Part shown: positions 1-64,000 of the stretch, one piece after another
Layout of the letters: each line of letters starts with the position of its first letter
Position numbering within the stretch: the stretch's first letter is position 1
From: Eubacteriales bacterium
GTDB lineage: Bacteria > Bacillota > Clostridia > Christensenellales > CAG-138
Length of the DNA: 64,000 nt
Direction of reading: 5' to 3'
Assembly (NCBI GenBank): GCA_021372675.1
Contig: JAJFTZ010000057.1
Location: 22,633 to 86,632, forward strand
Made by a program: the position numbers and the translations under genes
The notes under the pieces: model-generated
What the model was told of the DNA's origin: nothing
Databases searched by the model: none
The model's input: the letters and a program-made list of their open reading frames with translations, nothing else

Positions 1-1
1 G

Positions 2-1099
2 GGCAAAACGCCCGTATTTAAAGATATTTCCCTCGCGCCGGGCGAGGCGTACGAATTCCCCTATACGTTTGAAATGGGCTATGAAACGCTCAAGAGCGCC
101 CCGGTCGTGACCTACACGCCCGAAGGCCAAAGCGCGCCGCAAACCTCCGAAGCCATCGCCGTTCTTCAGATCGGCATGGTCAACACCAAGCTCTCCATCG
201 AGGTGGAGCAGGGGGCGGGCAGCGCCGAGGGCGTCACGTTCATCCTGCGCATCACAAACACCGGCAACCAGAAGCTTCGCGGCATCAAGGTAAAGGACGA
301 GCTCAACAACTCGGTGAGCGGCGAGAGCTTCCAGCTCGCCGTGGGCGAGGGCAGGCAGATTACCTACAAGGTGCAGACCGAGGAGGAACGCTACGTTTCC
401 TTCAGCGTCAGCGCCACGACCGATTCCGGGCAGAGCTACGAGGATAAGACCAAAAGCTACATCGTGCGCAAATTCATCGACCCGTCCCTTTTAGGCGTGG
501 AGTTCAAGGCCGAGGTCCTCGAAACGCTCAACGCCGCGGGCAGCATCAAGGTGAAGTTCACGTTTACCAACACGGGCGAGCTCGAGATGAAGGATCTCGT
601 GCTCAGCGAACAGACCGCCGGGCCGCTCTACCAGCTCGAAGCCTTCCCCAAGGGCGAAAAGGCCACCGAGCAGACCATCTACGTGGGCGAGCCGCGCGAC
701 CTCATTTTTACCCTCAGCCTTGCCGACCCTGCCGGTACGCCCTATTCCTACACCGCCAACATCGGCGCGTCCTTTTTGGGCGACGGCTTCCTCGCCACCG
801 GCGTAACGCCCGAGCCCGTTGAGGAACCCGCGGAGGCTTTGGGGGAATCCATCGGCAGCTCCGTGCGCACCGCGCTTAAGACCGCCCTTATCGTGCTGGG
901 TGCACTGACCCTCGCGGCAGGCGTCGCGCTCATCGTGCTGTCGGTACTCGAGCGCAAGGAACGCGAGCGCATCGCGCGCGCCAAGCGCAGGCGCGAACGG
1001 CTTTTGCGCGAGCAGCAGGCGAGCGCGGGCTCCTTCCGCGGCGACGTTGAAAACACGCAGGTGAACAGGCGTCCCCCCGCCGACCCCGATTTAAGGTAG
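2..1099 (+). CDS. Membrane-anchored surface protein with CARDB/DUF11-like repeats (5' end lies off-window)
   Basis: The frame of ORF 74..1099 stays open back to nt 2. A beta-sandwich-type signature is repeated (ITNTGNQKLRGIKVKDE / FTNTGELEMKDLVLSE). The C-terminal hydrophobic helix LIVLGALTLAAGVALIVLSVL is followed by an RKERERIARAKRRRER tail. Confidence 0.5.
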   Translation, partial: GKTPVFKDISLAPGEAYEFPYTFEMGYETLKSAPVVTYTPEGQSAPQTSEAIAVLQIGMVNTKLSIEVEQGAGSAEGVTFILRITNTGNQKLRGIKVKDELNNSVSGESFQLAVGEGRQITYKVQTEEERYVSFSVSATTDSGQSYEDKTKSYIVRKFIDPSLLGVEFKAEVLETLNAAGSIKVKFTFTNTGELEMKDLVLSEQTAGPLYQLEAFPKGEKATEQTIYVGEPRDLIFTLSLADPAGTPYSYTANIGASFLGDGFLATGVTPEPVEEPAEALGESIGSSVRTALKTALIVLGALTLAAGVALIVLSVLERKERERIARAKRRRERLLREQQASAGSFRGDVENTQVNRRPPADPDLR

Positions 1100-1130
1100 G
1101 CGTTATTTCCCCGAAATAGAGTGAGGCTAT

Positions 1131-1170
1131 AAAAAAGGGCTTCGCCGCTTTTGCGCCGAAGCTCTTTTAT
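1131..1170. terminator. Bidirectional intrinsic terminator between convergent genes
   Basis: A-run, then AGGGCTTCG...CGAAGCTCT hairpin, then T-run. Confidence 0.6.
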
Positions 1171-1185
1171 TACGATTCTTTTTCC

Positions 1186-2100
1186 TTACTCCCAGAGCCT
1201 TTCGCTGTACAGCCCCTTCGCCTTGAGCGCCTTAAGCGCGGCGATGGTATCCGGCTTATCCTCCTTGTAGGTGACGCCAAACCACCTGTCGGGGGTTGTC
1301 AGCACCTTTACGGTGGTTTTGCCGTCGCCGAGCGCGTAGCGCACGGCGTTGGGCAGAAGGTCCTCGTATTTGAGGGGGTTAGAACGCACGCCCGCCTCGA
1401 AGTTAGCGCAAAAACCCGACTCCAGCCGGTCGAAGATGCCGCCCATAAAGCCCCAGCAGTTCATAGAGACCACGGTGCCCTTAGGTACGGGCGTGAAGTG
1501 CTCGCCATCCAGGGTGAAGGAGGCGCAGTCGTCCGTTTTTACAACCTTGGTGCGCTCGACGATATCGGTCAGATAGCCCTTTTCGTTCACGAGGCAGATG
1601 CCGCGCGCGACGGAACCGAATTCCGTAAGCGTGTTTTCGATGTTGTACCCAACCATGGCGTGCGCGTCCGGGCTGCCGCCGCGGGAAAGGAAGCGGTAGA
1701 GCTCCGCAAACGCGTGCGGGCCGTAATAGTCGTCCGCATTGATGATGGCAAACGGGCGGCCGCCCACGGCTTCGCGCGCGCAGAGCACCGCGTGCGTGGT
1801 GCCCCACGGCTTTTCCCGCCCCTCGGGAACGGAGAAACCGCCGGGCAGCATGTTAAGCTCCTGATAGGCGTAGCGCACGTTCATGCGCTTTTCCATGCGG
1901 CTGCCGATGCGCTCCTTAAAATCCCGATCTATCTCCTTTTTGATGATGAATACGACGTCCTCGAAGCCCGCCCTTTTGGCGTCGTAGATATCGAAATCAA
2001 TGATGTTGTTGCCATGCTCGTCCATGGGGTCGATCTGCTTGAGGCCGCCGTAACGGCTTCCCATACCCGCCGCCAGGATCGCTAACACAGGCTTTTGCAT
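1186..2100 (-). CDS. Sugar-phosphate nucleotidyltransferase family protein
   Basis: N-terminal LAAGMGSRYGGLKQ (G-x-G-[ST]-R nucleotide-binding signature). Single uninterrupted 304-aa ORF. Confidence 0.65.
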   Translation of the reverse strand: MQKPVLAILAAGMGSRYGGLKQIDPMDEHGNNIIDFDIYDAKRAGFEDVVFIIKKEIDRDFKERIGSRMEKRMNVRYAYQELNMLPGGFSVPEGREKPWGTTHAVLCAREAVGGRPFAIINADDYYGPHAFAELYRFLSRGGSPDAHAMVGYNIENTLTEFGSVARGICLVNEKGYLTDIVERTKVVKTDDCASFTLDGEHFTPVPKGTVVSMNCWGFMGGIFDRLESGFCANFEAGVRSNPLKYEDLLPNAVRYALGDGKTTVKVLTTPDRWFGVTYKEDKPDTIAALKALKAKGLYSERLWE

Positions 2101-2145
2101 TGTGCTTCCCTCCGAAATATCTCTAATACCTTAGTATACCATTTT

Positions 2146-3123
2146 TTACGCGAAGCAGCACGCCTCAAGGATGCGCAGGAAGTTTTTATGCGTGAGCTTT
2201 TCCATCTGCCGGGGCGTAAAATGCTTTTCAAAAAGCCCCAAAATGGCGCCGAAGCCCTCGCAGCCTCCAAATTCGAGCGCGCAGCTGATGCCGTCGAAAT
2301 CGGAGCCGAAGCCGAGCGCATCCTCACCCGCCACGTTCACGATATGCTTGGCGTGTGTTAAAAGCGCCGAAGCGGTGGATACCTTTTCCTCGCTTAAAAA
2401 ATACGAGGCGAAGTTAAGGCCCGTCATGCCGCCACAGTCGGCGAGGCGCCTGAGCATATCGTCGGTGAGGTTTCGCGGCGCGCCGTACACCGCGCGGGCG
2501 TTGGAGTGGGAGGCCACAAACGGTTTTTTGCAAGCCCTCGCCACGTCGTAAAAGCCCGCGTCCGAAAGGTGCGATACGTCCACGATAACGCCCAGCTCGT
2601 TCATGCGTTCCACAGCCTCGAACCCGAAAGGCTTAAGCCCGCGTTCGGTGTCCGGCGCGTCGGGGAGGTTTGGGTAACCGAGGGAATTTTCCGTATTCCA
2701 CGTAAGGGTAACGAGCCGCACGCCCTTTTCGTAAATCTCGTCCACGCGCTCGAGCTTCCCATCGAGCAGCATGCCGTCCTCGATGGTCAAAACGGCGGAA
2801 AGAAGCCCTTGCGCGTCGTTTTCCATCACCTCCGCGAGGTTTCGCGCACGGCGTACGATATCTTTATTTTCTTCCAGTTCCCCGAGGTAGCGCGCATAGG
2901 CCGCCTGAAAAAAGTCGTAGGGGGAAAGCCCCTTGCGCTCCTTTAGGCTGTTTTCGCCGCTCGGGATAAAAAGCGCGAAGCACTGCACGAGCGAGCCCGC
3001 CGCCTTCAAGCGTTCAAGGTCGAGGTGCCCGTCGTTTTTGCGGAGGCACGCCGGGTCCTTTCTATAAACCATATGGTGTACGATCGTATCGCAGTGCATG
3101 TCGGCGATCCTGTAAGGCTGCAT
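2146..3123 (-). CDS. Membrane dipeptidase, peptidase family M19
   Basis: DMHCDT start motif plus VSHLSD, ASHSNARA and GSDFDG motifs typical of renal-dipeptidase-type enzymes. Start placed at ATG 3123 behind AAGGAG; the ORF-track start at 3183 has no RBS. Confidence 0.8.
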   Translation of the reverse strand: MQPYRIADMHCDTIVHHMVYRKDPACLRKNDGHLDLERLKAAGSLVQCFALFIPSGENSLKERKGLSPYDFFQAAYARYLGELEENKDIVRRARNLAEVMENDAQGLLSAVLTIEDGMLLDGKLERVDEIYEKGVRLVTLTWNTENSLGYPNLPDAPDTERGLKPFGFEAVERMNELGVIVDVSHLSDAGFYDVARACKKPFVASHSNARAVYGAPRNLTDDMLRRLADCGGMTGLNFASYFLSEEKVSTASALLTHAKHIVNVAGEDALGFGSDFDGISCALEFGGCEGFGAILGLFEKHFTPRQMEKLTHKNFLRILEACCFA

Positions 3124-3343
3124 CTTTTTCTCCTTTATAGGCGGGGTGCTTTTGCACCTTCCGCCCCGTATAGGATACACCATGCGCGGCGCGCTGAAAA
3201 CCCCGGCCTAAAAAACGCGCCCTCGTCAGCGCCGGCCGGATTTGAGGAAGTCGCTCTTGGACTCCCGTTTGCATATGATATGACAAAGGGGGGCTGTTCC
3301 GATTATGTACGAATCACAGGATAAAACAAAAGGGGGGACACCC

Positions 3344-3841
3344 ATGTTTGAAGCGCAGGACATCACGCGCCGCGTCGCGCGCGTGCTGCTCGACCGCCCT
3401 GCCGCTTACGCGGCCATAAAGGGAAGCGCGCCTTATTCCTCCGTGCGCGGCATGGTCTATTTTTATCAGACGCGGGGCGACGTGGTGGTCGCCGCCGAGG
3501 TGAGCGGGCTGCCGCACTTGGGGGGCCCCTGCATGAACGGCATTTTCGCGTTTCATATACATGAGGGGGGGAGCTGCCTCGGCGGCCGTGAGGACCGCTA
3601 CGCCGGTGCCGGCGGGCATTTCAATCCCCGCAAATGCCCGCACCCCTATCACGCGGGCGACATGCCGCCGCTTTTCGAAAACGACGGCAGCGCCTTTCTC
3701 GCTTTCATCACCGACCGTTTCACGGTGTGCGAGGTCATCGGCCGGTCGGTCATCATCCACGCGGGCGTGGACGATTTCACCTCGCAGCCCGCGGGCAACT
3801 CCGGAAAAAGGATCGCGTGCGGAACGATCATGGCGATGTAG
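3344..3841 (+). CDS. sodC: Cu/Zn superoxide dismutase family protein, no signal peptide
   Basis: Full ligand set: FHIHEGGSC, GGHFNP, HPYHAGDMPPL, VIIHAGVDD, RIACGTI. ATG 3344 follows a G-rich RBS. Confidence 0.8.
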   Translation: MFEAQDITRRVARVLLDRPAAYAAIKGSAPYSSVRGMVYFYQTRGDVVVAAEVSGLPHLGGPCMNGIFAFHIHEGGSCLGGREDRYAGAGGHFNPRKCPHPYHAGDMPPLFENDGSAFLAFITDRFTVCEVIGRSVIIHAGVDDFTSQPAGNSGKRIACGTIMAM

Positions 3842-3879
3842 TTTCACGCAACCGGCCCGCGGACCGCATGCGTGAAATC

Positions 3880-3904
3880 AAAAAAGTGGCAAAGCCACTT
3901 TTTT
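3880..3904. terminator. Bidirectional intrinsic terminator
   Basis: AAAAAAGTGGC-AAA-GCCACTTTTTT. Confidence 0.75.
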
Positions 3905-3912
3905 GAGGTTTA

Positions 3913-4098
3913 CGGGAAGTACCTGCGAGATCTCGCGGCCGGTACTTCCCGCAGGGAACGAAATCCTACGGATTTCATCCGTTTCGGCACGCAAGGCCGC
4001 AGGCCTTGGCCCGAAGGGCTCCGGCCTCGCCGGACGCGTACATGCCGCCGAAGCCGGAAAAAAGCCGCCGGGGGCATCGGCCCCCGAACCCCCTTAGG
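3913..4098 (+). repeat. Rep-A copy 1: ~186-bp GC-hairpin mosaic element
   Basis: Long hairpin CGGGAAGTACC...GGTACTTCCCG, then a 140-bp core about 88% identical by eye to the reverse complement of 10201-10340. Confidence 0.8.
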
Positions 4099-4134
4099 AA
4101 ACGGTCTTGACCATTTCCAACGTTTTGATATCTC

Positions 4135-5304
4135 CTACTCCCAGGGATATGAAAAGCTATACTCCTCGTTTTCCGGATTCACATAGTATTTTTCGAGCTC
4201 CGTTCCCGGCGTATCGTAATAGCGCCGGTCGTCCGTATAGGGCGAATAGCTGATGAGCCGGAGCTCTTTTTTTATGTCGTCGAACTGCAAAAGCTGCAAA
4301 TAGCCGCTGCCGCCCAGCTCGCCCGCCGCCTGATAGTTTTGTATGAGCTCGTACGCGCGGCGGTCGGTCGCACCGTCGCCGTCGTCGTCGAATTCCACGC
4401 TCTTATGGCCCACCGTGTAGCGGTGCCCGCACATTACGAGGTACACATTGGGGTTCTTCTTCACCACTTTTTTAAGCAGGGTAGCCCCGGCGTCACTATA
4501 GGTCATATCGGTCTTGAAATAATCGTGCACGCAGAGCACGCCGATGCGATCGCGGTGCTCCTTGAAAACGCGGTTGAGCCACGCGACGGCGCCGGAATCC
4601 GGCGCGTAACCCATGTAAGCGAATACGTAGCGGTTCGCGCCGATATCTACTAGGTCGTAATGCCCGCGGTTATCCTTGTACGAGCCGCCGTAGTAAGCGT
4701 CGCTCCCGGGCCTTTTTTCCATGGCCTTTTCGCCGAAACAGCTCGAAAAAACGGAAAAATCCTGCTCGCTCGTGCCCACGTCGTGGTTGCCGCCAAGCAC
4801 CCCGTAGGGGATGCCCTCTAGGCTCTCCATGGCCCGCATGGCGTTTTCCCACTGCGCGGCGTCATCGCGGTCGTCCACAAAATCGCCGGTATGCACAACG
4901 TAAAGGAGGTTCATTTTCTCCCGTTCGTCGCGCAAAAACCGCGTCATCGCCTCGAAAATCTCCGGCGCCTTGTAGGCGTAATGCTGCGTATCGGAAAGCC
5001 ACGCCACGGTAAAAACGCCTTCGCTCAAGTTAAAAAGCGGGTTCGGCGTGGGCGTTGGCGCAGGGGGCGCGTCAGGCGTCGGCACGGGCGTGGGCGGAGG
5101 AAGCGCCTCCACAAAAAACGTAGGCGTAGGCAAAGCGGGCGTAGGCATAGGCGCGCGATTGCGCCCCGACAGAAGCCATACGGCCAAAAGGGCGCATGCG
5201 GCGGCCGCGCACGCTATAAAAGCAATGCGCCCGCGGCGCCGCGGGGCGCGGCGGGCTTTCGGGTTCCTTCTCATAATTGAAATTTTAAGTTCGTCCCTCC
5301 GCAT
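4135..5304 (-). CDS. Membrane-anchored metallophosphoesterase
   Basis: N-terminal TM segment (IAFIACAAAACALLAVWLL) and a Pro-rich linker. GDFVDD, GGNHD and CGHRYT phosphoesterase motifs. Start is ambiguous (5304 or 5274). Confidence 0.7.
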   Translation of the reverse strand: MRRDELKISIMRRNPKARRAPRRRGRIAFIACAAAACALLAVWLLSGRNRAPMPTPALPTPTFFVEALPPPTPVPTPDAPPAPTPTPNPLFNLSEGVFTVAWLSDTQHYAYKAPEIFEAMTRFLRDEREKMNLLYVVHTGDFVDDRDDAAQWENAMRAMESLEGIPYGVLGGNHDVGTSEQDFSVFSSCFGEKAMEKRPGSDAYYGGSYKDNRGHYDLVDIGANRYVFAYMGYAPDSGAVAWLNRVFKEHRDRIGVLCVHDYFKTDMTYSDAGATLLKKVVKKNPNVYLVMCGHRYTVGHKSVEFDDDGDGATDRRAYELIQNYQAAGELGGSGYLQLLQFDDIKKELRLISYSPYTDDRRYYDTPGTELEKYYVNPENEEYSFSYPWE

Positions 5305-5330
5305 TTGTCAACTGCGCTACGGCGCCACGG

Positions 5331-5359
5331 TTGACAAGTACGCATAAAAGCGTTATCCT
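5331..5359 (+). promoter_or_regulatory. Promoter of the small-ORF unit
   Basis: TTGACA, a 17-nt spacer, then TATCCT. Confidence 0.5.
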
Positions 5360-5393
5360 TTCTTTTGTAAATATTCTTAAGGAGGTGAAAGTT

Positions 5394-5537
5394 TTGGTTT
5401 CGCGCATGCTTGGGTTTGACGGTCCGATGACGGTCTATGCGGAAAACATCAAGGGCAGATCGTCCATTTCCGCGTTCCAAGGGAGAAGTCTGCCCAAAAA
5501 TGCCGTTTTCAAGCTTTTCCTCCGCGCATCGGCCTAA
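5394..5537 (+). CDS. Hypothetical small protein (47 aa) in a self-contained promoter-RBS-ORF-terminator unit
   Basis: AAGGAGG (5379-5385) lies 8 nt before TTG 5394. A TTGACA-17-TATCCT promoter is upstream and a hairpin plus T-run at 5570-5598 downstream. I recognise no homolog. Confidence 0.3.
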   Translation: MVSRMLGFDGPMTVYAENIKGRSSISAFQGRSLPKNAVFKLFLRASA

Positions 5538-5569
5538 AAAAAGGCCCACGCGCGCTGTGCCGCATGCAC

Positions 5570-5598
5570 CGGAGAGCCAAACGGCCCTCCGTTTTTTT
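5570..5598 (+). terminator. Intrinsic terminator after the small ORF
   Basis: CGGAGAGCC-AAAC-GGCCCTCCG followed by TTTTTTT. Confidence 0.6.
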
Positions 5599-5607
5599 AT
5601 GCGCTTT

Positions 5608-5883
5608 AGGGTAAAGGACTTTGAACCCCTGCGCCGCAAAGCTGCGATTTTGGCGCACTGCTTCGTCATCGTCCGTCACCGTAGCCCCGCTACGGCTCCC
5701 TCCTCTTCCTTGCATTGCATCCAAACTGGCAGCTTTGCGGTCAAGGAGTTTAGAGGGTCGGAAAGTGCGGCAGTACAAGACAGAGGCATGAAGGCGTAGT
5801 GGATCTACGGCGAGTGCCGATAACACGGTAATGGCGTGCTTTCCGCCCCCCCTAAACCACAGGGGTTCGGAGCCCTTTACCCT
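5608..5883. repeat. Rep-B copy 1: inverted-repeat element with tRNA-like termini (276 bp, internal insertion)
   Basis: Termini AGGGTAAAGGACTTTGAACCCCTG / CACAGGGGTTCGGAGCCCTTTACCCT. Subterminal blocks are shared with 18198-18357. Confidence 0.8.
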
Positions 5884-5895
5884 TAGGAGATTTTT

Positions 5896-6678
5896 ATGCA
5901 CCATGGATTGCGACCCTATTTTGCCACCGCGCGCATGAGCGCGCTCGAGCAAAGCTATTTCGGCTTAGGCGAGGTGATCGGCGGCTACGCCCTGCGCGCG
6001 CTCCGCCTGCTCGTGCTCTTAACGCTTTGGAAGGCGCTGTTTTCCCAAGGCGCGGATACGGGAGGTATGGAGCTCCCCATGCTCTTAAGCTACACCGCCG
6101 CGGGCGCTGCGTTTAGCGACCTGATCGACGTGCGCACGCCCGCCTCGGCTTGGATGCACGAGGGGAGCATTTTGAGCCAGTATCTTAGGCCGATGGGCAT
6201 ATTGCCGCAGCTCGCCGCGCATGCCGCGGGGGGTTGGGTCATGCCGTTTTTGCTGTTTTCCGTGCCGGTGCTCGCGGTATGCGGCGCTTTCGGCATACGC
6301 GTGCTGCCGCAAAGCCCGTGGTTCTTTTTGAGCCTCGCGCTTTCCGTTTCCATCGGTTTTGCTATCGACTTTTTGTTTGCCTGCCTCGTGATACGCCTCA
6401 ACAACGCCGCATGGCTGGCGGAGGTCATCCGCCGGGCGGTCACGGCGCTTCTCTCGGGAGCGGTCATCCCCTTCGCGCTTTTGCCCTGGGGCATCGGCGG
6501 CGTGCTTTCGCTAACGCCCTTCGCGAGCGCGGCGGGCGCGGCGCTTTCGTTGTTCGCGGGGCTAGAGCCCGCGCAAAAGCTCATCCCGCTCCAGCTATTT
6601 TGGAATCTCTTGTTATGGCCCGCGGCGCTTTTCCTGTTCCGCCGCAGCCGCGAAAGGATGGTGTCCCATGGCGGTTAA
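5896..6678 (+). CDS. ABC-2-type transporter permease
   Basis: Polytopic hydrophobic 260-aa protein. First gene of a permease-permease-ATPase operon with overlapping junctions. Confidence 0.65.
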   Translation: MHHGLRPYFATARMSALEQSYFGLGEVIGGYALRALRLLVLLTLWKALFSQGADTGGMELPMLLSYTAAGAAFSDLIDVRTPASAWMHEGSILSQYLRPMGILPQLAAHAAGGWVMPFLLFSVPVLAVCGAFGIRVLPQSPWFFLSLALSVSIGFAIDFLFACLVIRLNNAAWLAEVIRRAVTALLSGAVIPFALLPWGIGGVLSLTPFASAAGAALSLFAGLEPAQKLIPLQLFWNLLLWPAALFLFRRSRERMVSHGG

Positions 6679-7531
6679 ACCCGGCGTGCTTGAACGCATA
6701 CGCCGCATCGCCCGGCTTTTTAGGCTCTACGCGCGCATGGACGCGGCGTGGCTGATGCACGATACCAAAAACTGCATTTTTGCCGTCGCGGGCGACCTCA
6801 TATCGAGCCTCGCAAGCATTTCCTCGGTGTTTCTGCTCTCGCGGCGCTTCGCGGGCGTGGGCGCGCTTTCGAGCGACGAAATCCTTTTGATGCTCGGCTA
6901 CGCGACCGCCGTATCGGGCCTGTTTCAGCTTTTCTTCGGCGGCAGCAACACGGGCTACATCTCCCGCCGCGTGGGGCGCGGGCAGCTCGACCACATGCTC
7001 ATACAGCCGCTCTCGCTCTTTACGCAGCTTTTGACGGAGGGGTTTTTGCCTGTTTCCGGCAGCAGCGCGCTTTTAAGCGGCATCGCCGTGACGGCAATCG
7101 CCGCCGCGCGGCTCAAGATCGCCGCGAGCTTTGGGTGGATCGCGCTTCTTTTAGGTTACCTCGTATGCGGCGTGGCGATGATCTTAGGCTATTCCTTCCT
7201 CTTTGGGAGCGCGGCGTTTTACAGGCCCAAGGCGGGGGAGGAGCTTTCCTCCGTCGCCATCGACGCGCTTCTGTCGCTTTCCATTTACCCGCTCTCGGGG
7301 CTTAGCGCCGCCGCGCGCTTTGCGCTTTTGACGGCGCTGCCCGCGGGCACCTTGGCTTGGCTCCCCACCTGTATTTTACTTAACAAGACCGAAAACGGGC
7401 TTTTGCCGCTCCTCCCGGGGCTTATGGCCGCAATCGCGTGCGTTTTCGCCTACATTTTTTTCTCGAAAGGACTGAAGCATTATGGCAAGGTCGGCAGCAC
7501 CCGCTACCGCAGCATGGGACACCGCGGTTGA
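6668..7531 (+). CDS. ABC-2-type transporter permease (second subunit)
   Basis: Polytopic 287-aa protein. Overlaps the upstream permease by 11 nt and the downstream ATPase ORF. Confidence 0.65.
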   Translation: MAVKPGVLERIRRIARLFRLYARMDAAWLMHDTKNCIFAVAGDLISSLASISSVFLLSRRFAGVGALSSDEILLMLGYATAVSGLFQLFFGGSNTGYISRRVGRGQLDHMLIQPLSLFTQLLTEGFLPVSGSSALLSGIAVTAIAAARLKIAASFGWIALLLGYLVCGVAMILGYSFLFGSAAFYRPKAGEELSSVAIDALLSLSIYPLSGLSAAARFALLTALPAGTLAWLPTCILLNKTENGLLPLLPGLMAAIACVFAYIFFSKGLKHYGKVGSTRYRSMGHRG

Positions 7532-8513
7532 GCTAACCGCCGTTTCGAAAACCTTTTACCAGCAGCAGCGTGCGGGGGATCTTCGCGACGCCCTCAAAAA
7601 CTTTTTTCACCCGCGCTCCAAGGAAATACGCGCGCTCGACGCGGTGAGCCTGAACATAAAGCGCGGCGAGTTCGTAGCCTACGCGGGCCCCAACGGCGCT
7701 GGAAAAAGCACCACCATCAAGCTCCTTTGCGGCATGCTCATGCCCGACGCGGGACAGGTGAAAGCAATGGGGCTTTCGCCCGAAAAAAACCGCGCGGCGC
7801 TCATGCGGCGCATGGGGGTGCTGTTCGGCAACCGCACCGAGCTTTGGTGGGATCACCCCATCCTATCGAGCTTCGCGTGGAAGCGCGAGGTGTGGAACAT
7901 ACCGGACGCGACCTATCGGCGCATGCTCGCGGACGTGACGGAACGCCTCGAGATCGGCGGCCTTTTAAATACCTTCGCGCGGGAGCTGAGCCTCGGCCAG
8001 CGGATGCGCTGCGAGCTTGCGCTGATGCTGCTGCACAACCCGGAGCTTATTTTGCTCGACGAGCCGACGCTTGGCCTGGACGTTCTTGCCAAACGGCAGA
8101 TGATCGAGTACCTCCGCACGCTCGGGGAGACCTACGGCACTACGGTGCTCGTGACCTCGCACGACATGGACGACCTTGCCGAAATGGCGCAGCGCGTGAT
8201 TTTGATTTCCAACGGGCGCATCGCGCTCGATTCCACCTTCGACAGGCTCAGGCAGACCAACAGCCTCAAGCGGCTCGTGCGCGCGCGAACCGCCTCCCTA
8301 ACGCCGCCTGCCCTTAAAACGGCGCGCTACGCGGGGAGCGAGGGCACGCTGCACACCTACGCGTTTGAGCCTATGAAAACGCCCGTGCGGGAGGTATTGA
8401 AGGAGCTTTCGGAAATCCCCTCCATCTCCGACGTGGAGCTTGCAGCGGAGCCGCTCGAGGCGGTGATCGCCTCGCTCTACAAAAGCTGGCGGACGGAGCC
8501 GCAGGGATCATAA
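7482..8513 (+). CDS. ABC transporter ATP-binding protein
   Basis: Walker A GPNGAGKST, signature LSLGQRMR, Walker B LILLDEPTLGLD. The exact start is uncertain. Confidence 0.85.
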   Translation: MARSAAPATAAWDTAVELTAVSKTFYQQQRAGDLRDALKNFFHPRSKEIRALDAVSLNIKRGEFVAYAGPNGAGKSTTIKLLCGMLMPDAGQVKAMGLSPEKNRAALMRRMGVLFGNRTELWWDHPILSSFAWKREVWNIPDATYRRMLADVTERLEIGGLLNTFARELSLGQRMRCELALMLLHNPELILLDEPTLGLDVLAKRQMIEYLRTLGETYGTTVLVTSHDMDDLAEMAQRVILISNGRIALDSTFDRLRQTNSLKRLVRARTASLTPPALKTARYAGSEGTLHTYAFEPMKTPVREVLKELSEIPSISDVELAAEPLEAVIASLYKSWRTEPQGS

Positions 8514-8519
8514 AAGCAC

Positions 8520-8553
8520 AGGGCCGCGACGGGATTGAAACGTCGCGGCCCTT
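8520..8553. terminator. Hairpin terminator between ABC ATPase and VanZ genes
   Basis: AGGGCCGCGACG...CGTCGCGGCCCT, a 12-bp stem. Confidence 0.55.
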
Positions 8554-8563
8554 TCAACTTGCG

Positions 8564-9187
8564 CTATGCGTACGGCGTCTGCCGCACGGCGTTTTGCCAC
8601 ACCGGCTTTTCCCCAAAAGCCCTCCGTAAAAGCGCGTATAGGAAATACCCGGCAATGCCGCCGACCGCATTCATAATAACATCGTCGATATCCGCGCTGC
8701 GCCCCATGAAATACTGGATCGTTTCTATCGCAAGCGTGGTAGCGAGCACGACGAGCGCCGTATACATCGGTTTTTTAAGCTTATCGAACACCATGGGAAG
8801 CAGCAGCCCATAGGGGACAAACATCACGATGTTCGTAAGTAGCTGCTCGAACATTTTCGCCGCACCCATAGCGTAAACCTCCCGTACCCATATGAAAGGC
8901 CGGAGGTTGAGCGCATAGGAATACGGCCGGAACGTGATGTACGGGTAATACCATAAAATCGTCAAATAGAGAAGCGAACCGCAGCACCCGAGAAAAGCGT
9001 ACACGACAAGATGCCGCACGAAGGGCCGCTTACCGAAGCGCCGCTTTTGCAAGAGGCAGCCCGGAAGATAGATGATAAGGCTGACGAGTGCGATGCCGGG
9101 AAGCACTCTCACCAGATACCCTAAAAACATACGGTCTCCTTTTACGGCTTTTTTGCGGAGCGACAGGTTTCTTATCGATTTTATCAT
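8564..9187 (-). CDS. VanZ family membrane protein
   Basis: FVPYGLLLP...LAIETIQYFMGRSADIDDVIMNAVGG, a VanZ-like core. Start moved to ATG 9187 behind GGAGG; the longer track ORF runs into the MerR gene. Confidence 0.7.
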   Translation of the reverse strand: MIKSIRNLSLRKKAVKGDRMFLGYLVRVLPGIALVSLIIYLPGCLLQKRRFGKRPFVRHLVVYAFLGCCGSLLYLTILWYYPYITFRPYSYALNLRPFIWVREVYAMGAAKMFEQLLTNIVMFVPYGLLLPMVFDKLKKPMYTALVVLATTLAIETIQYFMGRSADIDDVIMNAVGGIAGYFLYALLRRAFGEKPVWQNAVRQTPYA

Positions 9188-9339
9188 ATCGTTTCCGCCT
9201 CCCCTGTAAACGATGTTTGAACATTGCTTCTGAACGCGGCAAAAAGGCCGTCGCAAGGGGAAAGATGAGGCCTTTCTGCCTATCTGCCCCCGGACGGCCC
9301 CGGTCGTTTGGCCCCGCCGGTGCGGAGCGCCCCGCTCCT

Positions 9340-10077
9340 TTATTTCCCCGCCACATACGCCCGTATGGCGTCGCGGATGAATACCGCCGTGCCCTCGCCG
9401 TAGACGTCGAGGTTTTTCGTGAAGCGCTCGTCGCCTACGTACATTTCGCCCAAGCCCGCGAGTATTCCATCCGTGCAGTCGTAAAAGTTCGCGCTTAAAA
9501 ACGCCTTCCATTGCCGCACGAGCGAGAGCGCCTCGCCGGACGCGGGGTCTGTCCCGCGCAGGGCCGCAAAGCCCTTGAAGATAGCCCCCGATTCGCCGCT
9601 TACTTTCGCCCAGTCCTCCTTGGTATACTTGGCGGTGCGCCCGGCGCTTTGCCGGTACGCGTCGGTGCCGCCCCAGCGCGCCTTCGCTTCCGAAGCGTAC
9701 TTTTCGCGCGCCTCATCGATTGTTTTCATATCAAACTCCTTCAAACTCACGGTATCCTCTCCCTTCAGCGCCCTGTCCACAAGCGCGATGATCGCGTCGA
9801 GCCGCTCGCGCTTGAGCGCGAGAAGCCCCCTGTGCCCTAAGAGCGCCTCGGTTTTATTGTAGTTGGGGGCGCCGAGCATTTCGGCGATCCGCGCGAGGGA
9901 GAAGCCGAGCTCGCGGAAAAACAGCACCTCCTGGAGCCTCTCAAGCGCCTTGTCCCCGTAGAGCCGGTAGCCCGCTTCGCTCGCTCCGTCTGGGCGAATC
10001 AGCCCGATCTCGTCGTAATAGTGCAGCGTGCGCACGCTCACGCCGGCGAGTTTCGCCACCTCGTGCACGGTCTTCAT
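9340..10077 (-). CDS. MerR-family transcriptional regulator with TipAS-like C-terminal domain
   Basis: N-terminal HTH VAKLAGVSVRTLHYYDEIGL and a coiled-coil linker. The ~140-aa C-terminal domain resembles the TipAS antibiotic-recognition fold. Confidence 0.75.
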   Translation of the reverse strand: MKTVHEVAKLAGVSVRTLHYYDEIGLIRPDGASEAGYRLYGDKALERLQEVLFFRELGFSLARIAEMLGAPNYNKTEALLGHRGLLALKRERLDAIIALVDRALKGEDTVSLKEFDMKTIDEAREKYASEAKARWGGTDAYRQSAGRTAKYTKEDWAKVSGESGAIFKGFAALRGTDPASGEALSLVRQWKAFLSANFYDCTDGILAGLGEMYVGDERFTKNLDVYGEGTAVFIRDAIRAYVAGK

Positions 10078-10100
10078 GCCGTTCGCCTCCCTTCAAACTT

Positions 10101-10131
10101 AGGATAAACCATAACGCAACGTTAGGGTCAA
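10101..10131 (-). promoter_or_regulatory. MerR-type promoter with 19-bp spacer and operator dyad
   Basis: On the minus strand: TTGACC, a 19-nt spacer, then TATCCT. The spacer contains the dyad TAACGTTGCGTTA. Located 24 nt upstream of the MerR-family gene. Confidence 0.65.
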
Positions 10132-10200
10132 GGGGTTTTTAAAAATAATTTCACAATAGAAAAGGAACGGTAAAACCGTTCCCTATATCTGCCAAAAAGT

Positions 10201-10387
10201 CCTAGGGGGTTCGGGGGCCAAAGCCCCCGAAAGCTCAATTCCGGCTTCGGCGACATGCGCACGTCCGGCGAAGCCGGAGCCCTTCGGGCCAAGGCCTACG
10301 GCCTTGCGTGTCGAAACGGATGAAATCCGGAGGATTTCACTCCTATCACGGTTTTGTGGCCGCGTCCGCAGACGCAACAAAACCGTG
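10201..10387 (-). repeat. Rep-A copy 2 (inverted relative to copy 1)
   Basis: Same core. The long hairpin has the same architecture but different stem sequence (CACGGTTTTGT...ACAAAACCGTG). Confidence 0.8.
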
Positions 10388-10447
10388 TAAAGCCCTTTTC
10401 GCGGAAATGGCCGCAGCCCTTCCCGCGACAGCGCGAAAGCGAAGCGC

Positions 10448-11438
10448 CTATTCCCCCGGCATCGCCACAGGTATGAATTCGAGCGCCGCGGCGACAAGCT
10501 TATCGGGCTTTTCCTCGTGCAAGAGGTGCCCGGCGTTTCGCACCACCGCGAAGCACGCGTTTTTATACGCGGCATGGAAAAACTCGGCCTGCGCCAAGCT
10601 GCGCCATTTGTCCTCGCCGCCCTGTAAGATCAAAATATCCTGCTCCACCTCGCGTAAACGCGCGTTGAGCGCGGTATCGTCGAAATAGTGGAGGGAATAG
10701 CGTACGGCGCGCCTCGCCGCGGCGTCGGATACGGTGCGGTAATATTCCGAAGCGACCTCGCTCGTGAGGCTCGTCAGGTCGAAAAAGCATTGGGAAAGTA
10801 TGCCCTCCACCGTGCGCACGCCGTAGAGCATGCTGGCGATGGGGCCGAGCACCGTGCTGTCGATCATGCGGATGGCGAGCGGCATTTCCGGGGAAATGCC
10901 GCCCGGCGCAAGGAGGATGATCCGCCCCATGCGCTCGGGATTGGTAATGGCAAGCTGCGACACATACGCGCAGCCCATGGAGAAGCCCATGAAATGTGCC
11001 GATTTGATGCCCTTTGCGTCCATAAAGAGCTTGATCGCTTCTGCATGCTCCTCGATGGTATAACCGAAGGTCTCGGGCCTGTCGGAATAGCCGTGGCCGA
11101 GAAGGTCCACCGCGATTACGCGGTAATACTCGCTCAGGCGGTTGAACGCGGCCCGCCACGTATACACGGACTGGCCGATGGTATGCACCAAAATGAGCGG
11201 CTCTCCCGTGCCCGCTTCCACATAGTGCATCCTTACGCTTTCGCCCTCGGGAGCCTCTTCCTTTTCAGGCTGAACCGTTTCGCCCTCGGGCGTTTCCTCC
11301 GGCTGCTCCTTCAACGGCTTTTTGCGCGCGTGGCGTTCGGGCAGCTCCGGCGCGGGCAGGTTGAATTCCACATAATCTCCGACGTGCTCGGAGTTGATGA
11401 ATTTCTTGACTTCAAGGGATAAGCTCACGCATGACCTC
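10448..11438 (-). CDS. Alpha/beta-fold hydrolase
   Basis: Nucleophile elbow GFSMG, upstream LVHTIGQS oxyanion region, C-terminal NAGHLLHEE. GTG 11438 follows GGGAGG by 6 nt. Confidence 0.7.
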
Positions 11439-11583
11439 CCGGTTTCGCGGCGTTGCTCGCACATAGATTGTCCTGTTATTCTACATGTTTTTCGGCGCTT
11501 TTGCAAGCGAACAGTAACAACACAAGCGCTGCTTTACCGTTTTGTCATAATTTGTTTACAGCAAACCGCGGCTGCGGGCTGCG

Positions 11584-12240
11584 TTACCGCTTGCAGGCCT
11601 CCACCAGCCACGAAAACGGAGGGAGGAAATTCATGCGCTCGGGGTGCGTCTGCAAGCCCAAAATGCGCCCGTTCTCGTGCTCGATGGCCTCCACTACGCC
11701 CTCCGGCGACCATGCCGTAGCCCTGAAGCCCCGCCCCAAATCCTTCACGGCCTGATGATGCGTGCTCCATACCGCAGCCGTTTCGCCGAGCAGCTTTCGC
11801 GCAAGCGACCCGGGCGCGGTGCGTATTTCATGCTCGGCTTTGCCGCCGAGCCTGTGTTCCTCTTGAAACCCCGCCTCCGCAATATCGCGATACAGGCTGC
11901 CCTTAAGCGCGACGTTTAGGATCTGGTGCCCGCGGCATATGCCGAGCATGGGGAGGTTATGCTCGAACGCCGCCTCGAAAAGCCTTATCTCAAACGCGTC
12001 GCGCGCTTCGAACACGCCGTCGAGAACGTCCGAATTCTCGTAGCCGCCCAAGCTCCCGTCCACGTCGCCGCCGCCGCTGAAAATCGCGCCGTCGAGCAGG
12101 GAAAACGACGTAAAGCCGTAGGGGAGGAGGATCGCCTCGCCGCCCGCCTCCTTAAGGAGCGCGCAGTAAGCGTCGTAGAGCTTGAAGGTGCGCCCGTCGT
12201 CGGAAAGCGACGGGGTGATGCCGATCAGGGGGTTACTCAT
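11584..12240 (-). CDS. Class-I glutamine amidotransferase, gamma-glutamyl-GABA hydrolase (peptidase C26) family
   Basis: GICRGHQ nucleophile motif and HHQAV...HPE triad region. ATG 12240 overlaps the cca stop (ATGA). Confidence 0.75.
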   Translation of the reverse strand: MSNPLIGITPSLSDDGRTFKLYDAYCALLKEAGGEAILLPYGFTSFSLLDGAIFSGGGDVDGSLGGYENSDVLDGVFEARDAFEIRLFEAAFEHNLPMLGICRGHQILNVALKGSLYRDIAEAGFQEEHRLGGKAEHEIRTAPGSLARKLLGETAAVWSTHHQAVKDLGRGFRATAWSPEGVVEAIEHENGRILGLQTHPERMNFLPPFSWLVEACKR

Positions 12241-13646
12241 ATGTGGTTCATGCCTCCGGCCAATTTTTTCAGAATTTCTTTTTTGTTGTCTTTGGGGTAG
12301 CGCACGCAATGCTCGAACAGGCGTTTTTTTATAGAGCCGACGCGCGGCGACGGCGCAAGCCCGAGCCACGCCATGATATCCTTGCCCGTGCAGTCGAGCG
12401 CGTTCTCGCTCCACGGCACGTTTTCCTTATCCATCCGCTCGAGGATCGTTTTCCATTTTTCGGCGGTCTTGATAGGCCCCGAAAGCACACCCGAGCCGTG
12501 TACATCCGCCTCGCGAAGCCGTATGAGCTTTTGAGCGTTTTCCTTTCCCATGGAAACGAATCTGAGCCTGAGCTTGAACTCCCGCGCGTCGCCGTTGAGA
12601 TCGTACATGTGGTGCTTCACGAGCGCGCACACCTCGTCCGTGACCGCGTTGGGGTAGCGGAGCCTCGTTAAAATTTCCCGGGAAATGCGCTCGCTTCGCG
12701 CCTCGTGCCCATGCATGTTGCCCTGCAGGCGCACGCTTTCGGGCTTGCCCGTATCGTGCAGAAGCCCCGCGAGCCGCAAGCCGAGCGCCGCCGGCGCGCA
12801 CGCGCACGCGTGAAAGCTATGGTCGAGCACGTCGTAGCGGTGGTGCGAGGTTTTTTGCTCCACGCCGCGCATGGAGCTAAGCTCGGGAAGTATTACTTTA
12901 AGCGCGCCGAGCGACTCGAGCGACAGAAGCGCCTTTAAAACGGGGCTCCCATTTGCCGCGGCGTCGTTAAGCGGGTCATACGCCCAGGTTCTATACCGCA
13001 CATCGCATAAAAGTATTTTATCGAGCTCGCCGCGCACGCGCTCGGGGGAAATATCCCTTAAGCCCTCCGCGTTTTCAGTTGCCGCCCGAAAGGTGTTTTC
13101 CTCGACGGAAAACCCCAATTCACCCGCAAAGCGCACCATGCGCAGGATACGAAGCCCGTCGTCGCGGAGGATATCGCCCGGATCGGCGCTCGTGGCGCGT
13201 ATGACGCGGTTCTCTAAATCACGAAGCCCGCCCGCAGGGTCGATCAGCCGATCGGCTGAAATATCGTAGTACAGCGCGTTCACCGTGAAATCGCGGCGGA
13301 ACGCGTCCTCCTCCGGGGTTTTCGAAAACGCCACCGCCTCGGGCCTGTGCGCGCCGCCCACGCCGTAGGTATCGGCCCGGAAGGTGGTGTGCTCGAAGCT
13401 TTCGCCCCCTACATGAAGCTCCAGCGTGCCGTAGGAAATCCCCTTGGGGATTTGGCGGATATTTTCCCGCGCGCAAAGCGCCATGAGGCGCTCCGGCTCC
13501 ATGGCGCTGCAGATATCCGTATCGCTCACGGGGTAGTTGAGAAGCGGGTTTCGCACCATGCCCCCCACCGCGTAGAGCGAAAAGCCCTCCCGTAAAAAGA
13601 GGGCCGCCAGCCGCCGTAAAGCTTCGGAGATGGGGATGGTTTGCAT
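12237..13646 (-). CDS. cca: CCA-adding tRNA nucleotidyltransferase with HD domain
   Basis: GGMVRNPLL..VSDTDI head-domain motif, RADTY, LLHDTGK HD motif. Confidence 0.8.
   Translation of the reverse strand: MQTIPISEALRRLAALFLREGFSLYAVGGMVRNPLLNYPVSDTDICSAMEPERLMALCARENIRQIPKGISYGTLELHVGGESFEHTTFRADTYGVGGAHRPEAVAFSKTPEEDAFRRDFTVNALYYDISADRLIDPAGGLRDLENRVIRATSADPGDILRDDGLRILRMVRFAGELGFSVEENTFRAATENAEGLRDISPERVRGELDKILLCDVRYRTWAYDPLNDAAANGSPVLKALLSLESLGALKVILPELSSMRGVEQKTSHHRYDVLDHSFHACACAPAALGLRLAGLLHDTGKPESVRLQGNMHGHEARSERISREILTRLRYPNAVTDEVCALVKHHMYDLNGDAREFKLRLRFVSMGKENAQKLIRLREADVHGSGVLSGPIKTAEKWKTILERMDKENVPWSENALDCTGKDIMAWLGLAPSPRVGSIKKRLFEHCVRYPKDNKKEILKKLAGGMNHI
12673..12686. other. Perfect Noc-binding-site (NBS) palindrome inside cca
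   Basis: ATTTCCCGGGAAAT equals the B. subtilis NBS consensus at 14/14. Confidence 0.6.
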
Positions 13647-13654
13647 TTTTCCTT

Positions 13655-13690
13655 GTACTTTTCTTGAAAGAAAAGCACCAAAAGAACTTT
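13655..13690 (+). repeat. Rep-C core copy a (palindrome + CAAAAGAAC)
   Basis: GTACTTTTCTT-GA-AAGAAAAGCAC followed by CAAAAGAACTTT. Confidence 0.7.
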
Positions 13691-13738
13691 ATGTTGGAGG
13701 GGAATATTGGGACGGGCGGCCGCAGGCCGCGCCTATGC

Positions 13739-16222
13739 CTATTCTTCTTCCGTGCCCGCCGCCTTTTCCTCGGAGATTTCTTCCTCTTCCTCCTGCGCGC
13801 TCGGTACGAGCGTTACGCCCACCACGCGGGTGCCCTCGTCCACGCGCATGAGCTTTACGCCCTGCGTATTGCGCCCGAAGGTGCTCACGTCGTTCACGTT
13901 CATGCGTATGGCCGTGCCGTCGTCGCGTATGAGCATCATGTCCTCGTCGCCGCCGGTCATCTTCAGGCATACGAGCTCGCCCGTGCGCTCCGTCACCTTT
14001 ACGGTGATCACGCCCTTGCCGTAGCGGTTTTGCAGGGGGTATTCATCCTCGCTCGTGCGCTTGCCCAAGCCGCGCTCCGTTACGCACAGCACGCTCGCGC
14101 CCTTTATGATTTTCTCCACGTCCACTACGGCGTCGCCTTCACCAAGCGCTATGCTCTTCACGCCCGCCGCCGTGCGCCCCATGGGCCGTATGTCGTTTTC
14201 GTGGAAGCGGATGCATTGGCCCTGCCGCGTGCCTACGAGTATTTCGTCGTCGCCCTCCGTGAGGAGCACGCCGATCACCTCGTCGCCCTCGTTGAGGTTC
14301 TGTGCGATCAGGCCGCCCTTGCGGATATTTTCAAACTCGCTCATGGGCGTTTTTTTGATAAGCCCCTCGCGCGTGGCGAGCACGAGGTATTCGGCCTCGA
14401 CCTCCTTGGTGACGCGAAGCACCGTCGTCACCTTTTCGCCGTCGCGAAGCTGGAGAAGGTTCACGATGGGCGTGCCCTTCGCCGTGCGGCCCGCCTCGGG
14501 TATGGTATAGCACTTCACGCGGAAGGCGCGCCCCATATTCGTGAAGAACATGATCTGGTCGTGCGTGTTCGCCACGAAGATATCGCGCACAAAATCCTCC
14601 TCGCGCGTGGTCTGCGCCATGATGCCGCGCCCGCCGCGCCGCTGCGCACGGTAAGAATCCATAGCGATGCGCTTCACGTAGCCGAACTGCGTGAGCGTAA
14701 CGACCATGTCCTCCGGCTGTATCACGTCGTCGAGGTCGATATCGTCGCTCGCGGGCTCTATGCCCGTGCGCCGCCCGTCCGCGAACTTGCGGCGTATCTC
14801 CGTAACCTCGTCGCGCAGGATGCTTAAGAGAAGCGCTTCGTCGGAAAGTATGCGCTCATAGTATGCCACGGTTTTTAAAAGCTCCGCGTATTCCTCCTCG
14901 ATCTTTTCGCGCTCAAGCCCTGTGAGGCGCTGTAAGCGCATGTCGAGGATGGCCTGCGACTGCTTGTCGCTCAGCCCGAAGCGCTCGTTGAGGCGCTCCT
15001 TGGCCACGGGGCCGTTGGGCGAGGTTTTGATAAGCTCCACGACCTCGTCGATATTATCGAGCGCGATGCGAAGCCCCTCTAAAATATGCAGCCGCTCCTT
15101 GGCGCGCTCAAGGTCGTACTGCGTGCGCCGCGTGACCACCTGCTCCTGGAACTTCATGTAGTGGTAGAGCATTTCGCGCAAGGAAAGCACCTTCGGCTCG
15201 CCGTCCACCAGCGCCAGCATGATGATGCCGAACGTATCCTGCATGGAGGTGTGCTTGTAGAGCTGGTTCAAAACGACGCCGCCGTTCACGTCTTTTTTCA
15301 GCTCGATCACGATCCGCATGCCCCTGCGGTCGGTCTCGTCGCGCAAATCGGAAATGCCCTCGATGCGCTTGTCGTGCACGAGCTCCGCGATCTTCTCGAC
15401 GAGCCGCGCCTTGTTTACCTGATAGGGTATTTCCGTTACGATGATGCGGGACTTTCCGTTCGCCATCGGCTCTATTTCCGCGCGCGCGCGCACCACAACG
15501 CGGCCGCGGCCGGTGCGGTACGCCTGACGGATGCCGGCCGTGCCCATGATGAGGCCGCCCGTGGGAAAATCCGGCCCCGGGATGTAGCCCATCAATTCCT
15601 CGATGGTGATATCGGGGTTATCGAGCATGGCAACGTAGGCATCGATCACCTCGCCCATGTTATGCGGGGGGATGTTGGTGGCCATGCCTACCGCGATGCC
15701 GCCGGAGCCGTTCACGAGGAGGTTGGGGTAGCGCGAGGGAAGCACCGTGGGCTGCATGAGCGTTTCGTCGAAATTCGGCATGAAATCGACGGTGTTTTTA
15801 TCGAGGTCGCGGAGCATTTCCGATGCGAGCTTAGAAAGCCTTGCCTCGGTATAACGCATGGCGGCGGCCGGGTCGCCGTCGATGCTGCCGTAGTTGCCCT
15901 GGCCCTCCACGAGCTGGTAGCGGATGCTGAAATCCTGCGCGAGGCGCACCATGGCGTCGTACACGGAGGAATCGCCGTGCGGGTGGTATTTGCCGAGCAC
16001 GTCGCCCACGATGCGGGCGGATTTATGGAAGGGCTTATCGGAGGTGAAGCCCTGCTCATCCATAGAATAAAGAATGCGCCTGTGCACGGGCTTCAAACCG
16101 TCGCGCACGTCGGGAAGCGCGCGGTTGATGATAACGGCCATCGCATAGGAAATGAAAGATTTCTTCATTTCCGTTTCGAGGTCGAGCGGCAGTATTTTTT
16201 CGTTCGCGGTGAATTCGCTCAT
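13739..16222 (-). CDS. gyrA: DNA gyrase subunit A
   Basis: [38 protein letters not shown] (catalytic Tyr region), C-terminal beta-pinwheel repeats and an acidic tail. Confidence 0.97.
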
Positions 16223-16234
16223 GCTATTTTACCT

Positions 16235-18354
<2,120 letters not shown>

Positions 18355-18357
<3 letters not shown>

Positions 18358-18651
18358 AGGGGTTTTATCGTTTAAAGCCGCGCGATCGGCGGAAAACGGG
18401 TCTTCCGCCGCGCGCTTTTGGAGCGTCGTCGAGGCGATGGGGGAGGAATACACGCAAAGCCTCTCGTTTTTGAGGCAGATGAGATACGATTTTTGCGGCT
18501 CGTCGGATACGCTCACCACGCGAGTGCCGCCGATGGCGTCGTCGAGCGCGCGGCGCGTATCCCGTGAGGCAAGCGCCGTTTCGCGCGGGATGACGGCGAT
18601 GATATCGTTTATGTCGAGCACGGTTTCCGCGCCCACATGTAAAGAGCTCAC
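18355..18651 (-). CDS. remB: DUF370 / RemB (YaaB)-like protein
   Basis: Occupies the recF-gyrB spacer position. The N-terminus from GTG 18651 aligns with the family. GTG overlaps the recF TGA (GTGA). Confidence 0.6.
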
Positions 18652-19748
18652 GCGCTTATAAGCCTCCCGTCCTTGCATGTAAATACTTCCATATCGAGTA
18701 TTCCCGCTTTCTCCACACCCGATAGCGAGGTGCACGTTAAAAAGCATTGGCAGCCCTTGGACGCCGTAAGAAGCATTCGCTGGCGGCGCTCGTCGAGCTC
18801 GCTTAAAACGTCGTCGAGCAAAAGGACGGGCGGCTCTCCCTTCACGTCGCGCAAAAGCGCGATCTCGGAGAGCTTCAGGGAAAGCGCGGCGGTGCGCTGC
18901 TGCCCCTGTGAGCCGAACGTGCGAAGGTCCACGTCCTCGAGCTTGATGGCGATATCGTCGCGGTGGGGGCCCACGCCGGTAAAGCCGCGCCTTAAATCCT
19001 CCTGGGCGCTTTGCGACAGGCGCTCGAGCAGCGCCTCCCGCACGCCCGTGGCGGCCTCCGTATCCACATTGGGGTCGTAGCTTACGTTGAGCCGCTCGCG
19101 CCCGCCGGAGATCTGCCGGTGGAGGTCGTAGGCGACGGTGGAGATCTCATCCAAAAAACGGCAGCGCGCCGCGATGATGCTTTCGCCTAAGGTCGCGAGC
19201 TGCTCATCCCACATGGCGAGCATGCCCGGCTTTACGGCCATGGGGCTTTCCTTTAAGAGCGCGTTTCGCTGCTTGAGCGCGACGTTGTACTGCTGGAGCC
19301 TGTAAAAGTACGTGGGGTACATTTGGCTAAGCTCCATATCCATGAAACGCCGCCTGTCGGCGGGGCCGCCCTGCACGATGCAAAGGTCGCCCGGCGAAAA
19401 AAGCACGACGTTGAGCGTGCCCATAAGCTCGCCCAAGCGCTTTACGCTCTGGCCGTTGATGAGAATCTTCTTCGGCTCGTCGGCGCGCAGCTTCACCTCC
19501 ACGGTGTGCGTGCCGAGCGCGTTTGTAAGCGTAACGCCCACATAGCCACCCGGCATGCCGCGGCGTATCAGCTCCGCGTCGCGCGAGGTACGGTGGGAGC
19601 GGCCGAACGCGCATAAAAAAACCGCCTCCAAAGCGTTGGTTTTACCCTGCGCGTTCTCGCCCGCGATCACGTTGAGGCCCGGCGAAGGGTGAAGCTCGAG
19701 CGATTCGTAATTGCGGTAATCGTTGAGTTTGAGGCGTTGTATGAGCAT
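18648..19748 (-). CDS. recF: DNA replication/repair protein RecF
   Basis: MLIQRLKLNDYRNYESL start, Walker A GENAQGKTN, LLLDDVLSELD. Confidence 0.92.
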   Translation of the reverse strand: MLIQRLKLNDYRNYESLELHPSPGLNVIAGENAQGKTNALEAVFLCAFGRSHRTSRDAELIRRGMPGGYVGVTLTNALGTHTVEVKLRADEPKKILINGQSVKRLGELMGTLNVVLFSPGDLCIVQGGPADRRRFMDMELSQMYPTYFYRLQQYNVALKQRNALLKESPMAVKPGMLAMWDEQLATLGESIIAARCRFLDEISTVAYDLHRQISGGRERLNVSYDPNVDTEAATGVREALLERLSQSAQEDLRRGFTGVGPHRDDIAIKLEDVDLRTFGSQGQQRTAALSLKLSEIALLRDVKGEPPVLLLDDVLSELDERRQRMLLTASKGCQCFLTCTSLSGVEKAGILDMEVFTCKDGRLISA

Positions 19749-19749
19749 A

Positions 19750-19800
19750 GGTCGAACCCCTGCGCCGCTATAGCGCATTGCGTCGTCGGTCGCCGTAAAG
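19750..19800. repeat. Rep-B copy 3, truncated/degenerate, abutting the recF start codon
   Basis: GTCGAACCCCTGCGCCGC...GTCGCCGTA is shared with the left arm of copies 1 and 2. The outer terminus is missing. Confidence 0.6.
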
Positions 19801-19866
19801 CCGCTTTCGCGCCTTGCCTTTCCCCGGTTAAAAGGGCGGCTTGGAAGCATCGCTCTTTATGCAAAC

Positions 19867-19895
19867 AGTATACCATTTTTATGCGTAAAATTCAA
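19867..19895 (-). promoter_or_regulatory. Sigma-A-type promoter of recF-remB-gyrB-gyrA operon
   Basis: On the minus strand: TTGAAT, a 17-nt spacer, then TATACT, preceded by TGG. Confidence 0.6.
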
Positions 19896-19990
19896 GTGTT
19901 TATTAATATAAGAAGAAAGACATGGCGGCTTTGCGCGGCGCGGGGGCTTACTCCACCGAAAACGTTCGGCAGGGGATCTCTGCTTTTCCT

Positions 19991-20611
19991 TTACCTGCTT
20001 TTTTCCAAATGCTTTTCGAGCTTATGCTTTACGCGCTGGAGCGCGTTATCCACGGTTTTGGTGTTGCGCGAGAGCGCGGCGGCGATCTCCTGATAAGAAC
20101 GGCCCTCCAAAAACAGGTCGAGTATCTGCTTTTCGAGCGCGGAAAGCGCGCTGTCGAGCGTTTGGAATATGCTCTCGAGCGATTCCTTGCCGATGAAGGT
20201 ATCCTCGGGGTTTTCGCCGCGAAGCTCCGTGAGCACGTCGATGAGCGCCCTGTCCGGCTCCTCCTCGCGGAGCGGGCGGTAGAGCGACACGTACGAGTTG
20301 AGCGGCACATGCTTTTGGCGCGTGGCCGATTTGATGGCCGTGATGATCTGGCGCAGTATGCACATTTCTGCAAACGAGCGAAACGCCGCGCCGTAGTCGG
20401 AATCGTAATCGCGGATGGCCTTGTAAAGGCCGATCATGCCCTCTTGAAGGAGGTCCTCGCGATCCGCGCCGATCAAAAAATACGGGCGCGCCTTGATGCG
20501 GACGATGTTTTTATAGCGCTCGTAGAGCACCTCGTCCGCCTCGCGGTCGCCCGTATGCGAGCGCGCCACAAGCTGCTCGTCCGTTAAATTACGATAGGCT
20601 TCGCTTTCCAT
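19991..20611 (-). CDS. sigH: Sporulation sigma factor SigH
   Basis: EDLLQEGMIGLYKAIRDYD region 2 and a C-terminal region-4 HTH. Conserved mrnC-rlmB-sigH neighbourhood. Confidence 0.75.
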   Translation of the reverse strand: MESEAYRNLTDEQLVARSHTGDREADEVLYERYKNIVRIKARPYFLIGADREDLLQEGMIGLYKAIRDYDSDYGAAFRSFAEMCILRQIITAIKSATRQKHVPLNSYVSLYRPLREEEPDRALIDVLTELRGENPEDTFIGKESLESIFQTLDSALSALEKQILDLFLEGRSYQEIAAALSRNTKTVDNALQRVKHKLEKHLEKSR

Positions 20612-20686
20612 TTCCGTTTTCTTCCCGCCTTTGTAAGAAGGGCGGCGCTGCGCGAATCGCGGCGCCGCCCGTAAAAACGCGTTTCC

Positions 20687-22099
20687 TTAGTTTTTGCTGT
20701 CCTGCCGCTTTTTTTCAAACAGGAGGATCGCCGCCGCGACCGACGCGTTGAGCGATTCGATGCTGCCGTAAAGCGGTATTTTCACCGTAAAGTCGCACAT
20801 CTCGCGCACAAGCCTCGAAAGGCCCTCGCCCTCGGAGCCGATCACGAGCGCAAGCGCGCCCTCGAGCTTGGCCTCCGTCATGGGCGTGCCCTCCATATCG
20901 GCGCCGGCGATCCATACGCCCTCTTTTTTAAGCGTTTCGATGGCGTTACCGATATTTGCCACGCGCGCCACCTTGATGTATTCCACCGCGCCCGCGCTCG
21001 CCTTGCAGGCGGCTGCGGTGACGCTCGCGGAGCGCCTTTTGGGGATGACCACGCCGTGCGCGCCCGCGCATTCCGCGCTCCTTAGGATGGAGCCGAGGTT
21101 ATGCGGGTCCTCGATGCCGTCGAGCAGAACGAGGAAGGGCTTTTCATTTTTCGCCTTGGCCGCGTCGAGGATGTCGCTGAGCTCGCAGTACTGCACGCCC
21201 GGCACCATGGCCACGATGCCCTGATGGTTGCCCGTTTTGCTGCCGTGGCCGAAGGGCATGCAAAGCTCGTCGAGCTTGCTCCTATCCACCTCGCGAAGCT
21301 GCACGTTGTTATCGCGCGCGAGGTTCACAAGCTCGCGCAGGGAACCGTCGAGCTCCTTCACGACGAGGATACGGTCGATGCTCCTGCCGCTTTTGAGCGC
21401 CTCGCGGACGGCGTTGCGGCCCATCACGAGGTAGGGAAGCTCGTCCTCCGGCACGTTTTTGGCCTGCTCCGCGGCTGTGGCGCTCGCGGGGGCCATGGCG
21501 TCGTACTTCAGCTCGTAACGCTGCTTTTTCATGTCGGGCGCGGTGTGCGCTTCGGCCTCGTGAAGCTCCGCCTCGTCCACGGAGGGCGCGCTCGGCTTCT
21601 TGCTCTCGTAGGGCTTGCTGCCGCCGTAAGGCTTGCTGCCGTAAGGTTTTTTGTACGAACGGTCGCCGTAGGGTTTGTCGCCGTAGGGCTTCTTTTCGCC
21701 ATAGGGTTTATCGCCGTAAGGCTTATCGCCATACGGTTTTCTTTCGCCATAGGGCTTATCGCCATAGGGCTTTCTCTCGCCGTAAGGCTTGTCGCCGTAG
21801 GGTTTCTTCTCGCCATAGGGCTTATCGCCGTACGGCTTTCTCTCGCCGTAGGGTTTGTCACCGTAGGGCTTTCTCTCGCCATAGGGCTTGTCGCCGTAGG
21901 GTTTCTTCTCGCCATAGGGCTTATCGCCGTACGGTTTTTTGTCACCGTAGGGCTTTTTGTCACCGTAGGGTTTTTTATCGCCGTATGGCTTCCTATCCCC
22001 CTGCGGCTTGCCGCCGTAGGGCTTGCCCCCGCGCGCGTCGTTTCCGCCCTGCGGGCGGTAAGGGGGCTTTCCGCCGCCCCTGTTGTTATTTTCCGGCAT
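20687..22099 (-). CDS. rlmB: 23S rRNA 2'-O-methyltransferase RlmB (SpoU/TrmH) with long N-terminal KPYG repeat domain
   Basis: C-terminal LDGIEDPHNLGSILRSAE, LVIGSEGEGLS and IPLYGSIESLNASVAAAILL motifs. Start ATG 22099 lies just downstream of the mrnC stop. Confidence 0.85.
   Translation of the reverse strand: MPENNNRGGGKPPYRPQGGNDARGGKPYGGKPQGDRKPYGDKKPYGDKKPYGDKKPYGDKPYGEKKPYGDKPYGERKPYGDKPYGERKPYGDKPYGEKKPYGDKPYGERKPYGDKPYGERKPYGDKPYGDKPYGEKKPYGDKPYGDRSYKKPYGSKPYGGSKPYESKKPSAPSVDEAELHEAEAHTAPDMKKQRYELKYDAMAPASATAAEQAKNVPEDELPYLVMGRNAVREALKSGRSIDRILVVKELDGSLRELVNLARDNNVQLREVDRSKLDELCMPFGHGSKTGNHQGIVAMVPGVQYCELSDILDAAKAKNEKPFLVLLDGIEDPHNLGSILRSAECAGAHGVVIPKRRSASVTAAACKASAGAVEYIKVARVANIGNAIETLKKEGVWIAGADMEGTPMTEAKLEGALALVIGSEGEGLSRLVREMCDFTVKIPLYGSIESLNASVAAAILLFEKKRQDSKN
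21596..22024 (-). repeat. In-frame tandem repeat encoding about two dozen KPYG(D/E)(K/R) units in rlmB
   Basis: 15/18-nt periodic DNA with a higher-order 33-nt unit (KPYGDKPYGE[KR]). Translation of the rlmB frame. Confidence 0.9.
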
Positions 22100-22130
22100 A
22101 GTTGACCTCTTTCTTTCGTGTCGGCGGGGG

Positions 22131-22598
22131 TTATGTGCGCTCGCTTGCGCCGCCTGTGATGAGGGCCGCGCGAACAAGCTCGGACAGCCGCGCCTCCCGG
22201 TTGGACAGATACAGATAGCCCAGCAGCGCCTCGAAGCCCGTAGCCGTGCGGTAATCGGCTATTTTGGCGTTTTTGGGGACGCTGCCAAGGTGCGTGTTGC
22301 GGCCGCGCTTGTAAATCCCCAGTTCCTCGTCGCTTAGCATTTGCTCCACGCGGAAAAAGCTTTCGGCCTGCGCCTTGGCACACACCCTCGCCGCACATCG
22401 CACGTGCAGCCCGTGCGCCGTTTGATCGGTGGTTTCCAAATAATAGGTGCGTACGAAAAGATCGTACACGGTATCGCCGACGTAGGCGAGCACGGAGGGG
22501 CTCAAAAGCGCGGGGTCGCGCGGGGACACCCCGTGAAACGCCGCGTTGACCGCCCCGAGCATACCGCCCGCATCGCCCTTTTCGCCTATCCTCTCCAT
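22131..22598 (-). CDS. mrnC: Mini-ribonuclease III
   Basis: LAYVGDTVYDLFVRTYY RNase III-like signature, ~150 aa, located upstream of rlmB. Confidence 0.8.
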   Translation of the reverse strand: MERIGEKGDAGGMLGAVNAAFHGVSPRDPALLSPSVLAYVGDTVYDLFVRTYYLETTDQTAHGLHVRCAARVCAKAQAESFFRVEQMLSDEELGIYKRGRNTHLGSVPKNAKIADYRTATGFEALLGYLYLSNREARLSELVRAALITGGASERT

Positions 22599-22702
22599 TT
22601 GAAAATATTATAGACGGATTATGGCGTAAAGTAAAGGTTCACGGCGGCATACTAGCGCTAAGGCAGGGGAGGCCGGACCCCCGCCCTGAGGAGGATAGCA
22701 AG

Positions 22703-24223
22703 ATGAAAAAAACGACCGCTGCGGCCCTGCGCATAATACCCCGGCTGGTTAACGCCTGTTTCGCGCTTTTCTTGGGGACGGTGCTCGTTCTTATGGCGCT
22801 CGTTGACAAGCGGGTTTTTTATTACGCCTCCGAAAACGAGGTGCTTTTGCCCAACGCCGCCTTGCTCTTTTTTGCGCTCCCGCTCGTTTTCCTCGGGGTT
22901 GCGGCCGCGCGCCTTTCTAAAAAACGCGGCCATCCGAGCGACCGTATTTTTTACGCGCTCGTCTGCGCCTTTTTCGCGGCGCTTTTCACGCTGCAGCTCT
23001 TCGTCGTGAAAAATATTTATTTTTACGGCGGGTGGGATTTCGGCACGCTCCTCGACAACGCGCGGGCCGTGGCCCTTTCCGGGGCCGGGGGCGTGGATCG
23101 CTGGTATTTCGGGATGTACCCCAACAACCTCACGCCGGTCTATGTGCTCACAAACCTTTTCAGGCTCGGCGCGCTCATCACGAAAAGCAATCCGTATGCG
23201 ACCGTGCTCGCGGCAACCTGCCTCGGCGTGAACCTTTCGGTGCTCCTTTCCGTATTCTGCGTTTTCAAGCTCACGAAAAACCGCATATCGGCCGCGATCT
23301 GCGCGCTCGCGGGCGCGTTTTTGATTGCGCTTTCGCCTTGGATCGCCGTGCCTTACACGGATTCGCTCTCCGTTTTCTTCCCCGCGGCGGCTATGTTCTT
23401 CTTCTGCTTCCTTAAGGATGTGCGCGTTAAAAGCTTTCTCGTTACGCTCCTTTTGGTATTCGGCGCCTTCCTCAAGCCCACCGTGCTGCTCGTTCTTTTC
23501 GCGTTCGCCGCCGTAAACGGCGCGCGGCTTCTTCGCCGCGCGGGTTTTCGGCGCGTTTTGGCGGCGCTTCTTCCCGCCGCGCTGGCGGTTTTATGCGCGT
23601 TTTCGCTGCGGTGGGCGCTCATCCGCGAAAACAAAACGGAGCTCGAGGAAAACCTCCGCATGCCCTTCACGCATTATTTGATGATGGGCCTCAACCACGA
23701 GAAAAACGGCGTATTTTCCGACGAGGACGCGGATTTTTCCTCGGCCTTTCCCGACGCCGCCACAAGGAGCGCGGCCAACCTCGCGGTCATAAAAAAGCGC
23801 CTCGCCGAGCGCGGCCTTTTGCTGCTTTTTATGAAAAAGACGCTTTGCAACTTCAACGACGGCACCTTCGCGTGGGGGCTTGAGGGGCATTTTTACCTCA
23901 ACGTTTTGCCCGCGAAAACGCCCCTTGCGCTTTCCTTGCGCAAGGTTTATTATAATTCCTCGCCCGAGCACGCCGCGCTTGCCACGGCGCAGCAGGCCGT
24001 GTGGCTTTTTGTGCTTTTATGCGCGCTTCGCGCCGCGTTTCCCCTCAAGGCGGGGAACCCCGCCGCGCGCGCCGCCATGCTCGCGCTTTTAGGCGTAAGC
24101 CTGTTTTTAATGCTGTTCGAATGCCGCGCGCGGTACCTTTATTTGTTTTCGCCGCTGTTTCTCATGCTCGCGGGCTGCGGGCTGGCGGAGGGCGCCGACC
24201 CGCGGCGGGAAACCCGTCCGTAG
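22703..24223 (+). CDS. Polytopic membrane protein, probable GT-C (ArnT/PMT-like) glycosyltransferase
   Basis: 506 aa with more than 10 hydrophobic segments and large loops. No soluble catalytic domain recognised. Confidence 0.45.
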   Translation: MKKTTAAALRIIPRLVNACFALFLGTVLVLMALVDKRVFYYASENEVLLPNAALLFFALPLVFLGVAAARLSKKRGHPSDRIFYALVCAFFAALFTLQLFVVKNIYFYGGWDFGTLLDNARAVALSGAGGVDRWYFGMYPNNLTPVYVLTNLFRLGALITKSNPYATVLAATCLGVNLSVLLSVFCVFKLTKNRISAAICALAGAFLIALSPWIAVPYTDSLSVFFPAAAMFFFCFLKDVRVKSFLVTLLLVFGAFLKPTVLLVLFAFAAVNGARLLRRAGFRRVLAALLPAALAVLCAFSLRWALIRENKTELEENLRMPFTHYLMMGLNHEKNGVFSDEDADFSSAFPDAATRSAANLAVIKKRLAERGLLLLFMKKTLCNFNDGTFAWGLEGHFYLNVLPAKTPLALSLRKVYYNSSPEHAALATAQQAVWLFVLLCALRAAFPLKAGNPAARAAMLALLGVSLFLMLFECRARYLYLFSPLFLMLAGCGLAEGADPRRETRP

Positions 24224-24309
24224 ACCGGGCGATCACACAGGGTCGCCCCTACTTGTGCGCTCCCTCCCTCTGTGATAGGGTAGAGGGAGAAAAGCGAGGG
24301 GGCAAACGC

Positions 24310-24729
24310 ATGGAATTTACGATAGAGCCGTACGACGCACTTTCCGTCCCCATGGACGAGGTGCTTGCGCTTTACGAAAGCGTGGGCTGGGCGAACTATA
24401 CCAAAAACCCCGCTATGCTGGAAAAGGCCCTTTCTCATTCCCTCGCGGCGCTTTGCGCGCGCACGGAGGGACGGCTTATCGGGCTTATCCGCGCGGTGGG
24501 CGACGGGCATTCCGTTTTGTATGTGCAGGACGTTCTGGTTTTACCGCAGTTTCAGCGCGGGGGCGTGGGAAAAGCGCTTTTTCTGGCGCTGGATTGCCTG
24601 TATCCCGCGGTTTACCAAAAGGTGCTTTTGACCGACGACCTCCCCGAAAACGCCGGCTTTTACGAAAGCTGCGGCTTTACGCACGCCTCTCGGCTCGGCT
24701 GCGCGGCCTACGTGAAGATAACAAGATAG
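24310..24729 (+). CDS. GNAT-family N-acetyltransferase
   Basis: VLPQFQRGGVGKALF acetyl-CoA-binding motif. Start at ATG 24310 (MEFTIEPYD). Confidence 0.75.
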   Translation: MEFTIEPYDALSVPMDEVLALYESVGWANYTKNPAMLEKALSHSLAALCARTEGRLIGLIRAVGDGHSVLYVQDVLVLPQFQRGGVGKALFLALDCLYPAVYQKVLLTDDLPENAGFYESCGFTHASRLGCAAYVKITR

Positions 24730-24736
24730 AAAAGTC

Positions 24737-24777
24737 AACAAGCGGCGGAATGGCTTCCATTCCGCCGCTTGTTTTTT
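24737..24777. terminator. Bidirectional terminator between GNAT and noc genes
   Basis: AACAAGCGGCGGAATGG-CTTC-CATTCCGCCGCTTGTT followed by TTTT. Confidence 0.75.
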
Positions 24778-24784
24778 ATTTCGC

Positions 24785-25624
24785 TTACGGCTTTCTCGTG
24801 ACCTTGATGGCGATATCCACGCCGTCCGGGCGGTCTGACTGCTCCACCTCCACCGACATGCCCGCCTCGCGCAGTTGGTTGACGGCGGTGTTTACGGTGT
24901 TCATAAAAAGCCTGTAATCCTTCACGAGCCGTATCATGATGGGGCGGGGCTTCGCGCCGTCCCGCTTTTCGTCGTAAAGGCGGTTGAGCGTTTTTTCCAC
25001 ATACGCTTCGGTCTCCTTCACGGAAAGCCCCTTCTCGGCGATCTTTTTCACGGCGTCGAGCTGGTGCTTTTCCTCGCGCAGGCTTAAAAGCGCGCGCGCG
25101 TGGCGCTCGCTCAGGCCCGCTTCGACCATGGCGTCCTTCACGGCGGGGGGAAGCTTCAAAATGCGCAGCTTGTTGGCGATGGACGACTGGCTCTTGCCGA
25201 GTTTTTTGGCAAGCTCCTCCTGCGTGAGGTGGAAGGAGCTGAGAAGCTGGCTGTAGCACCCGGCCTCCTCGAGGTAGCTGAGCTCCTCGCGCTGGAGGTT
25301 TTCGATGAGCGCCATCATGGCGGAGGCCTCGTCCACCACGTCGTTTTGCACGATGCAGATCACCGTTTTCATGCCGAGGGTTTTCACCGCGCGAAGGCGG
25401 CGTTCGCCCGCCACGAGTTCGTACCCGCTTGGGACGGGGCGCACCACGAGCGGCTGAATAAGCCCCACCTGCGCGATGGAGTCCGCAAGCTCCTGAATAC
25501 CTTCCTCCACAAACGTGGCGCGCGGCTGGTTGGGGTTCGGCAGTATTTTTAAAACGTCGATCTCCTCCAGCCTCTTTTCCGGCTCGGGCTTTTTCGTATC
25601 CCTCAAAAAATCAAATACCGGCAT
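24785..25624 (-). CDS. noc: ParB-family nucleoid-occlusion-like protein (Noc-type paralogue)
   Basis: GERRLRAV CTP/ParB box, HTH TQEELAKKLGKSQSSIANKLRILKL, Noc-like C-terminus (FMNTVNTAVNQLREAGMSVEVE...IAIKVTRKP). Adjacent to rsmG. Confidence 0.65.
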   Translation of the reverse strand: MPVFDFLRDTKKPEPEKRLEEIDVLKILPNPNQPRATFVEEGIQELADSIAQVGLIQPLVVRPVPSGYELVAGERRLRAVKTLGMKTVICIVQNDVVDEASAMMALIENLQREELSYLEEAGCYSQLLSSFHLTQEELAKKLGKSQSSIANKLRILKLPPAVKDAMVEAGLSERHARALLSLREEKHQLDAVKKIAEKGLSVKETEAYVEKTLNRLYDEKRDGAKPRPIMIRLVKDYRLFMNTVNTAVNQLREAGMSVEVEQSDRPDGVDIAIKVTRKP

Positions 25625-25729
25625 GAACCTGGCCTCCTTACGATGAGTGTTTCGCTGTGAAACCGTATATTTCCTGCAACCGCCGCAAAAGCGGCGCGGA
25701 TTCGGCAAAAAAGGATTTTCTTCGCATCG

Positions 25730-26419
25730 CTACAGGGGTTTTTTCTTCATCACGCCGCTCGCGCGGGGATAATTTTCCGGCGTCGGCGCGAGCTTTGTGA
25801 CGAAAATCACGCGGCGTTCCCCCCACGCGGCGTCGAATTTAACGAGCTCCGCTTCCGCCCTTAAGAGGTGCAGCGCGTTTTTCGCGGAAAGAAGCTCCGA
25901 CTCCGCCTGCGGGCCCTTGTACATGAGCGACACGCCGCCTTCCTTCAAAAAAGGCACCGTAAGCTCCGTAAGGACCGAGGCCGGGGCCACCGCCCGCGAG
26001 AGCGCCGCGTCGAACCCCGCACGATAGCTTAAGCTCTTGCCCGCTTCCTCCGCGCGCGCGTGCACGCATTGGATGTTTAGGTTAAGCTCCTTGCACGCCG
26101 CCTCCAAAAAGCCGACGCGTTTTTGAAGCGCGTCCATGAGCGTAAAGCTTAAGTCCGGCCGCGCAACGGCGAGCGGTATGCCGGGGAAGCCCGCGCCCGT
26201 GCCCACGTCGATCACCCTCGCGTTTTTTTTGAGAAGGCTTTCGGGCAAAACGCTGTCCGCAAAGTGCTTTGAGGCGACCTCGGCGGGGTCGGTGATGGCC
26301 GTAAGGTTCATGCGCGCGTTCCAGTCTACGAGCATTTCGTAAAAAACGCAGAGCTTTCTTTGCCGCGCCTCGTCAAGCGAGGGGAGCGCCGCCCTTACGG
26401 CGTCGAAAATTTCGCTCAT
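25730..26419 (-). CDS. rsmG: 16S rRNA m7G methyltransferase RsmG (GidB)
   Basis: IDVGTGAGFPGIPLA SAM motif. 4-nt overlap with mnmG. Confidence 0.9.
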   Translation of the reverse strand: MSEIFDAVRAALPSLDEARQRKLCVFYEMLVDWNARMNLTAITDPAEVASKHFADSVLPESLLKKNARVIDVGTGAGFPGIPLAVARPDLSFTLMDALQKRVGFLEAACKELNLNIQCVHARAEEAGKSLSYRAGFDAALSRAVAPASVLTELTVPFLKEGGVSLMYKGPQAESELLSAKNALHLLRAEAELVKFDAAWGERRVIFVTKLAPTPENYPRASGVMKKKPL

Positions 26420-28338
26420 ACGCCCTCCGTACCCCGAGGCGCGGGCGTTTTCTCCGCCGCGCGCGCATCCTTTTTGAGCTGCACCAGAAGCACCGCGATA
26501 TCCGCGGGCGACACGCCCGAAACGCGCGACGCCTGTCCGATGTTTTTCGGGCGCAGCGCGGCGAGCTTTTGCCGCGCCTCAATGCGAAGCCCGCTCACGG
26601 AAAAATAGTCCATTTCCGCGGGCAAAAGCACCGTTTCCAGCTCCTCGAAGCGCTTTACCTGCTCCGCCTGTTTTTTGATATACCCCTCGTACCGCGCCGC
26701 GATTTCCACCTGCTCGCGCGCTTCGTCGCCGATCTCGGGCAAGCCCCGCCCGAGGCGCATTAGGTCGGTATACGAAACGCTCTCGCGCTTCAAAATATCG
26801 TAAAGCTTTAGCCCCGGTCGCAGCTCGCCCTCGCCCTTTTCCTCGAGCAGGGCCTTTAAAGCCTCGTCCGGCTTCGCGAACGCGCTAAGCGCCGCCACGG
26901 CGCGGTCGATCTCGTCGCGCTTTCGCATGAGCCTTTCGTACCGCGCGCCGCTTACAAGCCCCGTGCGCTTGGCAAGCTCCGTAAGCCTTAGATCCGCGTT
27001 ATCCTGCCGCAGCAAAAGCCTGTATTCCGCGCGCGAGGTCATCATGCGGTACGGCTCGTTGGTGCCCTTTACGGTGAGGTCGTCCACAAGCACGCCGACG
27101 TACGCGTCCGCCCGCGTCAAAACAAGCGGGGGTTCCCTTTTCAAATAGAGCGCGGCGTTCACGCCCGCGTACAGCCCTTGCGCCGCCGCCTCCTCGTACC
27201 CGGACGTGCCGTTGATCTGCCCCGCGAAGTAAAGCCCTTCGATCTCCTTATGCGAAAGTCCCTCGCCGAGCGTCTGCGGGTCGATGCAATCGTACTCGAT
27301 GGCGTACCCCGGGCGCATGATCTCGCAGCGCTCCATGCCGCGTATGGTGCGAAGCATCTTTACCTGCACGTCGAGCGGCAGCGAGGTGGACATCCCCTGC
27401 ACGTACATCTCGTCCGTGGAGCCGCCCTCCGGTTCCAAAAAAAGCTGGTGGCGCTCCTTATCCTTGAAGCGCGTGATCTTATCCTCGATCGAGGGGCAGT
27501 ACCGCGTGCCCGTGCCCTCGATAAGCCCGCCGTACATGGCCGAACGGTGGATGTTTTCTAAAATCACCCGGTGCGTCTCCGCGTTGGTATACGTTAAATA
27601 GCACGGCGTTTGCGCGCGGCTTAAAATCGCCGCAGCGCCCTTATTTAAAAACGAGAAGCAGGGCGGGGGAACATCCCCTTCCTGACGCTCCATTTTGTCA
27701 AGGTCGAGGCTCCGCCTGTGCACCCGCGCGGGCGTACCCGTTTTGAACCTTCGAAGCGGCACGCCAAGCTCCGTAAGCGACGCCGAAAGCGCGTTTGCGC
27801 CCAAAAACCCCGCAGGCCCGCTTTGCGAAACATGGTCGCCGATCAAAATGCGGCTTTTCAAATACACGCCCGCCGCCACTACGAGCGCGCGGCAAAGGTA
27901 CCTTATCCCGCCGCCCGCCACAACGCCCGCGACGCGCCCGTTATAAACGAGTATCCTCTCGCACTCGCCCTGCCGAAGCGTCAGGTTTTCTTCCCGCTCC
28001 AGCGCGCGCTTCATCCGCTCGTGGTAGCTCCGCTTGTCGATCTGCGCCCGAAGCGAATGCACCGCCGGGCCTTTCCCTGTATTGAGCATGCGTATCTGCA
28101 AAAACGTGTCGTCCGCCGCAAGCCCCATCTCGCCGCCCATCGCGTCGATCTCGCACACCAAATGCCCCTTGCTCGTGCCGCCGATCGCCGGGTTGCACGC
28201 CATGTGCGCCACCGAGTCGAGGTTCATCGTGAGGCAAAGCGTTTTTAACCCCATGCGCGAAAGCGCGAGCGCCGCCTCGCAGCCCGCGTGGCCCGCCCCT
28301 AAAACGATCGCATCATAGGCTCCCGCGTTAAAATCCAT
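26416..28338 (-). CDS. mnmG: tRNA uridine-5-carboxymethylaminomethyl modification enzyme MnmG (GidA)
   Basis: YDAIVLGAGHAGCEAA FAD motif, 640 aa, conserved synteny. Confidence 0.95.
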   Translation of the reverse strand: MDFNAGAYDAIVLGAGHAGCEAALALSRMGLKTLCLTMNLDSVAHMACNPAIGGTSKGHLVCEIDAMGGEMGLAADDTFLQIRMLNTGKGPAVHSLRAQIDKRSYHERMKRALEREENLTLRQGECERILVYNGRVAGVVAGGGIRYLCRALVVAAGVYLKSRILIGDHVSQSGPAGFLGANALSASLTELGVPLRRFKTGTPARVHRRSLDLDKMERQEGDVPPPCFSFLNKGAAAILSRAQTPCYLTYTNAETHRVILENIHRSAMYGGLIEGTGTRYCPSIEDKITRFKDKERHQLFLEPEGGSTDEMYVQGMSTSLPLDVQVKMLRTIRGMERCEIMRPGYAIEYDCIDPQTLGEGLSHKEIEGLYFAGQINGTSGYEEAAAQGLYAGVNAALYLKREPPLVLTRADAYVGVLVDDLTVKGTNEPYRMMTSRAEYRLLLRQDNADLRLTELAKRTGLVSGARYERLMRKRDEIDRAVAALSAFAKPDEALKALLEEKGEGELRPGLKLYDILKRESVSYTDLMRLGRGLPEIGDEAREQVEIAARYEGYIKKQAEQVKRFEELETVLLPAEMDYFSVSGLRIEARQKLAALRPKNIGQASRVSGVSPADIAVLLVQLKKDARAAEKTPAPRGTEGV

Positions 28339-28373
28339 AGCTCTTTTCTTGGAGGCTCCGCCTCCAAACCTCC

Positions 28374-28415
28374 GGTTACTTTTCTTTTAAGAAAAGTAAC
28401 CAAAAGAATTTATAG
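28374..28415 (+). repeat. Rep-C core copy b
   Basis: GGTTACTTTTCTTTTAAGAAAAGTAACC followed by AAAAGAATTTATAG. Confidence 0.75.
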
Positions 28416-28490
28416 TTTAAAGTATAAGGAGCCGCTCCCATAAAGCCCGAGCTATATTATAGCAAAACTTTCCTAAACAGGAAAAGGCTT

Positions 28491-29804
28491 TTATTTTCCC
28501 ACGCAGAACCGGGAAAAAATGCGGTCGAGCACCGCCGAATCCACGGTTTCGCCCGTGATCTCGCCCAAGGCGTGCAGCGCCTCGCGAAGGTCCGTGGCGA
28601 TAAGCTCCGCGTCCTTCACAAGAAGCGCGCTTTCAAGCGCGGCTTGCGCGCGCAGCAACGCGTCGATATGCCTCGCGTTCGTCACGAGCGCGCTCTCCGC
28701 CTCCGGCGCGAGCCGGTTGGCGACTTCCTTTTTCAACGCCTCCACGCCTTCGCCCGTGAGCGAGCTCACGCTTGCGGAGGGTATGCCGTACGCCTCTTGG
28801 AGCGCCGCCGCCGTGAGGCGCGCGGGGAGATCGCCCTTGCAAACGACCGCCATGCGGGGCTTGTCCGCGGTGGAAAGAAGAAGCTCCCTGTCGCTTTCGT
28901 CGAGCGCCTCCGCGCCGTCGAACGCCAGCAGCAGAAAATCCGCCTGCTCCGCCGCGCTTTTTGCCCGCGATACGCCCATGCGCTCCGCCTCGTCGCCGCT
29001 TTCGCGCATGCCCGCCGTATCCGTAAGCCTCACCGGCACGTCGAAAAACAGAGTTTCCTCCTCGAGCACGTCGCGCGTGGTGCCCGCGATAGGCGTTACG
29101 ATGGCGCGGTCGTACCCCAAAAGCGCGTTAAGCAGCGACGATTTGCCCGCGTTGGGACGGCCCAGCAGCACCACCCTCGCGCCCTCGCGCAAAAACCTCT
29201 GCTTTAACCCGCTTTGCGCAAGCGCGCGCAGTTCGGCCGCGGCGTTTTCAAGCGTTTGGGGAAGCGCTGAAAACACGTCCTCCTCCAGCTCCTCGGGGTA
29301 ATCTATGGCGGCGTCCACGCCGCTCAGCGCGTCGAGAAGCGCGTGCTCCACGGCCTTCACCGCGCGGCTCAGGCTACCTTGCAGCTGCTCGAGCGCGAGC
29401 GCCGCGCCGCGCTTCGAAGTCGCGGCAATCATATCCTGCACGGCTTCCGACTGCGCAAGGTCCAGCTTCCCGTTTAAAAACGCGCGCCGCGTGAACTCGC
29501 CCGGCTCCGCCGCGCGCGCGCAGCGCGAAAGCAAGGTGAGCACCCGGCTTAAAACCGCGCGCCCGCCGTGCGTATATAGCTCAGCCATGTCCTCGCCCGT
29601 GTAGCTTTTTGGCGCCTCGAAATAGGCGGCCATCGCTTCGTCCACCTTAATTTCTCCGTCCATCACGAAGCCGTGCCTCATGCGGGCATGCTCCACGGGT
29701 ACGCTGAATATTTTCCCTATCGTTTCCTTCGCTTCCGCTCCGCTGATGCGGATCACGGCGAGCGCGCCGCCCGCGGGGGTGGCGAGCGCGAAAATGGTAT
29801 CCAC
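28491..29804 (-). CDS. mnmE: tRNA modification GTPase MnmE (TrmE)
   Basis: DTIFALATP start region, G1 GRPNAGKSSLLN, DTAG, C-terminal FCVGK. GTG 29804 sits behind GGAGG. Confidence 0.93.
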   Translation of the reverse strand: MDTIFALATPAGGALAVIRISGAEAKETIGKIFSVPVEHARMRHGFVMDGEIKVDEAMAAYFEAPKSYTGEDMAELYTHGGRAVLSRVLTLLSRCARAAEPGEFTRRAFLNGKLDLAQSEAVQDMIAATSKRGAALALEQLQGSLSRAVKAVEHALLDALSGVDAAIDYPEELEEDVFSALPQTLENAAAELRALAQSGLKQRFLREGARVVLLGRPNAGKSSLLNALLGYDRAIVTPIAGTTRDVLEEETLFFDVPVRLTDTAGMRESGDEAERMGVSRAKSAAEQADFLLLAFDGAEALDESDRELLLSTADKPRMAVVCKGDLPARLTAAALQEAYGIPSASVSSLTGEGVEALKKEVANRLAPEAESALVTNARHIDALLRAQAALESALLVKDAELIATDLREALHALGEITGETVDSAVLDRIFSRFCVGK

Positions 29805-29934
29805 GGCTGTTTCCTCCTCGGCGGGAAATGGGGGATATTGTGGGGATACTGCTATTGTATCCCAAAGATGGGAGGGATGTAAACGGCGGCGCGTTTTTAC
29901 GCAGTTCGTTCTCCGTTTGCCTCCCCAAAACCAC

Positions 29935-30034
29935 AAAAGGCGCCCGTTGTTTGGGCGCCTTTTCGCGAAAAGTAAGCTTTTATTATTTTACCCTAAAGTT
30001 TCTTTTGCTTCTTTTCTTTTCAAAGAAAAGAAGC
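29935..30034 (-). repeat. Rep-C full module copy c (terminator hairpin + spacer + palindrome) after jag
   Basis: AAAAGGCGCCCGTTGTTTGGGCGCCTTTT ... GCTTCTTTTCTTTTCAAAGAAAAGAAGC. Confidence 0.8.
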
Positions 30035-30041
30035 GTATTCT

Positions 30042-31022
30042 TTATCGCTGCTTCGGCGTGATGATGACGCGGCGGTTAGGTTCTTCGCCCTCGCTGTGCG
30101 TGGAGACGTAGGGGTGGTTTTGGAGCGTGGCGTGGAGCACGCGTCGCTCGTAGGGGTTCATGGGTTCGAGCGCGCGGGGCTTGCCGGTGGCCTTCACCTG
30201 CGAGGCGAGCCTGCGGGCGAGGCGGACGAGGGTCTGCTCGCGCTTTTCGCGGTAATCCTCGGTATCGATGCTTACGCGGAGGTAGCCTTCCTCCTTGCGG
30301 TTGCGGTTGAGGCAAAGCGAGGCGAGGTACTGAAGCGCATCGAGCGTTTCGCCGCGGTGCCCTATGAGGATGCCCATGGTTTCGCTGTCGATATAAAGCT
30401 TTAAGCCATCCTCATCCTGTGCGGCAAGAACCTTCGCGTCCACGCCCATGCGGGCGACGACGCCCTTTAGGAAATCCGCCGCGCGGTTGCCCTCGGCGGC
30501 TTCCACGGTGTAGTTGATCTTCTCGACGGGCTTTTCATCGGTGTGCTGCGGCTCGCGGCGGGGCGCGCCGGTGCCGTTTTGCCTGGGCTGCCGAGGCTGC
30601 TCGCGGCGCGGCTGCTCGGGCGCGGGCCTACGCTCGGGCGCGGGCCTGTGCTCGGGGCGCGGTTCGCGCTCGGGCTGCGCGAGGCGCGCCTCGAGGGAAG
30701 CGGCGGCGGCATCCACGCGGGGGCGCTCGTTGCGCCTTATCGCGCGGTCGTCCCTGCGCTCCGGGCGCGGGCCGCGGTCGCGGCGGGGTTCGCGCTCAAA
30801 GCCGCGGCCTTGCGGGTTGGTCAGATATTCGGGGAGAACGATCTCCTCGGGCACGCGCTCGGTGAGCTTCACGACGGCGGGCTTGGCTCCTATGCCGAAC
30901 ACGCCCTTGCTTTCCTGCTGTAAAATCTCTATTTCGACCTCGTCGATCGAGGTCCCAAGCTCCGAGAGGCCCTTAAAGATTGCCTCGTCGACGGACTTTC
31001 CGCTCGCTTCGATGCTTCTCAT
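30042..31022 (-). CDS. jag: Jag/KhpB RNA-binding protein (Jag_N-KH-R3H) with expanded Arg/Pro/Glu linker
   Basis: N-terminal SVDEAIFKGL, KH GHRGETLDALQYL, R3H ERRVLHATL. ATGA overlap with yidC. Confidence 0.85.
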   Translation of the reverse strand: MRSIEASGKSVDEAIFKGLSELGTSIDEVEIEILQQESKGVFGIGAKPAVVKLTERVPEEIVLPEYLTNPQGRGFEREPRRDRGPRPERRDDRAIRRNERPRVDAAAASLEARLAQPEREPRPEHRPAPERRPAPEQPRREQPRQPRQNGTGAPRREPQHTDEKPVEKINYTVEAAEGNRAADFLKGVVARMGVDAKVLAAQDEDGLKLYIDSETMGILIGHRGETLDALQYLASLCLNRNRKEEGYLRVSIDTEDYREKREQTLVRLARRLASQVKATGKPRALEPMNPYERRVLHATLQNHPYVSTHSEGEEPNRRVIITPKQR

Positions 31023-32020
31023 TTGTTATCCTCCTGCGTGGGCGTGGTGCGCGGATATTTTTTGTTGAGCAACAGGTTTACAAAAATGCCCATGGCACTG
31101 CTGAGCGTCCAATAGATGGCAAACGCGGAGCTGTTCGAGAGACAGAAGATGAACGACATGATGGGGAACATGTACATCATCATCTTATTGGTGCTTTGCG
31201 CCTGCGCGTTGGCGGCGGTCTGCGGCTGGTTTTTCTGCATGATCCACGAGGCGAGAAGCTGCGAGCCGGAGGCGAGCACAGGCAAAATGAACCAGCCGTT
31301 GTTGCTGCCGGCGTACATGTCGATAAGCGGCTGCATGGCGGTATTATAGCTCGCGATGGCATTCTGGTTGCTCAAAAAGCGGAACGCTTCGGTGGTGACG
31401 ACGGCACCGTCGGCGCCTTTGGCGCTCACGAGCTCGCGCGCGGCGATGCCCATCTGCACGAGCTTATCCCATACCTCGGGGTTGTTTTTCAGGTACAGCA
31501 GCTTGGAGAGGTCCTTGGTCTTCAAAAAGGCCGCGGCATCCATGATGATGGGGGCCATGCCGTTATCGGGCTGCCAGATGTTGTGGATCCAGAGGAACCT
31601 GAACGACGACATGAGCTGCTGCTGCTGCTCGCCCGTAGCGACTAAAAGTCGTATCATCTGCTCGTTCGCCCAGAAGCGAAAGGCCGCGATGAAGCAGAAG
31701 AAAAGGGGCATGGTGATGAGCATAGGCAGGCAGCTTCCCCACATGCTCACGCCTTTTTCCTTCATAAACTTGGATTGTTCGGCCTGTAAGCGCTGCGGAT
31801 TATCTTTGTACTTTTTTTGAAGCCGCGCCAGATCGGGCTGTATTTCCGCCATCTGCGCGCTCGATTGGCGCGTTTTGATATCGGAAAACACGGTGATGGC
31901 GCGAAGGATAATCGTGCTGATGAGTATGGTAAGAAAAACGTTGCCGTTGATGACCGAGTAGACCCAACGCATGGCCTCCAAAAACCATGTGGTCAAAAAG
32001 AAATCACCTTGCATGAGCAA
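31019..32020 (-). CDS. yidC: Membrane protein insertase YidC/OxaA
   Basis: Polytopic protein with a YidC-type core, positioned between yidD and jag. Confidence 0.85.
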   Translation of the reverse strand: MLMQGDFFLTTWFLEAMRWVYSVINGNVFLTILISTIILRAITVFSDIKTRQSSAQMAEIQPDLARLQKKYKDNPQRLQAEQSKFMKEKGVSMWGSCLPMLITMPLFFCFIAAFRFWANEQMIRLLVATGEQQQQLMSSFRFLWIHNIWQPDNGMAPIIMDAAAFLKTKDLSKLLYLKNNPEVWDKLVQMGIAARELVSAKGADGAVVTTEAFRFLSNQNAIASYNTAMQPLIDMYAGSNNGWFILPVLASGSQLLASWIMQKNQPQTAANAQAQSTNKMMMYMFPIMSFIFCLSNSSAFAIYWTLSSAMGIFVNLLLNKKYPRTTPTQEDNK

Positions 32021-32081
32021 GCCTCGCTTTCAAAAAGCATCGCGCCAAGTAAGAGGGGGCGCAGTAAAATTCAAGTTCGTT

Positions 32082-32303
32082 TCAGGGGACGGGGTCGTAG
32101 CCGCCCCTGGAAAAAGGGTTGCACCGCAGCACGCGCTTCACGGCAAGCCATAGGCCCTTTTTCGGGCCGTACTTTTCGATGGCCTCGAGCGCGTAGGCGG
32201 AGCAGGTGGGGATGTAGCGGCAGGATGCGGGCAGAAACGGGGATACAAACGCCTGATAGCCCCGAATCATCGATAATAAGGATCGCTTTAAAAAAGCCCT
32301 CAT
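32082..32303 (-). CDS. yidD: Membrane protein insertion efficiency factor YidD
   Basis: [15 protein letters not shown] motif. ATG 32303 overlaps the rnpA stop (ATGA). Confidence 0.85.
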
Positions 32304-32647
32304 CGCTCCAGTTCCTTGAGAAGGTTCGCCTTCTGCAGCAGGTACCGCATGGAGGCGCACAGGGCGGAAAACCTTTCCTCTACCGCCGCGTCGCGGGCGA
32401 TGAAGATGAGGTCGTGCCCTTCCTTCACCCCCGGTATCATAGGGGTGAACGCCTCGCGAAGGCGGCGCTTGACGCGGTTTCTGACGACGCTGTTACCTAT
32501 TTTTTTGCTGACGGAAAAGCCCACGCGAACGCGCGGCTCCTTCGAGCGGGCGCTCAAAAGCACGAGCTGCCTCGAGGCGTTGGATTTCCCCACGCGGTAT
32601 ACATGGCGGAAGTTTTTGTTCCGCTTGAGCGAATAACAGCGTTTCAT
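32300..32647 (-). CDS. rnpA: Ribonuclease P protein component
   Basis: [21 protein letters not shown] motif. Immediately downstream of rpmH. Confidence 0.9.
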
Positions 32648-32723
32648 TCCATGGTTCCCGGCGCGGCCGGGCGGGCTTTGCCATAAAAGCACACGGCAAG
32701 CGAAGCCTGCCGTGCGGCGCGTT

Positions 32724-32858
32724 TTACGCGGAAAGGACTTTGCGGCCTTTTAACCGCCTGCGGGCGAGCACTTTCCTCCCGTTCGCGGTCTTCATGCGCT
32801 GGCGGAAGCCATGCACCTTTTTCCGCTGTCTCTTCTTGGGCTGGTAGGTCTGAAGCAT
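32724..32858 (-). CDS. rpmH: 50S ribosomal protein L34
   Basis: Absent from the ORF track because it is under 60 aa. Hand translation: [44 protein letters not shown]. Confidence 0.93.
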
Positions 32859-32998
32859 TCTCTACACCTCTCTTCCGTTTTCTTCTTCAGGGCGTTTGGC
32901 GCAAAACGCGGCGCACGGCGAAGCATGGCGCGCGCCATGCTCCAAAAGCCCTGCGAATGTACAAGCCGATAACTTGCCGCCGTGGCTGTCAGAAGTAG

Positions 32999-33028
32999 AT
33001 TATATAAGAAAGACGGTGGAACTGTCAA
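32999..33028 (-). promoter_or_regulatory. Sigma-A-type promoter of rpmH-rnpA operon
   Basis: On the minus strand: TTGACA, an 18-nt spacer, then TATAAT. Confidence 0.65.
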
Positions 33029-33171
33029 GGAATCCGGCGCGCAAACCGCTTTTTTTCCGATAAATTTCATCCCGCGCCCGAACCGCCCCGCGCCATCACT
33101 AGATATGGTATTTTTCCTTGGCAGCGGTCACTAATCAGGAAAATTCGCCAGCCCGCATACCAAAAGTACCC

Positions 33172-33200
33172 TTGTCATGCCGCCACGGTTTTGCTATCAT
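33172..33200 (+). promoter_or_regulatory. Candidate promoter of dnaA leader / small RNA
   Basis: TTGTCA, a 17-nt spacer, then TATCAT. Confidence 0.45.
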
Positions 33201-33259
33201 AAGCATAACCGGGGGAAAGGTAAGGAACGCCGCGTCCCTCGGCGCAATAGTTTTTTGCC

Positions 33260-33284
33260 AAGCCGCCCGTTGGCCGGCTTTTTT
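33260..33284 (+). terminator. Intrinsic-terminator-like hairpin between the candidate promoter and the dnaA boxes
   Basis: AAGCCGCCC-GTT-GGCCGGCTT (8 of 9 bp paired) followed by TTTTTT. Confidence 0.5.
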
Positions 33285-33296
33285 CATCGGGCAGAG

Positions 33297-33317
33297 TTAT
33301 CCACAAAGTTATTCACA
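33297..33317 (+). promoter_or_regulatory. Two DnaA boxes upstream of dnaA (TTATCCACA, TTATTCACA)
   Basis: Exact consensus 9-mer at 33297-33305 and an 8/9 match at 33309-33317, about 40 nt before the dnaA ATG. Confidence 0.8.
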
Positions 33318-33355
33318 AAATGGGTGGTTTATCAACACTTGGGGGTTTTTGGGGC

Positions 33356-34687
33356 ATGCAGTCGGCGCAGTACGTTTGGGAAAAATCGATCGTTGAGTTA
33401 AAAAAACTGATGACAACGCCGAGCTTCGACGCTTGGATATCGCCCATCGAGCCGCTTTGCATCCGCGACAATGCCCTCGTATTGCTGGCGCAAAACGGCA
33501 TTTCCAAAAATACGCTCATCAACCTTTACACGGCTACCGTCACCAACGCCGTCAACAAGGCAAACGATACGGGCCTTACCATCTCCTTCGTGGACCCCTC
33601 CGAGGCGGGCGAATACCGCGCGGAGCAGGCGCCTAATTCCGCATTTTCCCCCTCCGCTTCGCGTGAAACGCAGCTTAACCCCAAATATACCTTCGACTCA
33701 TTCGTCATCGGCAATTCCAACAGCTTTGCGCACGCGGCCGCAAAAGCCGTGGCCGATAACCCTTCCTCGGCCTACAACCCGCTTTTCATCTACGGCGGCG
33801 TGGGCCTTGGTAAAACGCACCTCATGCACGCCATCGGCAACCATATCCGCGAAATAAAACCGAAATCCAAGATCATCTACGTGACGAGCGAATCGTTTAT
33901 GAACGAGATGATCCTTGCCATACAGGAAAATAAAAACGCGCAGTTCCGCAACAAATACAGGAGCGTGGACGTGCTTATGGTGGACGATATCCAATTCATC
34001 TCCACCCGCGTCGGTTTGCAGGAGGAGTTTTTCAACACCTTCAACGCGCTCCATACCAACGGCAAGCAGATTATTTTAAGCTCCGATAAGCCCCCCATGG
34101 AGATGCAAACGCTCGAGGTGCGCCTTAGGTCGCGCTTCGAGGGCGGTCTCATCGCCGATATACAGCCGCCCGATATCGAGACCCGCGCGGCCATTTTACG
34201 TAAAAAGGTGGCGCTTGAAGATATCTGCATCGACGAACGCGTTATCACCTTCATCGCGGAAAAGGTAAATTCCAATATCCGTCAGCTCGAGGGCTCGCTC
34301 AACCGCGTGATCGCCTATTCCAACCTCACCAAGCGTCCCATCGACGCCGCCCTCGCGGACACCGCCCTGCGCGATATTTTGCCGGGCTTTGAAAACAGGA
34401 AGATCACCATTGACCTCATCCAGCAGGTGGTGGCGGATTATTATTCCATCAGCCTTGACAGCCTCCTTTCGCAGCGCCGCACCATGGAGATCACCTACCC
34501 GCGCCAGATCGCCATGTACCTCTGCAAGGAAATGACGGAATCCTCCTTAAAAAGCATTGGCCGCAGCTTCGGCGGGCGCGACCATACCACCGTGATAAGC
34601 GCCTGCAAAAAGATCGCTTCCGATATAGAAAAGGACGCAAAGCTGCCCCTTATTATGGAGGACTTGGAAAAGCGTATCAAAAAGTGA
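33356..34687 (+). CDS. dnaA: Chromosomal replication initiator DnaA
   Basis: Walker A GGVGLGKTHL, VDDIQF, C-terminal ITYPRQIAMYL DNA-binding signature. DnaA boxes flank the gene. Confidence 0.97.
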   Translation: MQSAQYVWEKSIVELKKLMTTPSFDAWISPIEPLCIRDNALVLLAQNGISKNTLINLYTATVTNAVNKANDTGLTISFVDPSEAGEYRAEQAPNSAFSPSASRETQLNPKYTFDSFVIGNSNSFAHAAAKAVADNPSSAYNPLFIYGGVGLGKTHLMHAIGNHIREIKPKSKIIYVTSESFMNEMILAIQENKNAQFRNKYRSVDVLMVDDIQFISTRVGLQEEFFNTFNALHTNGKQIILSSDKPPMEMQTLEVRLRSRFEGGLIADIQPPDIETRAAILRKKVALEDICIDERVITFIAEKVNSNIRQLEGSLNRVIAYSNLTKRPIDAALADTALRDILPGFENRKITIDLIQQVVADYYSISLDSLLSQRRTMEITYPRQIAMYLCKEMTESSLKSIGRSFGGRDHTTVISACKKIASDIEKDAKLPLIMEDLEKRIKK

Positions 34688-34691
34688 TGCA

Positions 34692-34925
34692 TTTTCCACA
34701 GGGCATTCACATTTTGTGGAAAAGGCCCGTGGAAATGTGTAGTATAATTTGTGGAAAATGTGTGCTTCGTTGCCACTGTTGAAAAGCCCTTTTTTAGACC
34801 TTGTTTTTCCACAGGCTTATCCACGGCAAAAAGCCTTTTAAAATTTGAAGTTTCGGGGCTTATCCACAGTATCCAGCCCCCTACTATAACTACTACGATT
34901 TATACTATATAACAAATACCAAAAA
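34692..34925 (+). other. oriC core in the dnaA-dnaN spacer: DnaA-box cluster, GC cluster, DnaA-trio-like repeats, AT-rich DUE
   Basis: Boxes: TTTTCCACA 34692, TGTGGAAAA 34715, CGTGGAAAT 34728, TGTGGAAAA 34750, TTTTCCACA 34805, TTATCCACG 34817, TTATCCACA 34860. Then AGCCCC, then CTACTATAACTACTACGA (34881-34898), then an AT-rich run to ~34925. Confidence 0.85.
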
Positions 34926-34943
34926 GCGAATCGGAGGGATCGT

Positions 34944-36050
34944 ATGAAATTTTATATTTCCACCGAAGACTTGAACGCGGGTATCTCCATAATATCCAAG
35001 GCGTTGCCGTCCCGCACCGCCATGCCCATACTCGAGGGCATCTACGCGCAGGCGCAGGGAAATAACCTTCTTTTAAGATGTAACGACCTTTCCCTGCAAA
35101 TAGAAACGCTTCTTCCCGCCGCCGTGGAAACAGAGGGCTCCCTCGTTTTTCCCGGCAGGCTTTTCTCCGACCTCGCGCGCCGTCAACCCGATGAGCAGAC
35201 CTTGATCGAAACCGATAAAACCACCGTTACCATGCAAAGCGGGCGCGCCCGCGCCACCATGCAGGCGTTCGACGCCGCCGAATACCATTCCATGCCCTTC
35301 TCACGGCAGGAATTTTTTGTGAACATCAAAAAAAGCACGCTCAAGAGCATGATCAAGCAGACGATCTTCGCCACCGCGCAGGATGAAACAAAGCCCATCC
35401 TCACGGGCGTCCTCCTCGAGATCACCGAGGGGCTTCTTTCCATGGTGGCGCTCGACGGCTACCGCCTCGCACTTCGCCGCGAAGCGGCCGACGGCGTGAT
35501 CGGCGAGCAAAAGGTGGTCGTCCCCGCCAAATCCCTGCTCGAAATAAGCCGCATCCTCGATGATTCGGACGATATTATCAAGGTCGTATTCTCGAGGACC
35601 CACCTTCTTATAGACCTCGATCATACTAAAATTACCACGCGCCTCCTCGAGGGCGAATTCATCAAGTATAAGCAAATCCTCCCGGAAAATCATACCACTT
35701 GCGTGCGCGTGAACCGCCAGGAGCTTTTCGACAGCATCGAGCGCGTTTCCCTCATTGCCCGCGAAGGAAAATCAAACCTCGTAAAATTCTCCTTCTCCGG
35801 CGATAATTTGGCCATTTCCGCCAACTCCGAAGCCGGTAAAAGCAATGAGGAGCTTACAGTTTCCGTGATGGGAAGCGAGCTGGAGATCGCCTTTAACGCA
35901 AAGTACGTGAGCGACGTTTTAAAATCGCTCGACGACGACGAGGTGTTTCTTGAAATGAACAGCAGCATCAGCCCCTGCGTCGTAAAACCCGTGCAGGGCG
36001 ACCGTTTTTATTTTCTCATCCTTCCCGTAAGGCTGTTTTCGGGGCTATAA
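34944..36050 (+). CDS. dnaN: DNA polymerase III beta sliding clamp
   Basis: 368 aa, follows dnaA, clamp-like three-domain length and an MPILEGI... N-terminus. Confidence 0.93.
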   Translation: MKFYISTEDLNAGISIISKALPSRTAMPILEGIYAQAQGNNLLLRCNDLSLQIETLLPAAVETEGSLVFPGRLFSDLARRQPDEQTLIETDKTTVTMQSGRARATMQAFDAAEYHSMPFSRQEFFVNIKKSTLKSMIKQTIFATAQDETKPILTGVLLEITEGLLSMVALDGYRLALRREAADGVIGEQKVVVPAKSLLEISRILDDSDDIIKVVFSRTHLLIDLDHTKITTRLLEGEFIKYKQILPENHTTCVRVNRQELFDSIERVSLIAREGKSNLVKFSFSGDNLAISANSEAGKSNEELTVSVMGSELEIAFNAKYVSDVLKSLDDDEVFLEMNSSISPCVVKPVQGDRFYFLILPVRLFSGL

Positions 36051-36059
36051 GGAACGGAT

Positions 36060-36155
36060 GTTACTTTTTTTGAAAGAAAAGTAACCAAAAGAACTTATAG
36101 TTTAAATAGAAATATGCTTTTCACGAAAAGGCGCCCAAAACTACGGGCGCCTTTT
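36060..36155 (+). repeat. Rep-C full module copy d after dnaN
   Basis: GTTACTTTTTTTGAAAGAAAAGTAACCAAAAGAAC ... AAAAGGCGCCCAAAACTACGGGCGCCTTTT. Confidence 0.85.
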
Positions 36156-36183
36156 ATGAAGGAAAAAAGAGAACGAAAAAAGG

Positions 36184-36936
36184 TTATCCGTCGAACTCGC
36201 CTTCGTACTCCGAAACGGGCAGGGTTTTGAGGTAAGCGATCACGCCGCGGACGATGCCGTCGGCAAGCTTTTCCTGATATGCGGGATCAAGCAGCTTTTC
36301 CTCCTCCGCGGCGTTGGATAAAAAGCCGCATTCCACCAGGACGGAGGGGGAGGGGCTTTCGCGCAGCATGAAAAAATCCGCCTTGCTCGCCTTGCGGCGG
36401 CTTTGTTCGGTGGAATCGCACACGGCGTCCACGACGAGCTGCGCGAGCTTTTGGCCCTCGTCGGAGCCGGGCATGAAAAAGGCCATGGCGCCGTGCACGG
36501 TGGTATCCTTGAATTTGTTCATATGGATGCTTACCACGACGGTAACGCCGGGTAGGTTCATAATTTTTTTGCGCGCCTGCATATCGGACTTTTTGCCGGA
36601 GGCGAGCGCGTTTTCGTCGGTGCGGGTCATTATGACGTCAACGCCGCTTTTCTTGAGCTTTTCCTCCACGAGCTTCGCGACCGAAAGGTTTAAACCCGCC
36701 TCGGCCACCTTGCTTTTGGTGCCCACCGCGCCGCCGTCCACGCCGCCGTGCCCCGCATCCACCACCACGGTGAAAACGCGGCCCTCCCGCGCGCCGATGC
36801 TCGCGCCGCGCGCGGAAAAAGAAAACCCCTCCAACGACGCGCGGCCGAAAAAGGCGCCGAATATCAATACAAGAAGCAGCACATAAGCCGTATGAGCGGC
36901 GCGCCTAAGCGGCGCGCGGAACAGTCCGCCCGTCAT
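36184..36936 (-). CDS. N-acetylmuramoyl-L-alanine amidase (Amidase_3, CwlD-like)
   Basis: VVVDAGHGGVDGGAVG zinc-amidase motif and an N-terminal TM/signal anchor. ATG 36936 preferred over 37047. Confidence 0.75.
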   Translation of the reverse strand: MTGGLFRAPLRRAAHTAYVLLLVLIFGAFFGRASLEGFSFSARGASIGAREGRVFTVVVDAGHGGVDGGAVGTKSKVAEAGLNLSVAKLVEEKLKKSGVDVIMTRTDENALASGKKSDMQARKKIMNLPGVTVVVSIHMNKFKDTTVHGAMAFFMPGSDEGQKLAQLVVDAVCDSTEQSRRKASKADFFMLRESPSPSVLVECGFLSNAAEEEKLLDPAYQEKLADGIVRGVIAYLKTLPVSEYEGEFDG

Positions 36937-37102
36937 CCCCGTTCCCCCTTCAGCAAAACTGCGGGTAACAAAGATATATTCCGCATGTGTGCGCGTTATA
37001 CGGCCGGGCTTCGCGCGACGTAAAAGGAATTTTTTCGTATTTTGCATAATCGTGTCGAATTATACTTGACGAGCGTGTATATGCAGGTGAATAAAGGGAG
37101 AT

Positions 37103-37184
37103 ATATCCACAGCATCCACAGAGTTATCCACAGGGGAAAGACAAGCTTACTCGCCGTTTTTTCAAATTTTCCACAACGTTCACA
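37103..37184 (+). promoter_or_regulatory. Third DnaA-box cluster (4-5 co-oriented boxes)
   Basis: ATATCCACA 37103, GCATCCACA 37112, TTATCCACA 37124, TTTTCCACA 37167, ACGTTCACA 37176. Upstream of the amidase gene. Confidence 0.65.
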
Positions 37185-37367
37185 ATTTGTATAAAACCGA
37201 TTTGCCCCAAAACAGCGTATATACAGCCGTCTGTTTATGCATTTTTTCTTTTTTAAAAGACCGCAGAAAGCATGGAAACAGCTCGCTTTTTAGGCAGCCC
37301 GCGCACGCCCGTATGCGCTTTATACAGCCCCTAAAAAGCGCTTGTTCAAGCAAAAGCGGCCCATCAT

Positions 37368-37464
37368 AAAAGGCGCCCGTCGGTTGGGCGCCTTTTCGCG
37401 GAAAGCAAGGCTATTATATTTTGACCAAAAGTTCTTTTGGCTACTTTTCTTCCAAGAAAAGTAG
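37368..37464 (-). repeat. Rep-C full module copy e after the M32 carboxypeptidase gene
   Basis: AAAAGGCGCCCGTCGGTTGGGCGCCTTTT ... CCAAAAGTTCTTTTGGCTACTTTTCTTCCAAGAAAAGTAG. Confidence 0.85.
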
Positions 37465-37466
37465 TA

Positions 37467-38966
37467 TTAAATACTATAAATAGCCCGGAATTTTTTGGTG
37501 AGGTAATCGGTGTAGTATTTGGGGTCGAAGGGGGCGCCGCACGCGTTTTGAACGAGCTCGTTGGGCTTTAAGAGCATGCCGTGTTTATAGATGCGCTCGG
37601 TGAGCCACGCGATGATGGGCGCGAGCTCGCCCGTGGAGACGAGGTTCCACACGTCAAGCTCCTTTTGCATGGAGGAGAGCATCTGCGCGGCGTAAGCGCT
37701 GCCGACGGAGTAGGAGGGGAAGTAGCCGAACATGCCGCCCGACCAATGGGAGTCCTGCAAAACGCCTTCGCGGTCGGAGGGTACGGTTATGCCGAGATAT
37801 TCCTTATACATGGCGTTCCACGCCTCGGGCAGGTCCTTGGTGGAGAGGGAACCGCCGATGAGGCGCTTTTCGAGCTCGTAGCGCACCATGATATGGAGCG
37901 AATAGGTAAGCTCGTCGGCCTGGGTGCGAATGAGGGAGGGCGTACATTTGTTGACAGCCAGGAAGAATTCGTGAGGGGTGACGGCGGTGAGCTCGGAAGG
38001 GAAGATCTCCCGCATTTTCGGGAAGATGTATTCGATAAAGGGCTCGCTGCGGCCGATGATGTTTTCGTAGAAACGGGATTGGGACTCGTGGATGCCCATG
38101 CTGGCGCCGCCCGCAAGCACGCTGCCGATGAGATCGTCGCCGGTATGGAGCTCGTAAAGCGCGTGGCCGCCCTCGTGGATCACGCTGTACATACTGTCGT
38201 GCATCATATCCTCATGGTAGTGGGTGGTGATGCGGACGTCGTGCTTGTTGAACTCGGTCGTGAAGGGGTGTTCCACCTCGCCGATGCTGCAGTGGCTGCG
38301 GTCGATGCACATGACCTCCATGAGGTAATCGGAAAACGCGCGCTGCTTATTGAGGGCGTAGGGCCGCTCGAGGAAGCTCATATCGGGTTGCTTGGCGCGG
38401 CCGATCTCGTGGATGAGGGGCACGAGGCTTTCGCGCACGTTTTTGAAGTACGGGTCGAGCATCGCCTGCGTCATGCCGCGCTCGAAGCCGTCGAGGAGCG
38501 CGTCGTAGGCGGGGAGCTCGGGCTTTATGTACTTGGCGAAGCGTTTTTGATATTCGATGATCTCGGCGAGGAACGGCTCGAAGCTTTTGTAGTCGTTATC
38601 GGGCTTGGCGCTGTGCCATACGAAGCTCGCCTTGTTGGTGAGCTTTTCGAAGGCGACGTACTCCTCCATGGGTATTTTTTCGATTTTTTCAATATCCTCC
38701 AAAAGCTCCTCGGCCTCGCGGCGGGTTTGGAAATCGAGCGCGTCCTTTTGCGCGAGAAGCTCGGCGATCATGGCGCGAAGCTCGTCGCTGACGCTTAGCT
38801 TATAGCTTTCCTCGCTTAGGATGCCCAGCGTTTCGCCCATGCCCTCGGCGCCTCCCTTGGGCATGACGGTCTCGAAATCGTACTGCAAAACGCCCATGGC
38901 GTGGTTGTAGGCGCGCATCTTTTTTTGGTAGGCCTTGAAGTTTTCCTTAAGCGCGGTCGGTTCCAT
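37467..38966 (-). CDS. Carboxypeptidase, family M32 (Taq-type)
   Basis: HEGGHALYE (HExxH) and HESQSRFYEN motifs, 499 aa. Confidence 0.85.
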   Translation of the reverse strand: MEPTALKENFKAYQKKMRAYNHAMGVLQYDFETVMPKGGAEGMGETLGILSEESYKLSVSDELRAMIAELLAQKDALDFQTRREAEELLEDIEKIEKIPMEEYVAFEKLTNKASFVWHSAKPDNDYKSFEPFLAEIIEYQKRFAKYIKPELPAYDALLDGFERGMTQAMLDPYFKNVRESLVPLIHEIGRAKQPDMSFLERPYALNKQRAFSDYLMEVMCIDRSHCSIGEVEHPFTTEFNKHDVRITTHYHEDMMHDSMYSVIHEGGHALYELHTGDDLIGSVLAGGASMGIHESQSRFYENIIGRSEPFIEYIFPKMREIFPSELTAVTPHEFFLAVNKCTPSLIRTQADELTYSLHIMVRYELEKRLIGGSLSTKDLPEAWNAMYKEYLGITVPSDREGVLQDSHWSGGMFGYFPSYSVGSAYAAQMLSSMQKELDVWNLVSTGELAPIIAWLTERIYKHGMLLKPNELVQNACGAPFDPKYYTDYLTKKFRAIYSI

Positions 38967-39037
38967 ATAAAATGAACTCCTCTCTTATACGCGCGCCGCT
39001 CCCTTTTATGGGAGCGGCGCGTAATTTTGCGGTATGC

Positions 39038-40489
39038 TTACGGCTTTTGATAGCGCACGATGGGCTTGCGCGCCGCGGCGACCTCATCGGGCCTGCCGAC
39101 GGGGGTGCTTTGGGGTGCGGCGCGGAGAACTTCGGGGTTTTCCACCGCGAGCGCGGCGATCTTTTTCATGGCGGCGATAAACGCGTCGAGCGTTTCGCGG
39201 CTTTCGCTCTCGGTCGGCTCCACCATGATGGCCTCGTGCACGATGAGCGGGAAATAGATCGTGGGCGGATGGAACCCAAAGTCAATGAGCGCTTTGGCGA
39301 TGTCGCTCGTGTGGATGCCGCAAGCCTCCACGCAGCCGGGCGTGAACACGCACTCGTGCATGCAGGTGCGCGGATAGGGGAGACCGTAGGTATCTTTGAG
39401 CGCCTCCATCACGTAGTTGGCATTGAGCACGGCGATTTGGGAGGCCTCCTTGAGGCCTTCCGCGCCGAGGCTCAGGATATAGGCATAGGTGCGCGCGAGC
39501 ACGGAGAAGTTGCCGTAAAAGCTCCTGACGCGGCCGATGGAAAGCGGGCGGTCAAAATCGAGCGTTGCGGGGCCGTTCTCGTGGGCGAACACCACCGGGT
39601 ACGGGAGGAAGGGGATAAGCTCCTTTTTTACGCCCACGGGGCCGCTGCCGGGGCCGCCGCCGCCGTGCGGGGTGGAAAAGGTTTTGTGAAGGTTCAGGTG
39701 CATCACGTCGAAGCCCATGTCGCCCGGGCGCACCACGCCCATGATGGCGTTGAGGTTCGCGCCGTCGTAGTAGAGGAGCCCGCCCGCGTCGTGCACGATC
39801 TTGGCGACCTCTTGAATATTGACCTCGAAAAGGCCGAGCGTGGAGGGGTTGGTGAGCATGAGGCCCGCGGTATCGGGGCCTACGGCGGCGCGAAGCGCAT
39901 CGAGGTCGATGCCGCCGTTCGGCGCGCTCTTAAGCTCGCGGGTGGTAAAGCCCGCCATCACCGCGGAGGCGGGGTTGGTGCCGTGCGCGGAATCCGGGAT
40001 GATGATGACGTTGCGCGCAAAATCCTGCCGCATGTCGTGGTAAGCCTTGAGGATCATAAGGCCTGTCACCTCGCCCTGCGCGCCCGCGGCGGGCTGGAGG
40101 GTGAACTTATCCATGCCGGTGATCGCGCAAAGCATATGGTCGAGCGAGAGCATAAGCTCCAAAGCGCCCGCGGCCTGATCCTCGTCGGCGAGGGGGTGCA
40201 GGTCGTTGAAGAAAGTAACGACCTCCTCGTTTATTTTGGGGTTGTATTTCATGGTGCAGGAGCCCAAGGGGTAAAAACCGTTGTCCACGCCGAAGTTGCG
40301 GCGGGAAAGGTTGATGTAATGGCGTACCACGTCCACCTCGGCCGCCTCGGGGAGGTCGGGCGCGGTGGAGGAAAGAAGGCTTTCGGGCAAAAGGCCGTCG
40401 AGCTTGGGCACGTCGAGCGCGGGCAGGTCGTAGGCCTTGCGGCCCTCATGACTGCGCTCGAAGATGAGCGGGTAAGCGGAGCGCGTCAT
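39038..40489 (-). CDS. gcvPB: Glycine dehydrogenase (decarboxylating) subunit 2
   Basis: PLP-fold protein with [21 protein letters not shown] overlap with gcvPA. Confidence 0.93.
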
Positions 40490-41826
40490 GAACACACCTC
40501 CTCGAGCGCGTTGAGCGCGGAATCGATCTCGTCGCGGGTATTGAGCTCCGTGGCGCACCAGAGCGCGCCGCTATCGTTTTTGTCGAAGCGGGAAAGGCGC
40601 ACGCCGCCCACGATGCCGCGCTTTTTAAGGTGCGCGTTGATGACGGCCGCGTTCACGGCGCCGTCCACGGCGAATTCGTGGAAGAATGGCGTGTTGGGGT
40701 AGCGAAGCTTCAGGCCCTTCACGCGGGAGATGCCCTCGGCGAGGTAATGCGCCTTTTGCACGCACTGCTCGGCGGCCTCTTTGAGGCCCTGCTTGCCCAT
40801 GAGCGAAAGATAGATGCTCGCCATGAGCGCGCAGAGCATTTGGTTGGAGCAAAGGCTGCTCGACGCCTTTTCGCGCCGTATGTGCTGTTCGCGCGCCTGT
40901 AAGGTGAGCACGAACACGCGGTTGCCGTCGGCATCCTGCGTTTCGCCCGCGATCCTGCCGGGGAGGCTTCGCATGAGCTTGGCGGTGCTCGCCATAAAGC
41001 CCACGTAGGAGCCGCCGAAGGAAAGCGGGACGCCTAAGGGCTGGCCCTCGCCGATGGCGATGTCCGCGCCGTATTCGCCGGGCCGCTTCAAAAGCCCCAG
41101 CGAAATGGGGTTGACGTAGGCGACGAACAGGCCGTTGAAGCCGTGCGTGAGGTCGCTTAACGCCTGCATATCCTCCAAACAGCCGTAGAAGTTGGGCTGC
41201 GCGGCGATAAAGCCGGCGGCGTTTTCGGCGTTTGCGAGCAATGCCGCGCGGTCGGTCAGGCCGTTTTCGTCAAGCGGTATCTCGACAAGCTCGACGCGCG
41301 CAAAGCGTGCGTAGGTTTTTAAAACGCCCTTCACGTCGGGCATAAGGCCCGCCGAGTAGAGCACCTTATGCTTGCGCTTGGCGTCGCGGAGCATGAGCAT
41401 CGCTTCCGCGGCGGCGGACGCGCCGTCGTACACGGAGGCGTTGGAGGCATCTAAGCCCGTAAGCTCCGCGATGAAGGTTTGGTATTCGAAAATGGCCTGC
41501 AGCATGCCCTGACTCATTTCCGCCTGATAGGGGGTGTAGGCGGTGTAGAACTCGCTGCGCATGGCGAGCTGCGGCACGGCGGAAGGGATGTAATGGCGGT
41601 AGGCCCCCGCGCCGCGAAACACCGGCATGGAGGTGGTGTTTTTCGCGGCGAGCGCGGCAAAATGGCGGCGAAGCTCCGCCTCGCTCATGCCCGCGGGGAG
41701 CTTAAGACCGCCTTTGAGCTTCAACGCCTCGGGCACGTCCGCGTAGAGCTCGTCGAGCGAACCTAAGCCAAGCGTTGCAAGCATTTCCCTGCGCTCCGCC
41801 TCCGTATGGGGAACGTAGCTTTTCAT
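40486..41826 (-). CDS. gcvPA: Glycine dehydrogenase (decarboxylating) subunit 1
   Basis: [12 protein letters not shown] and [11 protein letters not shown] motifs. Operon position. Confidence 0.93.
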
Positions 41827-41830
41827 GTCG

Positions 41831-42208
41831 TTACGCCTCCGAAGCGATGAGCGCTTCGTACTGCTCCGCGCTCAAAAACGCGCTTTCGTCGAGGGCGGTG
41901 AATTCGATCGCGGCGAGGAACGCGCCGTAAGGATCGGAATTGATAAGCTCGGGCTGCGCGTCGAGCATTTCGTTGACCTCGACGACCTTGCCGGCTACCT
42001 GCGTGTAAATTTCGGAAGCCGCTTTCACGCTTTCCACAACGGCGAACGAATCGCCGATGTTAAAACTGTCGCCCACGGCGGGCACATCGACGAACACGAT
42101 ATCGCCGAGGGCGCTCTGCGCGTGGTCGGTGATGCCGATCTTGGCGACGTTGCCCGAAACGAGCACCCATTCGTGGTCTTTGGTGTATTTGCGATCGGTG
42201 GGTATCAT
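41831..42208 (-). CDS. gcvH: Glycine cleavage system H protein
   Basis: Lipoyl-lysine motif VESVKAAS, 125 aa. Confidence 0.93.
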   Translation of the reverse strand: MIPTDRKYTKDHEWVLVSGNVAKIGITDHAQSALGDIVFVDVPAVGDSFNIGDSFAVVESVKAASEIYTQVAGKVVEVNEMLDAQPELINSDPYGAFLAAIEFTALDESAFLSAEQYEALIASEA

Positions 42209-42235
42209 GGGAATCCTCCTTAAAATAGATGACGG

Positions 42236-43318
42236 TTATTTCTGGCGTTTGTAAAACGGCAGCACGACGCGCTCCGCCAGAAGCTTTTTGTCGCGCACCG
42301 AAATAAGGAACTCGTCGCAGTCGCTTTCGTCGATATCCACGAGCGCCATGGCGTAGTTGCCGCCCAAGGAAGGCGCGGGGGAGCCCGAGGTAACGTGCCC
42401 GACCTTTTTTTCGCCGACGTAAACGTCCGCGTGCTCGCGCGCGATGCCCTTATCCACGAGCTTCAGGCCGATGCGCATCCTCCTGGGCGGGTTGTTGACG
42501 ATCGCGTCCTTGCCGATAAACTCGGGCTTACTGAGCTTCACGCAAAACGCGATGTTGGTTTCGAGCGGGGTCACGGTTTCGTCCATCTCGTGGCCGTAAA
42601 GCGGCATGGCCGCCTCGAAGCGCAGCGTATCGCGCGCGCCGAGGCCGCAGGGGAGAAGCCCTGCGGGCTTACCGGCTTCGAGCAAAAGCGCGTGCAGCTT
42701 TAAGGCGTGCTCTGGCTTGCAGTAAAGCTCCACGCCGTCCTCGCCGGTGTAGCCCGTGCGGGAAACGAGGCAGTTTACGCCGCCCACGTCGAGGTTTTCG
42801 GCGAAGGCGTAGTTTTTCTCGGGGATGCCTTCCTTCACGCCCGCGGCTTCAAGCACCTCGAGGAAGCGGGGACCCTGCAAAGCGAGCTGCGCGTAAGCGG
42901 CGCTTTCGTTTGTTACCGTTACATCGCCTTTCGCGTGTGAGGCGAACCAGTTAAAGTCCTTTTCGGTGTTGCCCGCGTTGACAACGAGCAGGTAAAATTC
43001 CTCGGAAAACATGTAGACGAGGATATCGTCCACCACGCCGCCGTTCTCGTGGCAGACCATCGAGTAGCGGCAGCGGCCCGGCAAAAGGCCGGTGAGATCG
43101 TTGGTGAGCATATGCTGCAGGAAGGAGAAGGAATCCTTGCCGCGCACGAAAAGCTCGCCCATATGCGATACGTCGAACAATCCGCAGTTTTCGCGTACGG
43201 CCCTATGCTCCTCGAGGATGGACGAATACTGCACCGGGAGCGCCCAGCCGCCAAAATCCACCATCTTTGCGTTCAACGCGACATGCGCGTCATAAAGGGG
43301 TGTTTTTTTAAGATCCAT
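42236..43318 (-). CDS. gcvT: Aminomethyltransferase (glycine cleavage T protein)
   Basis: KKTPLYDAH... start and FDVSHMGE motif. ATG 43318 sits behind GGAGG. Confidence 0.93.
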   Translation of the reverse strand: MDLKKTPLYDAHVALNAKMVDFGGWALPVQYSSILEEHRAVRENCGLFDVSHMGELFVRGKDSFSFLQHMLTNDLTGLLPGRCRYSMVCHENGGVVDDILVYMFSEEFYLLVVNAGNTEKDFNWFASHAKGDVTVTNESAAYAQLALQGPRFLEVLEAAGVKEGIPEKNYAFAENLDVGGVNCLVSRTGYTGEDGVELYCKPEHALKLHALLLEAGKPAGLLPCGLGARDTLRFEAAMPLYGHEMDETVTPLETNIAFCVKLSKPEFIGKDAIVNNPPRRMRIGLKLVDKGIAREHADVYVGEKKVGHVTSGSPAPSLGGNYAMALVDIDESDCDEFLISVRDKKLLAERVVLPFYKRQK

Positions 43319-43355
43319 GCGTACCTCCAAAAGAAAAAAGCATTTCGTCCTGTTC

Positions 43356-43383
43356 ATTATATACCAAGCGGGCGGGGTTTAAA
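43356..43383 (-). promoter_or_regulatory. Promoter of gcvT operon
   Basis: On the minus strand: TTTAAA, a 16-nt spacer, then TATAAT. Leaves only a ~30-nt leader before GGAGG and the ATG. Confidence 0.5.
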
Positions 43384-43518
43384 AAGAGAAAAAGTAAGTT
43401 ATATTTTAGGCAATCTGCGGCTTTGCCGGTTCCCGGCACGCGCGCGTATTGACAATCCTAATTTTCAAACGTACCATACAACATAGGCGCGTCGCCGCGC
43501 CGAAGGAGGCTTATCGGA

Positions 43519-44343
43519 TTGGAAAAAGAATGCACGCATGACTGCTCCTCGTGCGCGAGCAACTGCTCGGAGCGCGTGAGAGAAAAGAACGATTTTCTGG
43601 AAACACCGCATGAGCTGAGCCACATCGGAAAGGTGATCGGCGTGATGAGCGGCAAGGGCGGCGTGGGCAAATCGCTCGTGACCTCCATGCTCGCCGTGCT
43701 CGCGCGGCGGCGGGGGAAGCGCGTCGCCATTTTGGACGCGGATATCACCGGCCCCTCCATCCCCAAGTCGTTCGGCCTGCGCGGCCACGCCGTGGCCGAC
43801 GAAACAGGGCTTTACCCGGTTTTGAGCGCAACGGGCGTGGAGGTGATGTCTTTAAACCTGCTCGCCGAAAACGAAACCGACCCCGTGGTGTGGCGCGGGC
43901 CGGTGCTCGCGGGCGCCGTGAAGCAGTTTTGGACGGACGTTATATGGGGCGAGGTGGACGTGATGTTCATCGACATGCCGCCGGGCACGGGCGACGTGCC
44001 GCTGACGGTGTTTCAAAGCATCCCATTAAACGGCGTGGTCGTGGTCGCCACCCCGCAGGAGCTCGTGGGCATGATCGTGGAAAAGGCGCTCAACATGGCG
44101 AACCTGATGCGCGTCCCCGTTCTGGGGCTTGTGGAAAACATGAGCTACGCCGTGTGCCCCGGTTGCGGGAAGCGCTTTTCTCTGTTCGGCGAAAGCCGCA
44201 TCGATGAGGCGGCCGCGCGGTTTCACGTGAAAAGGGTTGCGAAGCTCCCCGTCGACCCAAGGCTCGCGGCGGCGGTGGACGGCGGGGCCGTCGAGGCGTT
44301 CGAGGGCGATTGGCTCAACGACCTTCTCGCGGATATCCTGTAA
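43519..44343 (+). CDS. mrp: Mrp/ApbC/NBP35-family Fe-S cluster carrier ATPase
   Basis: N-terminal Cys-rich CTHDCSSCASNC, deviant Walker A SGKGGVGKS, CPGCG motif. Confidence 0.85.
   Translation: MEKECTHDCSSCASNCSERVREKNDFLETPHELSHIGKVIGVMSGKGGVGKSLVTSMLAVLARRRGKRVAILDADITGPSIPKSFGLRGHAVADETGLYPVLSATGVEVMSLNLLAENETDPVVWRGPVLAGAVKQFWTDVIWGEVDVMFIDMPPGTGDVPLTVFQSIPLNGVVVVATPQELVGMIVEKALNMANLMRVPVLGLVENMSYAVCPGCGKRFSLFGESRIDEAAARFHVKRVAKLPVDPRLAAAVDGGAVEAFEGDWLNDLLADIL
44219..44234. other. Degenerate parS-like site inside mrp
   Basis: GGTTTCACGTGAAAAG has a perfect 12-bp palindromic core TTTCACGTGAAA and matches the parS consensus at 13/16. Confidence 0.35.
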
Positions 44344-44361
44344 TCGGGAGTTACGGCAAAT

Positions 44362-44397
44362 AAAAAGAGCTTACGCGGACGCGTAAGCTCTTTCTTT
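44362..44397. terminator. Bidirectional terminator between mrp and the SH3b-sortase gene
   Basis: AAAAAGAGCTTACGCG-GAC-GCGTAAGCTCTTTCTTT. Confidence 0.75.
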
Positions 44398-44421
44398 GGT
44401 ATATTAGGGTTTGCGGAGCAT

Positions 44422-46077
44422 TTAGCTCACGGCCTTCAAGCACATGTACAGCCTTGCGCCGGTGGTGCCGCCGATGAGGTCGCCGCAGGTGACAAGGATG
44501 ATGATCTTATCGTTCGCGGTGACGGTCACGCCGAAGTTGTACTGCGAGCGCATGAGCTGGTAGTTGATCCACGCCTCCTTCTCGGTGCCGGTGATGTTGG
44601 AGTTGAGCGCGTTATAATTGAGCGTGGCGCGCGGCTCCGTCTTTGCGGTCTCGTACATGGCGAAGAGCTGGTAGTAGGAGTAGCCGTCGTACAGGACGGT
44701 GAACACGGTGTTGTTGCTCACGCCCGCAACGGACTTGCCGCACTTTTCGCACTTGCTTTTGCCCAAAATCCTGTTCTGCACGTGGTGCAGGTAGTGGAAC
44801 ATGGTAAGGCTCGTGCGCATGTTATGGCCCATGATGCAAGCGGGGCCGGTCGCGCCGGGGCTGGCCATGGTGAAAACGTGCGTGTAGTCGCTGTTGTAGT
44901 AGAAATCGCCTTTTTTGGTGTCGTAACGGTTGTTGTAAATGGGATAGTCGATGTTTGTGCCCTCGACCTGTATCCAGCCCACAACGTCGCCGTTCTTCGC
45001 CTGCGCCGTCGCCATTTTGGCTGCGATCTCGGTGGGGGCGCCCGTGGGGATGTTGGCGGTCGCGCCGCCGGTTACGGGGGCGGGAGCGCCGCCGCTGACG
45101 CGGATATCCTTCTGATAGGCAAAGCCCGTGTAGCCGCCGTAAGAAATCTGGTAGAACTCGCCCACGGTGCCGAGCACGGCGACGGAGGCGTTCTTCTTGA
45201 TCTTTTCAAGCTGCGGGACGCGGTCGGAATCCGAGAAGGGGTGCTGGCGGAAGTTCAGCACGTCGAGCGCCACGCCGGTCTGCGCCGGGTCGAGCGGGGT
45301 GACGGTGTAGTTGACGGCCGCGCCCACGCTCAGATCGCTCTTATACGCGAAGCCCGTGTAGCCCGCATAGGTGATGCGGTAGAAATCGCCGTAATCGCCG
45401 TTGATGATGACGGACTTGCCCTTGGCGATGGTTTCGGCCTTGGCGACGAGCAGCGTGCTCGCCTCCGGGAACTGGCGGAAGTTGACAACCGCCAGGGTCT
45501 TGCCGAAATGCGGCTCGACGTCCGTGACGGCGTAGCTCTCGAGCTTGGGCGTAAGGTCGATCACGCTCACGGCGAGATCCTGCGTGCGCACATAGCCCGT
45601 GAAGCCCGCGTACTCCACCTTAGAGTAGCTGCCGCTCGCGCCCACGATTTTGACCGCGGAGGCGGCGGGGATTTCCGGGCAGCCCACAACGCGGTACTTC
45701 GCGCTCGTGGAGCTGGTGGCCTTTATGCGGAAGTAGACGAGCTCCCTCGTGACGGCGTCCGCGCCGGAGAAAGCGAGCTCGGTATTTTTCACATAGCCGA
45801 GGTAGCCCTTGTAGCTGACCTTATAGTAGGCGCCGATGAAGCCGAGCACCTCGACCGACGCGCCCTTGGGGATGGAATTCATACCCGCGACGTAGGGCTT
45901 TGCGTTGGTGGTGGGGTTCTGGCGGAAGCTGACCTTCGCCGTCGTTACGCCGTATACCGCCGTCGCGGCGGTGACGACTGCGGTCTCTTCGGCCAGGGCC
46001 GAGGGCAGCATGAAGGAGAAGAGCATGACGGCGACGAGCGCCAGCACGGCGGTCCGCTTCAAACTTGCTTTGTACAT
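44422..46077 (-). CDS. Secreted/anchored protein: signal anchor + four SH3b repeats + class-B sortase domain
   Basis: N-terminal hydrophobic LALVAVMLFSFMLPSALA. Four ~65-aa repeats (..NFRQ.P.....G..V.V.G..G.FY.I.Y.GYTGFAY..D..V). C-terminal GWIQVEGTNIDYP, IMGHNM (His), IILVTCGD (Cys), GARLYM (Arg). Confidence 0.7.
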   Translation of the reverse strand: MYKASLKRTAVLALVAVMLFSFMLPSALAEETAVVTAATAVYGVTTAKVSFRQNPTTNAKPYVAGMNSIPKGASVEVLGFIGAYYKVSYKGYLGYVKNTELAFSGADAVTRELVYFRIKATSSTSAKYRVVGCPEIPAASAVKIVGASGSYSKVEYAGFTGYVRTQDLAVSVIDLTPKLESYAVTDVEPHFGKTLAVVNFRQFPEASTLLVAKAETIAKGKSVIINGDYGDFYRITYAGYTGFAYKSDLSVGAAVNYTVTPLDPAQTGVALDVLNFRQHPFSDSDRVPQLEKIKKNASVAVLGTVGEFYQISYGGYTGFAYQKDIRVSGGAPAPVTGGATANIPTGAPTEIAAKMATAQAKNGDVVGWIQVEGTNIDYPIYNNRYDTKKGDFYYNSDYTHVFTMASPGATGPACIMGHNMRTSLTMFHYLHHVQNRILGKSKCEKCGKSVAGVSNNTVFTVLYDGYSYYQLFAMYETAKTEPRATLNYNALNSNITGTEKEAWINYQLMRSQYNFGVTVTANDKIIILVTCGDLIGGTTGARLYMCLKAVS

Positions 46078-46128
46078 GGATGACCTCCCTTTCTTTTTGC
46101 GCGTATCCGCGGGTTATAAAAATAAACG

Positions 46129-46596
46129 TTAAGGGTTTCCATTTTGTTCCGTATCGTCCGGCTGCGCTTCGTTAGGCGCGGAAGCGTCCCCGGACTTTTC
46201 CTCCTCTTCGTCCTCTTCGTCGAACACGAAGGCGGCGCGAAGGGGATCTTTGGAGCGGGTGGCTTCGTAGGCGCGCTTCTGCTCGGCCTCGGCGGCTTTG
46301 CGATCGGTCATCTTCATGTTATACACGAAGACCGCCGCGATGGACAGGAGCCCCAGAGCCCAAACGACCCATCCGAGCACGCTCTGCGAGGAGATGACGC
46401 CCGTAAGACGCAGGATCGCGCTTCCTAAAAGAATAACGCCCGAAACGACGCTCAGCACCCGCATGACCTTTACGTATTGCTCGCGCGGGCATTTGGTGTG
46501 CGGATTATCGAACAGCTGGCCCTTGCCGCGGACGGCCGAATACAAGAGATACGCCGCCAGCGCAGCCTGAAACCAATCGAACCAGGATAAATCCAT
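46129..46596 (-). CDS. Small membrane protein with acidic C-terminal tail
   Basis: Three hydrophobic segments, then FDEEDEEEEKSGD. ATG 46596 sits behind GGGAGG. Confidence 0.5.
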   Translation of the reverse strand: MDLSWFDWFQAALAAYLLYSAVRGKGQLFDNPHTKCPREQYVKVMRVLSVVSGVILLGSAILRLTGVISSQSVLGWVVWALGLLSIAAVFVYNMKMTDRKAAEAEQKRAYEATRSKDPLRAAFVFDEEDEEEEKSGDASAPNEAQPDDTEQNGNP

Positions 46597-46704
46597 AAAT
46601 ATCCTCCCATATGATACCAAGCCCGGCTTGGCAAATTCAAGAAAAAACGCGGCCGCCTTAAAAAAGTTTACCGAATGTTCATCTGTGGCGCGCGGCCGTT
46701 GCGC

Positions 46705-48096
46705 CTACAGCTTTTTGAGCTTTGCGCCGTCCTTGGCGTCCTCGATGGCGTAGCCTAACGTCCTGAGCTTTTCGCGAAGCTCGTCGGCGCGGGCGAAGTT
46801 CCTTTCCGTGCGCGCTTTCGCGCGCTCCTCTAAAAGGGCGAGGGCTTCCGCGGGGAACTCCGCCTCGGCGGTTTTCTGCAAAATGCCGAAGATATGCGCC
46901 GCGCGGTCGAAAAAGCGCGCGGCGGCGTCGATAGCTGAGCGCGAACGGGGCTCGGACACGAAGGTGTTCGCCGCGCGGCAGAAATCGAACAGCACGCCGA
47001 TGGCGTCCGCCGTGTTGAGGTCGTCGTCCATGGCTTCGTTAAACGAGCGCGCATACTGCTCGACGGCGGCGAGGAACGCGGCGTCCGCCTCGGTTTCCGT
47101 TTCCGAAACGGGCGAGCGCGCGATGCGCTCGCGCGTGGTTTTAAGGCGCGTAAGCGCGGCGGAGGCCTGCTCGACCAGCTCGCGCGAAAAGTTCACGGGG
47201 TTGCGGTACTGCGCGCTCAAAAGGAAGAACCGCACCGCGTCGAGGTCGAATTCCTTGGAGATGTCGCGCACGAGCAGGAAGTTGTTGAGGCTCTTGGACA
47301 TTTTTTGGTTATCTATGTTGATGAAGCCGTTGTGGAGCCAGTAGCGCGCGAAGGGCTTGCCGGTCGCCGCTTCGCTCTGCGCCACCTCGTTTTCGTGATG
47401 GGGGAACACGAGGTCCTGACCGCCGCAATGGATGTCGAAGGTTTCGCCTAAAACGGCCATGCTCATGGCGGAGCATTCGATGTGCCAGCCGGGCCTTCCC
47501 ATGCCCCACGGGGATTCCCACGCGGGTTCGCCGGGCTTTGCGGCCTTCCAGAGCGCAAAATCGAGCGGGTCGCGCTTTTGCTCGCCGGGGTCGATGCGCG
47601 CGCCGCTTTCGAGGCTTTCGACGGACTGGCCGGAGAGCTTGCCGTAGGCAGGGTAGCTCCTGACCGCAAAGTACACGTCGCCCTCGGGCGTAGCATAGGC
47701 GTGGCCCGCGTCCACGAGCCGCGCGACGAGCGCGACAATCTCTTTAATGTGCTCGGTGGCGCGCGGGTTCACCGTGGCGCGCTCGATGGAGAGGGCGTCG
47801 GCGTCGCGGTAATATTCCTCGATGAAGCGCGCGCCCACGTCGGAAAAGGGCACGTGCTCCTCGTTGGCGCGGCGGATGATCTTATCGTCCACGTCGGTGA
47901 AGTTCTGCACGAAGGTGACCTTGTTGCCCTGCGACTCGAAGTAGCGGCGCAGCGTGTCGAACACCACGAAAGGCCGCGCGTTGCCGATGTGGAAAAAGTT
48001 ATAGACCGTGGGGCCGCACACGTACATGCTGACCTCTCCGGGCTTGAGCGGCACGAATTCCTCCTTGCGCCGCGTCATGGTGTTGTATAGCTTCAT
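46705..48096 (-). CDS. cysS: Cysteine--tRNA ligase
   Basis: CGPTVYNFFHIGNARP (HIGH) and QKMSKSLNN (KMSKS) motifs. Confidence 0.96.
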   Translation of the reverse strand: MKLYNTMTRRKEEFVPLKPGEVSMYVCGPTVYNFFHIGNARPFVVFDTLRRYFESQGNKVTFVQNFTDVDDKIIRRANEEHVPFSDVGARFIEEYYRDADALSIERATVNPRATEHIKEIVALVARLVDAGHAYATPEGDVYFAVRSYPAYGKLSGQSVESLESGARIDPGEQKRDPLDFALWKAAKPGEPAWESPWGMGRPGWHIECSAMSMAVLGETFDIHCGGQDLVFPHHENEVAQSEAATGKPFARYWLHNGFINIDNQKMSKSLNNFLLVRDISKEFDLDAVRFFLLSAQYRNPVNFSRELVEQASAALTRLKTTRERIARSPVSETETEADAAFLAAVEQYARSFNEAMDDDLNTADAIGVLFDFCRAANTFVSEPRSRSAIDAAARFFDRAAHIFGILQKTAEAEFPAEALALLEERAKARTERNFARADELREKLRTLGYAIEDAKDGAKLKKL

Positions 48097-48153
48097 AATA
48101 AGGAACAAACCTTCTTTCCGAGTTTCCTATTAAAATTTGATTGTCCTAAAAGC

Positions 48154-49518
48154 TCAAAGCTCCCGCTTCACGGCCTCCGCCACCCGCAGGGCGCCGGCGC
48201 AGGTGAGGCGGTCGTGCGCGTCCACCTGATAGTCGATACAGGCGTTGCGCACCGTTTCATACGGCGCGCGCACGTTGTCCTGTTCGAGTATTTCCGTAAC
48301 GAGCTCCACGAATTCCTTGAGCGGCGGGTACGTTAGCTCGACCTCGACGGGGAACGCGCTCTCGCCGCCCGCGGCGCGCAGGGCGGTGGCGTACAGCAGA
48401 ACGTTTTCGGGCTGCGCGCGAAGCGCCAGAAGCGAGTTCATAAGCGACGCCGCGCAGGGAGACGAAAAATCCATGCCGTCGAGCAGCACCAAAAACCTTA
48501 AGGGTTGCGCGCGCAAACGCTCGAAAAGCGGCGTGAGGCTCATGCAGGAGGAGGCGTCCACCGCGATGAGGCGCACCTCGGGAAGCTCGTAGGCGAGCGA
48601 AAGCGCCTGGGTGGTCTTGCCCGTGCCGACGGCGCCCGTGATCGCGATGTTTCTAGAGCGCGCGCCCTGCATGAAGCGGATGGTGTTTTCAAGAAGCTCC
48701 GAACGCTCCCGCTCGTACAGGCTTACGGCGGGCAGCGGCGCAAGCGCGCTCTCGTCGAGCGGGAACAGCCCGCCGCGCTCGTATTGGAAGGCGCGGTGCT
48801 TCAAAAAGCCGCCGCAGCCGTAGGAAGCGAAAAAGTTCCATAGGTCGTCGATTAGACTCGGCCAGGGCTTGCCGCTCAAAAGGCGGACGTAAATCTCCTC
48901 GAGCGCCTCGTCGGAAACGTACTGCTCCGAAAGGCGCATTTCCCCGTAGCGCCATATAGCCCAGTCGAAATCCATCTGAAAAACCGCGGCGGGCGGTATG
49001 ACCGGCTTTTCCTCCTTGGGGGGCTGCGGCTTCGCCGCGTTTCCCGACCAGAGCGCCGTGGAGATGAGCTCGGCGCTGTCGCGCGCCGTGCGCGGCTTAA
49101 GCTTTAATTCCCTATAACGCTCCTGCGCGAAGCGCCTTAGCGCCGCGTCGTTGAGCTTGGTGAGCGCGTAGAGTGTGGAAAGCTCCGCGCGCATGGCGGC
49201 AAACACGTCGTCGTCGCGCCGCTTTTGCGCGGCGCTCGCCGCGAAGGGGTGCTCCGCCTCCACCGCAAGCCACAGGAGGTAGTCGAGCCATAAGTCGCCG
49301 CTGACCCTGCGGGAGGGCGCGCTTAAGAGCGCGGCGGTCAGCGCGTGGTAGCTTCGGCACGCGCCGAGGAGCTCGCCGCAGTTGAGCGCGTCCAAAAAAG
49401 CGCCCAGAAGGGGAAAGGGCGAGTCCGGCCGCTCGTCGCGCGAAAACACGAGCTTGGAAAGAAGCAGATACGCTTCCTCCATCCCCTCCCTGCACGAGCA
49501 GGACGAAAAATCCGCCAT
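48154..49518 (-). CDS. DUF815-like AAA+/P-loop ATPase with ~270-aa N-terminal extension
   Basis: ITGAVGTGKTT Walker A, LVLLDGMDF Walker B, NVLLYATA. ATG 49518 sits behind GGAGG. Ends 57 nt upstream of cysS. Confidence 0.6.
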   Translation of the reverse strand: MADFSSCSCREGMEEAYLLLSKLVFSRDERPDSPFPLLGAFLDALNCGELLGACRSYHALTAALLSAPSRRVSGDLWLDYLLWLAVEAEHPFAASAAQKRRDDDVFAAMRAELSTLYALTKLNDAALRRFAQERYRELKLKPRTARDSAELISTALWSGNAAKPQPPKEEKPVIPPAAVFQMDFDWAIWRYGEMRLSEQYVSDEALEEIYVRLLSGKPWPSLIDDLWNFFASYGCGGFLKHRAFQYERGGLFPLDESALAPLPAVSLYERERSELLENTIRFMQGARSRNIAITGAVGTGKTTQALSLAYELPEVRLIAVDASSCMSLTPLFERLRAQPLRFLVLLDGMDFSSPCAASLMNSLLALRAQPENVLLYATALRAAGGESAFPVEVELTYPPLKEFVELVTEILEQDNVRAPYETVRNACIDYQVDAHDRLTCAGALRVAEAVKREL

Positions 49519-49718
49519 GGCGATACCTCCGCGAGCGTGATAACGATACCAAAGCGCAGCGCGCCGACCCGGCCCCAGCCACAAAGGCTTAGGGCGCACT
49601 ATGCTTAAGCATACCATATTTGCCTTTTCCTTGCAACGCGCGGAGGTATCGTAAAAAGAAAAAACAGAACGAACGTTCACGTGGCTTTTACGCCGCGCGC
49701 AAAACCGCGCGCCGCGCT

Positions 49719-49746
49719 TTGACGGGAGAAGGAAACGTGGTATACT
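49719..49746 (+). promoter_or_regulatory. Extended -10 promoter upstream of murG
   Basis: TTGACG, a 16-nt spacer ending in TGG, then TATACT. About 110 nt before the murG ATG. Confidence 0.55.
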
Positions 49747-49855
49747 GATGCGGAAACCGGCCGTCAGGAGGGGACAAGCCGCGCGCCGTGAAACCATTTT
49801 TTACGCGTGCGCATATGATGAACTGACGGAACATAGATTGTTGGAAAGGGCTTTT

Positions 49856-50935
49856 ATGGCAAAACGCATCCTACTCACCGGCGGCGGCAGCGCGGGGCAC
49901 GTGACCCCCAACCTCGCCCTTATCCCAAGGCTCAAGGCCGAGGGCTTCGAGATACACTATGTGGGCACCGCGGACGGAAAGGAGCATAAGCTCGTCGCCT
50001 CGCGCGAGGACGTTACCTATCACGTGATCAGCGCGGGCAAGCTGCGGCGCTACTTTTCCCTTCAAAATTTTATCGATCCGTTTCGCACGTTAAAGGGCCT
50101 TGTTCAGGCCCGCCGCATCCAAAAGAGCGTGGACCCCGACGTGGTATTTTCTAAGGGCGGCTTCGTATCGCTGCCGGTGGTGCTCGCGGCGCGCGCAAAA
50201 ACGCCCGTCGTGACCCACGAGTCCGACTATACGCCCGGCCTCGCCAACCGCATCATCGCGATGCGCGCGGATAAAATATGCGTCACCTTTGAGGATACTT
50301 TAAAATTCACGCGCGCGAAGGGCGTGCACACCGGTACGCCCATACGCCCGGAGCTTTACGGCGGCAGCAAGGAGGAGGGGCTTAAAATTTTGGGCTTCTC
50401 GGGCGAAAAGCCCGTGCTTCTCGCGATGGGCGGCAGTCAGGGCGCGCAGGCGATCAACGCGGCGCTCCGCGCGGCGCTCCCGGAGCTTTGCAAGCGCTTC
50501 GACGTGGCGCATCTGTGCGGCGAAGGCAAGCGCGACGAGTCGATCCGCATGGATGGCTACGTCCAGTGCGAATATATGTCGGAGGAGCTGCCGCATGTGC
50601 TTGCGGCGGCCGACCTTGTGGTTTCCCGCGCGGGCGCGAATTCCATCTTCGAATTCCTCGCGCTCGCCAAGCCCGCCCTTTTGATACCGCTGCCGCAAAG
50701 CAAGGTAAGCCGTGGCGACCAGATCGTAAACGCGGGTTATTTTCAGAAAAAAGGCTACGCGGCGGTGCTTCCGCAGGAGAAACTCACCCCCGAAACGCTG
50801 ATCGCGGCGGTAGACTGTCTTTTCAACGATAGGGGCAAGTATGCCGACACCATGCGGGACGAAAAGCTTAACGACGGCACCGAAGGCGTACTCCGCGTAA
50901 TCCGCGAGGCGGCGGAGCGCGGCAGGAAAAAATAA
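49856..50935 (+). CDS. murG: UDP-GlcNAc:undecaprenyl-PP-MurNAc-pentapeptide GlcNAc transferase
   Basis: LLTGGGSAGHVTPNLAL and GGSQGA motifs, GT28 length. Confidence 0.9.
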   Translation: MAKRILLTGGGSAGHVTPNLALIPRLKAEGFEIHYVGTADGKEHKLVASREDVTYHVISAGKLRRYFSLQNFIDPFRTLKGLVQARRIQKSVDPDVVFSKGGFVSLPVVLAARAKTPVVTHESDYTPGLANRIIAMRADKICVTFEDTLKFTRAKGVHTGTPIRPELYGGSKEEGLKILGFSGEKPVLLAMGGSQGAQAINAALRAALPELCKRFDVAHLCGEGKRDESIRMDGYVQCEYMSEELPHVLAAADLVVSRAGANSIFEFLALAKPALLIPLPQSKVSRGDQIVNAGYFQKKGYAAVLPQEKLTPETLIAAVDCLFNDRGKYADTMRDEKLNDGTEGVLRVIREAAERGRKK

Positions 50936-50943
50936 GCATGCGT

Positions 50944-51019
50944 TGTTTCACATGAAACAATGTATAGACGAAATGTTTCATGTGAAACAATATGTGGATA
51001 GAATGTTTCATGTGAAACA
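50944..51019. other. Array of three parS-like sites at 30-bp spacing
   Basis: TGTTTCACATGAAACA (50944), TGTTTCATGTGAAACA (50974), TGTTTCATGTGAAACA (51004). Each matches TGTTNCACGTGAAACA at 15/16. Confidence 0.8.
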
Positions 51020-52612
51020 ATGTATAGCGGAAACAAACGGGAGGATACGCGCATCAAACAGGAGCAGGCCCTTTCGAGGGAGATCGTAAAACGGCTTCTC
51101 GAGCAGCCCAACGGCCCCGAAAAGCTCATGGACGACGCCGACACGGCGTTCGACGCTGCGTGGGCCCTTTATCTGGAGGGCTTCGCGCCTGCGGGCGCCT
51201 TTTTGGCGCGCTGCGCGAAAAAGGCCGCGTTCCGCGCGCGCATGGAGGACAGGCTCCTCTTTGAGCGTGAGGACTTCTTAAAAACGCTTTCCTCCGAAAA
51301 CCCCAAGATGCGCAAAAACGCCGCGCGGCTCATGGGGGAATTGCGGATAAGCGGAGCCGCGGAGCTGATCGTTGCGGCGCTCGAAAAGGAACCCCAGCGC
51401 TTCGTGCGGCCGTCGCTGATCCTCGCGCTCGGGAAAACGGGCGGCGCTGCGGCGGAAACGGCGCTTAAAGCCTATGAAGTGCCCGGGGCGAAGGACGAAA
51501 CCGAAAAAAAACATTTCGAGGAGGAGCTTACGGCGCTTTTCACCGCGCGCGCGGCGCTCACGGCACCCAAACGCCACGCGTTCACGGGCTTAAAAAAACC
51601 GTATCTCATTGAGCTTCGCGCGCCGGACAGGCTATCCGAGGCGCTGGTGGCCGAGCTAAATGCCCTTGGCTTTTCGGAGGCCCGCGCGGTAAGCCCATCG
51701 GGCGTGCGGCTCACGACGGACGACATTTCAGGCTTGATGCAGGCGCGCTGCTTCCACGAGCTTTTGTTTGTGGTATCCGACGACGCGGCGCTTGCGCCAA
51801 AGAGCGTCGCGTTCAAGGCGAAGCCCTTCCTCGAGGAGCTTATGATCAACGCGCATGAGGGGGAACGGCCCTTCGGCTTCCGCGTGGAGGTGCGAGCGCA
51901 ATCGGAGGAGCGCGCGGCGCTCGTAAAGGAAATTGCGCTTCTACTGAACGGCGAGACCCTCGCAAACGCGCCGGGCAGCTACGAGGCGGAGCTTCGCGCG
52001 GAGCAAAAGCCAAACGGCGGCGCGCGGCTAACCGTAAAGCTTTCGTCCATACCCGACGAGCGCTTTTCCTACCGCTTGGGGGCCATCCCCGCGTCGATGC
52101 ACCCGGCCACGGCGGCGGCCGTGCTCCGCTACGCCGCCGCTTACTTAAAGGAAGGCTCTCGCGTGTTGGACCCGTTCTGCGGCAGCGGCACGCTTTTGAT
52201 CGAGCGCGAAAAGCTCACAGCATGCGAAGCGCTCACGGGCGTGGATATCGCGCACGCGGCCATCGATGTGGCGCGCCAAAACGCGGCGGCGGCGGGGAGC
52301 AGCGCCAGGTTTATCGTTAACGATTGCCTGCGCTTTGAGGCAAACCGCAAATACGACGAGGTGATCTCGAACCTCCCCTTCGGCAACCGCGTGGGGACGC
52401 ACGCGCACAACGAGCGGCTGTACGCGGAATTTATCGCGCGGCTTCCGCTGTGGCTCAAGCCAAACGGCGTGGCGCTTTTGTACACCATGGAGTTCACGCT
52501 TTTAAAAAAGCTTCTTCGCGAAACGCCCGCTTTAAGGCTCGTGGCGCAGGAGCGCACCGAGGCAGGCGGGCTCATGCCCGGTATTTTCCTATTGCAAAAC
52601 CGCCCGGTGTGA
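51020..52612 (+). CDS. HEAT-repeat / THUMP-like / UPF0020 class-I SAM-dependent (RNA) methyltransferase fusion
   Basis: HEAT-like PKMRKNAARLMGEL..LIVAALEKEP..RPSLILALGKTG. SAM motif VLDPFCGSGTLLIE and catalytic NLPFGNR. Start codon uncertain because ATG 51020 lies inside the parS repeat unit and has no RBS. Confidence 0.6.
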   Translation: MYSGNKREDTRIKQEQALSREIVKRLLEQPNGPEKLMDDADTAFDAAWALYLEGFAPAGAFLARCAKKAAFRARMEDRLLFEREDFLKTLSSENPKMRKNAARLMGELRISGAAELIVAALEKEPQRFVRPSLILALGKTGGAAAETALKAYEVPGAKDETEKKHFEEELTALFTARAALTAPKRHAFTGLKKPYLIELRAPDRLSEALVAELNALGFSEARAVSPSGVRLTTDDISGLMQARCFHELLFVVSDDAALAPKSVAFKAKPFLEELMINAHEGERPFGFRVEVRAQSEERAALVKEIALLLNGETLANAPGSYEAELRAEQKPNGGARLTVKLSSIPDERFSYRLGAIPASMHPATAAAVLRYAAAYLKEGSRVLDPFCGSGTLLIEREKLTACEALTGVDIAHAAIDVARQNAAAAGSSARFIVNDCLRFEANRKYDEVISNLPFGNRVGTHAHNERLYAEFIARLPLWLKPNGVALLYTMEFTLLKKLLRETPALRLVAQERTEAGGLMPGIFLLQNRPV

Positions 52613-52631
52613 CGCCGGGAGAGGAGAACCT

Positions 52632-52994
52632 ATGTATTTTGAAAAGGACTGGCTCCTAAGGCAGATACGCGTAACGGCGCAGATGCTGGCGCGGCTCGCG
52701 TTCAACAAGGACACGCCGTTTTACGAGATGGAAAACAGGGAGGCGCAAAGCGCGAGCGACCTCGTTCACGAAAAGATCATGCGGCTTTTGGACGAGGGAC
52801 GCTTCAACGAGGCGGAGGATATGCTGTTTGACGCGCTCGAGGAGCACGGCATTTCCTGCCTTCGCGTGGCGACCGATTTTTACGCCCGCCTCAACGAGTT
52901 CGACGATACGGTGCTCGAACAAAACGGCTTCGAGCGCGAGGAGATCGCGCAGGGGCTGGAGGATGTTAAGGCCATGTTCGGGCTATTCTTCTAG
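52632..52994 (+). CDS. Hypothetical small helical protein (possibly DUF6483-like)
   Basis: 120-aa ORF 19 nt after the methyltransferase, behind a GGAGAGGAG RBS. Family assignment is from memory only. Confidence 0.4.
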   Translation: MYFEKDWLLRQIRVTAQMLARLAFNKDTPFYEMENREAQSASDLVHEKIMRLLDEGRFNEAEDMLFDALEEHGISCLRVATDFYARLNEFDDTVLEQNGFEREEIAQGLEDVKAMFGLFF

Positions 52995-53096
52995 GTAAGG
53001 GATGAAACCATATATACGCCGTTAAAGTAGATTGTGCTTTTCGACCGGAATGCTATATAATGGAAAGGCGCGAACGGCGTCGCTTGCAACAGATAT

Positions 53097-53879
53097 ATGG
53101 AGGAATATACGTTGGCTAAAATCATCGCGATTGCAAACCAGAAGGGCGGCGTGGGCAAAACCACCACGACCGTCAACCTTTCCACATGCGTGGCGCAGGC
53201 GGGCAAGCGCGTGCTCTGCGTGGATATCGACCCGCAGGGGAACACGACGAGCGGCCTCGGCGTAGATAAGGACGCCCCCCATCACAGCGTATACGACGTG
53301 CTCATCAACGGTGTTTTGGCCGCGGACGCGTGCGTGGATACGGTGGTGAAGGGCCTTAAATTGCTTCCGTCGCGCAAGGAACTTTCGGGGGCGGAGGTGG
53401 AGCTTGTGGGGTTATTGGCGCGCGAGCAGGTGCTGAAACGCGCGCTGAGTCAAGTCAGCGAAGCATTCGACTATGTGTTTATCGACTGCCCGCCGTCGCT
53501 CGGGCTTCTCACCATCAACGCGCTCACGGCGGCGAACACGCTTTTAGCGCCCATCCAATGCGAGTACTACGCCCTCGAAGGGCTTTCAGACCTTATGAAC
53601 ACCGTAAAGCTCGTGCGCGCGCATCTAAATCCCTCGCTCGAGGTGGAGGGCGTCGTTTTGACGATGTTCGACGCGCGCACCAACCTGAGCGCGCAGGTGG
53701 TGACCGAGGTCAAAAAATTCTTCAAGAACAAGGTGTACAAAACCATTATCCCGCGCTCCGTGCGGCTGAGCGAGGCGCCGAGCTTCGGGCTTCCCATCAG
53801 CTTATACGACGAAAAATGCTCCGGCACCAAGGCATACCGCGCGCTTGCGAAGGAGCTTTTAGAAAAAAGCGAGCAATAA
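53097..53879 (+). CDS. soj: Chromosome partitioning ATPase ParA/Soj
   Basis: Deviant Walker A NQKGGVGKTTT, DCPPSLG, 260 aa. Confidence 0.93.
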   Translation: MEEYTLAKIIAIANQKGGVGKTTTTVNLSTCVAQAGKRVLCVDIDPQGNTTSGLGVDKDAPHHSVYDVLINGVLAADACVDTVVKGLKLLPSRKELSGAEVELVGLLAREQVLKRALSQVSEAFDYVFIDCPPSLGLLTINALTAANTLLAPIQCEYYALEGLSDLMNTVKLVRAHLNPSLEVEGVVLTMFDARTNLSAQVVTEVKKFFKNKVYKTIIPRSVRLSEAPSFGLPISLYDEKCSGTKAYRALAKELLEKSEQ

Positions 53880-53913
53880 CGCGGCCATGCCGCAAGCATA
53901 GTAGGAGAGGTAT

Positions 53914-54780
53914 ATGGCCGTCAAAAAGGGACTCGGCAAGGGGCTGGACGCGCTCCTTGGGGATTATGCCGCCGCACCGCCCGAGGGCGTGAAGCAGGTG
54001 AACGTACACGATATCGACACCAACCTCGAGCAGCCCCGCAAGAGCTTCGACGAGGAAAAACTCAGGGAGCTTGCGGCGTCGATCTCCGTGCACGGCGTGG
54101 TGCAGCCTATTCTGGTGCGCCAAAACGGGGCGCGCTTTACCATTGTGGCGGGGGAAAGGCGTTTTCGCGCCGCGCGCCTCGCGGGGCTCGAGCTCGTGCC
54201 CGTGGTGGTGCGCGACATGGAGGATTCGGCGGTGCTCGAGGTGGCGCTTGTGGAAAACCTCCAGCGCGAGGACTTAAACCCCATCGAGGAAGCCGCGGGC
54301 ATTCGCTTTTTGATGCAGCAGCACGACCTCACGCAGGAGGAGGTTTCCTCGAGGCTTGGGAAGAGCCGTCCGGCCATCGCCAACGCGCTTCGCCTATTGA
54401 ACCTGCCGGAAAGCGTGCAATCGCTTTTGCGCGAGGGGAAGCTCCTTCCCGGCCACGCGCGCGCGCTCGTCGTGATCAAGGAAGAAGGCGTGCAGGAGGC
54501 GCTCGCCAACAGGATCGTCGCGGAGGGCTTATCGGCTCGTCAGGCGGAGGAGCAGGCGAGGCTGGCGGCGGAAAAGAGCCTTGAAGAAGGCGAAAAGCGC
54601 GCGCCGCGCAAAGAAAAGCTGAACGCCGACGCGGACCTCGCGGAGGCGGAAGCGCGCTTGCGCGAAAAGCTTGCCACCAAGGTGAGCATTTTAGGCTCAC
54701 AGAAAAGCGGCAAGCTCATCGTCGAATACTATTCCAAAGAGGATTTGAACGCGCTTTACGACCTGCTGATGCAGGAATGA
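53914..54780 (+). CDS. spo0J: Chromosome partitioning protein ParB/Spo0J
   Basis: GERRFRAA box, HTH TQEEVSSRLGKSRPAIANALRLLNL, C-terminal dimerisation region. Confidence 0.93.
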   Translation: MAVKKGLGKGLDALLGDYAAAPPEGVKQVNVHDIDTNLEQPRKSFDEEKLRELAASISVHGVVQPILVRQNGARFTIVAGERRFRAARLAGLELVPVVVRDMEDSAVLEVALVENLQREDLNPIEEAAGIRFLMQQHDLTQEEVSSRLGKSRPAIANALRLLNLPESVQSLLREGKLLPGHARALVVIKEEGVQEALANRIVAEGLSARQAEEQARLAAEKSLEEGEKRAPRKEKLNADADLAEAEARLREKLATKVSILGSQKSGKLIVEYYSKEDLNALYDLLMQE

Positions 54781-54782
54781 TG

Positions 54783-55151
54783 TTACGGCATATCACCGAA
54801 GCTTTCCGAAAACGCGGCGTCCGCCGCAAGGCGAAGCTGCTTTAAGAACCGGTCGAAGCGCGCGAGCATATCGTGCGCTTCCTGCGTTAAGGCCGCGCCG
54901 CCGCCGTGCACGCCGCCGGTCTGGGACGCGAGCAGCTTAAAGCCGAGCGCCGCCTCTGTTTCCTTCACGATGCGCCAAGCCTTGGAATAGGCGAGGTTCA
55001 TCTCGGCCGCGGCGCTCCTTAAGGAGCTCGTGCGGTCCACGCGCCGTAAAAGCTCCGCGATGCCGGGGCCGAAGCATTTTTCATCCGCGCCGCGAAACAG
55101 GCGGACGGAAAGGGTGAACGTCATGGGATCGTTTGTCATATTCGCCTCCAC
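54783..55151 (-). CDS. ModE-N-terminal-like winged-helix (LysR-type HTH) regulator
   Basis: SLRSAAAEMNLAYSKAWRIVKETEAALGFKLL...GG.GGGGA.LT pattern typical of the ModE N-domain. Confidence 0.6.
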   Translation of the reverse strand: MEANMTNDPMTFTLSVRLFRGADEKCFGPGIAELLRRVDRTSSLRSAAAEMNLAYSKAWRIVKETEAALGFKLLASQTGGVHGGGAALTQEAHDMLARFDRFLKQLRLAADAAFSESFGDMP

Positions 55152-55283
55152 AAGGTAGTGCTTGTGGCCGCCTACGGGCCGCGTTCAAGCATAGTATACC
55201 AGAATTACCGCGGATTTGACAGCTTACGAGGGGAATGTTATGCTGAAAACCGAAGAAAAGCCATGTGCCGGGAGGAACCTATC

Positions 55284-55979
55284 GTGACGCTTTCGGAAGC
55301 GCTGCTTATCGAAAAGGGCGTAACAGCCATCGTGGGCGGCGGGGGAAAAACCACGCTTTTGATGCGGCTCGCAAGGGAGCTATCGCAAACGGATCGCGTG
55401 ATTGTATGCACCACCACGCATATGCGCGCGCCCGAGGGGACGCCGCTTTTCTTAAGCGCGCGCGAGGATACCGTAAGGGAAGCGCTGCAACATCACAGCT
55501 TGATCTGCGTCGGGGAGCGCGAGGAAGGTACCGGCAAGCTCGTAAGGCCCTCGCTTAAAATGGAAACGCTCGCCGCGCTCGCGAACTATGTGCTCGCGGA
55601 GGCGGACGGCTCGAAGGGCCTGCCGCTCAAGGCGCACGCCGCGCACGAGCCGCAGATACCTCAATGCGCAAGGCGCGTATTGTATGTGGTGGGCGTGGAC
55701 GGCATAGGGAAAACGGTCGCCGAGGCGGCGCACAGGCCGGAGCTATATGCGCGCCTCATCGGCAAAACGGCGGGGGACGCCGTAACGCCGCAGGACGCGG
55801 CGCGCGCGGCCATGCTTATAAAAAACGCGGTCGCTGTTGTAAACAAGGTCGAATCGGAGGAGGCGCTCGCGTATGCGCGCGCATTTTGCAAGGCTTACGA
55901 AGGGAGGGCGGCGATCTGCTCGCTAAAAAGCGAGCGGCCGCTTATAGAGCTATGGGAGAACGGCATCCGCTCGTTGTGA
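55284..55979 (+). CDS. yqeC: Selenium cofactor biosynthesis accessory protein YqeC
   Basis: TAIVGGGGKTTLLMRLA P-loop and ...EADGSKGLPLKAHAAHEP. GTG 55284 lies 8 nt after GGAGG (alternative ATG 55263). Confidence 0.7.
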   Translation: MTLSEALLIEKGVTAIVGGGGKTTLLMRLARELSQTDRVIVCTTTHMRAPEGTPLFLSAREDTVREALQHHSLICVGEREEGTGKLVRPSLKMETLAALANYVLAEADGSKGLPLKAHAAHEPQIPQCARRVLYVVGVDGIGKTVAEAAHRPELYARLIGKTAGDAVTPQDAARAAMLIKNAVAVVNKVESEEALAYARAFCKAYEGRAAICSLKSERPLIELWENGIRSL

Positions 55980-56752
55980 TAAAGGGCGCGGGCGACCTCG
56001 CCACCGGCGTGGCGCTAAGGCTATACCGCGCAAACTTCGCCGTGGTGGCGACGGAGATCAAAGAACCCACGGCCATCCGCCGCACCGTCAGTATTTCCCG
56101 GGCAATAACGGAAGGAACCGCCACCGTGGAGGACGTGACGGGCGTGCGCGCCGTGGATGCAAACGACGCGTTACGCATCGTTTCGGAGGGGAACATCGCC
56201 GTGCTCGCGGATGAAAGGGCGGCGTGCTTACAAACGCTTAAGCCCGTTGCGCTCGTGGACGCCATCCTCGCCAAGCGCAATCTGGGTACGAGGCTAGAGG
56301 ACGCGCCCATCGTGGTGGCGCTCGGGCCGGGTTTTACCGCGGGGGTTGATTGCCACGCGGCGGTGGAGACCATGCGCGGGCACGACCTCGGCCGCGTATA
56401 CTACGAGGGCAGCCCCTATCCCGATACGAAGGAACCCGGCAGCATCGACGGCTTCACGTTCGAGCGTGTGATGCATACGCCTAAGGCGGGCGTATTCCGT
56501 GTTGTGCGCGAGATCGGCGATACCGTGGCGGCGGGAGAGATTGTAGCTTATGTGGACGGGGAGCCGGTAATGGCCAAGCTGAACGGCGTTTTGCGCGGCC
56601 TGCTGCCCGACGGTATTTACGCCGCGCAGGGTATGAAGTGCGGGGACGTAGACCCGCGCTGTGAAAGGCGGCATTGCTTTACGGTTTCCGATAAAGCGCG
56701 CGCCTTGGGCGGCGCGGTGCTCGAGGCCATTTTGCATTTTTCCGCGCAATAA
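55952..56752 (+). CDS. yqeB: Selenium-dependent molybdenum hydroxylase system protein YqeB (XdhC-related)
   Basis: VVIKGAGDLATGVALRLYRANF Rossmann-like start. Overlaps yqeC by 28 nt. Confidence 0.7.
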   Translation: MGERHPLVVIKGAGDLATGVALRLYRANFAVVATEIKEPTAIRRTVSISRAITEGTATVEDVTGVRAVDANDALRIVSEGNIAVLADERAACLQTLKPVALVDAILAKRNLGTRLEDAPIVVALGPGFTAGVDCHAAVETMRGHDLGRVYYEGSPYPDTKEPGSIDGFTFERVMHTPKAGVFRVVREIGDTVAAGEIVAYVDGEPVMAKLNGVLRGLLPDGIYAAQGMKCGDVDPRCERRHCFTVSDKARALGGAVLEAILHFSAQ

Positions 56753-56765
56753 GGAAAAAGCGCGC

Positions 56766-57443
56766 TTAGGGCGAAGGGATATCCTGTTCCTCGTTGTTGA
56801 GCATAAGCAAAAATGCCGCGCCTAAGAAGGGCAGGCAGGCGAGTATCGCGAACTCCTTAAAAAGCGAAACGCACAGGTTGCCGAGCACCGCGCCCACGAC
56901 GAACAGCGAGATGATGCTTAAGTAGAGAAGGCCGCTTTTGAGCGCGCCTTTGTTTTTTGCAAAGCCGAAGTCGCAAAACGCTTGTATGGAGGCGCGGAGG
57001 TTGCCGATGCACATCGTGGTGGCGATGCCGCTGCCGTTCACCTTGCGGAAGCCCTCGAGCTGCGCGCCGCACGCGAAGGAAATGAGGCTGTTCGCGATTA
57101 GGTTCAGGCTCTGCGGGAAAAACGCCGCGGCGGCGAGGCAGAGCATTTCGATCGCGAGCGCGGCCTGGCGCCAGTGGATGCGGCCGTTGCCCTTGAAGCG
57201 GTGGCGCACAAGCTCCGCAAGCGCGATGCCGAGCGCAAATGCGAGCACGGGGACAAGGTAGCGAAGCGCCTCGGGGAAATTGCCCGTGGAAAGGTTGACG
57301 CCGAAAAGGAGCATATTGCCCGTTTGGGCGTTTGCGAACACCTTGTCGCGGTACAGATAGGAATACGCGTCCATCAGCCCGCCGCTCAGGCTTAAAAGCG
57401 CCGCCACGGGAAAGGATTCGGACGCCTGTAAACGCCTCTTCAT
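56766..57443 (-). CDS. YoaK/DUF1275 family membrane protein
   Basis: LSLSGGLMDAYSYL...FANAQTGN motif and six hydrophobic segments. Confidence 0.7.
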   Translation of the reverse strand: MKRRLQASESFPVAALLSLSGGLMDAYSYLYRDKVFANAQTGNMLLFGVNLSTGNFPEALRYLVPVLAFALGIALAELVRHRFKGNGRIHWRQAALAIEMLCLAAAAFFPQSLNLIANSLISFACGAQLEGFRKVNGSGIATTMCIGNLRASIQAFCDFGFAKNKGALKSGLLYLSIISLFVVGAVLGNLCVSLFKEFAILACLPFLGAAFLLMLNNEEQDIPSP

Positions 57444-57457
57444 AAAAACCTCCGCTT

Positions 57458-58603
57458 TTATTCGGCCAACGCGCGCACGGCGGCGGCCGCCGCGTTTATT
57501 TCCGCCTCGGTTGTAAAGGGGGACACGGAAAAGCGCACCGTACCCCGCGGGAAGGTACCAAGCGTTTTATGCGCGGACGGGGCGCAGTGAAGGCCGCAGC
57601 GCGTCAAAACGCCGTAGTCGCGCTCGAGCGCGTAAGCCGCGTCTGCGTTATCCCTGTGTAAAAAATCGAGGCTTACGACGCCCACGCCTTTTGAGGCGTC
57701 GCCGGTTCCCGCGACGCGAACGCCGTTTAGGCCCGCGATCCCCTTCAAAAACCTGTCGGTAAGCGAAATTTCATGCGCGCGAAGATTATCTACGCCCTGT
57801 TCGAGCACGAAGGAAAGCGCCGCGTCGAAGCCGTAGATGCCGGGCAGGTTCAAGGTGCCCGCCTCGAAACGGTCGGGCAGGTAAGGCGGAAGCTCCTCGC
57901 TGTCGGACATGCTGCCCGTGCCGCCGCTCACGAGAGGTTCGAGCTTTTCCGCAAAGCTCTCGGAAAGGAGCAGCGCGCCCGCGCCCTGCGGGCCGAGGAG
58001 GCCCTTGTGGGCGGGCACGCAGAGCGCGCTTAAGGAGAGCGCCTTAAAATCGACGGGATGATGCCCCGCAGTCTGCGCCGCGTCCAGCACGAGGGGAATT
58101 CCACGCTCGCGGCAGATTTTTGACAGCTCCTCCACGGGCGCGAGCGTGCCGCATACGTTGGAGGCATGGGAAACGAGCACCAGCTTGGTGTTGGGTGCAA
58201 GCAGCGGTTTAAGCGAAGCCGGGTCGATCACGCCGCGCTCGTCCGCCGCCATGCGCGAAAAGCTTACGCCTCGCTTATTTAGTTGCCGGAGCGGGCGCAT
58301 CACGGCGTTGTGCTCGAGCGGGCCTACGACCACATGATCCCCGTCGCTTAAGAAACCCTTCAACACCTGATTGAGCGCGGCGGTCGCGCCGGGGGTGAAA
58401 ACGACGCGCAGAGGGTCGTCGAAATGAAAAAGCTCACATAGCTTTTGGCGCGCGGAAAAAGCCGTGCGCGCCGCTTCGGCGGCGGCGGGGTAGGACGCGC
58501 GGCCGATGTTCGCGCCCACGCCGCCTATATAATTTATCATCGCTTTGGCTACGCCGGGCGCTTTGGGGAAGGAGGTTGCGGCGTTATCGAGATAGATGCT
58601 CAT
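57458..58603 (-). CDS. Class-V aminotransferase / cysteine desulfurase (selenocysteine lyase)-like PLP enzyme
   Basis: CVPAHKGLLGPQG PLP-lysine region. Fold-type I length of 381 aa. Confidence 0.75.
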   Translation of the reverse strand: MSIYLDNAATSFPKAPGVAKAMINYIGGVGANIGRASYPAAAEAARTAFSARQKLCELFHFDDPLRVVFTPGATAALNQVLKGFLSDGDHVVVGPLEHNAVMRPLRQLNKRGVSFSRMAADERGVIDPASLKPLLAPNTKLVLVSHASNVCGTLAPVEELSKICRERGIPLVLDAAQTAGHHPVDFKALSLSALCVPAHKGLLGPQGAGALLLSESFAEKLEPLVSGGTGSMSDSEELPPYLPDRFEAGTLNLPGIYGFDAALSFVLEQGVDNLRAHEISLTDRFLKGIAGLNGVRVAGTGDASKGVGVVSLDFLHRDNADAAYALERDYGVLTRCGLHCAPSAHKTLGTFPRGTVRFSVSPFTTEAEINAAAAAVRALAE

Positions 58604-58723
58604 GGAAGCCTCCGAAAGCAGGTTCTTTCAACAGCATATCACGGTGAAGTAAAAAAGAAAATGTGCTATAATAAGGCATTCCTTTTCCTTTATAAATTTC
58701 ATACGAAAAACGGAGGGCTTTTC

Positions 58724-59560
58724 ATGTACAAGAATCCCTACGGCAGCGTGGCGCTGGTGACGGGCGCGAGCTCGGGCATAGGCTATGAAACGGCGCACGC
58801 TCTCGCGAAGCTCGGGTTTACGGTGTACGGCGGTTCACGGCGCGGCGGCGAGGACGCGGCGTACGGCGGGGGCAATATCACGATGCTTAAAATGGACGTG
58901 ACGGACGGCGCGTCGGTGAAAAAGGCGGTAGACGACATCCTCGAAAAAGAGGGCCGCATCGACATTTTGATCAACTGCGCGGGCAACGGCATCGCGGGCG
59001 CGGTGGAGGATTGCTCGGGCGAGGAAGCCTTAAAGCAGATGGACGTGAACTACGCGGGCGCGCTCCGCTGCATCGGCGCGGTGCTGCCCTCCATGCGCGA
59101 AAAAAGAAACGGGCTGATCGTGAACATCGGCTCGGTGGGAGGCATTTTCTCCATACCGTTCCAAACGCTCTACAGCTCCTCGAAATACGCGGTGGAGGCG
59201 CTCACGGAGGGGCTGCGCATCGAGCTTAAGCCATGGGGTGTTAAGGCGTCGCTCGTGGAGCCGGGGGACGTGAAAACGGGCTTTACGTCCGCGCGCGCTT
59301 ACGCGGAGGGCTGTAAAGCGAGCGCTTACGGGGCGCGGTGCGCGCAGGCGATCAAGCAGATGGAACGCGACGAGCAAAACGGAAAGGCGCCCGGCGTGGT
59401 GGTGAAGGAAATTTTAAAGACCATCCGCTCCAAAAACCCGCCCGTGCGGCGCACGGTGGGCGGTATGTACAAGGTGCTGGTGTTTTTGAAGCGCCTTTTG
59501 CCCGCGAGGCTCGTGGAGGCGCTGCTCGACACGATGTATCCGGGGTCGAAGGTGAAATAA
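58724..59560 (+). CDS. Short-chain dehydrogenase/reductase
   Basis: VTGASSGIG cofactor motif and YSSSK catalytic motif. Confidence 0.85.
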   Translation: MYKNPYGSVALVTGASSGIGYETAHALAKLGFTVYGGSRRGGEDAAYGGGNITMLKMDVTDGASVKKAVDDILEKEGRIDILINCAGNGIAGAVEDCSGEEALKQMDVNYAGALRCIGAVLPSMREKRNGLIVNIGSVGGIFSIPFQTLYSSSKYAVEALTEGLRIELKPWGVKASLVEPGDVKTGFTSARAYAEGCKASAYGARCAQAIKQMERDEQNGKAPGVVVKEILKTIRSKNPPVRRTVGGMYKVLVFLKRLLPARLVEALLDTMYPGSKVK

Positions 59561-59591
59561 AGGGCCGCATATGAAGCGGAAGGAGCTTAAG

Positions 59592-60320
59592 ATGAAGCTC
59601 GAAGCGGTATTTTTCGATATGGGCGGCACGCTGGAGCTTGTGGAGGCGACGGCGGAGAGCCGCGCGCATTTCGTGTGTACGGCGCAGGCACTGGTGGGCG
59701 GCTTTGCGCCGAAAATAGCCGCGCTTTCCGGAGAACGTTTCGAAGAGCTCGTGGTCGCGGGGGCGAGGCGGTATAAGCTTCACAGCGTTGAAACGGAAAT
59801 CGAAGCGCCGTCGGCGGTCATCTGGGGCGAATATGTATTTGGCGGTTATTCGGAATACCGTCCCTTTTTCACGCTGATTGGGGATATGCTCAGCGACCTT
59901 TGGGCGAGCGTTTACCATACCCGCAGGCTGCGGCCCGAGGCGAAGGAAGCGCTCGATGAGCTTTCCGTCATGGGGCTGCGCCTTGGGGTAATCAGCAATA
60001 CGACGAGCCGCGTCATGCCGCTGCGCCAGCTGGAGCTGTATGGCATACGGGAGCGGTTCGAGGTCGTCGCCCTTTCTTCAAAGGAACGCGCACGAAAGCC
60101 CGATCCCGCGCTGTTTCTCGGCGCGGCGCAAAAAATGGGGATTGATCCCGCGCGGTGCGCCTATGTGGGCGATCTTCTCGCGCGCGACGTGGCGGGCGCG
60201 AACGCGGCGGGGTTTGCTACGTGCTTTTTGATCGGTGCGGACGAAGCTGTGCCCGGAAAACCCGCGACCTATATCAAAATAAAGGCGCTGACGGAGGTTG
60301 CAAAGATACTTGCGGTCTGA
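59592..60320 (+). CDS. HAD-superfamily hydrolase
   Basis: FFDMGGTL motif I, ISNT motif II, VGDLLARD motif IV. ATG 59592 sits behind AAGGAG. Confidence 0.75.
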   Translation: MKLEAVFFDMGGTLELVEATAESRAHFVCTAQALVGGFAPKIAALSGERFEELVVAGARRYKLHSVETEIEAPSAVIWGEYVFGGYSEYRPFFTLIGDMLSDLWASVYHTRRLRPEAKEALDELSVMGLRLGVISNTTSRVMPLRQLELYGIRERFEVVALSSKERARKPDPALFLGAAQKMGIDPARCAYVGDLLARDVAGANAAGFATCFLIGADEAVPGKPATYIKIKALTEVAKILAV

Positions 60321-60380
60321 GGTTGCGCGGCGGGCACGCCGCGCATAGGGTATCCAAAGCCTTTATTCCCTAAGCAGCAT

Positions 60381-60479
60381 AAAAGGCGCTCGTTTTTGAG
60401 CGCCTTTTCGTATAAAGCAAATCTATTGTAATCTAAGCCAAAAGTTCTTTTGGTTACTTTTCTTACAAGAAAAGTAACC
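60381..60479 (-). repeat. Rep-C full module copy f after typA
   Basis: AAAAGGCGCTCGTTTTTGAGCGCCTTTT ... CCAAAAGTTCTTTTGGTTACTTTTCTTACAAGAAAAGTAACC. Confidence 0.85.
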
Positions 60480-60485
60480 GTTTCC

Positions 60486-62297
60486 CTACTCCTTCGCCTG
60501 CGCCTGTTTCTTCATGCGGAATTCCTTTTGGAGGATGCGCTTGCGGAGGCGGACGGATTTGGGGGTGGCCTCGACAAGCTCGTCGTCGGCGATGAACTCG
60601 AGGCACTGCTCGAGGCTTAGCATGCGGTAGGGGGTAAGCCTAAGGGCTTCGTCGGAGCCGGAGGCGCGCATGTTGGTGACGTGCTTCTTTTTGCACACGT
60701 TCACGGTGATATCCTCGTTGCGCGAGCATTCGCCCACGACCTGTCCCTCGTAGACGGGCACGCCGGGGCCTACGAACAGGTCGCCGCGCTCCTGCGTGTT
60801 ATAGAGGCCATAGGAGGAGGTTTCGCCCGCCTCGCTGCAAACGAGGGAGCCGCGCGTGCGCTCGAGGATATCGCCCTTGTACGGCTCGTAGCCGTGGAAG
60901 ATATGGCTCATCACGCCGTTGCCGCGCGTTTCGGTGAGAAGCTCGCCGCGGTAGCCCATAAGGCCGCGCGCGGGGATCAAAAACAGTAAGCGGGTGCTGC
61001 CCTCCGATTCGGAAAGCATGTTTTGAAGCTCCGCCTTGCGCGTGCCGAGGCCGGACATCACGGCGCCGACGTATTCCTGCGGCACGTCCACGGTAAGCTC
61101 CTCGATCGGCTCGAGAAGCTCGCCGTTTGCGCCCGTTTTCATGATGACCTTCGGGCGGGAAACGGCAAACTCATAGTCCTGGCGGCGCATGGTTTCGATG
61201 AGGATGGAAAGGTGCAGCTCGCCGCGCCCGCTAACCTTGAACATATCGGTAGTAGAAGTTTCCTCCACACGCATGGCGACGTTGGTTTCCACCTCCTTGA
61301 AGAGGCGTTCGCGGAGGTTGCGGGAGGTGACGTATTTGCCCTCGCGCCCGGCGAAGGGGCTGTCGTTGACGAGGAACATCATGGAAACGGTAGGCTCGTC
61401 GATGTGCACGAAGGGCAGCGGCTCGACGCGGGCGGGGTCGCAGGCGGTCTCGCCGATACTTATATCCGCAATGCCGGCCACGGCGATGATCTCGCCCGCG
61501 GCGGCCTCCTCGATTTCCACGCGCTTAAGGCCGTCGAAGCGGTAGAGGCGCGAAAGCTTCACGTCGCGCTGCGTTCCGCCGCCGCAGATGGTAACGACCT
61601 GGCCGCGGCGCACGGCGCCGCGTTCCACGCGGCCGATGCCGATGCGGCCCACATAGTCGTCGTAATCGACGGTGGAAAACAAGATTTGAAGCGGCGCGCT
61701 TTCGCCGCCCTGCGGCGCGGGGACGGTGGAGAGTATGGTGTCGAAAAGCGCCGTCATATCGGCGCCGAGGTCGTCGGGGTCGAGGCCGGAAAAGCCGTCG
61801 CGCGCGGAGGCGTATACGACGGGGAAGTCGATCTGCTCGGCGGTCGCGCCAAGCTCCATGAAAAGCTCGAGCGTTTCATCCACCACCTCGATGGGGCGGG
61901 AATCGGTGCGATCCACCTTGTTTACGACCACCACGGGTATTTTTTTAAGCTCAAGCGCTTTTCTGAGCACAAAGCGGGTCTGCGGCATGCAGCCCTCGAA
62001 GGCGTCCACGAGAAGAAGCACGCCGTCCACCATCTGGAGGATGCGCTCCACCTCGCCGCCGAAGTCGGCGTGGCCCGGGGTATCCACGATGTTGATGCGG
62101 GTGCCCTTATAGGTGACGGCGGTGTTTTTCGATAAAATGGTGATGCCCCGCTCGCGCTCGATGTCGTTGGAATCCATAACGCGCTCCTGCACCTGCTCGT
62201 TGGAGCGAAAAACGCCGCTTTGGCGAAGAAGCTGATCCACAAGGGTAGTCTTACCGTGGTCCACGTGCGCGATGATGGCGATGTTGCGAATGTCCAT
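60486..62297 (-). CDS. typA: Translational GTPase TypA/BipA
   Basis: [29 protein letters not shown] motifs. Confidence 0.95.
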
Positions 62298-62435
62298 AAT
62301 CCAAGTCCTTTTTCTTAAAATCAACATTGTATTATAAAACGCCGCGGCGCAAAATACAACAAAAACGTTTCAGTTCCGCCGACTTGACAGAAGCGGCGTT
62401 TCATTTTATAATGCGCATACAATCGAAACGACCAT

Positions 62436-62588
62436 CCGCTGGGGGCGTCGGCGCGGTAAGAAGCGCCGGCTGAGAGAGACCCTTGGAACCTGTACGGATC
62501 ATGCCGACGTAGGGAAGCGGGAGAAAAAGCAAAGCAAGGATACGCTTTTGCCTCCGCGAGCCAAGTATGGCGGCGGAGGCTTTCGTTT
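62436..62588 (+). promoter_or_regulatory. TPP (THI-box) riboswitch with intrinsic-terminator expression platform
   Basis: GGGGCG...CTGAGAGAGACCCTTGGAACCTGTACGGATCATGCCGACGTAGGGAA matches the THI-box core. GCCTCCGC...GCGGAGGC hairpin plus TTTCGTTT at 62550-62588. Upstream of thiT. Confidence 0.85.
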
Positions 62589-62612
62589 GAATTTGCAAAG
62601 AGGTGGTTTCGT

Positions 62613-63299
62613 ATGTCGTTCAAGCTGTTCGAGGAACTGGGGAAGCTCGACACAAAGGGTATCGTCTTGCTCGTTTTGGGCGCAATCGCGGTCGCGGCGC
62701 TTTTTGCGGCGCTCGCTCGCTCCTCGCGGCGCGTCAAAAACGCCGCGCCGGAGCGGGAGCTTAACGGGGGCGCGGGAAAAAAAAAGCCGAATGTGCGCGC
62801 GCTCGTGTACGGCGCGCTCTGCGTGAGCCTTTCCTTCGTTCTGAGCTATTTCAAGCTTTTTGAGCTGCCCATGGGCGGTTCCGTCACGCTTTTGAGCATG
62901 CTGCCGGTAACGGCCTACGCGATGGCGTTCGGCCCCGCGTACGGCTTTACGGCCGCGTTCGCGTACAGCCTTTTGCAGGTGGTACAGGGCGCGTATGTGG
63001 TGCATTGGGCCCAGTTTTTGCTCGATTACATCTTCGCGTTCACCTGCCTCGGAATCGCGTCGCTGTTCCCGAAAAGCCTGCCGCTCGGGATCGCGGTGGC
63101 GGGCCTCGGGCGCTTCGCGTGCTCCGTGCTGAGCGGCGTTATTTTCTTTTCCTCCTACGCCGCCGACGCGGGGTTCCAAAGCGCGTGGCTCTATTCCATC
63201 GCGTACAATGGCTCCTCGCTTGGGTTGGATGCGTTTTTGTGCGTGCTGGCGGCGTTTTTGCCCGCCGTGCGGAGGCTGCTCGACAGGATGAAGGCGTAA
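62613..63299 (+). CDS. thiT: Energy-coupling-factor thiamine transporter S component (ThiT/YuaJ family)
   Basis: Polytopic 228-aa protein directly downstream of a TPP riboswitch. Confidence 0.7.
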   Translation: MSFKLFEELGKLDTKGIVLLVLGAIAVAALFAALARSSRRVKNAAPERELNGGAGKKKPNVRALVYGALCVSLSFVLSYFKLFELPMGGSVTLLSMLPVTAYAMAFGPAYGFTAAFAYSLLQVVQGAYVVHWAQFLLDYIFAFTCLGIASLFPKSLPLGIAVAGLGRFACSVLSGVIFFSSYAADAGFQSAWLYSIAYNGSSLGLDAFLCVLAAFLPAVRRLLDRMKA

Positions 63300-63311
63300 A
63301 ATCCGGATAAG

Positions 63312-63349
63312 AAAAAACCGCCTCGGAATTTTTCCGGGGCGGTTTTTTT
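63312..63349. terminator. Bidirectional terminator after thiT
   Basis: AAAAAACCGCC..GG...CCGGGGCGGTTTTTTT. Confidence 0.7.
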
Positions 63350-63358
63350 AAAAGGCGG

Positions 63359-64000
63359 TCAAGAATGCTGGTACAGCTCCCTGTTTAAAAAGTCGTACAG
63401 CACGGTACCGTCGAGGCTTTCGAAGTAGACGAGCAAAGGCACGGCGCGTTCGACATAGCCTTGCGCCGCGGCCTCGAAGGCCGCCACGTCGGCGGAAACA
63501 TCCTTGCCGGCGGCGTCTTTATATGTGTAGCCGTCGCCCGCGGAGTCTACCACGAAGGAAAGATAGCCGCTCTCCTTGACGACGGCGCCGCCCTTCGCGT
63601 CGAGCGAAAAGAGGGTGTAGGTATAATCCGCATAGCCCTGAAAGACCGAGGGGTTGCAGTCGAACAGATACGCGCCCGTTTCGTCGGTAAGCAGGTAGAG
63701 CTGCTGCCAGCCCACGTGCGCGTGGTTCGCCTCGCGCTCGTAGATCTGCGCCGCCGCGCCGTTCACAAGGGAAAACACGCGCACATAACCCTCGCGAAAG
63801 TCGCTGCTGTCCGTTACCGAGGAAAGCGCGACAGGGGCGGGGGTGCCGGATTCGTCGAGCAACTCCACCACGATCAGTTCGTTTTGTCCGTCGTGCGTCA
63901 GATCCGCATAGGCCGCCTCGGCATAGCCGAGATCGTAGTTTTGCCTGAAATAGGCCGCGAGTACGGCGTCGCCCGCCGCGGGCGTGGAAACGGGCGTAGG
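63359..64000 (-). CDS. Hypothetical protein (5' end off-window)
   Basis: The frame remains open from 63871 to the window edge. No recognisable motif. Confidence 0.4.
   Translation of the reverse strand, partial: PTPVSTPAAGDAVLAAYFRQNYDLGYAEAAYADLTHDGQNELIVVELLDESGTPAPVALSSVTDSSDFREGYVRVFSLVNGAAAQIYEREANHAHVGWQQLYLLTDETGAYLFDCNPSVFQGYADYTYTLFSLDAKGGAVVKESGYLSFVVDSAGDGYTYKDAAGKDVSADVAAFEAAAQGYVERAVPLLVYFESLDGTVLYDFLNRELYQHS

Follow-up and report, generated by a model that had tools for sequence, protein, structure and literature searches.

Two inverted hairpin mosaics in a clostridial genome as probable copies of a lineage-restricted interspersed repeat

The window, i.e. the whole 64-kb stretch of DNA analysed, contains two chains of short hairpins in inverted orientation, each placed directly after a gene. 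The question raised by the locus is whether the two chains are a simple local duplication, a structured RNA made with the upstream genes, an array of protein-binding sites, or copies of a dispersed DNA element. An earlier note, made from the letters of the sequence, had favoured a DNA-level element resembling repetitive extragenic palindromes (REP) or miniature inverted-repeat transposable elements (MITE). The window covers the chromosomal origin region (rnpA, dnaA, dnaN, recF, gyrBA and parAB). Both stretches are here considered to be, with fair probability, copies of an undescribed, lineage-restricted and non-coding interspersed mosaic palindromic repeat, that is, a DNA-level element.

Anatomy of the two copies

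Repeat search and MAFFT alignment returned an inverted pair at 3955-4094 (+ strand, copy A) and 10204-10343 (- strand, copy B), 140 nt long and 87% identical, in agreement with the 140-bp core of about 88% identity reported by eye. The arms were separated by about 6.1 kb, and the 64-kb window held no further copies or solo modules. All of the small hairpins previously listed occurred in both copies (GAAATCC-NNN-GGATTTC, AAGGCC-GYA-GGCCTT, GCCC-GAA-GGGC, TCCGGC-YTC-GCCGGA and GGGGGC-NNNN-GCCCCC). The 5' hairpin had a perfect 11-bp outer stem enclosing TGCG..CGCGGCC both in copy A (3913-3951; CGGGAAGTACC/GGTACTTCCCG) and in copy B (10347-10387; CACGGTTTTGT/ACAAAACCGTG), and the two outer stems were unrelated in sequence.

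The 186-nt limits first proposed were too short. The convergent genes Sod_Cu (stop 3841) and metallophosphoesterase (stop 4135) are 293 nt apart, and copy A took up nearly all of this spacer. Copy B, in sense orientation, reached from the end of an alpha/beta-hydrolase gene (stop 10448; element from 10447) to a terminator hairpin (10184-10162), and full copies in relatives measured 330-380 nt, with an overall range for the element of 190-380 nt. The motif CCCCC(T)TAGG, described as the end of both copies, was present at 4090-4098 in copy A, at 10201-10209 in copy B and in the related locus L003; most relatives, however, ran on into more modules past that point without it, and CCCCCTTAGG is therefore not the end motif of the family. 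The proposed link of this motif to the ends of another repeat, Rep-B, came down to a few shared bases at most.

Aligned copies had a common module order: M0 or a terminator-like hairpin, M1, M2, a closing helix with a cassette, M3, M4, M5 and a tail. M0 was composed of GCGCTTCGCTTTCGCG, a variable hairpin and then CGCGAGGG..TTTT, and was swapped in some copies for a bidirectional terminator-like hairpin (TCAAAAAAGTGGC..GCCACTTTTTTGAGGTT). M1 was the long hairpin and M2 a GGAACGAAAnCC hairpin. In the apical loop of the closing helix stood three triloop hairpins, together the 49-nt cassette. M3 was a TTAAGGGGC hairpin, missing from both window copies, M4 a GGGGGC hairpin and M5 a GGAACGG hairpin, and the tail beyond M5 in the copies from metagenome-assembled genomes (MAGs) included GTAG-headed hairpins.

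Copy A began directly after the Sod_Cu stop codon with a variable hairpin, TTTCACGCA..TGCGTGAAA (3842-3877, +), tentatively assigned as the counterpart of M0 from its position and from a form like that of M0 in relatives. A bidirectional terminator-like hairpin followed, AAAAAAGTGGC-AAA-GCCACTTTTTT plus GAGGTTTA (3880-3912; terminator-type matches), a module that also preceded M1 in L014, L006 and L004 (93% identity at L014 203-231). L014 was rejected as a syntenic counterpart of copy A, since only the terminator-like module was common and the neighbour genes differed. M1 (3913-3951, +; its outer stem being helix 1) consisted of the 11-bp outer stem and a 6-bp inner stem, parted by an internal loop that was conserved (5' TG / 3' CGGCC), and M2 (3952-3976, +; helix 3 in the covariation analysis) of the linker CAGGGAAC and the hairpin GAAATCC-TAC-GGATTTC. 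The closing helix (helix 4), with its 5' arm TCCGTTTCGGC at 3978-3988 (+) and its 3' arm GTACATGCCGCCGAAGCCGGA at 4038-4058 (+), enclosed the cassette ACGC-AAGGCC-GCA-GGCCTT-GGCCC-GAA-GGGC-TCCGGC-CTC-GCCGGA-CGC (3989-4037, +). M4 (4058-4098) comprised an A-run, the hairpin GGGGGC-ATCG-GCCCCC and GAACCCCCTTAGG; read on the minus strand, its hairpin (4087-4068) plus CGGCTTTTTT scored as an intrinsic terminator of the metallophosphoesterase gene. A degenerate M5 hairpin, GGAAACGG-TCTTGA-CCATTTCC (4097-4118, +), aligned with GGGAACGGTCTTGACCGTTTC of L003.

In copy B, on the minus strand, M0 (10388-10447) began at the hydrolase stop codon with GCGCTTCGCTTTCGCG, a variable hairpin and then CGCGAAAAGGGCTTTA, pieces that were common to L003, L004 and L005. 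It was followed by the M1 hairpin CACGGTTTTGT..ACAAAACCGTG (10347-10387), M2 with its linker and the hairpin GAAATCC-TCC-GGATTTC (10322-10346), the closing helix (5' arm 10310-10320, 3' arm 10239-10260) with the 49-nt three-hairpin cassette (10261-10309), and the M4 hairpin TCGGGGGC-TTTG-GCCCCCGA plus ACCCCCTAGG (10201-10230). The closing helix differed from that of copy A by a compensatory G-C to A-T change (GGCA/TGCC in copy A vs GACA/TGTC in copy B). M5 of copy B was a terminator hairpin, AGGGAACGG-TTTT-ACCGTTCCTT plus a T tail (10160-10184), which probably terminates the hydrolase transcript and was kept in a 93%-identical relative (L029).

Census, placement and orthologous sites

The presence of only two copies in the 64-kb window, 6.1 kb apart, is what a simple local inverted duplication without any family would leave. 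The census made that explanation practically untenable. A 21-mer of the cassette had 14 genuine matches in a collection with one genome per species, plus one chance coding match; the matches came from three MAGs, Bacillota bacterium OH_HBB_203 (11), OH_SFB_220 (1) and Clostridia bacterium SMAG_U13140 (2), and BLAST of related loci recovered three extra copies without the exact 21-mer. These numbers are lower bounds, coming from fragmented MAGs. The element alone aligned between related loci and the window (81-98% identity by BLAST), and the flanks were unalignable; at least 14 window-type or cassette copies stood in three other MAGs beside unrelated flanks, and orthologous copies were also present in relatives. 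Assemblies tend to break at dispersed repeats, and a Logan contig from the species of the window ended inside the cassette. The repeat is dispersed, with many copies in several genomes, as the earlier note had anticipated. A Dehalococcoidia match (L017) was rejected as a family copy, being coding sequence.

An assignment to a known repeat family, raised beforehand as a way in which the proposal might fail, found no match in Rfam or in the phage, plasmid, viral and JGI metagenome collections. In Rfam 15, nothing reached the gathering threshold for either window copy or for 14 related loci, and permissive searches returned chance-level matches only, the best being RsmW (36.6 bits vs a threshold of 52 bits). 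A likeness to RsmW (Rsm/Csr) was rejected as superficial, being sub-threshold and with GGA loops that did not align. Two matches of a cassette 18-mer in viral contigs were both by chance and inside genes, the phage collection had no match to the element, the sole plasmid match (51 nt, 84%) lay inside a Ketogulonicigenium gene and was judged to be chance, and the sole match of a 20-mer in JGI metagenomes was the 3' end of an unrelated gene of a soil organism. No shared orthologues from which to estimate genome distance were found among the loci. As judged from sequence matches, and at the search sensitivity used, the family is restricted to a small group of uncultured, high-GC Clostridia.

All of the scorable window-type copies (13/13) abutted the 3' end of a gene, and none was in a divergent spacer. 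Most were in sense orientation directly after the stop codon, and the orientation at the site of copy B (site B) was the same in four genomes. Both observations would suit a structured RNA module made with the upstream gene, i.e. a 3'-UTR element or a 3'-derived small RNA present at paralogous sites under selection, in which M1, M2 and the cassette hairpins would bind protein or protect the mRNA. That explanation is considered unlikely. Between co-directional genes, 5 copies were sense and 2 antisense, a count too small to discard a sense preference, and the two antisense copies are difficult to reconcile with an RNA of the upstream gene; one of them separated a phosphoribosyltransferase gene (Pribosyltran, probably apt, adenine phosphoribosyltransferase) from relA/spoT. 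At least 6 copies, copy A among them, had a terminator-like hairpin and T-run upstream of M1, which also speaks against an RNA. M1, M2 and the cassette of copy A (3913-4057) lay between the Sod_Cu terminator (3880-3904) and the minus-strand terminator formed by M4 and its T-run (4087-4058); flanked by convergent terminators, this stretch is probably hardly transcribed.

Synteny was kept around site B (gyrA-cca-peptidase C26-hydrolase-MerR-VanZ), with the element between hydrolase and MerR. Six states of this site were found across the window and its relatives, as read from assemblies (MAG or Logan) in which repeats may have been put together wrongly. The window had the full element. L029 (hydrolase 93% identical in amino acids) had an internal deletion of about 150 nt, with half of M0 and all of M1, M2 and the cassette gone. 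L031 (78%) was expanded, with extra hairpins inside an M1 of another subtype. L032 (77%) lacked precisely the 49 nt of the cassette (GGCGCGCATGTCG vs GGCGCGC[49 nt]ATGTCG), L038 (76%) had M0 alone, and L036/L037 (80%) had a plain terminator without the element. Site B was empty in GCA_023411995.1. In GCA_023435855.1, the site of copy A (site A, between Sod_Cu and Metallophos) was empty, with a 79-nt spacer and a single terminator, and site B on the same contig was occupied. Presence/absence polymorphism was thus observed at both orthologous sites. No clear outer insertion boundaries or target-site duplications were seen at sites A and B, where the filled sites could not be aligned with the empty ones. 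The persistence of orthologous copies that lack M1, M2 and the cassette (L029) or the cassette alone (L032) indicates that no single fold is required, contrary to what a selected RNA would predict.

The M1 stems at site B of the window were unrelated to those of L031 and L032, and the adjoining MerR promoter region was well conserved; M1 has therefore been exchanged and not drifted in place. Differing M1 stems are better explained by swapping among few subtypes than by slow compensatory drift.

Pairing, conservation and module turnover

Folding of each window copy, on either strand, gave z scores of -4.1 to -5.9, and none of 200 dinucleotide shuffles folded as well. In a covariance model of 12 full copies, 96.9% of cells were paired and 14 pairs had changed on both sides (0/500 shuffles as good; no slid control near). 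Covariation was concentrated in the outer stem of M1 (10/11 pairs covarying, 99.2% paired), which bears out the view that the structure of the 5' hairpin is conserved and its sequence is not. The M2 helix had two covarying pairs, and the cassette helices had none. The M1 hairpins fell into few subtypes, with arms exactly compensated between subtypes. Among 19 cassette copies in five genomes, stems differed at 0.8% of sites and loops at 14% (about 17-fold). Since M1 covaries freely while the cassette stems stay invariant, pairing of any sequence is needed in M1, and the stem sequence itself is needed in the cassette. The variable M1 arms were also considered as guides, a role rejected because elsewhere in 230 kb they matched chance 10-mers only.

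Covariation of M1 and M2 and conservation of the cassette stems beside variable loops are also expected of a selected RNA, as is the T.G pair kept in the closing helix of 11/12 copies; L010 had a further G.U-compatible change there. The conserved internal loop of M1 and the limitation of insertions to loops and junctions, as in the expansion segments of structured RNAs, point in the same direction. The scattered mismatches in stems, counted along the element strand, did not: there were 9 G.T vs 12 A.C, with no wobble bias or strand asymmetry, and G.U mismatches were not in excess as they would be in an RNA. The absence of an Rfam match and the appearance of the cassette, reversed, inside an unrelated element were also unfavourable to it.

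Stems that are invariant in sequence without covariation point to sequence-specific recognition, and could be taken for a domesticated protein-binding DNA array. In that case a protein of the nucleoid, topoisomerase or partition type would use the three adjacent 13-15-bp cassette palindromes as operators, and the copies would be kept for chromosome organisation instead of being selfish, as with bacterial interspersed mosaic elements (BIMEs) that bind gyrase or IHF. The far better conservation of the element than of its flanks between genomes, and the tolerance of both orientations, are compatible with such an array. It is nevertheless held to be quite improbable: sites were readily lost or empty in close relatives, some otherwise intact copies had no cassette, no candidate binding protein was found, and only two copies were present in 64 kb that span the replication origin and parAB.

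Modules differed between copies in several ways. An extra module of about 85 nt was present in L003 and L004 between M2 and the closing helix, the first cassette hairpin was partly triplicated in L004, the 5' modules varied, and M3 was present or absent. The cassette was also found at the apex of a different element of 325-400 nt (L006 5710-6033; L008 2228-2628; L012 7524-7857), which had terminal inverted repeats of about 27-30 nt (TAAGCACACCAAGCC), and in solo contexts (L007; L008:622-688). A reverse-oriented cassette variant was inside a loop of L008, between CGTAGCG and GGCCTACG, and the same loop was empty in L012 and L006. Units were placed in loops or junctions in four independent cases, and the comparisons of filled with empty loops included one forward and one reverse cassette. 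The 49-nt cassette indel was flanked by GCGCGC or CGC repeats, and in almost every context ACGC stood at either end; the flanking repeats are partly palindromic, and the indel could equally be a microhomology deletion. Modules, and the cassette especially, have been gained, lost, duplicated and exchanged between copies, and the cassette behaves as an independent unit.

The four cases of units in loops or junctions, the forward and reverse comparisons of filled with empty loops and the 17-fold greater conservation of the stems suggest another reading, in which the cassette, and perhaps other small hairpin units, would be a micro-mobile element that inserts either way into unpaired loops or junctions of single-stranded DNA hairpins. 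The invariant stem sequences would be what a candidate enzyme recognises, and nested insertions of this kind, once accumulated, would make up the larger element; M1 would be recognised by shape only, its arms being kept complementary by intrastrand template switching and not by selection on RNA. This reading is speculative and rather improbable.

Copy placement, upstream terminators, the lack of wobble bias and module turnover together favour a DNA-level element. A sense-specific 3'-UTR RNA, which had been argued against beforehand from the opposite orientations of the two copies, is disfavoured as well by the position of most of copy A between convergent terminators and by site polymorphism. 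As an interspersed mosaic repeat, the element may spread and be reshuffled through single-stranded or cruciform hairpin DNA, with new hairpin units entering unpaired loops or junctions and copies recombining with one another. An HUH/RAYT-like or other structure-specific nuclease would be the obvious candidate for the mobilising enzyme. Some factor presumably recognises the stem sequence of the cassette, keeping the stems invariant, and the outer stem of M1 may need only to pair. Quasi-palindromes are known to mutate by intrastrand template switching, and either this or selection for pairing could maintain the complementarity of the M1 arms. T-run hairpins were found where terminators are needed, M5 of copy B after the hydrolase gene and M4 of copy A, minus strand, after the metallophosphoesterase gene; both were probably co-opted as terminators or 3'-end protectors, as REP/BIME are.

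Interspersed mosaic hairpin repeats are well known in Proteobacteria and streptococci, and would with this family extend to an uncultured clade of high-GC Clostridia. One orthologous intergenic site with six states offers a clean case of module-by-module turnover. Such repeats break metagenomic assemblies, as in the Logan contig that ends in the cassette, create or replace terminators of housekeeping genes, and show covariation so strong that a comparative screen could take them for a new structured RNA. A sequence-invariant cassette that nests either way round in the loops of hairpins could point the way to a new structure-specific DNA (or RNA) recognition activity.

Comparison with known systems

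No transposase or RAYT gene, for which the earlier note had advised a search, was found among 30 flanking genes of the MAG loci, 20 of the 52 window genes and the genes called in orthologous loci (64 kb of the window genome plus about 150 kb from related loci). REP and BIME associated with RAYT transposases were the first systems compared (PMC2817692; PMC3733652; PMC3116915). REPs have been described mostly in Proteobacteria, and the text of the Di Nocera survey names no Firmicutes or Clostridia. The present family shares with REP/BIME the occurrence of GC-rich extragenic hairpins that recur next to the 3' ends of genes in either orientation, here in copy numbers that are lower bounds, as mosaics of variable composition, with presence or absence between relatives and a possible second function as terminators or mRNA 3' protectors. 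A REP is an imperfect palindrome of 20-40 nt, one end of which bears a conserved tetranucleotide, GTAG or CGTC (PMC3733652; PMC2817692), and here there is an ordered chain of distinct hairpins of 190-380 nt instead. GTAG-headed hairpins in the tails of related copies (GTAGGGGCGGAT, GTAGGGCGGGATGA) are a partial likeness, and the opposite strand of the third cassette hairpin reads CGTC-CGGCGAAGCCGG, possibly by coincidence; the REP head GTAGGGSSGR occurred once in the window (0.88 expected by chance) and not at the copies. Variable module content is shared with BIMEs, but the hairpin modules here differ from one another, keep one order and all point the same way, and do not form an alternating array of one unit.

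MITEs such as the Correia elements are likewise small non-coding units that are dispersed, form hairpins and vary between relatives. The window-type element differs from them in having no terminal inverted repeats, the ends of full copies (e.g. L016 2044-2423) not being complementary, and no parent insertion sequence for it was seen in the loci scanned; the companion element, with its terminal inverted repeats of about 27-30 nt, is closer to a MITE. Of the original description as REP/MITE-like, then, the DNA-level dispersed family stands. The REP part does not (no 20-40-nt GTAG palindrome, no RAYT found in the genes scanned), nor does the classical MITE part.

BOX of Streptococcus pneumoniae (boxA-boxB-boxC) and ERIC/IRU of enterobacteria are modular, non-coding intergenic repeats that form stable stem-loops and vary in module number; ERIC has internal insertions at fixed points, and neither BOX nor ERIC has a transposase of its own. 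The hairpin family shares with them, by description only, modularity, hairpin formation, variable module number and internal insertions, and we know of no sequence relationship. It differs by the nested cassette, found also in another element and reversed, and by the hairpin with freely covarying arms. Elhai and colleagues reportedly described, in cyanobacteria in 2008, tiny dispersed repeats of tens of nucleotides nested in other hairpin repeats with the host hairpin left intact; the resemblance is a lead, the phylum, sequence and size being different.

Integron attC sites, in which hairpin structure is conserved instead of sequence and which act as folded single-stranded DNA, are analogous to M1. 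M1, however, has no R''/R' core sites (RYYYAAC..GTTRRRY): its arms begin with C(A/G) and end with (C/T)G, without GTTRRRY, and there are no cassette genes or integrase nearby, the neighbour genes being housekeeping genes. The family works like REP/BIME, BOX, ERIC and, in part, MITEs, and is a member of none of them; the nested invariant cassette and the freely covarying M1 are unusual details of an overall familiar phenomenon.

Companion elements and the three-hairpin cassette

A companion non-coding element was present in three loci of the metagenome-assembled genome OH_HBB_203 (L006 5710-6033, L008 2228-2628 and L012 7524-7857). It measured 325-400 nt, with terminal inverted repeats of about 27-30 nt (TAAGCACACCAAGCCTATTCGGAC..), and folded as a single long hairpin whose tip was the three-hairpin cassette also found in the mosaic repeat of the window; the L008 copy carried an additional insert of 66 nt. 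For the species to which the window belongs, one Logan contig (L028, from SRR15035646) began (L028 1-53) within the cassette of copy B of the mosaic repeat and differed from the window there by a few bases (CATGTTGTCGAAG vs CATGTCGCCGAAG). This start inside the cassette, together with the base differences, reflects strain variation and a break of the assembly in the repeat.

Further repeats in the window

A second intergenic repeat occurred in two copies (5600-5893 and 18191-18366) with 73-82% similarity, which differed by an internal block of 116 nt. It is probably the Rep-B of the earlier note. Inverted repeats form its ends (..TTAGGGTAAAGGACTTTGAACCCCTG / CAGGGGTTCGGAGCCCTTTACCCTTAGG), and it has the appearance of a MITE or a long hairpin. 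No match to this repeat was found in the loci of other uncultured Clostridia and Bacillota genomes that carry the mosaic repeat or the cassette.

A third family was found in both orientations (13654-13700, 28373-28427, 29932-30033, 36060-36162, 37361-37464 and 60375-60480). Each unit was made up of a perfect palindrome, GTTACTTTTCTT-nnnn-AAGAAAAGTAAC, followed by CAAAAGAAC and, about 35 nt beyond the latter, by a terminator (CGAAAAGGCGCCC..GGGCGCCTTTT), an arrangement that may represent an operator-plus-terminator unit. The 33-nt tandem repeats at 21607-22031 lay within the N-terminal part of a gene for a SpoU-type rRNA methyltransferase (20687-22177, minus strand), and are a repetitive coding region.

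Origin region, ParB paralogues and riboswitch

Gene order in the origin region was unusual (13739-20000 vs 32300-36050): rnpA, dnaA and dnaN lay at 32-36 kb, and recF, gyrB and gyrA about 13-20 kb away on the other strand. The sign of the GC skew switched around 30-38 kb, where GC content dropped to 0.53. Two genes encoded ParB-family paralogues (24785-25708, minus strand, and 53914-54780, plus strand), with common stretches 76-78% identical (inverted pairs I2 and I5); one of the two may be Noc-like. Three 30-nt units in tandem (50944-51033), each with a palindrome (TGTTTCACATGAAACA / TGTTTCATGTGAAACA) that resembles the parS consensus, lay some 2 kb upstream of parA and parB (53097-54780). 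A TPP riboswitch (62431-62532, plus strand; 62.2 bits, above threshold) preceded a gene for a YuaJ-type thiamine transporter (62613-63299).

GTAG-headed hairpins in relatives

GTAG-headed hairpins were absent from the window and present in relatives, at L013 3160-3235 and at three loci orthologous to the copy B site (L031 5050-5200, L032 5290-5400 and L038 3700-4100). These hairpins (GTAGGGGCGGATA.., GTAGGGCGGGATGATTTCATCCCGCC) in some cases formed inverted pairs, and they look like genuine REP/REPIN-type units.

Follow-up and report, generated by a model that had tools for sequence, protein, structure and literature searches.

Rep-B, a probable TA-duplicating hairpin MITE with tRNA-like ends in uncultured Clostridia

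Duplication of a 2-bp TA target is the signature of transposition by elements of the IS630/Tc1-mariner type, and insertion of the IS200/IS605 type typically uses a target of 4-5 nt. TA ends or TA duplications, together with transcripts that form long stem-loops, are listed as typical of bacterial MITEs, and the RUP element has been tied to IS630-Spn1 through its TA targets (PMC2229807). In the REPINs, compensatory changes across the hairpin are common (PMC3116915). We describe here Rep-B, a family of inverted-repeat elements found in a stretch of 64,000 nucleotides (hereafter the window), which is the reverse complement of approximately 3.5-67.5 kb of contig JBDKST010000023.1 (MAG GCA_039680475.1, Clostridiaceae bacterium). 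A preliminary description had seen in the ends of these elements a mimic of a tRNA T-arm stacked on an acceptor strand, and had offered as possible roles a tRNA-derived MITE, an RNase P/Z-type punctuation signal in polycistronic mRNA or a 5'-stabiliser. In our reading, Rep-B is very probably a small, non-coding hairpin MITE that duplicates TA and would be moved by an IS630/Tc1-mariner-type mechanism, and its tRNA look is a resemblance. The assignment to the MITEs follows from the combination of inverted repeats, a TA duplication, a small size without coding capacity, dispersed copies, and deletion derivatives and decayed copies.

The window holds two complete copies and one decayed half-copy of Rep-B (Table 1), and a fourth copy is found on the same contig, some 6.5 kb outside the start of the window (L151 10498-10708), which makes four copies in about 71 kb. 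The three places given in the preliminary description stand, but their bounds had to be redrawn: copy 1 is 275 nt long, the outermost TA on either side of copies 1 and 2 belongs to the target duplication and not to the element, and copy 3 extends further than described. The extent of copy 3 was redefined with an nhmmer profile built from the Rep-B copies. This copy retains the inner left inverted repeat and a degenerate left arm, its outer 13 nt are gone, and the recF ATG (19748, minus strand) joins on to it without a spacer. The subterminal blocks said to be common to the family are indeed present in both copies 1 and 2 (alignment A1). The sequence GAACCCCTGCGCC occurs exactly three times in the 64 kb, once per copy, and the end motif CAGGGGTTCGRNNCCCTT, with up to three mismatches, gives six matches in the window as against 1.2 expected, namely the four ends of copies 1 and 2 and two weak sites at chance level; no further repeat-tip matches were found in the window or in the loci of relatives examined.

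Table 1. Rep-B copies, their parts and the flanking target-site duplications in the window
Feature	Position	Strand	Evidence or remark
TA target-site duplication, left, copy 1	5607..5608	.	Empty site in L162 GCTTTT-TA-GGAGAA; window GCGCTT-TA-(element)-TA-GGAGAT
Copy 1, long form, 275 nt	5609..5883	+	Sequence, fold, 76% identity to L134; absent from L162, L163 and L164
Copy 1, terminal helix	~5609-5631 with 5860-5883		
Copy 1, left hairpin arm	~5633-5741		
Copy 1, right hairpin arm	~5748-5858		
TA target-site duplication, right, copy 1	5884..5885	.	Followed directly by GGAG, then ATG 5896
TA target-site duplication, copy 2, gyrB side	18198..18199	.	Empty sites in L156-L161 and L165
Copy 2, short form, 156 nt	18200..18355	+	Terminal inverted repeats 18200-18224 and 18331-18355
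TA target-site duplication, copy 2, remB side	18356..18357	.	With the element's first A (18355) forms the remB stop TAA, minus strand
Copy 3, decayed half-copy	~19750..19859	+	nhmmer model positions 14-131, E = 9e-6

Two independent Logan short-read contigs break inside long-form copies, one ending inside copy 4 and the other starting inside copy 1, which is how assemblers behave at dispersed repeats, and Rep-B explains such contig breaks in short-read assemblies of genomes of this kind. One Logan contig also breaks in a second repeat family of about 140 nt, unrelated to Rep-B, which is present at 3955-4094 (+) and 10204-10343 (-), with 87% identity between these two window copies, as well as at L151 10575-10634 and L160 18887-19284. 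It consists of several GC-rich hairpins and ends in ...GGCCCCCGAACCCCCT, and copy 4 of Rep-B has a piece of it, about 60 nt long, in the loop of its right arm. The modules of this second family, in contrast to Rep-B, are common among the relatives, and L160 carries tandem arrays of 24-25 nt. Several other repeated sequences are found in the region. At 50938-51033, the palindrome TGTTTCA(C/T)(A/G)TGAAACA, which matches the parS consensus, occurs in three tandem copies 30 nt apart with a DnaA-box-like TGTGGATAG between them; this is probably an origin-proximal partition site, and parB-like paralogues are found in the region (inverted repeat of 25149-25314 with 54242-54407). A further palindrome, GGTTACTTTTCTTnnAAGAAAAGTAACC, of about 28 nt each, occurs at 13653, 28374, 36059, 37439 and 60452, in many cases after a terminator-like hairpin that is itself conserved (AAAAGGCGCCC...GGGCGCCTTTT; 29932-30018, 37365-37451 and 60378-60464), and looks like an operator or intergenic module shared by the five sites. 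Finally, 33-nt (and 15/18-nt) tandem repeats at 21600-22030 lie within a long minus-strand ORF and correspond to a repetitive protein-coding region, the homologues of which range from 512 to 631 aa among the relatives.

Outside this contig, an exact-pattern scan of 185,579 species genomes with GAACCCCTGCGCCNCAAAGC gave 26 matches, two of which are real relatives: L134 (a Bacillota bacterium MAG), which carries the full long form with 76% identity to copy 1 over 275 nt, and L135 (a Christensenellales MAG), which carries a half-copy. A two-block exact pattern gave two chance matches and no relative in JGI metagenome contigs, a 14-base repeat pattern gave chance single matches alone among the matches listed for viral contigs, and no Rep-B was found by a further exact-pattern scan of viral contigs or by BLAST in the plasmid and phage collections. 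Useful scan patterns need about 19 or more specified bases and, as the scans find exact pattern matches, Rep-B is at least as widespread as they show. In the literature searched with four diagnostic 14-15-mers, no paper describes it. Rep-B is a MITE family not catalogued before, though ordinary in kind, in poorly studied, uncultured genomes of the Clostridia/Christensenellales type, and it opens no new category of biology.

The full Rep-B unit is about 275 bp long, with terminal inverted repeats of 25-27 bp and two internal hairpin arms. In the long forms (copy 1, L134 and copy 4), the terminal helix, of 23-25 pairs in copy 1 and L134, closes the two long arms, and either strand is predicted to fold as a Y shape that is almost wholly paired. 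The computed fold of copy 1 reaches -135 to -138 kcal/mol, and the folding z against shuffled sequence is -6.6 for copy 1 and -8.2 and -7.3 for copy 2. The arms of copy 2 (18198-18224 and 18331-18357, 27 nt including the TA) are 96% complementary. This short form is the long form without its central 116 nt or so (alignments A1 and A4); the end points of the missing part coincide, as read from the sequence, with a repeated CTACGG, and it was apparently deleted between these repeats. Two half-copies, L135 and copy 3, have the left repeat and left arm only. The relatives L156 and L157 carry, at a different site, a mini form of 31-32 nt (about 27-31 bp by another count), which in L157 is a palindrome of the two repeat tips alone, TAAGGCAAGGGAGTCAACTCCCCTTACCTTA. 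The window has no mini form at the homologous place, and the lengths fit an insertion with one extra TA; the mini form may be a product of in-place deletion and not a mobile unit. Rep-B, at 156 and 275 bp, contains no transposase gene. When the six-frame open stretches of three copies were concatenated and compared with 5.8 billion proteins, none matched at E <= 0.01; the same query was also aimed at spurious ORFs called over other Rep-B copies, and none of these matched either. Readings of Rep-B as an integron attC site or as a terminator were ruled out on anatomy, and a terminator scan picks up just the small repeat hairpins.

The strongest evidence on the nature of Rep-B comes from the comparison of filled and empty sites. 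With GyrB and the ABC permease as anchors, the closest homologues were found and the DNA around each was compared with the window. Empty sites were obtained in the six relative genomes sampled, where GyrB is 90-93% identical and the permease 75-96%. For remB-gyrB, the relatives (L156-L161 and L165, from GCA_023400985.1, GCA_035562395.1, JGI 3300010382 and GCA_035561175.1) represent four genomes, in which GyrB has three variants (90-93% identical), together with additional assemblies of these genomes. In every relative in which the site could be read out, the remB-gyrB spacer has 42 nt and a single TA, as ...ACCCTT-TA-CATAGCAAGGAAGG...ATG (CCCTT-TA-CATAGC or CCCTT-TA-TATAGC), where the window reads ...ACCCCT-TA-(AGGCAAAGGG...156 nt...CCCTTTGCCT)-TA-CACAGCAAGGAAGG...ATG (CCCCT-TA-(156 nt)-TA-CACAGC). 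At the permease site, the empty L162 reads ...GCTTTT-TA-GGAGAA...ATG and the window ...GCGCTT-TA-(GGGTAAAGG...275 nt...CCTTTACCCT)-TA-GGAGAT...ATG; the site is also empty in L163, whose permease is 96% identical, and in L164. A single TA in the relatives, against TA-element-TA in the window, at two independent sites, implies a 2-bp target-site duplication, and both complete copies are recent insertions that duplicated TA. Whether Rep-B is an insertion or ancestral spacer had been left to strain comparison, which favours insertion, and the MITE among the proposed roles is the one borne out, since both complete copies are absent from close relatives and flanked by duplicated TA. Across all copies, TA adjoins six of the seven readable ends, the right flank of L134 being TT. 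No full or short copy was found in about 200 kb of the relatives' DNA, against four in about 71 kb here, which indicates a recent burst in this lineage.

At the permease site, copy 1 has the terminator of a small upstream ORF on one side and the Shine-Dalgarno sequence of the ABC permease (GGAG) on the other. This small ORF (5331-5600, about 54-68 codons), just upstream of the permease operon, has a TTGACA/TATCCT promoter-like site and an intrinsic terminator at 5579-5600, is conserved in L162-L164, and could encode a leader peptide or a small secreted or bacteriocin-like peptide.

Rep-B inserts at TA dinucleotides and duplicates them, and its recent insertions in this genome are in short spacers beside gene starts, just upstream of the Shine-Dalgarno sequence of the ABC permease and between remB and gyrB. 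We propose that a DDE transposase of the IS630/Tc1-mariner type, which targets TA and whose gene would lie in another part of the genome, acts on Rep-B in trans. Once co-transcribed, Rep-B would form a very stable mRNA hairpin, a possible target of RNase III or a possible influence on expression, as reported for the Correia elements. It is the 2-bp TA duplication, and this feature only, that points to the IS630 type. No transposase or autonomous element with matching inverted repeats was found in the contig of the window (about 75 kb) or in the short annotated loci of the relatives. An IS200/IS605-type origin, with insertion 3' of a tetranucleotide, was rejected, as the flanks share TA alone and the ends are true inverted repeats.

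One feature, the pattern of base changes in the hairpin, is not fully accounted for by a plain DDE-MITE model. The outermost bases vary between copies and complementarity is kept within each copy, as the preliminary description had noted for the acceptor-like sequence; these compensatory changes prove to be broader than was noted there, since they reach the internal arms. The minimum-free-energy structure of copy 1 was applied to alignment A4, which contains five sequences, two of them partial, the structure being derived from one of the five. On this basis, 93.5% of the cells are paired and 13 pairs have both partners changed, where shuffles give 4.9 +/- 1.8 (none of 500 reaching 13) and slid controls 0-3. 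Five of these 13 pairs are in the terminal helix, four in the left arm, three in the right arm and one is apical. At the repeat ends, a single protein that binds each of them could account for the matching changes, but transposase binding at the ends leaves the arms unexplained. The changes in the arms suggest either that the hairpin itself matters, as single-stranded DNA or RNA and as in REPINs, or that template-switch correction has acted on a quasi-palindrome, a process that can give compensatory changes in quasi-palindromes without selection. The compensatory evolution seen in the arms gives a modest but genuine hint on the replication of such elements. The sample of Rep-B as a whole is small, with about seven copies known in three lineages.

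These changes bring the REPINs into the discussion. If Rep-B were of this kind, its two small terminal hairpins would be inverted REP-type sequences, an HUH/Y1 transposase (RAYT or IS200/IS605-like) would copy it as single-stranded DNA, and selection would act on the hairpin. Indeed, each end of Rep-B has a 5-bp stem and a 7-nt loop, the ends are inverted, the whole unit forms one long hairpin, and the 13 compensatory pairs, equalled in no shuffle, lie in the terminal helix and in both arms, just as known REPINs show such changes over the whole hairpin (PMC3116915). The two inverted hairpins within a larger one, with compensatory changes, that characterise a REPIN are therefore found in Rep-B. 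The insertion of REPIN/RAYT elements, however, goes without duplication at a 4-5-nt target, whereas Rep-B has a clean 2-bp TA duplication at its filled and empty sites, and TA is all that the flanks share. The ends are moreover true inverted repeats of 25-27 bp, a RAYT gene was not seen in about 75 kb of the genome, and template-switch correction could produce compensatory changes without selection. We thus regard a REPIN-like origin as very unlikely. We also hold to be very unlikely a reading with two variants. In the first, the hairpin and not just its repeat ends would be the selected unit, and Rep-B would be a single-strand replicator of Clostridia, akin to the REPINs even though it duplicates TA. 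In the second, the T-loop-like terminal hairpins, once transcribed, would be bound by a host tRNA-handling factor, and Rep-B would have a regulatory role at the neighbouring gene starts. The TA-duplicating MITE remains our preferred reading.

The resemblance to a tRNA has a simple structural basis. Within the left repeat, the inner segment reads outward as AGGGG-TTCGACT-CCC(C/T)T, with a canonical T-loop (TTCGA..) in copy 2 and L134 and the loop variants TTCGACC in copy 3 and TTCGATT in L135. The 5-bp stem with a TTCGR loop is therefore present as described, but it is not recognised as tRNA-like by tRNA or RNA-family tools. With ARAGORN, neither the window nor any of 13 related loci gave a tRNA-like gene. 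In agreement with the statement that no described RNA family could be recognised, Rep-B has no match in Rfam at the gathering threshold, the sole match of the window being a TPP riboswitch (RF00059, 62431-62532, 62.2 bits). When the threshold is relaxed to E <= 10, copy 2 matches the T-arm of tmRNA (7.4 bits) and mascRNA (14.4 bits), both of which are local noise, and copy 1 gives nothing.

The closing acceptor-like helix on the T-arm fares no better. Enforcing the acceptor and T-arm fold gives -58.9 and -66.9 kcal/mol, whereas the minimum free energies are -90.9 and -96.8 kcal/mol; on either strand, the tRNA-like fold costs 30-32 kcal/mol relative to the continuous 27-bp helix. In addition, two of the seven "acceptor" pairs are nothing but the duplicated, self-complementary TA, the right-end loops (TTCGGCT and TTCGGAG) have no A58 equivalent, and the mini form has no T-arm-like hairpin. 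Since the repeats are inverted, a T-arm-like hairpin turns up at each end of either strand. In family orientation, copies 2, 3 and 4 and L134 are antisense to their neighbouring genes (for copy 2, the recF-remB-gyrB-gyrA operon, within which it lies), and copy 1 and L135 are in the sense orientation.

The idea tested by these observations is that of a tRNA-derived or tRNA-mimicking module whose transcribed ends would fold as an acceptor on a T-arm and be recognised by RNase P, RNase Z or the CCA-adding enzyme, for mRNA punctuation or 5'-end stabilisation. The canonical T-loop of the left repeat in copy 2 and L134, the faint local Rfam matches and the location of three or four of the seven insertion sites 1-22 nt upstream of a start codon speak for it. 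Against them stand the null results of ARAGORN and the lack of a significant Rfam match even at E up to 10, the disfavoured fold, the right-end loops, the acceptor pairs contributed by the target duplication, the mini form and the occurrence of copies in both orientations, as well as the expression of the same operons in close relatives that have no Rep-B. Such a module is therefore very unlikely, and neither the tRNA derivation nor the RNase P/Z signal of the preliminary description is supported. The tRNA look of this MITE is a small palindrome within an inverted repeat, next to a self-complementary TA, with no sign of tRNA ancestry or of RNase P/Z punctuation.

The structure of Rep-B could also be that of a family of independently transcribed, structured small RNA genes, whose insertion polymorphism would be secondary. 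The secondary structure is strong and conserved, with covariation, and several G-U pairs are found on the family '+' strand of L134 and copy 4. But no promoter-like site was found in or beside copy 2, nor any consistent terminator, and the folding energy shows no consistent strand preference: both strands fold about equally, the better one varies by copy, and copy 2 favours the opposite strand. A one-strand RNA was also sought from G-U versus A-C pairs together with the strand energies, and the result was inconsistent between copies. Perfect 25-27-bp helices, TA duplications, truncated copies and bursts are on the contrary features of transposons, and no Rfam family matches. We consider this explanation highly improbable and return to the MITE in what follows.

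The preliminary description further stated that Rep-B is always found just before a start codon. The insertion points lie 13 nt upstream of the start codon for copy 1, 22 nt for copy 2 and 1 nt for L134, and copy 3 abuts the recF ATG, so that the proximity to starts stands for copies 1-3, with copy 2 slightly beyond the limit of 20 nt that had been given. It does not hold as a general rule: a start follows only some 100 nt after the mini form of L157 and some 120 nt after the half-copy of L135, and copy 4 has its right end, as far as visible, some 150 nt beyond the stop codon of spoIIE. As about 22% of intergenic bases are within 25 nt upstream of a start (a rough, informal estimate from the L149 gene calls), closeness to a start codon at three or four of the seven sites amounts to no more than a mild enrichment, a tendency and not a rule. 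Selection against insertions in genes and promoters may be enough to explain these positions.

The insertions have nonetheless left their mark on the genes around them. The remB stop codon is made of the TA duplication and the first A of the element, the ancestral stop being lost, and remB has 98 aa here (18355-18650, minus strand; L149 9525-9821) as against 90-91 aa in the relatives; without Rep-B, after a precise excision, remB would run in frame into gyrB. Copy 1 separates the ribosome-binding site of the permease from the terminator of the conserved small ORF upstream. Copy 3 replaces the native 5' UTR of recF after a conserved recF promoter, and the 5' UTR of the relatives is unrelated. 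Next to this copy, the interval from the sigma-factor gene to recF contains, in the relatives, a gene for a SpoU methylase and an ORF of 87 aa (19860-19990 compared with L156 6791-8120), and in the L152 group other genes; the window genome has none of these, with copy 3 at the junction, and this difference may reflect an element-associated deletion.

In transcripts running across the copies, a hairpin of -90 to -150 kcal/mol would form, and its perfect duplex of 25-27 bp would be a plausible substrate of RNase III. The remaining part of the earlier proposal, a 5'-stabiliser or a processing signal in co-transcribed mRNA, is thus possible as a side effect of the long hairpin, and it would be of the RNase III type and not of the tRNA type. 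These loci, the essential recF-remB-gyrB-gyrA operon and the permease, offer natural test cases for how a very stable mRNA hairpin bears on the expression of housekeeping genes.

How does Rep-B then compare with the known systems? With the tRNA-derived SINEs and with tRNA-like RNA modules such as mascRNA, it shares a local T-arm-like motif followed by an acceptor-like 3' strand. Rep-B has no cloverleaf, D-arm, anticodon arm or significant covariance-model score and, in contrast with the tRNA-derived SINEs, its mobility is that of a DNA element with inverted repeats that duplicates TA, and not retroposition, its tRNA-like fold being thermodynamically disfavoured. The REPINs, which are REP doublets mobilised by RAYT, have in common with Rep-B inverted terminal hairpins that form one long hairpin, kept by compensatory changes (PMC3116915), but Rep-B differs in its 2-bp TA duplication, its true inverted repeats of 25-27 bp and the lack of a known RAYT gene, as well as in its host (Clostridia, as opposed to Proteobacteria) and its apparently low copy number. 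RUP, a MITE of Streptococcus pneumoniae, is found in a Gram-positive host, is a non-coding element with inverted repeats and inserts at TA, with an IS630-family transposase inferred to act in trans (PMC2229807). The matching IS is known for RUP and was not found for Rep-B, RUP has 107 bp with short inverted repeats, and no sequence similarity was seen between the two. The Correia/NEMIS elements, MITEs of Neisseria, also have no sequence similarity to Rep-B and belong to another phylum; at 275 bp, the full form of Rep-B is longer and, with its two internal arms, takes a Y shape, neither an IHF site nor an outward promoter was found in it, and its processing by RNase III is a prediction. As for the features shared with Rep-B, the Correia elements are about 100-155 bp long with inverted repeats of about 24-26 bp, have TA at their termini or as a target duplication, lie near genes and are co-transcribed with them into long stem-loop transcripts, in which RNase III reportedly cuts at the Correia repeats (PMC2229807, PMC10969869).

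Follow-up and report, generated by a model that had tools for sequence, protein, structure and literature searches.

What role do three copies of a parS-like palindrome, placed exactly 30 bp apart in the gap between murG and a methyltransferase gene, play? We asked whether they belong to the centromere of a chromosome or are better likened to a plasmid-type centromere, the analogy drawn in a preliminary description of this locus. The analysis covered a stretch of 64,000 nucleotides (hereafter the window), its closest relatives and parS arrays from other bacteria. On comparison of the sequences, the array is likely to be a part of the chromosomal centromere, comprising three loading sites for ParB (Spo0J) 14-18 kb from oriC. 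A 16-bp inverted repeat, an origin-proximal location, a cognate ParB, a ParA and the retention of sites in relatives were all found.

The array and its chromosomal setting

The array is made of tandem direct repeats in three copies at a fixed 30-bp period, with one binding-type palindrome per unit.

50944-51033, plus strand: three 30-bp units in head-to-tail order, with a 16-bp parS and a 14-bp spacer in each
50944-50959, no strand: parS site 1, TGTTTCACATGAAACA, CA centre; its ortholog is the first site after murG in relatives
50974-50989, no strand: parS site 2, TGTTTCATGTGAAACA, TG centre; the window-specific middle site
51004-51019, no strand: parS site 3, TGTTTCATGTGAAACA, TG centre; its ortholog is the final site ahead of the ribosome-binding site of the methyltransferase gene
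50993-51001, minus strand: CTATCCACA, an 8/9 match to a DnaA box within the unit 2 spacer

The positions and the exact 30-bp spacing reported earlier were reproduced. Each site matches the consensus TGTTNCACGTGAAACA at 15 of 16 positions, the arms being perfect and the sole mismatch falling at the central CpG, and the three represent one shared asymmetric variant, TGTTTCAYRTGAAACA, read once with a CA and twice with a TG centre. Units 1 and 3 are the most alike, as had been described (87% identity, against 73% for units 1 and 2; 12 of 14 spacer positions identical). Tandem Repeats Finder (TRF) returned a period of 30 with 2.8 copies, 79% matches and no indels, and a repeat search likewise gave a 30-bp unit in 2.8-3 copies. 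The contention that chance is negligible held as well: a parS search at up to three mismatches found 9 strand-matches against 0.76 expected, and none of 100 shuffles reached 9. The identical three-site array is present in two assembly records (Logan SRR15035646 and GCA_039680475.1). The spacer motif of the unit does not occur outside the array in the window at 0-1 mismatch, and therefore the unit is not a dispersed repeat there, a possibility that the preliminary description had raised. A degenerate word with a CG core, GGTTTCACGTGAAAAG at 44219, has three arm mismatches, is not conserved in relatives L003 or L005 and is probably not a functional additional parS.

The 8/9 match to a DnaA box noted within unit 2 is real. 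None of the orthologous gaps in L003, L005, L209, L210 and L211 contains it, so this single box is most likely fortuitous. A DnaA-controlled element, which usually holds several TTATCCACA-type 9-mers conserved in position, was rejected on the same grounds.

The neighbourhood of the array comprises the following features.

49748-50935, plus strand: murG (MurG, GT28 glycosyltransferase), the upstream neighbour; stop codon 8 bp before site 1
51053-52612, plus strand: HEAT-repeat and UPF0020/RlmL-like SAM methyltransferase; the mechanical open reading frame starts at ATG 51020
52632-52994, plus strand: DUF6483 small protein
53000-53009, no strand: GGATGAAACC, probable decayed parS half-site in the DUF6483-parA gap, where relatives hold 2-3 intact parS
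53051-53061, plus strand: TGCTATATAAT, -10-like promoter element for parA-parB, from sequence comparison
53097-53879, plus strand: parA/soj, deviant Walker A motif KGGVGKT, AAA_31/CbiA match
53914-54780, plus strand: parB/spo0J, with ParB_N, HTH_ParB and ParB_C domains
33297-37175, no strand: replication origin region with dnaA, dnaN and DnaA-box clusters
33320-34687: dnaA
34944-36050: dnaN
33297-33337, 34692-34868 and 37103-37175: DnaA-box clusters

The array thus lies, as first described, in the murG-methyltransferase gap at the head of a co-directional methyltransferase-DUF6483-parA-parB block. The methyltransferase likely starts at ATC 51053, 8 nt after GGAGG at 51040-51044. Six genomes share this GGAGG with an ATC after it, and in L003 there is no ATG, GTG or TTG upstream of the conserved N-terminal block of the protein. 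The true start of parA is probably TTG 53112, after GGAGG at 53099-53103; the NCBI call for parA in L002 is of 255 aa. The minimum of the GC skew is at about 36 kb, and the array is 14-18 kb from dnaA, dnaN and oriC, which identifies the replicon as a chromosome.

In the centromere that we favor, ParB dimers would recognize each 16-bp parS through their helix-turn-helix (HTH), as in established ParABS biology, would bind CTP at GERRxR and, closed as sliding clamps, would move out onto the neighbouring DNA. The partition complex would then stimulate ParA and load SMC, and the three sites within 90 bp would act as one high-flux loading point.

A second use of the same sites, compatible with this role, is a tentative possibility. 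ParB at the array may repress or roadblock transcription into methyltransferase-DUF6483(-parAB), a form of autoregulation. The array fills the entire 100-bp gap, site 3 ends 20 bp ahead of the ribosome-binding site, a parS precedes the methyltransferase GGAGG by 15-25 nt in the relatives as well, and ParB-mediated silencing beside parS is documented in other species (PMC4368675). However, we found no sigma-70-like promoter on the plus strand of the gap, where a consensus scan gave matches on the minus strand only, and parA-parB appear to have their own -10-like element at 53051-53061, with no adjacent parS in the window. By sequence comparison, this putative element is conserved in L003/L004, L005, L209, L210 and L211. 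The minus-strand promoter matches in the gap have nothing to transcribe.

Site number and spacing among relatives

We compared six genomes, namely the window and L003, L005, L209, L210 and L211. All 24 of their 24 parS sites are free of arm mismatches and the same two intergenic gaps are occupied, while the spacers diverge freely; this pattern points to purifying selection that is still acting on the sites. The ortholog of site 1 has a CG centre in L003 and L211 and a CA centre in L005, L209 and L210, and that of site 3 has a TG centre in L003, L005, L209 and L210. None of the five relatives has a site between the two outer ones. The distance between the outer sites is 60 bp in the window, compared to 59 bp in L003. 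Spacing in the first gap is 30/30 in the window, 59 in L003 and 46 in L005, L209 and L210, with a single site in L211; in the second gap (DUF6483-parA) the relatives have spacings of 27, 26, 38, 42 and 231. The context of the array is syntenic across the order, and among 80 further parB loci doublets or triplets upstream of parA are the norm.

Alignment of the orthologous intervals, proposed at the outset as a check on the number of units, shows that this number does vary: the outer sites are orthologous, but neither the 30-bp period nor the array is conserved as a unit. With site number and spacing so variable, the 30-bp phasing is attributed to species-specific local duplication or conversion and not to a conserved constraint. 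On this comparison, the ancestor had a pair of sites in the murG-methyltransferase gap, and the middle one arose in the lineage of the window when a parS-plus-spacer module was locally duplicated or converted. This event produced the exact 30-bp period, the phasing being a by-product of history, not a conserved requirement. The same lineage meanwhile lost the sites that are retained immediately ahead of parA in relatives. Helical phasing was considered, and no evidence emerged that the sites must lie on one face of the helix: 30 bp corresponds to about 2.86 turns (10.5 bp per turn assumed), and the 26-59 bp spacings of the relatives share no common phase. How centromere regions expand is a question posed by Tran et al. 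(PMC5815017). The comparison of the six genomes offers one route, by which parS is gained and lost through local duplication or conversion of a parS-plus-spacer module within about 3 kb.

The central base pair and the cognate ParB

The rarer feature of the array is the CA/TG centre, not the tight packing, and it is mildly unusual. In parS arrays elsewhere (the survey described below), CG is the centre in 383 of 398 sites among the matches listed, and non-CG centres account for about 4%. The CA/TG centre is derived, having arisen in this clade by a transition at the central CpG. The window, L005, L209 and L210 have variant-centre sites only, across 64 kb for the window and 11.5-17.5 kb for the relatives. 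The exact variant 16-mers were found in no paper in our literature search.

Binding of these sites by ParB is our inference. By its motifs, ParB is canonical. It has an N-terminal LGKGL, the CTP motif GERRFRAA (residue 80), ENLQRE (residue 114), an HTH segment GKSRPAIANALRLL followed by GKLLPGHAR, and a C-terminal dimerization domain. Its best matches are B. subtilis Spo0J (6sdk, E = 1.5e-55, residues 24-214), Thermus Spo0J and Caulobacter ParB. The positions and roles of the specificity residues are known in the numbering of Caulobacter ParB (PMC7383237); at R173, N178, G201 and R204 the protein from the window has parS-type residues (GKSR...N...G-HAR). The CA/TG centre is evidently tolerated, since the arms are perfect and the DNA-reading residues of ParB are unchanged.

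Could these be decaying or weak pseudo-parS? ParB binding would then be crippled by the central change, and the working centromere would be made up of CG-centred sites beyond the window. In P. aeruginosa, the integrity of the CACGTG core is important for affinity (PMC4368675), and hence every site here may be sub-optimal. The rarity of non-CG centres elsewhere fits this account, as does the loss of the parA-proximal sites, with a remnant half-site at 53000-53009. The scan covered 64 kb of a metagenome-assembled genome (MAG), and the rest of the genome may contain stronger CG-centred sites. We nonetheless consider the pseudo-parS reading unlikely: arms are perfect at 24 of 24 sites in six genomes while spacers diverge freely, four genomes hold variant sites only in the regions examined, and the window has even gained a new variant site.

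Two explanations for the changed centre were considered. The first, co-evolution of ParB, was rejected for want of a matching change in the recognition surface of the protein. The variant clade shares a Leu two residues before the G201-equivalent (GKLL[P/A]GHAR). L211 has the same ParB helix and motif with only CG sites, and L165, L204, L187 and L205 combine variant sites with a Ser in place of the Leu. The second, methylation and deamination or restriction avoidance, received no support: CpG shows no depletion (observed/expected 1.40), and the values for ACGT (0.74) and CACGTG (0.52) are in the usual range for palindromes in this window.

It is doubtful, though conceivable, that the asymmetry of the centre is itself functional, parS having shifted to a half-canonical, half-variant form (TGTTTCAC / TGTTTCAT) both in this clade and, independently, in a few more. 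In all the mixed arrays seen, variant halves point inward and canonical halves outward. If true, the half-variant arrangement could tune or bias the loading or release of ParB clamps, or couple it to control of the downstream operon, and several weakened tandem sites might stand in for one strong site. The clade is a natural test set, with the CpG centre changed by transitions at several sites while the arms and the ParB reading residues stayed constant. Comparison of CG, CA/TG and TA centres would reveal the contribution of the central base pair to ParB nucleation and CTP-dependent clamp closure.

Another protein is a very unlikely binder of the array, be it a Noc-like paralog, a divergently encoded LysR regulator or some other palindrome-binding factor. 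An HTH_1/LysR gene does lie just after parB, and the window does encode a second ParB-family protein, the sole other one (24785-25708, minus strand). The best PDB matches of this paralog are Noc, and its TIGR04285 score is 310.7 bits against a cut-off of 315. It has the Noc quartet Q173/K179/K184/R201, residues that switch specificity to NBS (PMC7383237). Separate NBS sites of the ATTTCCCGGGAAAT type are present apart from the array at 12673 (perfect), 10884 and 56093. The arms of the array match the parS consensus exactly, including the parS-discriminating G at position 2 and A at position 7, unlike NBS, and a Noc-NBS assignment was rejected.

It is just as improbable that the array acts as an RNA hairpin that terminates, processes or stabilizes the murG/methyltransferase mRNA. 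The predicted fold of 50930-51060 is strong (-43.6 kcal/mol, z = -7.2 versus shuffles), but tandem palindromes of any kind give such a fold, a U-tract is absent and no plus-strand terminator was found. Relatives with other spacings or a single site cannot form the same structure. No known RNA family could be assigned to the array, Rfam giving only sub-threshold miRNA-hairpin noise.

A plasmid-type iterated centromere acquired horizontally is the least probable reading, and the analogy drawn in the preliminary description is largely refuted: direct 30-bp iterations of a protein-binding palindrome do recall one, but the setting is a chromosome with dnaA, dnaN and DnaA-box clusters, syntenic across the order, the ParB is of the Spo0J type, the outer sites have been inherited vertically, relatives differ in period, and the sole plasmid match is partial, 49 bp at 81.5% identity.

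Comparison with known parS systems

The array as part of a chromosomal centromere can be set against systems already described. With Spo0J-parS of B. subtilis (TGTTNCACGTGAAACA) it shares the 16-bp inverted repeat with identical arms, a ParB homologous to Spo0J with its CTP and HTH motifs, the ParA/Soj partner, the origin-proximal location and a Noc paralog with NBS sites alongside. In contrast, parS sites of B. subtilis have a CG centre and are scattered over hundreds of kb, one of them inside spo0J, whereas the three in the window have CA/TG centres and lie within 90 bp of intergenic DNA. Also, soj-spo0J and rsmG-noc are separate in the window, with oriC between them. 

Clustered chromosomal parS of Caulobacter (PMC5815017) and P. 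aeruginosa (parS1-4; PMC4368675) likewise have several sites beside parAB near the origin, as do those of Corynebacterium, Myxococcus and Streptomyces. In those systems, as in the clade of the window, site number turns over between relatives, and new sites are tolerated best beside the native cluster. The published clusters are on the kilobase scale, compared to the 30-bp period here. The sopC centromere of F (PMC7205306) shares head-to-tail units with one palindrome each. It differs in replicon type, ParB subfamily and site sequence, and consists of 10 functional repeats of 43 bp that carry one SopB site apiece, in contrast to three copies with a dispensable period.

Single and dispersed sites had been taken as the norm for this phylum, which made a phased triplet appear unusual. 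This expectation did not survive a survey for parS triplets with spacings of 16-46 bp, in which a single genome represented each species and which returned at least 120 arrays, and as many species, across many phyla (Collinsella, Streptomyces, Flavobacterium, Acidobacteriota, Planctomycetes, Lachnospiraceae, Christensenellaceae, Bacilli, Streptococcus and others). Among the matches listed, equal spacing is exact in 52 of 120 arrays, two of them 30/30, and parB is within the fetched 8-kb locus in 67 of 120, the array typically being just upstream of parA. A passage of PMC8357415 that cites Livny 2007 describes scattered parS as a peculiarity of Bacilli, most bacteria clustering their sites within 5-40 kb. 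Tight packing of parS near the partition genes is common in bacteria, and the array is expected for a chromosome.

The same architecture, with at least three parS repeated at a short constant interval, was found as 3 x 39 bp in Collinsella (a period that recurs in most species sampled, unlike that in the clade of the window), 3 x 30 bp in the Clostridia MAG L021 and in L095, 5 x 23 bp in Clostridiales L049, 8 x 46-47 bp in Lachnospiraceae L051 and six sites, mostly at 29 bp, in Streptomyces albospinus L028. Most of these tight arrays are CG-centred, in contrast to CA/TG in the window; a Peptococcaceae MAG (L009) has the CA,TG,TG centres of the window, at 39 bp. Tight, equally spaced chromosomal parS arrays are thus widespread, and the expectation of single, dispersed sites, modelled on B. 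subtilis, needs correction.

The array and its setting

The three parS-like palindromes lie in the interval that separates murG from a run of co-directional genes for a HEAT and UPF0020 methyltransferase, DUF6483, ParA and ParB. Gene calls thus bear out the preliminary description, which had them follow murG and head a methyltransferase, small ORF, soj and spo0J block.

50944-50959, parS site 1, TGTTTCACATGAAACA
50974-50989, parS site 2, TGTTTCATGTGAAACA
51004-51019, parS site 3, TGTTTCATGTGAAACA

The 16-mers agree exactly with that description in sequence and position, and comparison with the consensus TGTTNCACGTGAAACA confirms that each departs from it solely at the central CpG. That chance is negligible also stands: the window holds nine parS matches with three or fewer mismatches (both strands counted) where 0.76 would be expected, a count that no shuffle attained. 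Two tools independently returned three head-to-tail copies of the 30-bp unit without indels, as claimed, units 1 and 3 being 87% identical, and the spacer does not recur as a dispersed repeat. Two assembly records for the source organism (GCA_039680475.1, a MAG under the label Eubacteriales bacterium) contain an identical array. The array is real, non-random and correctly described.

33297-33337, DnaA-box cluster upstream of dnaA
33320-34687, dnaA
34692-34868, DnaA-box cluster between dnaA and dnaN
34944-36050, dnaN
37103-37175, DnaA-box cluster downstream of the amidase gene

These features, with a cumulative GC-skew minimum at ~36 kb, place the replication origin within the window; the array, 14-18 kb to its right, is chromosomal and origin-proximal. 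Three separate box clusters suggest a bipartite or tripartite oriC. The 8/9 DnaA box noted earlier in unit 2 exists as a single word, but it is absent from all five relatives and is probably a chance match.

ParA (deviant Walker A KGGVGKT) and ParB are canonical. The best solved-structure relatives of ParB are B. subtilis Spo0J (6sdk, 1.5e-55), Thermus Spo0J and Caulobacter ParB. It carries an LGKGL N-terminus, the CTP-binding GERRFRAA and ENLQREDL, and its helix-turn-helix (HTH) has Arg and Gly at the R173 and G201 positions (Caulobacter numbering), the residues that specify parS rather than the Noc-binding site, NBS (PMC7383237). A second ParB-family gene lies across oriC in an mnmE-mnmG-rsmG-noc cluster, a Noc-like paralog in a non-Bacilli (Clostridia-type) MAG.

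10884-10897 and 56093-56106, NBS with one mismatch
12673-12686, perfect NBS, ATTTCCCGGGAAAT
24785-25708, minus strand, Noc-like gene
25730-26419, rsmG
26416-28338, mnmG
28491-29936, mnmE

The paralog has the exact, full Noc quartet Q/K/K/R, its best structure matches are Noc, and its TIGR04285 score of 310.7 bits falls just short of the 315 cut-off. The quartet and the perfect NBS indicate separate Noc-NBS and ParB-parS systems, the array belonging to the latter. Compared with the classical rsmG-noc-soj-spo0J cluster, the window's is split, soj-spo0J lying ~19 kb right of dnaA. Elsewhere, a long ORF (20687-22177, minus strand) contains a strong coding tandem repeat at 21662-21991 (periods 18, 33 and 99 bp; TRF score up to 385). 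CTAG occurs 18 times against 95 expected (ratio 0.19) and GTCGAC four times against 44 (0.09); the strong GTCGAC depletion suggests a possible SalI-type restriction-modification history.

Turnover of sites in related genomes

Syntenic loci were reached through methyltransferase homologs, and those sharing methyltransferase-DUF6483-parA-parB form a six-genome clade. Its parS sites fall in two gaps.

Centres (two middle bases) and spacing of parS sites in the clade
Locus; murG-methyltransferase gap; DUF6483-parA gap
Window; CA, TG, TG (30, 30 bp); none
L003; CG, TG (59 bp); TG, TG, TG (231, 42 bp)
L005; CA, TG (46 bp); CA, CA (27 bp)
L209; CA, TG (46 bp); CA, CA (27 bp)
L210; CA, TG (46 bp); CA, CA (26 bp)
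L211; CG (single site); CG, CG (38 bp)

The sites are conserved, with perfect arms in 24/24 and divergent spacers, while their number and spacing turn over. The 30-bp unit is accordingly not a stable feature: aligned murG-methyltransferase gaps have 59 bp, 46 bp or a single site. Site number and spacing are fluid, and the 30-bp period is a historical accident at species level. In alignment A1, window sites 1 and 3 correspond as orthologs to the site pair of L003 and L005; they lie 60 bp apart, against 59 bp in L003, so the middle site is a window-specific gain. Units 1 and 3 have spacers that agree at 12/14 positions and are similar to the one behind the final L003 site, which suggests that a parS-plus-spacer module was duplicated or converted locally. 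In the DUF6483-parA gap, where relatives have two or three intact sites, all that the window keeps is a probable decayed half-site.

53000-53009, probable decayed parS half-site, GGATGAAACC
53051-53061, clade-conserved -10-like element beside it, TGCTATATAAT

In more distant relatives (L006-L008) and at 80 metagenomic parB loci, CG-centred doublets or triplets lie upstream of parA at 26-46 bp spacing, so sites in this order are as a rule tightly clustered beside parAB.

The array may possibly also act as an operator, a role made plausible by site 3 ending 20 bp before the methyltransferase ribosome-binding site; against this, no plus-strand promoter was detected, and parAB are served by a separate conserved -10-like element, which in this genome has no parS nearby. 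The long hairpin predicted at the array (-43.6 kcal/mol) follows automatically from tandem palindromes; it has no terminator tail and no Rfam family. Gene callers disagree on the methyltransferase start, giving proteins of 493-530 aa. The start codon is probably a non-canonical ATC: GGAGG followed by ATC 6-8 nt later is kept in 6/6 clade genomes (window 51039-51055; L003 7937-7952; L005 7995-8009; L209; L210; L211), and in L003 no ATG, GTG or TTG separates the in-frame stop from the conserved N-terminal block (LS.E.VKR.LEQPNGPEKLM). For parA the probable start is TTG 53112, preceded by GGAGG (stretch 53099-53114), not ATG 53097.

The CA/TG centre

The variant centre is rarer than the phased triplet: centres in 120 arrays among the matches listed are CG 383, CA 9, TG 4 and TA 2, and the only wholly variant arrays listed are L009 (CA, TG, TG at 39 bp) and L050 (CA, CA, TA, TA). 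The latter, from Saccharibacteria (4531-4655), includes the doubly mutated TGTTTCATATGAAACA. CG is ancestral in the clade, L211 being all CG and L003 retaining one, and every centre change there is a transition at CpG. The most economical reading of these sequences is one C-to-T transition in one half-site, tolerated by the window ParB. Affinity for variant centres may be lower, as the CACGTG core contributes to affinity in P. aeruginosa (PMC4368675); none of the papers searched contains the exact variant 16-mers. Decay of function is unlikely, given perfectly conserved arms and the gain of a new variant site. Co-variation with ParB was rejected, since L211 has the window's HTH segment GKSRPAIANALRLL and GKLLPGHAR yet only CG sites; variant centres also accompany other ParB variants. 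Global CpG loss or restriction avoidance is unsupported (CpG observed/expected 1.40, CACGTG 0.52).

CA precedes TG in 7/7 arrays mixing the two, so that the variant halves face inward; the reverse was never seen, although these are about four independent lineages (p roughly 0.06).

Window, 50944-51019
L005, 7915-7976
L209, 4918-4979
L210, 4833-4894
L009, 1195-1288
L112, ~2867-3010
L165, ~4533-4620

A further CG-centred word, GGTTTCACGTGAAAAG at 44219-44234 (13-bp exact core match, three arm mismatches), sits inside an Mrp/NUBPL-type ATPase gene and is not kept in L003 or L005.

Tight parS triplets across bacteria

Genomes of 185,579 species, each represented once, were surveyed for triplets of parS cores at 16-46 bp spacing, which gave at least 120 loci; similar arrays are widespread. 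The 80 titled loci listed comprise 27 Firmicutes-type (Clostridia, Lachnospiraceae, Christensenellaceae, Bacilli, Streptococcus), 17 Collinsella and 15 Streptomyces-type actinomycetes, the remainder including Flavobacterium, Acidobacteriota, Planctomycetes, Alphaproteobacteria and Saccharibacteria. Among the matches listed, spacing is exactly equal in 52/120 arrays and 30/30 bp in two (L021, L095), and parB lies inside the 8-kb locus in 67/120, at a median distance of ~1 kb, which puts the array just upstream of parA. Passages in PMC8357415 (citing Livny 2007), PMC5815017 and PMC10197239 give clustered parS as the norm and scattered parS as a Bacilli peculiarity. With no meaningful match to plasmids either, the view of the phased triplet as unusual and plasmid-like is unsupported. 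The array is almost certainly the chromosomal centromere, at which ParB would bind the centre-variant sites, with CTP clamp loading and SMC recruitment presumed to follow; any regulatory role would be additional. What modest interest it holds lies in the variant centre and in a duplication route that can be read from the sequences.

Extreme chromosomal arrays were also seen: five copies at 23 bp in a Clostridiales MAG (L049, 942-1048), six sites mostly 29 bp apart in Streptomyces albospinus (L028, 1297-1483) and eight copies at 46-47 bp in a Lachnospiraceae locus (L051, 1015-1353). Most Collinsella species sampled have three CG-centred sites at exactly 39/39 bp, ~1 kb from parB (loci including L016, L018, L022, L023, L027, L029, L033, L038, L041, L047, L052, L053, L059, L064, L077 and L078), which hints at a spacing constraint. 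In Collinsella the period thus appears genus-conserved, unlike that of the window's clade.
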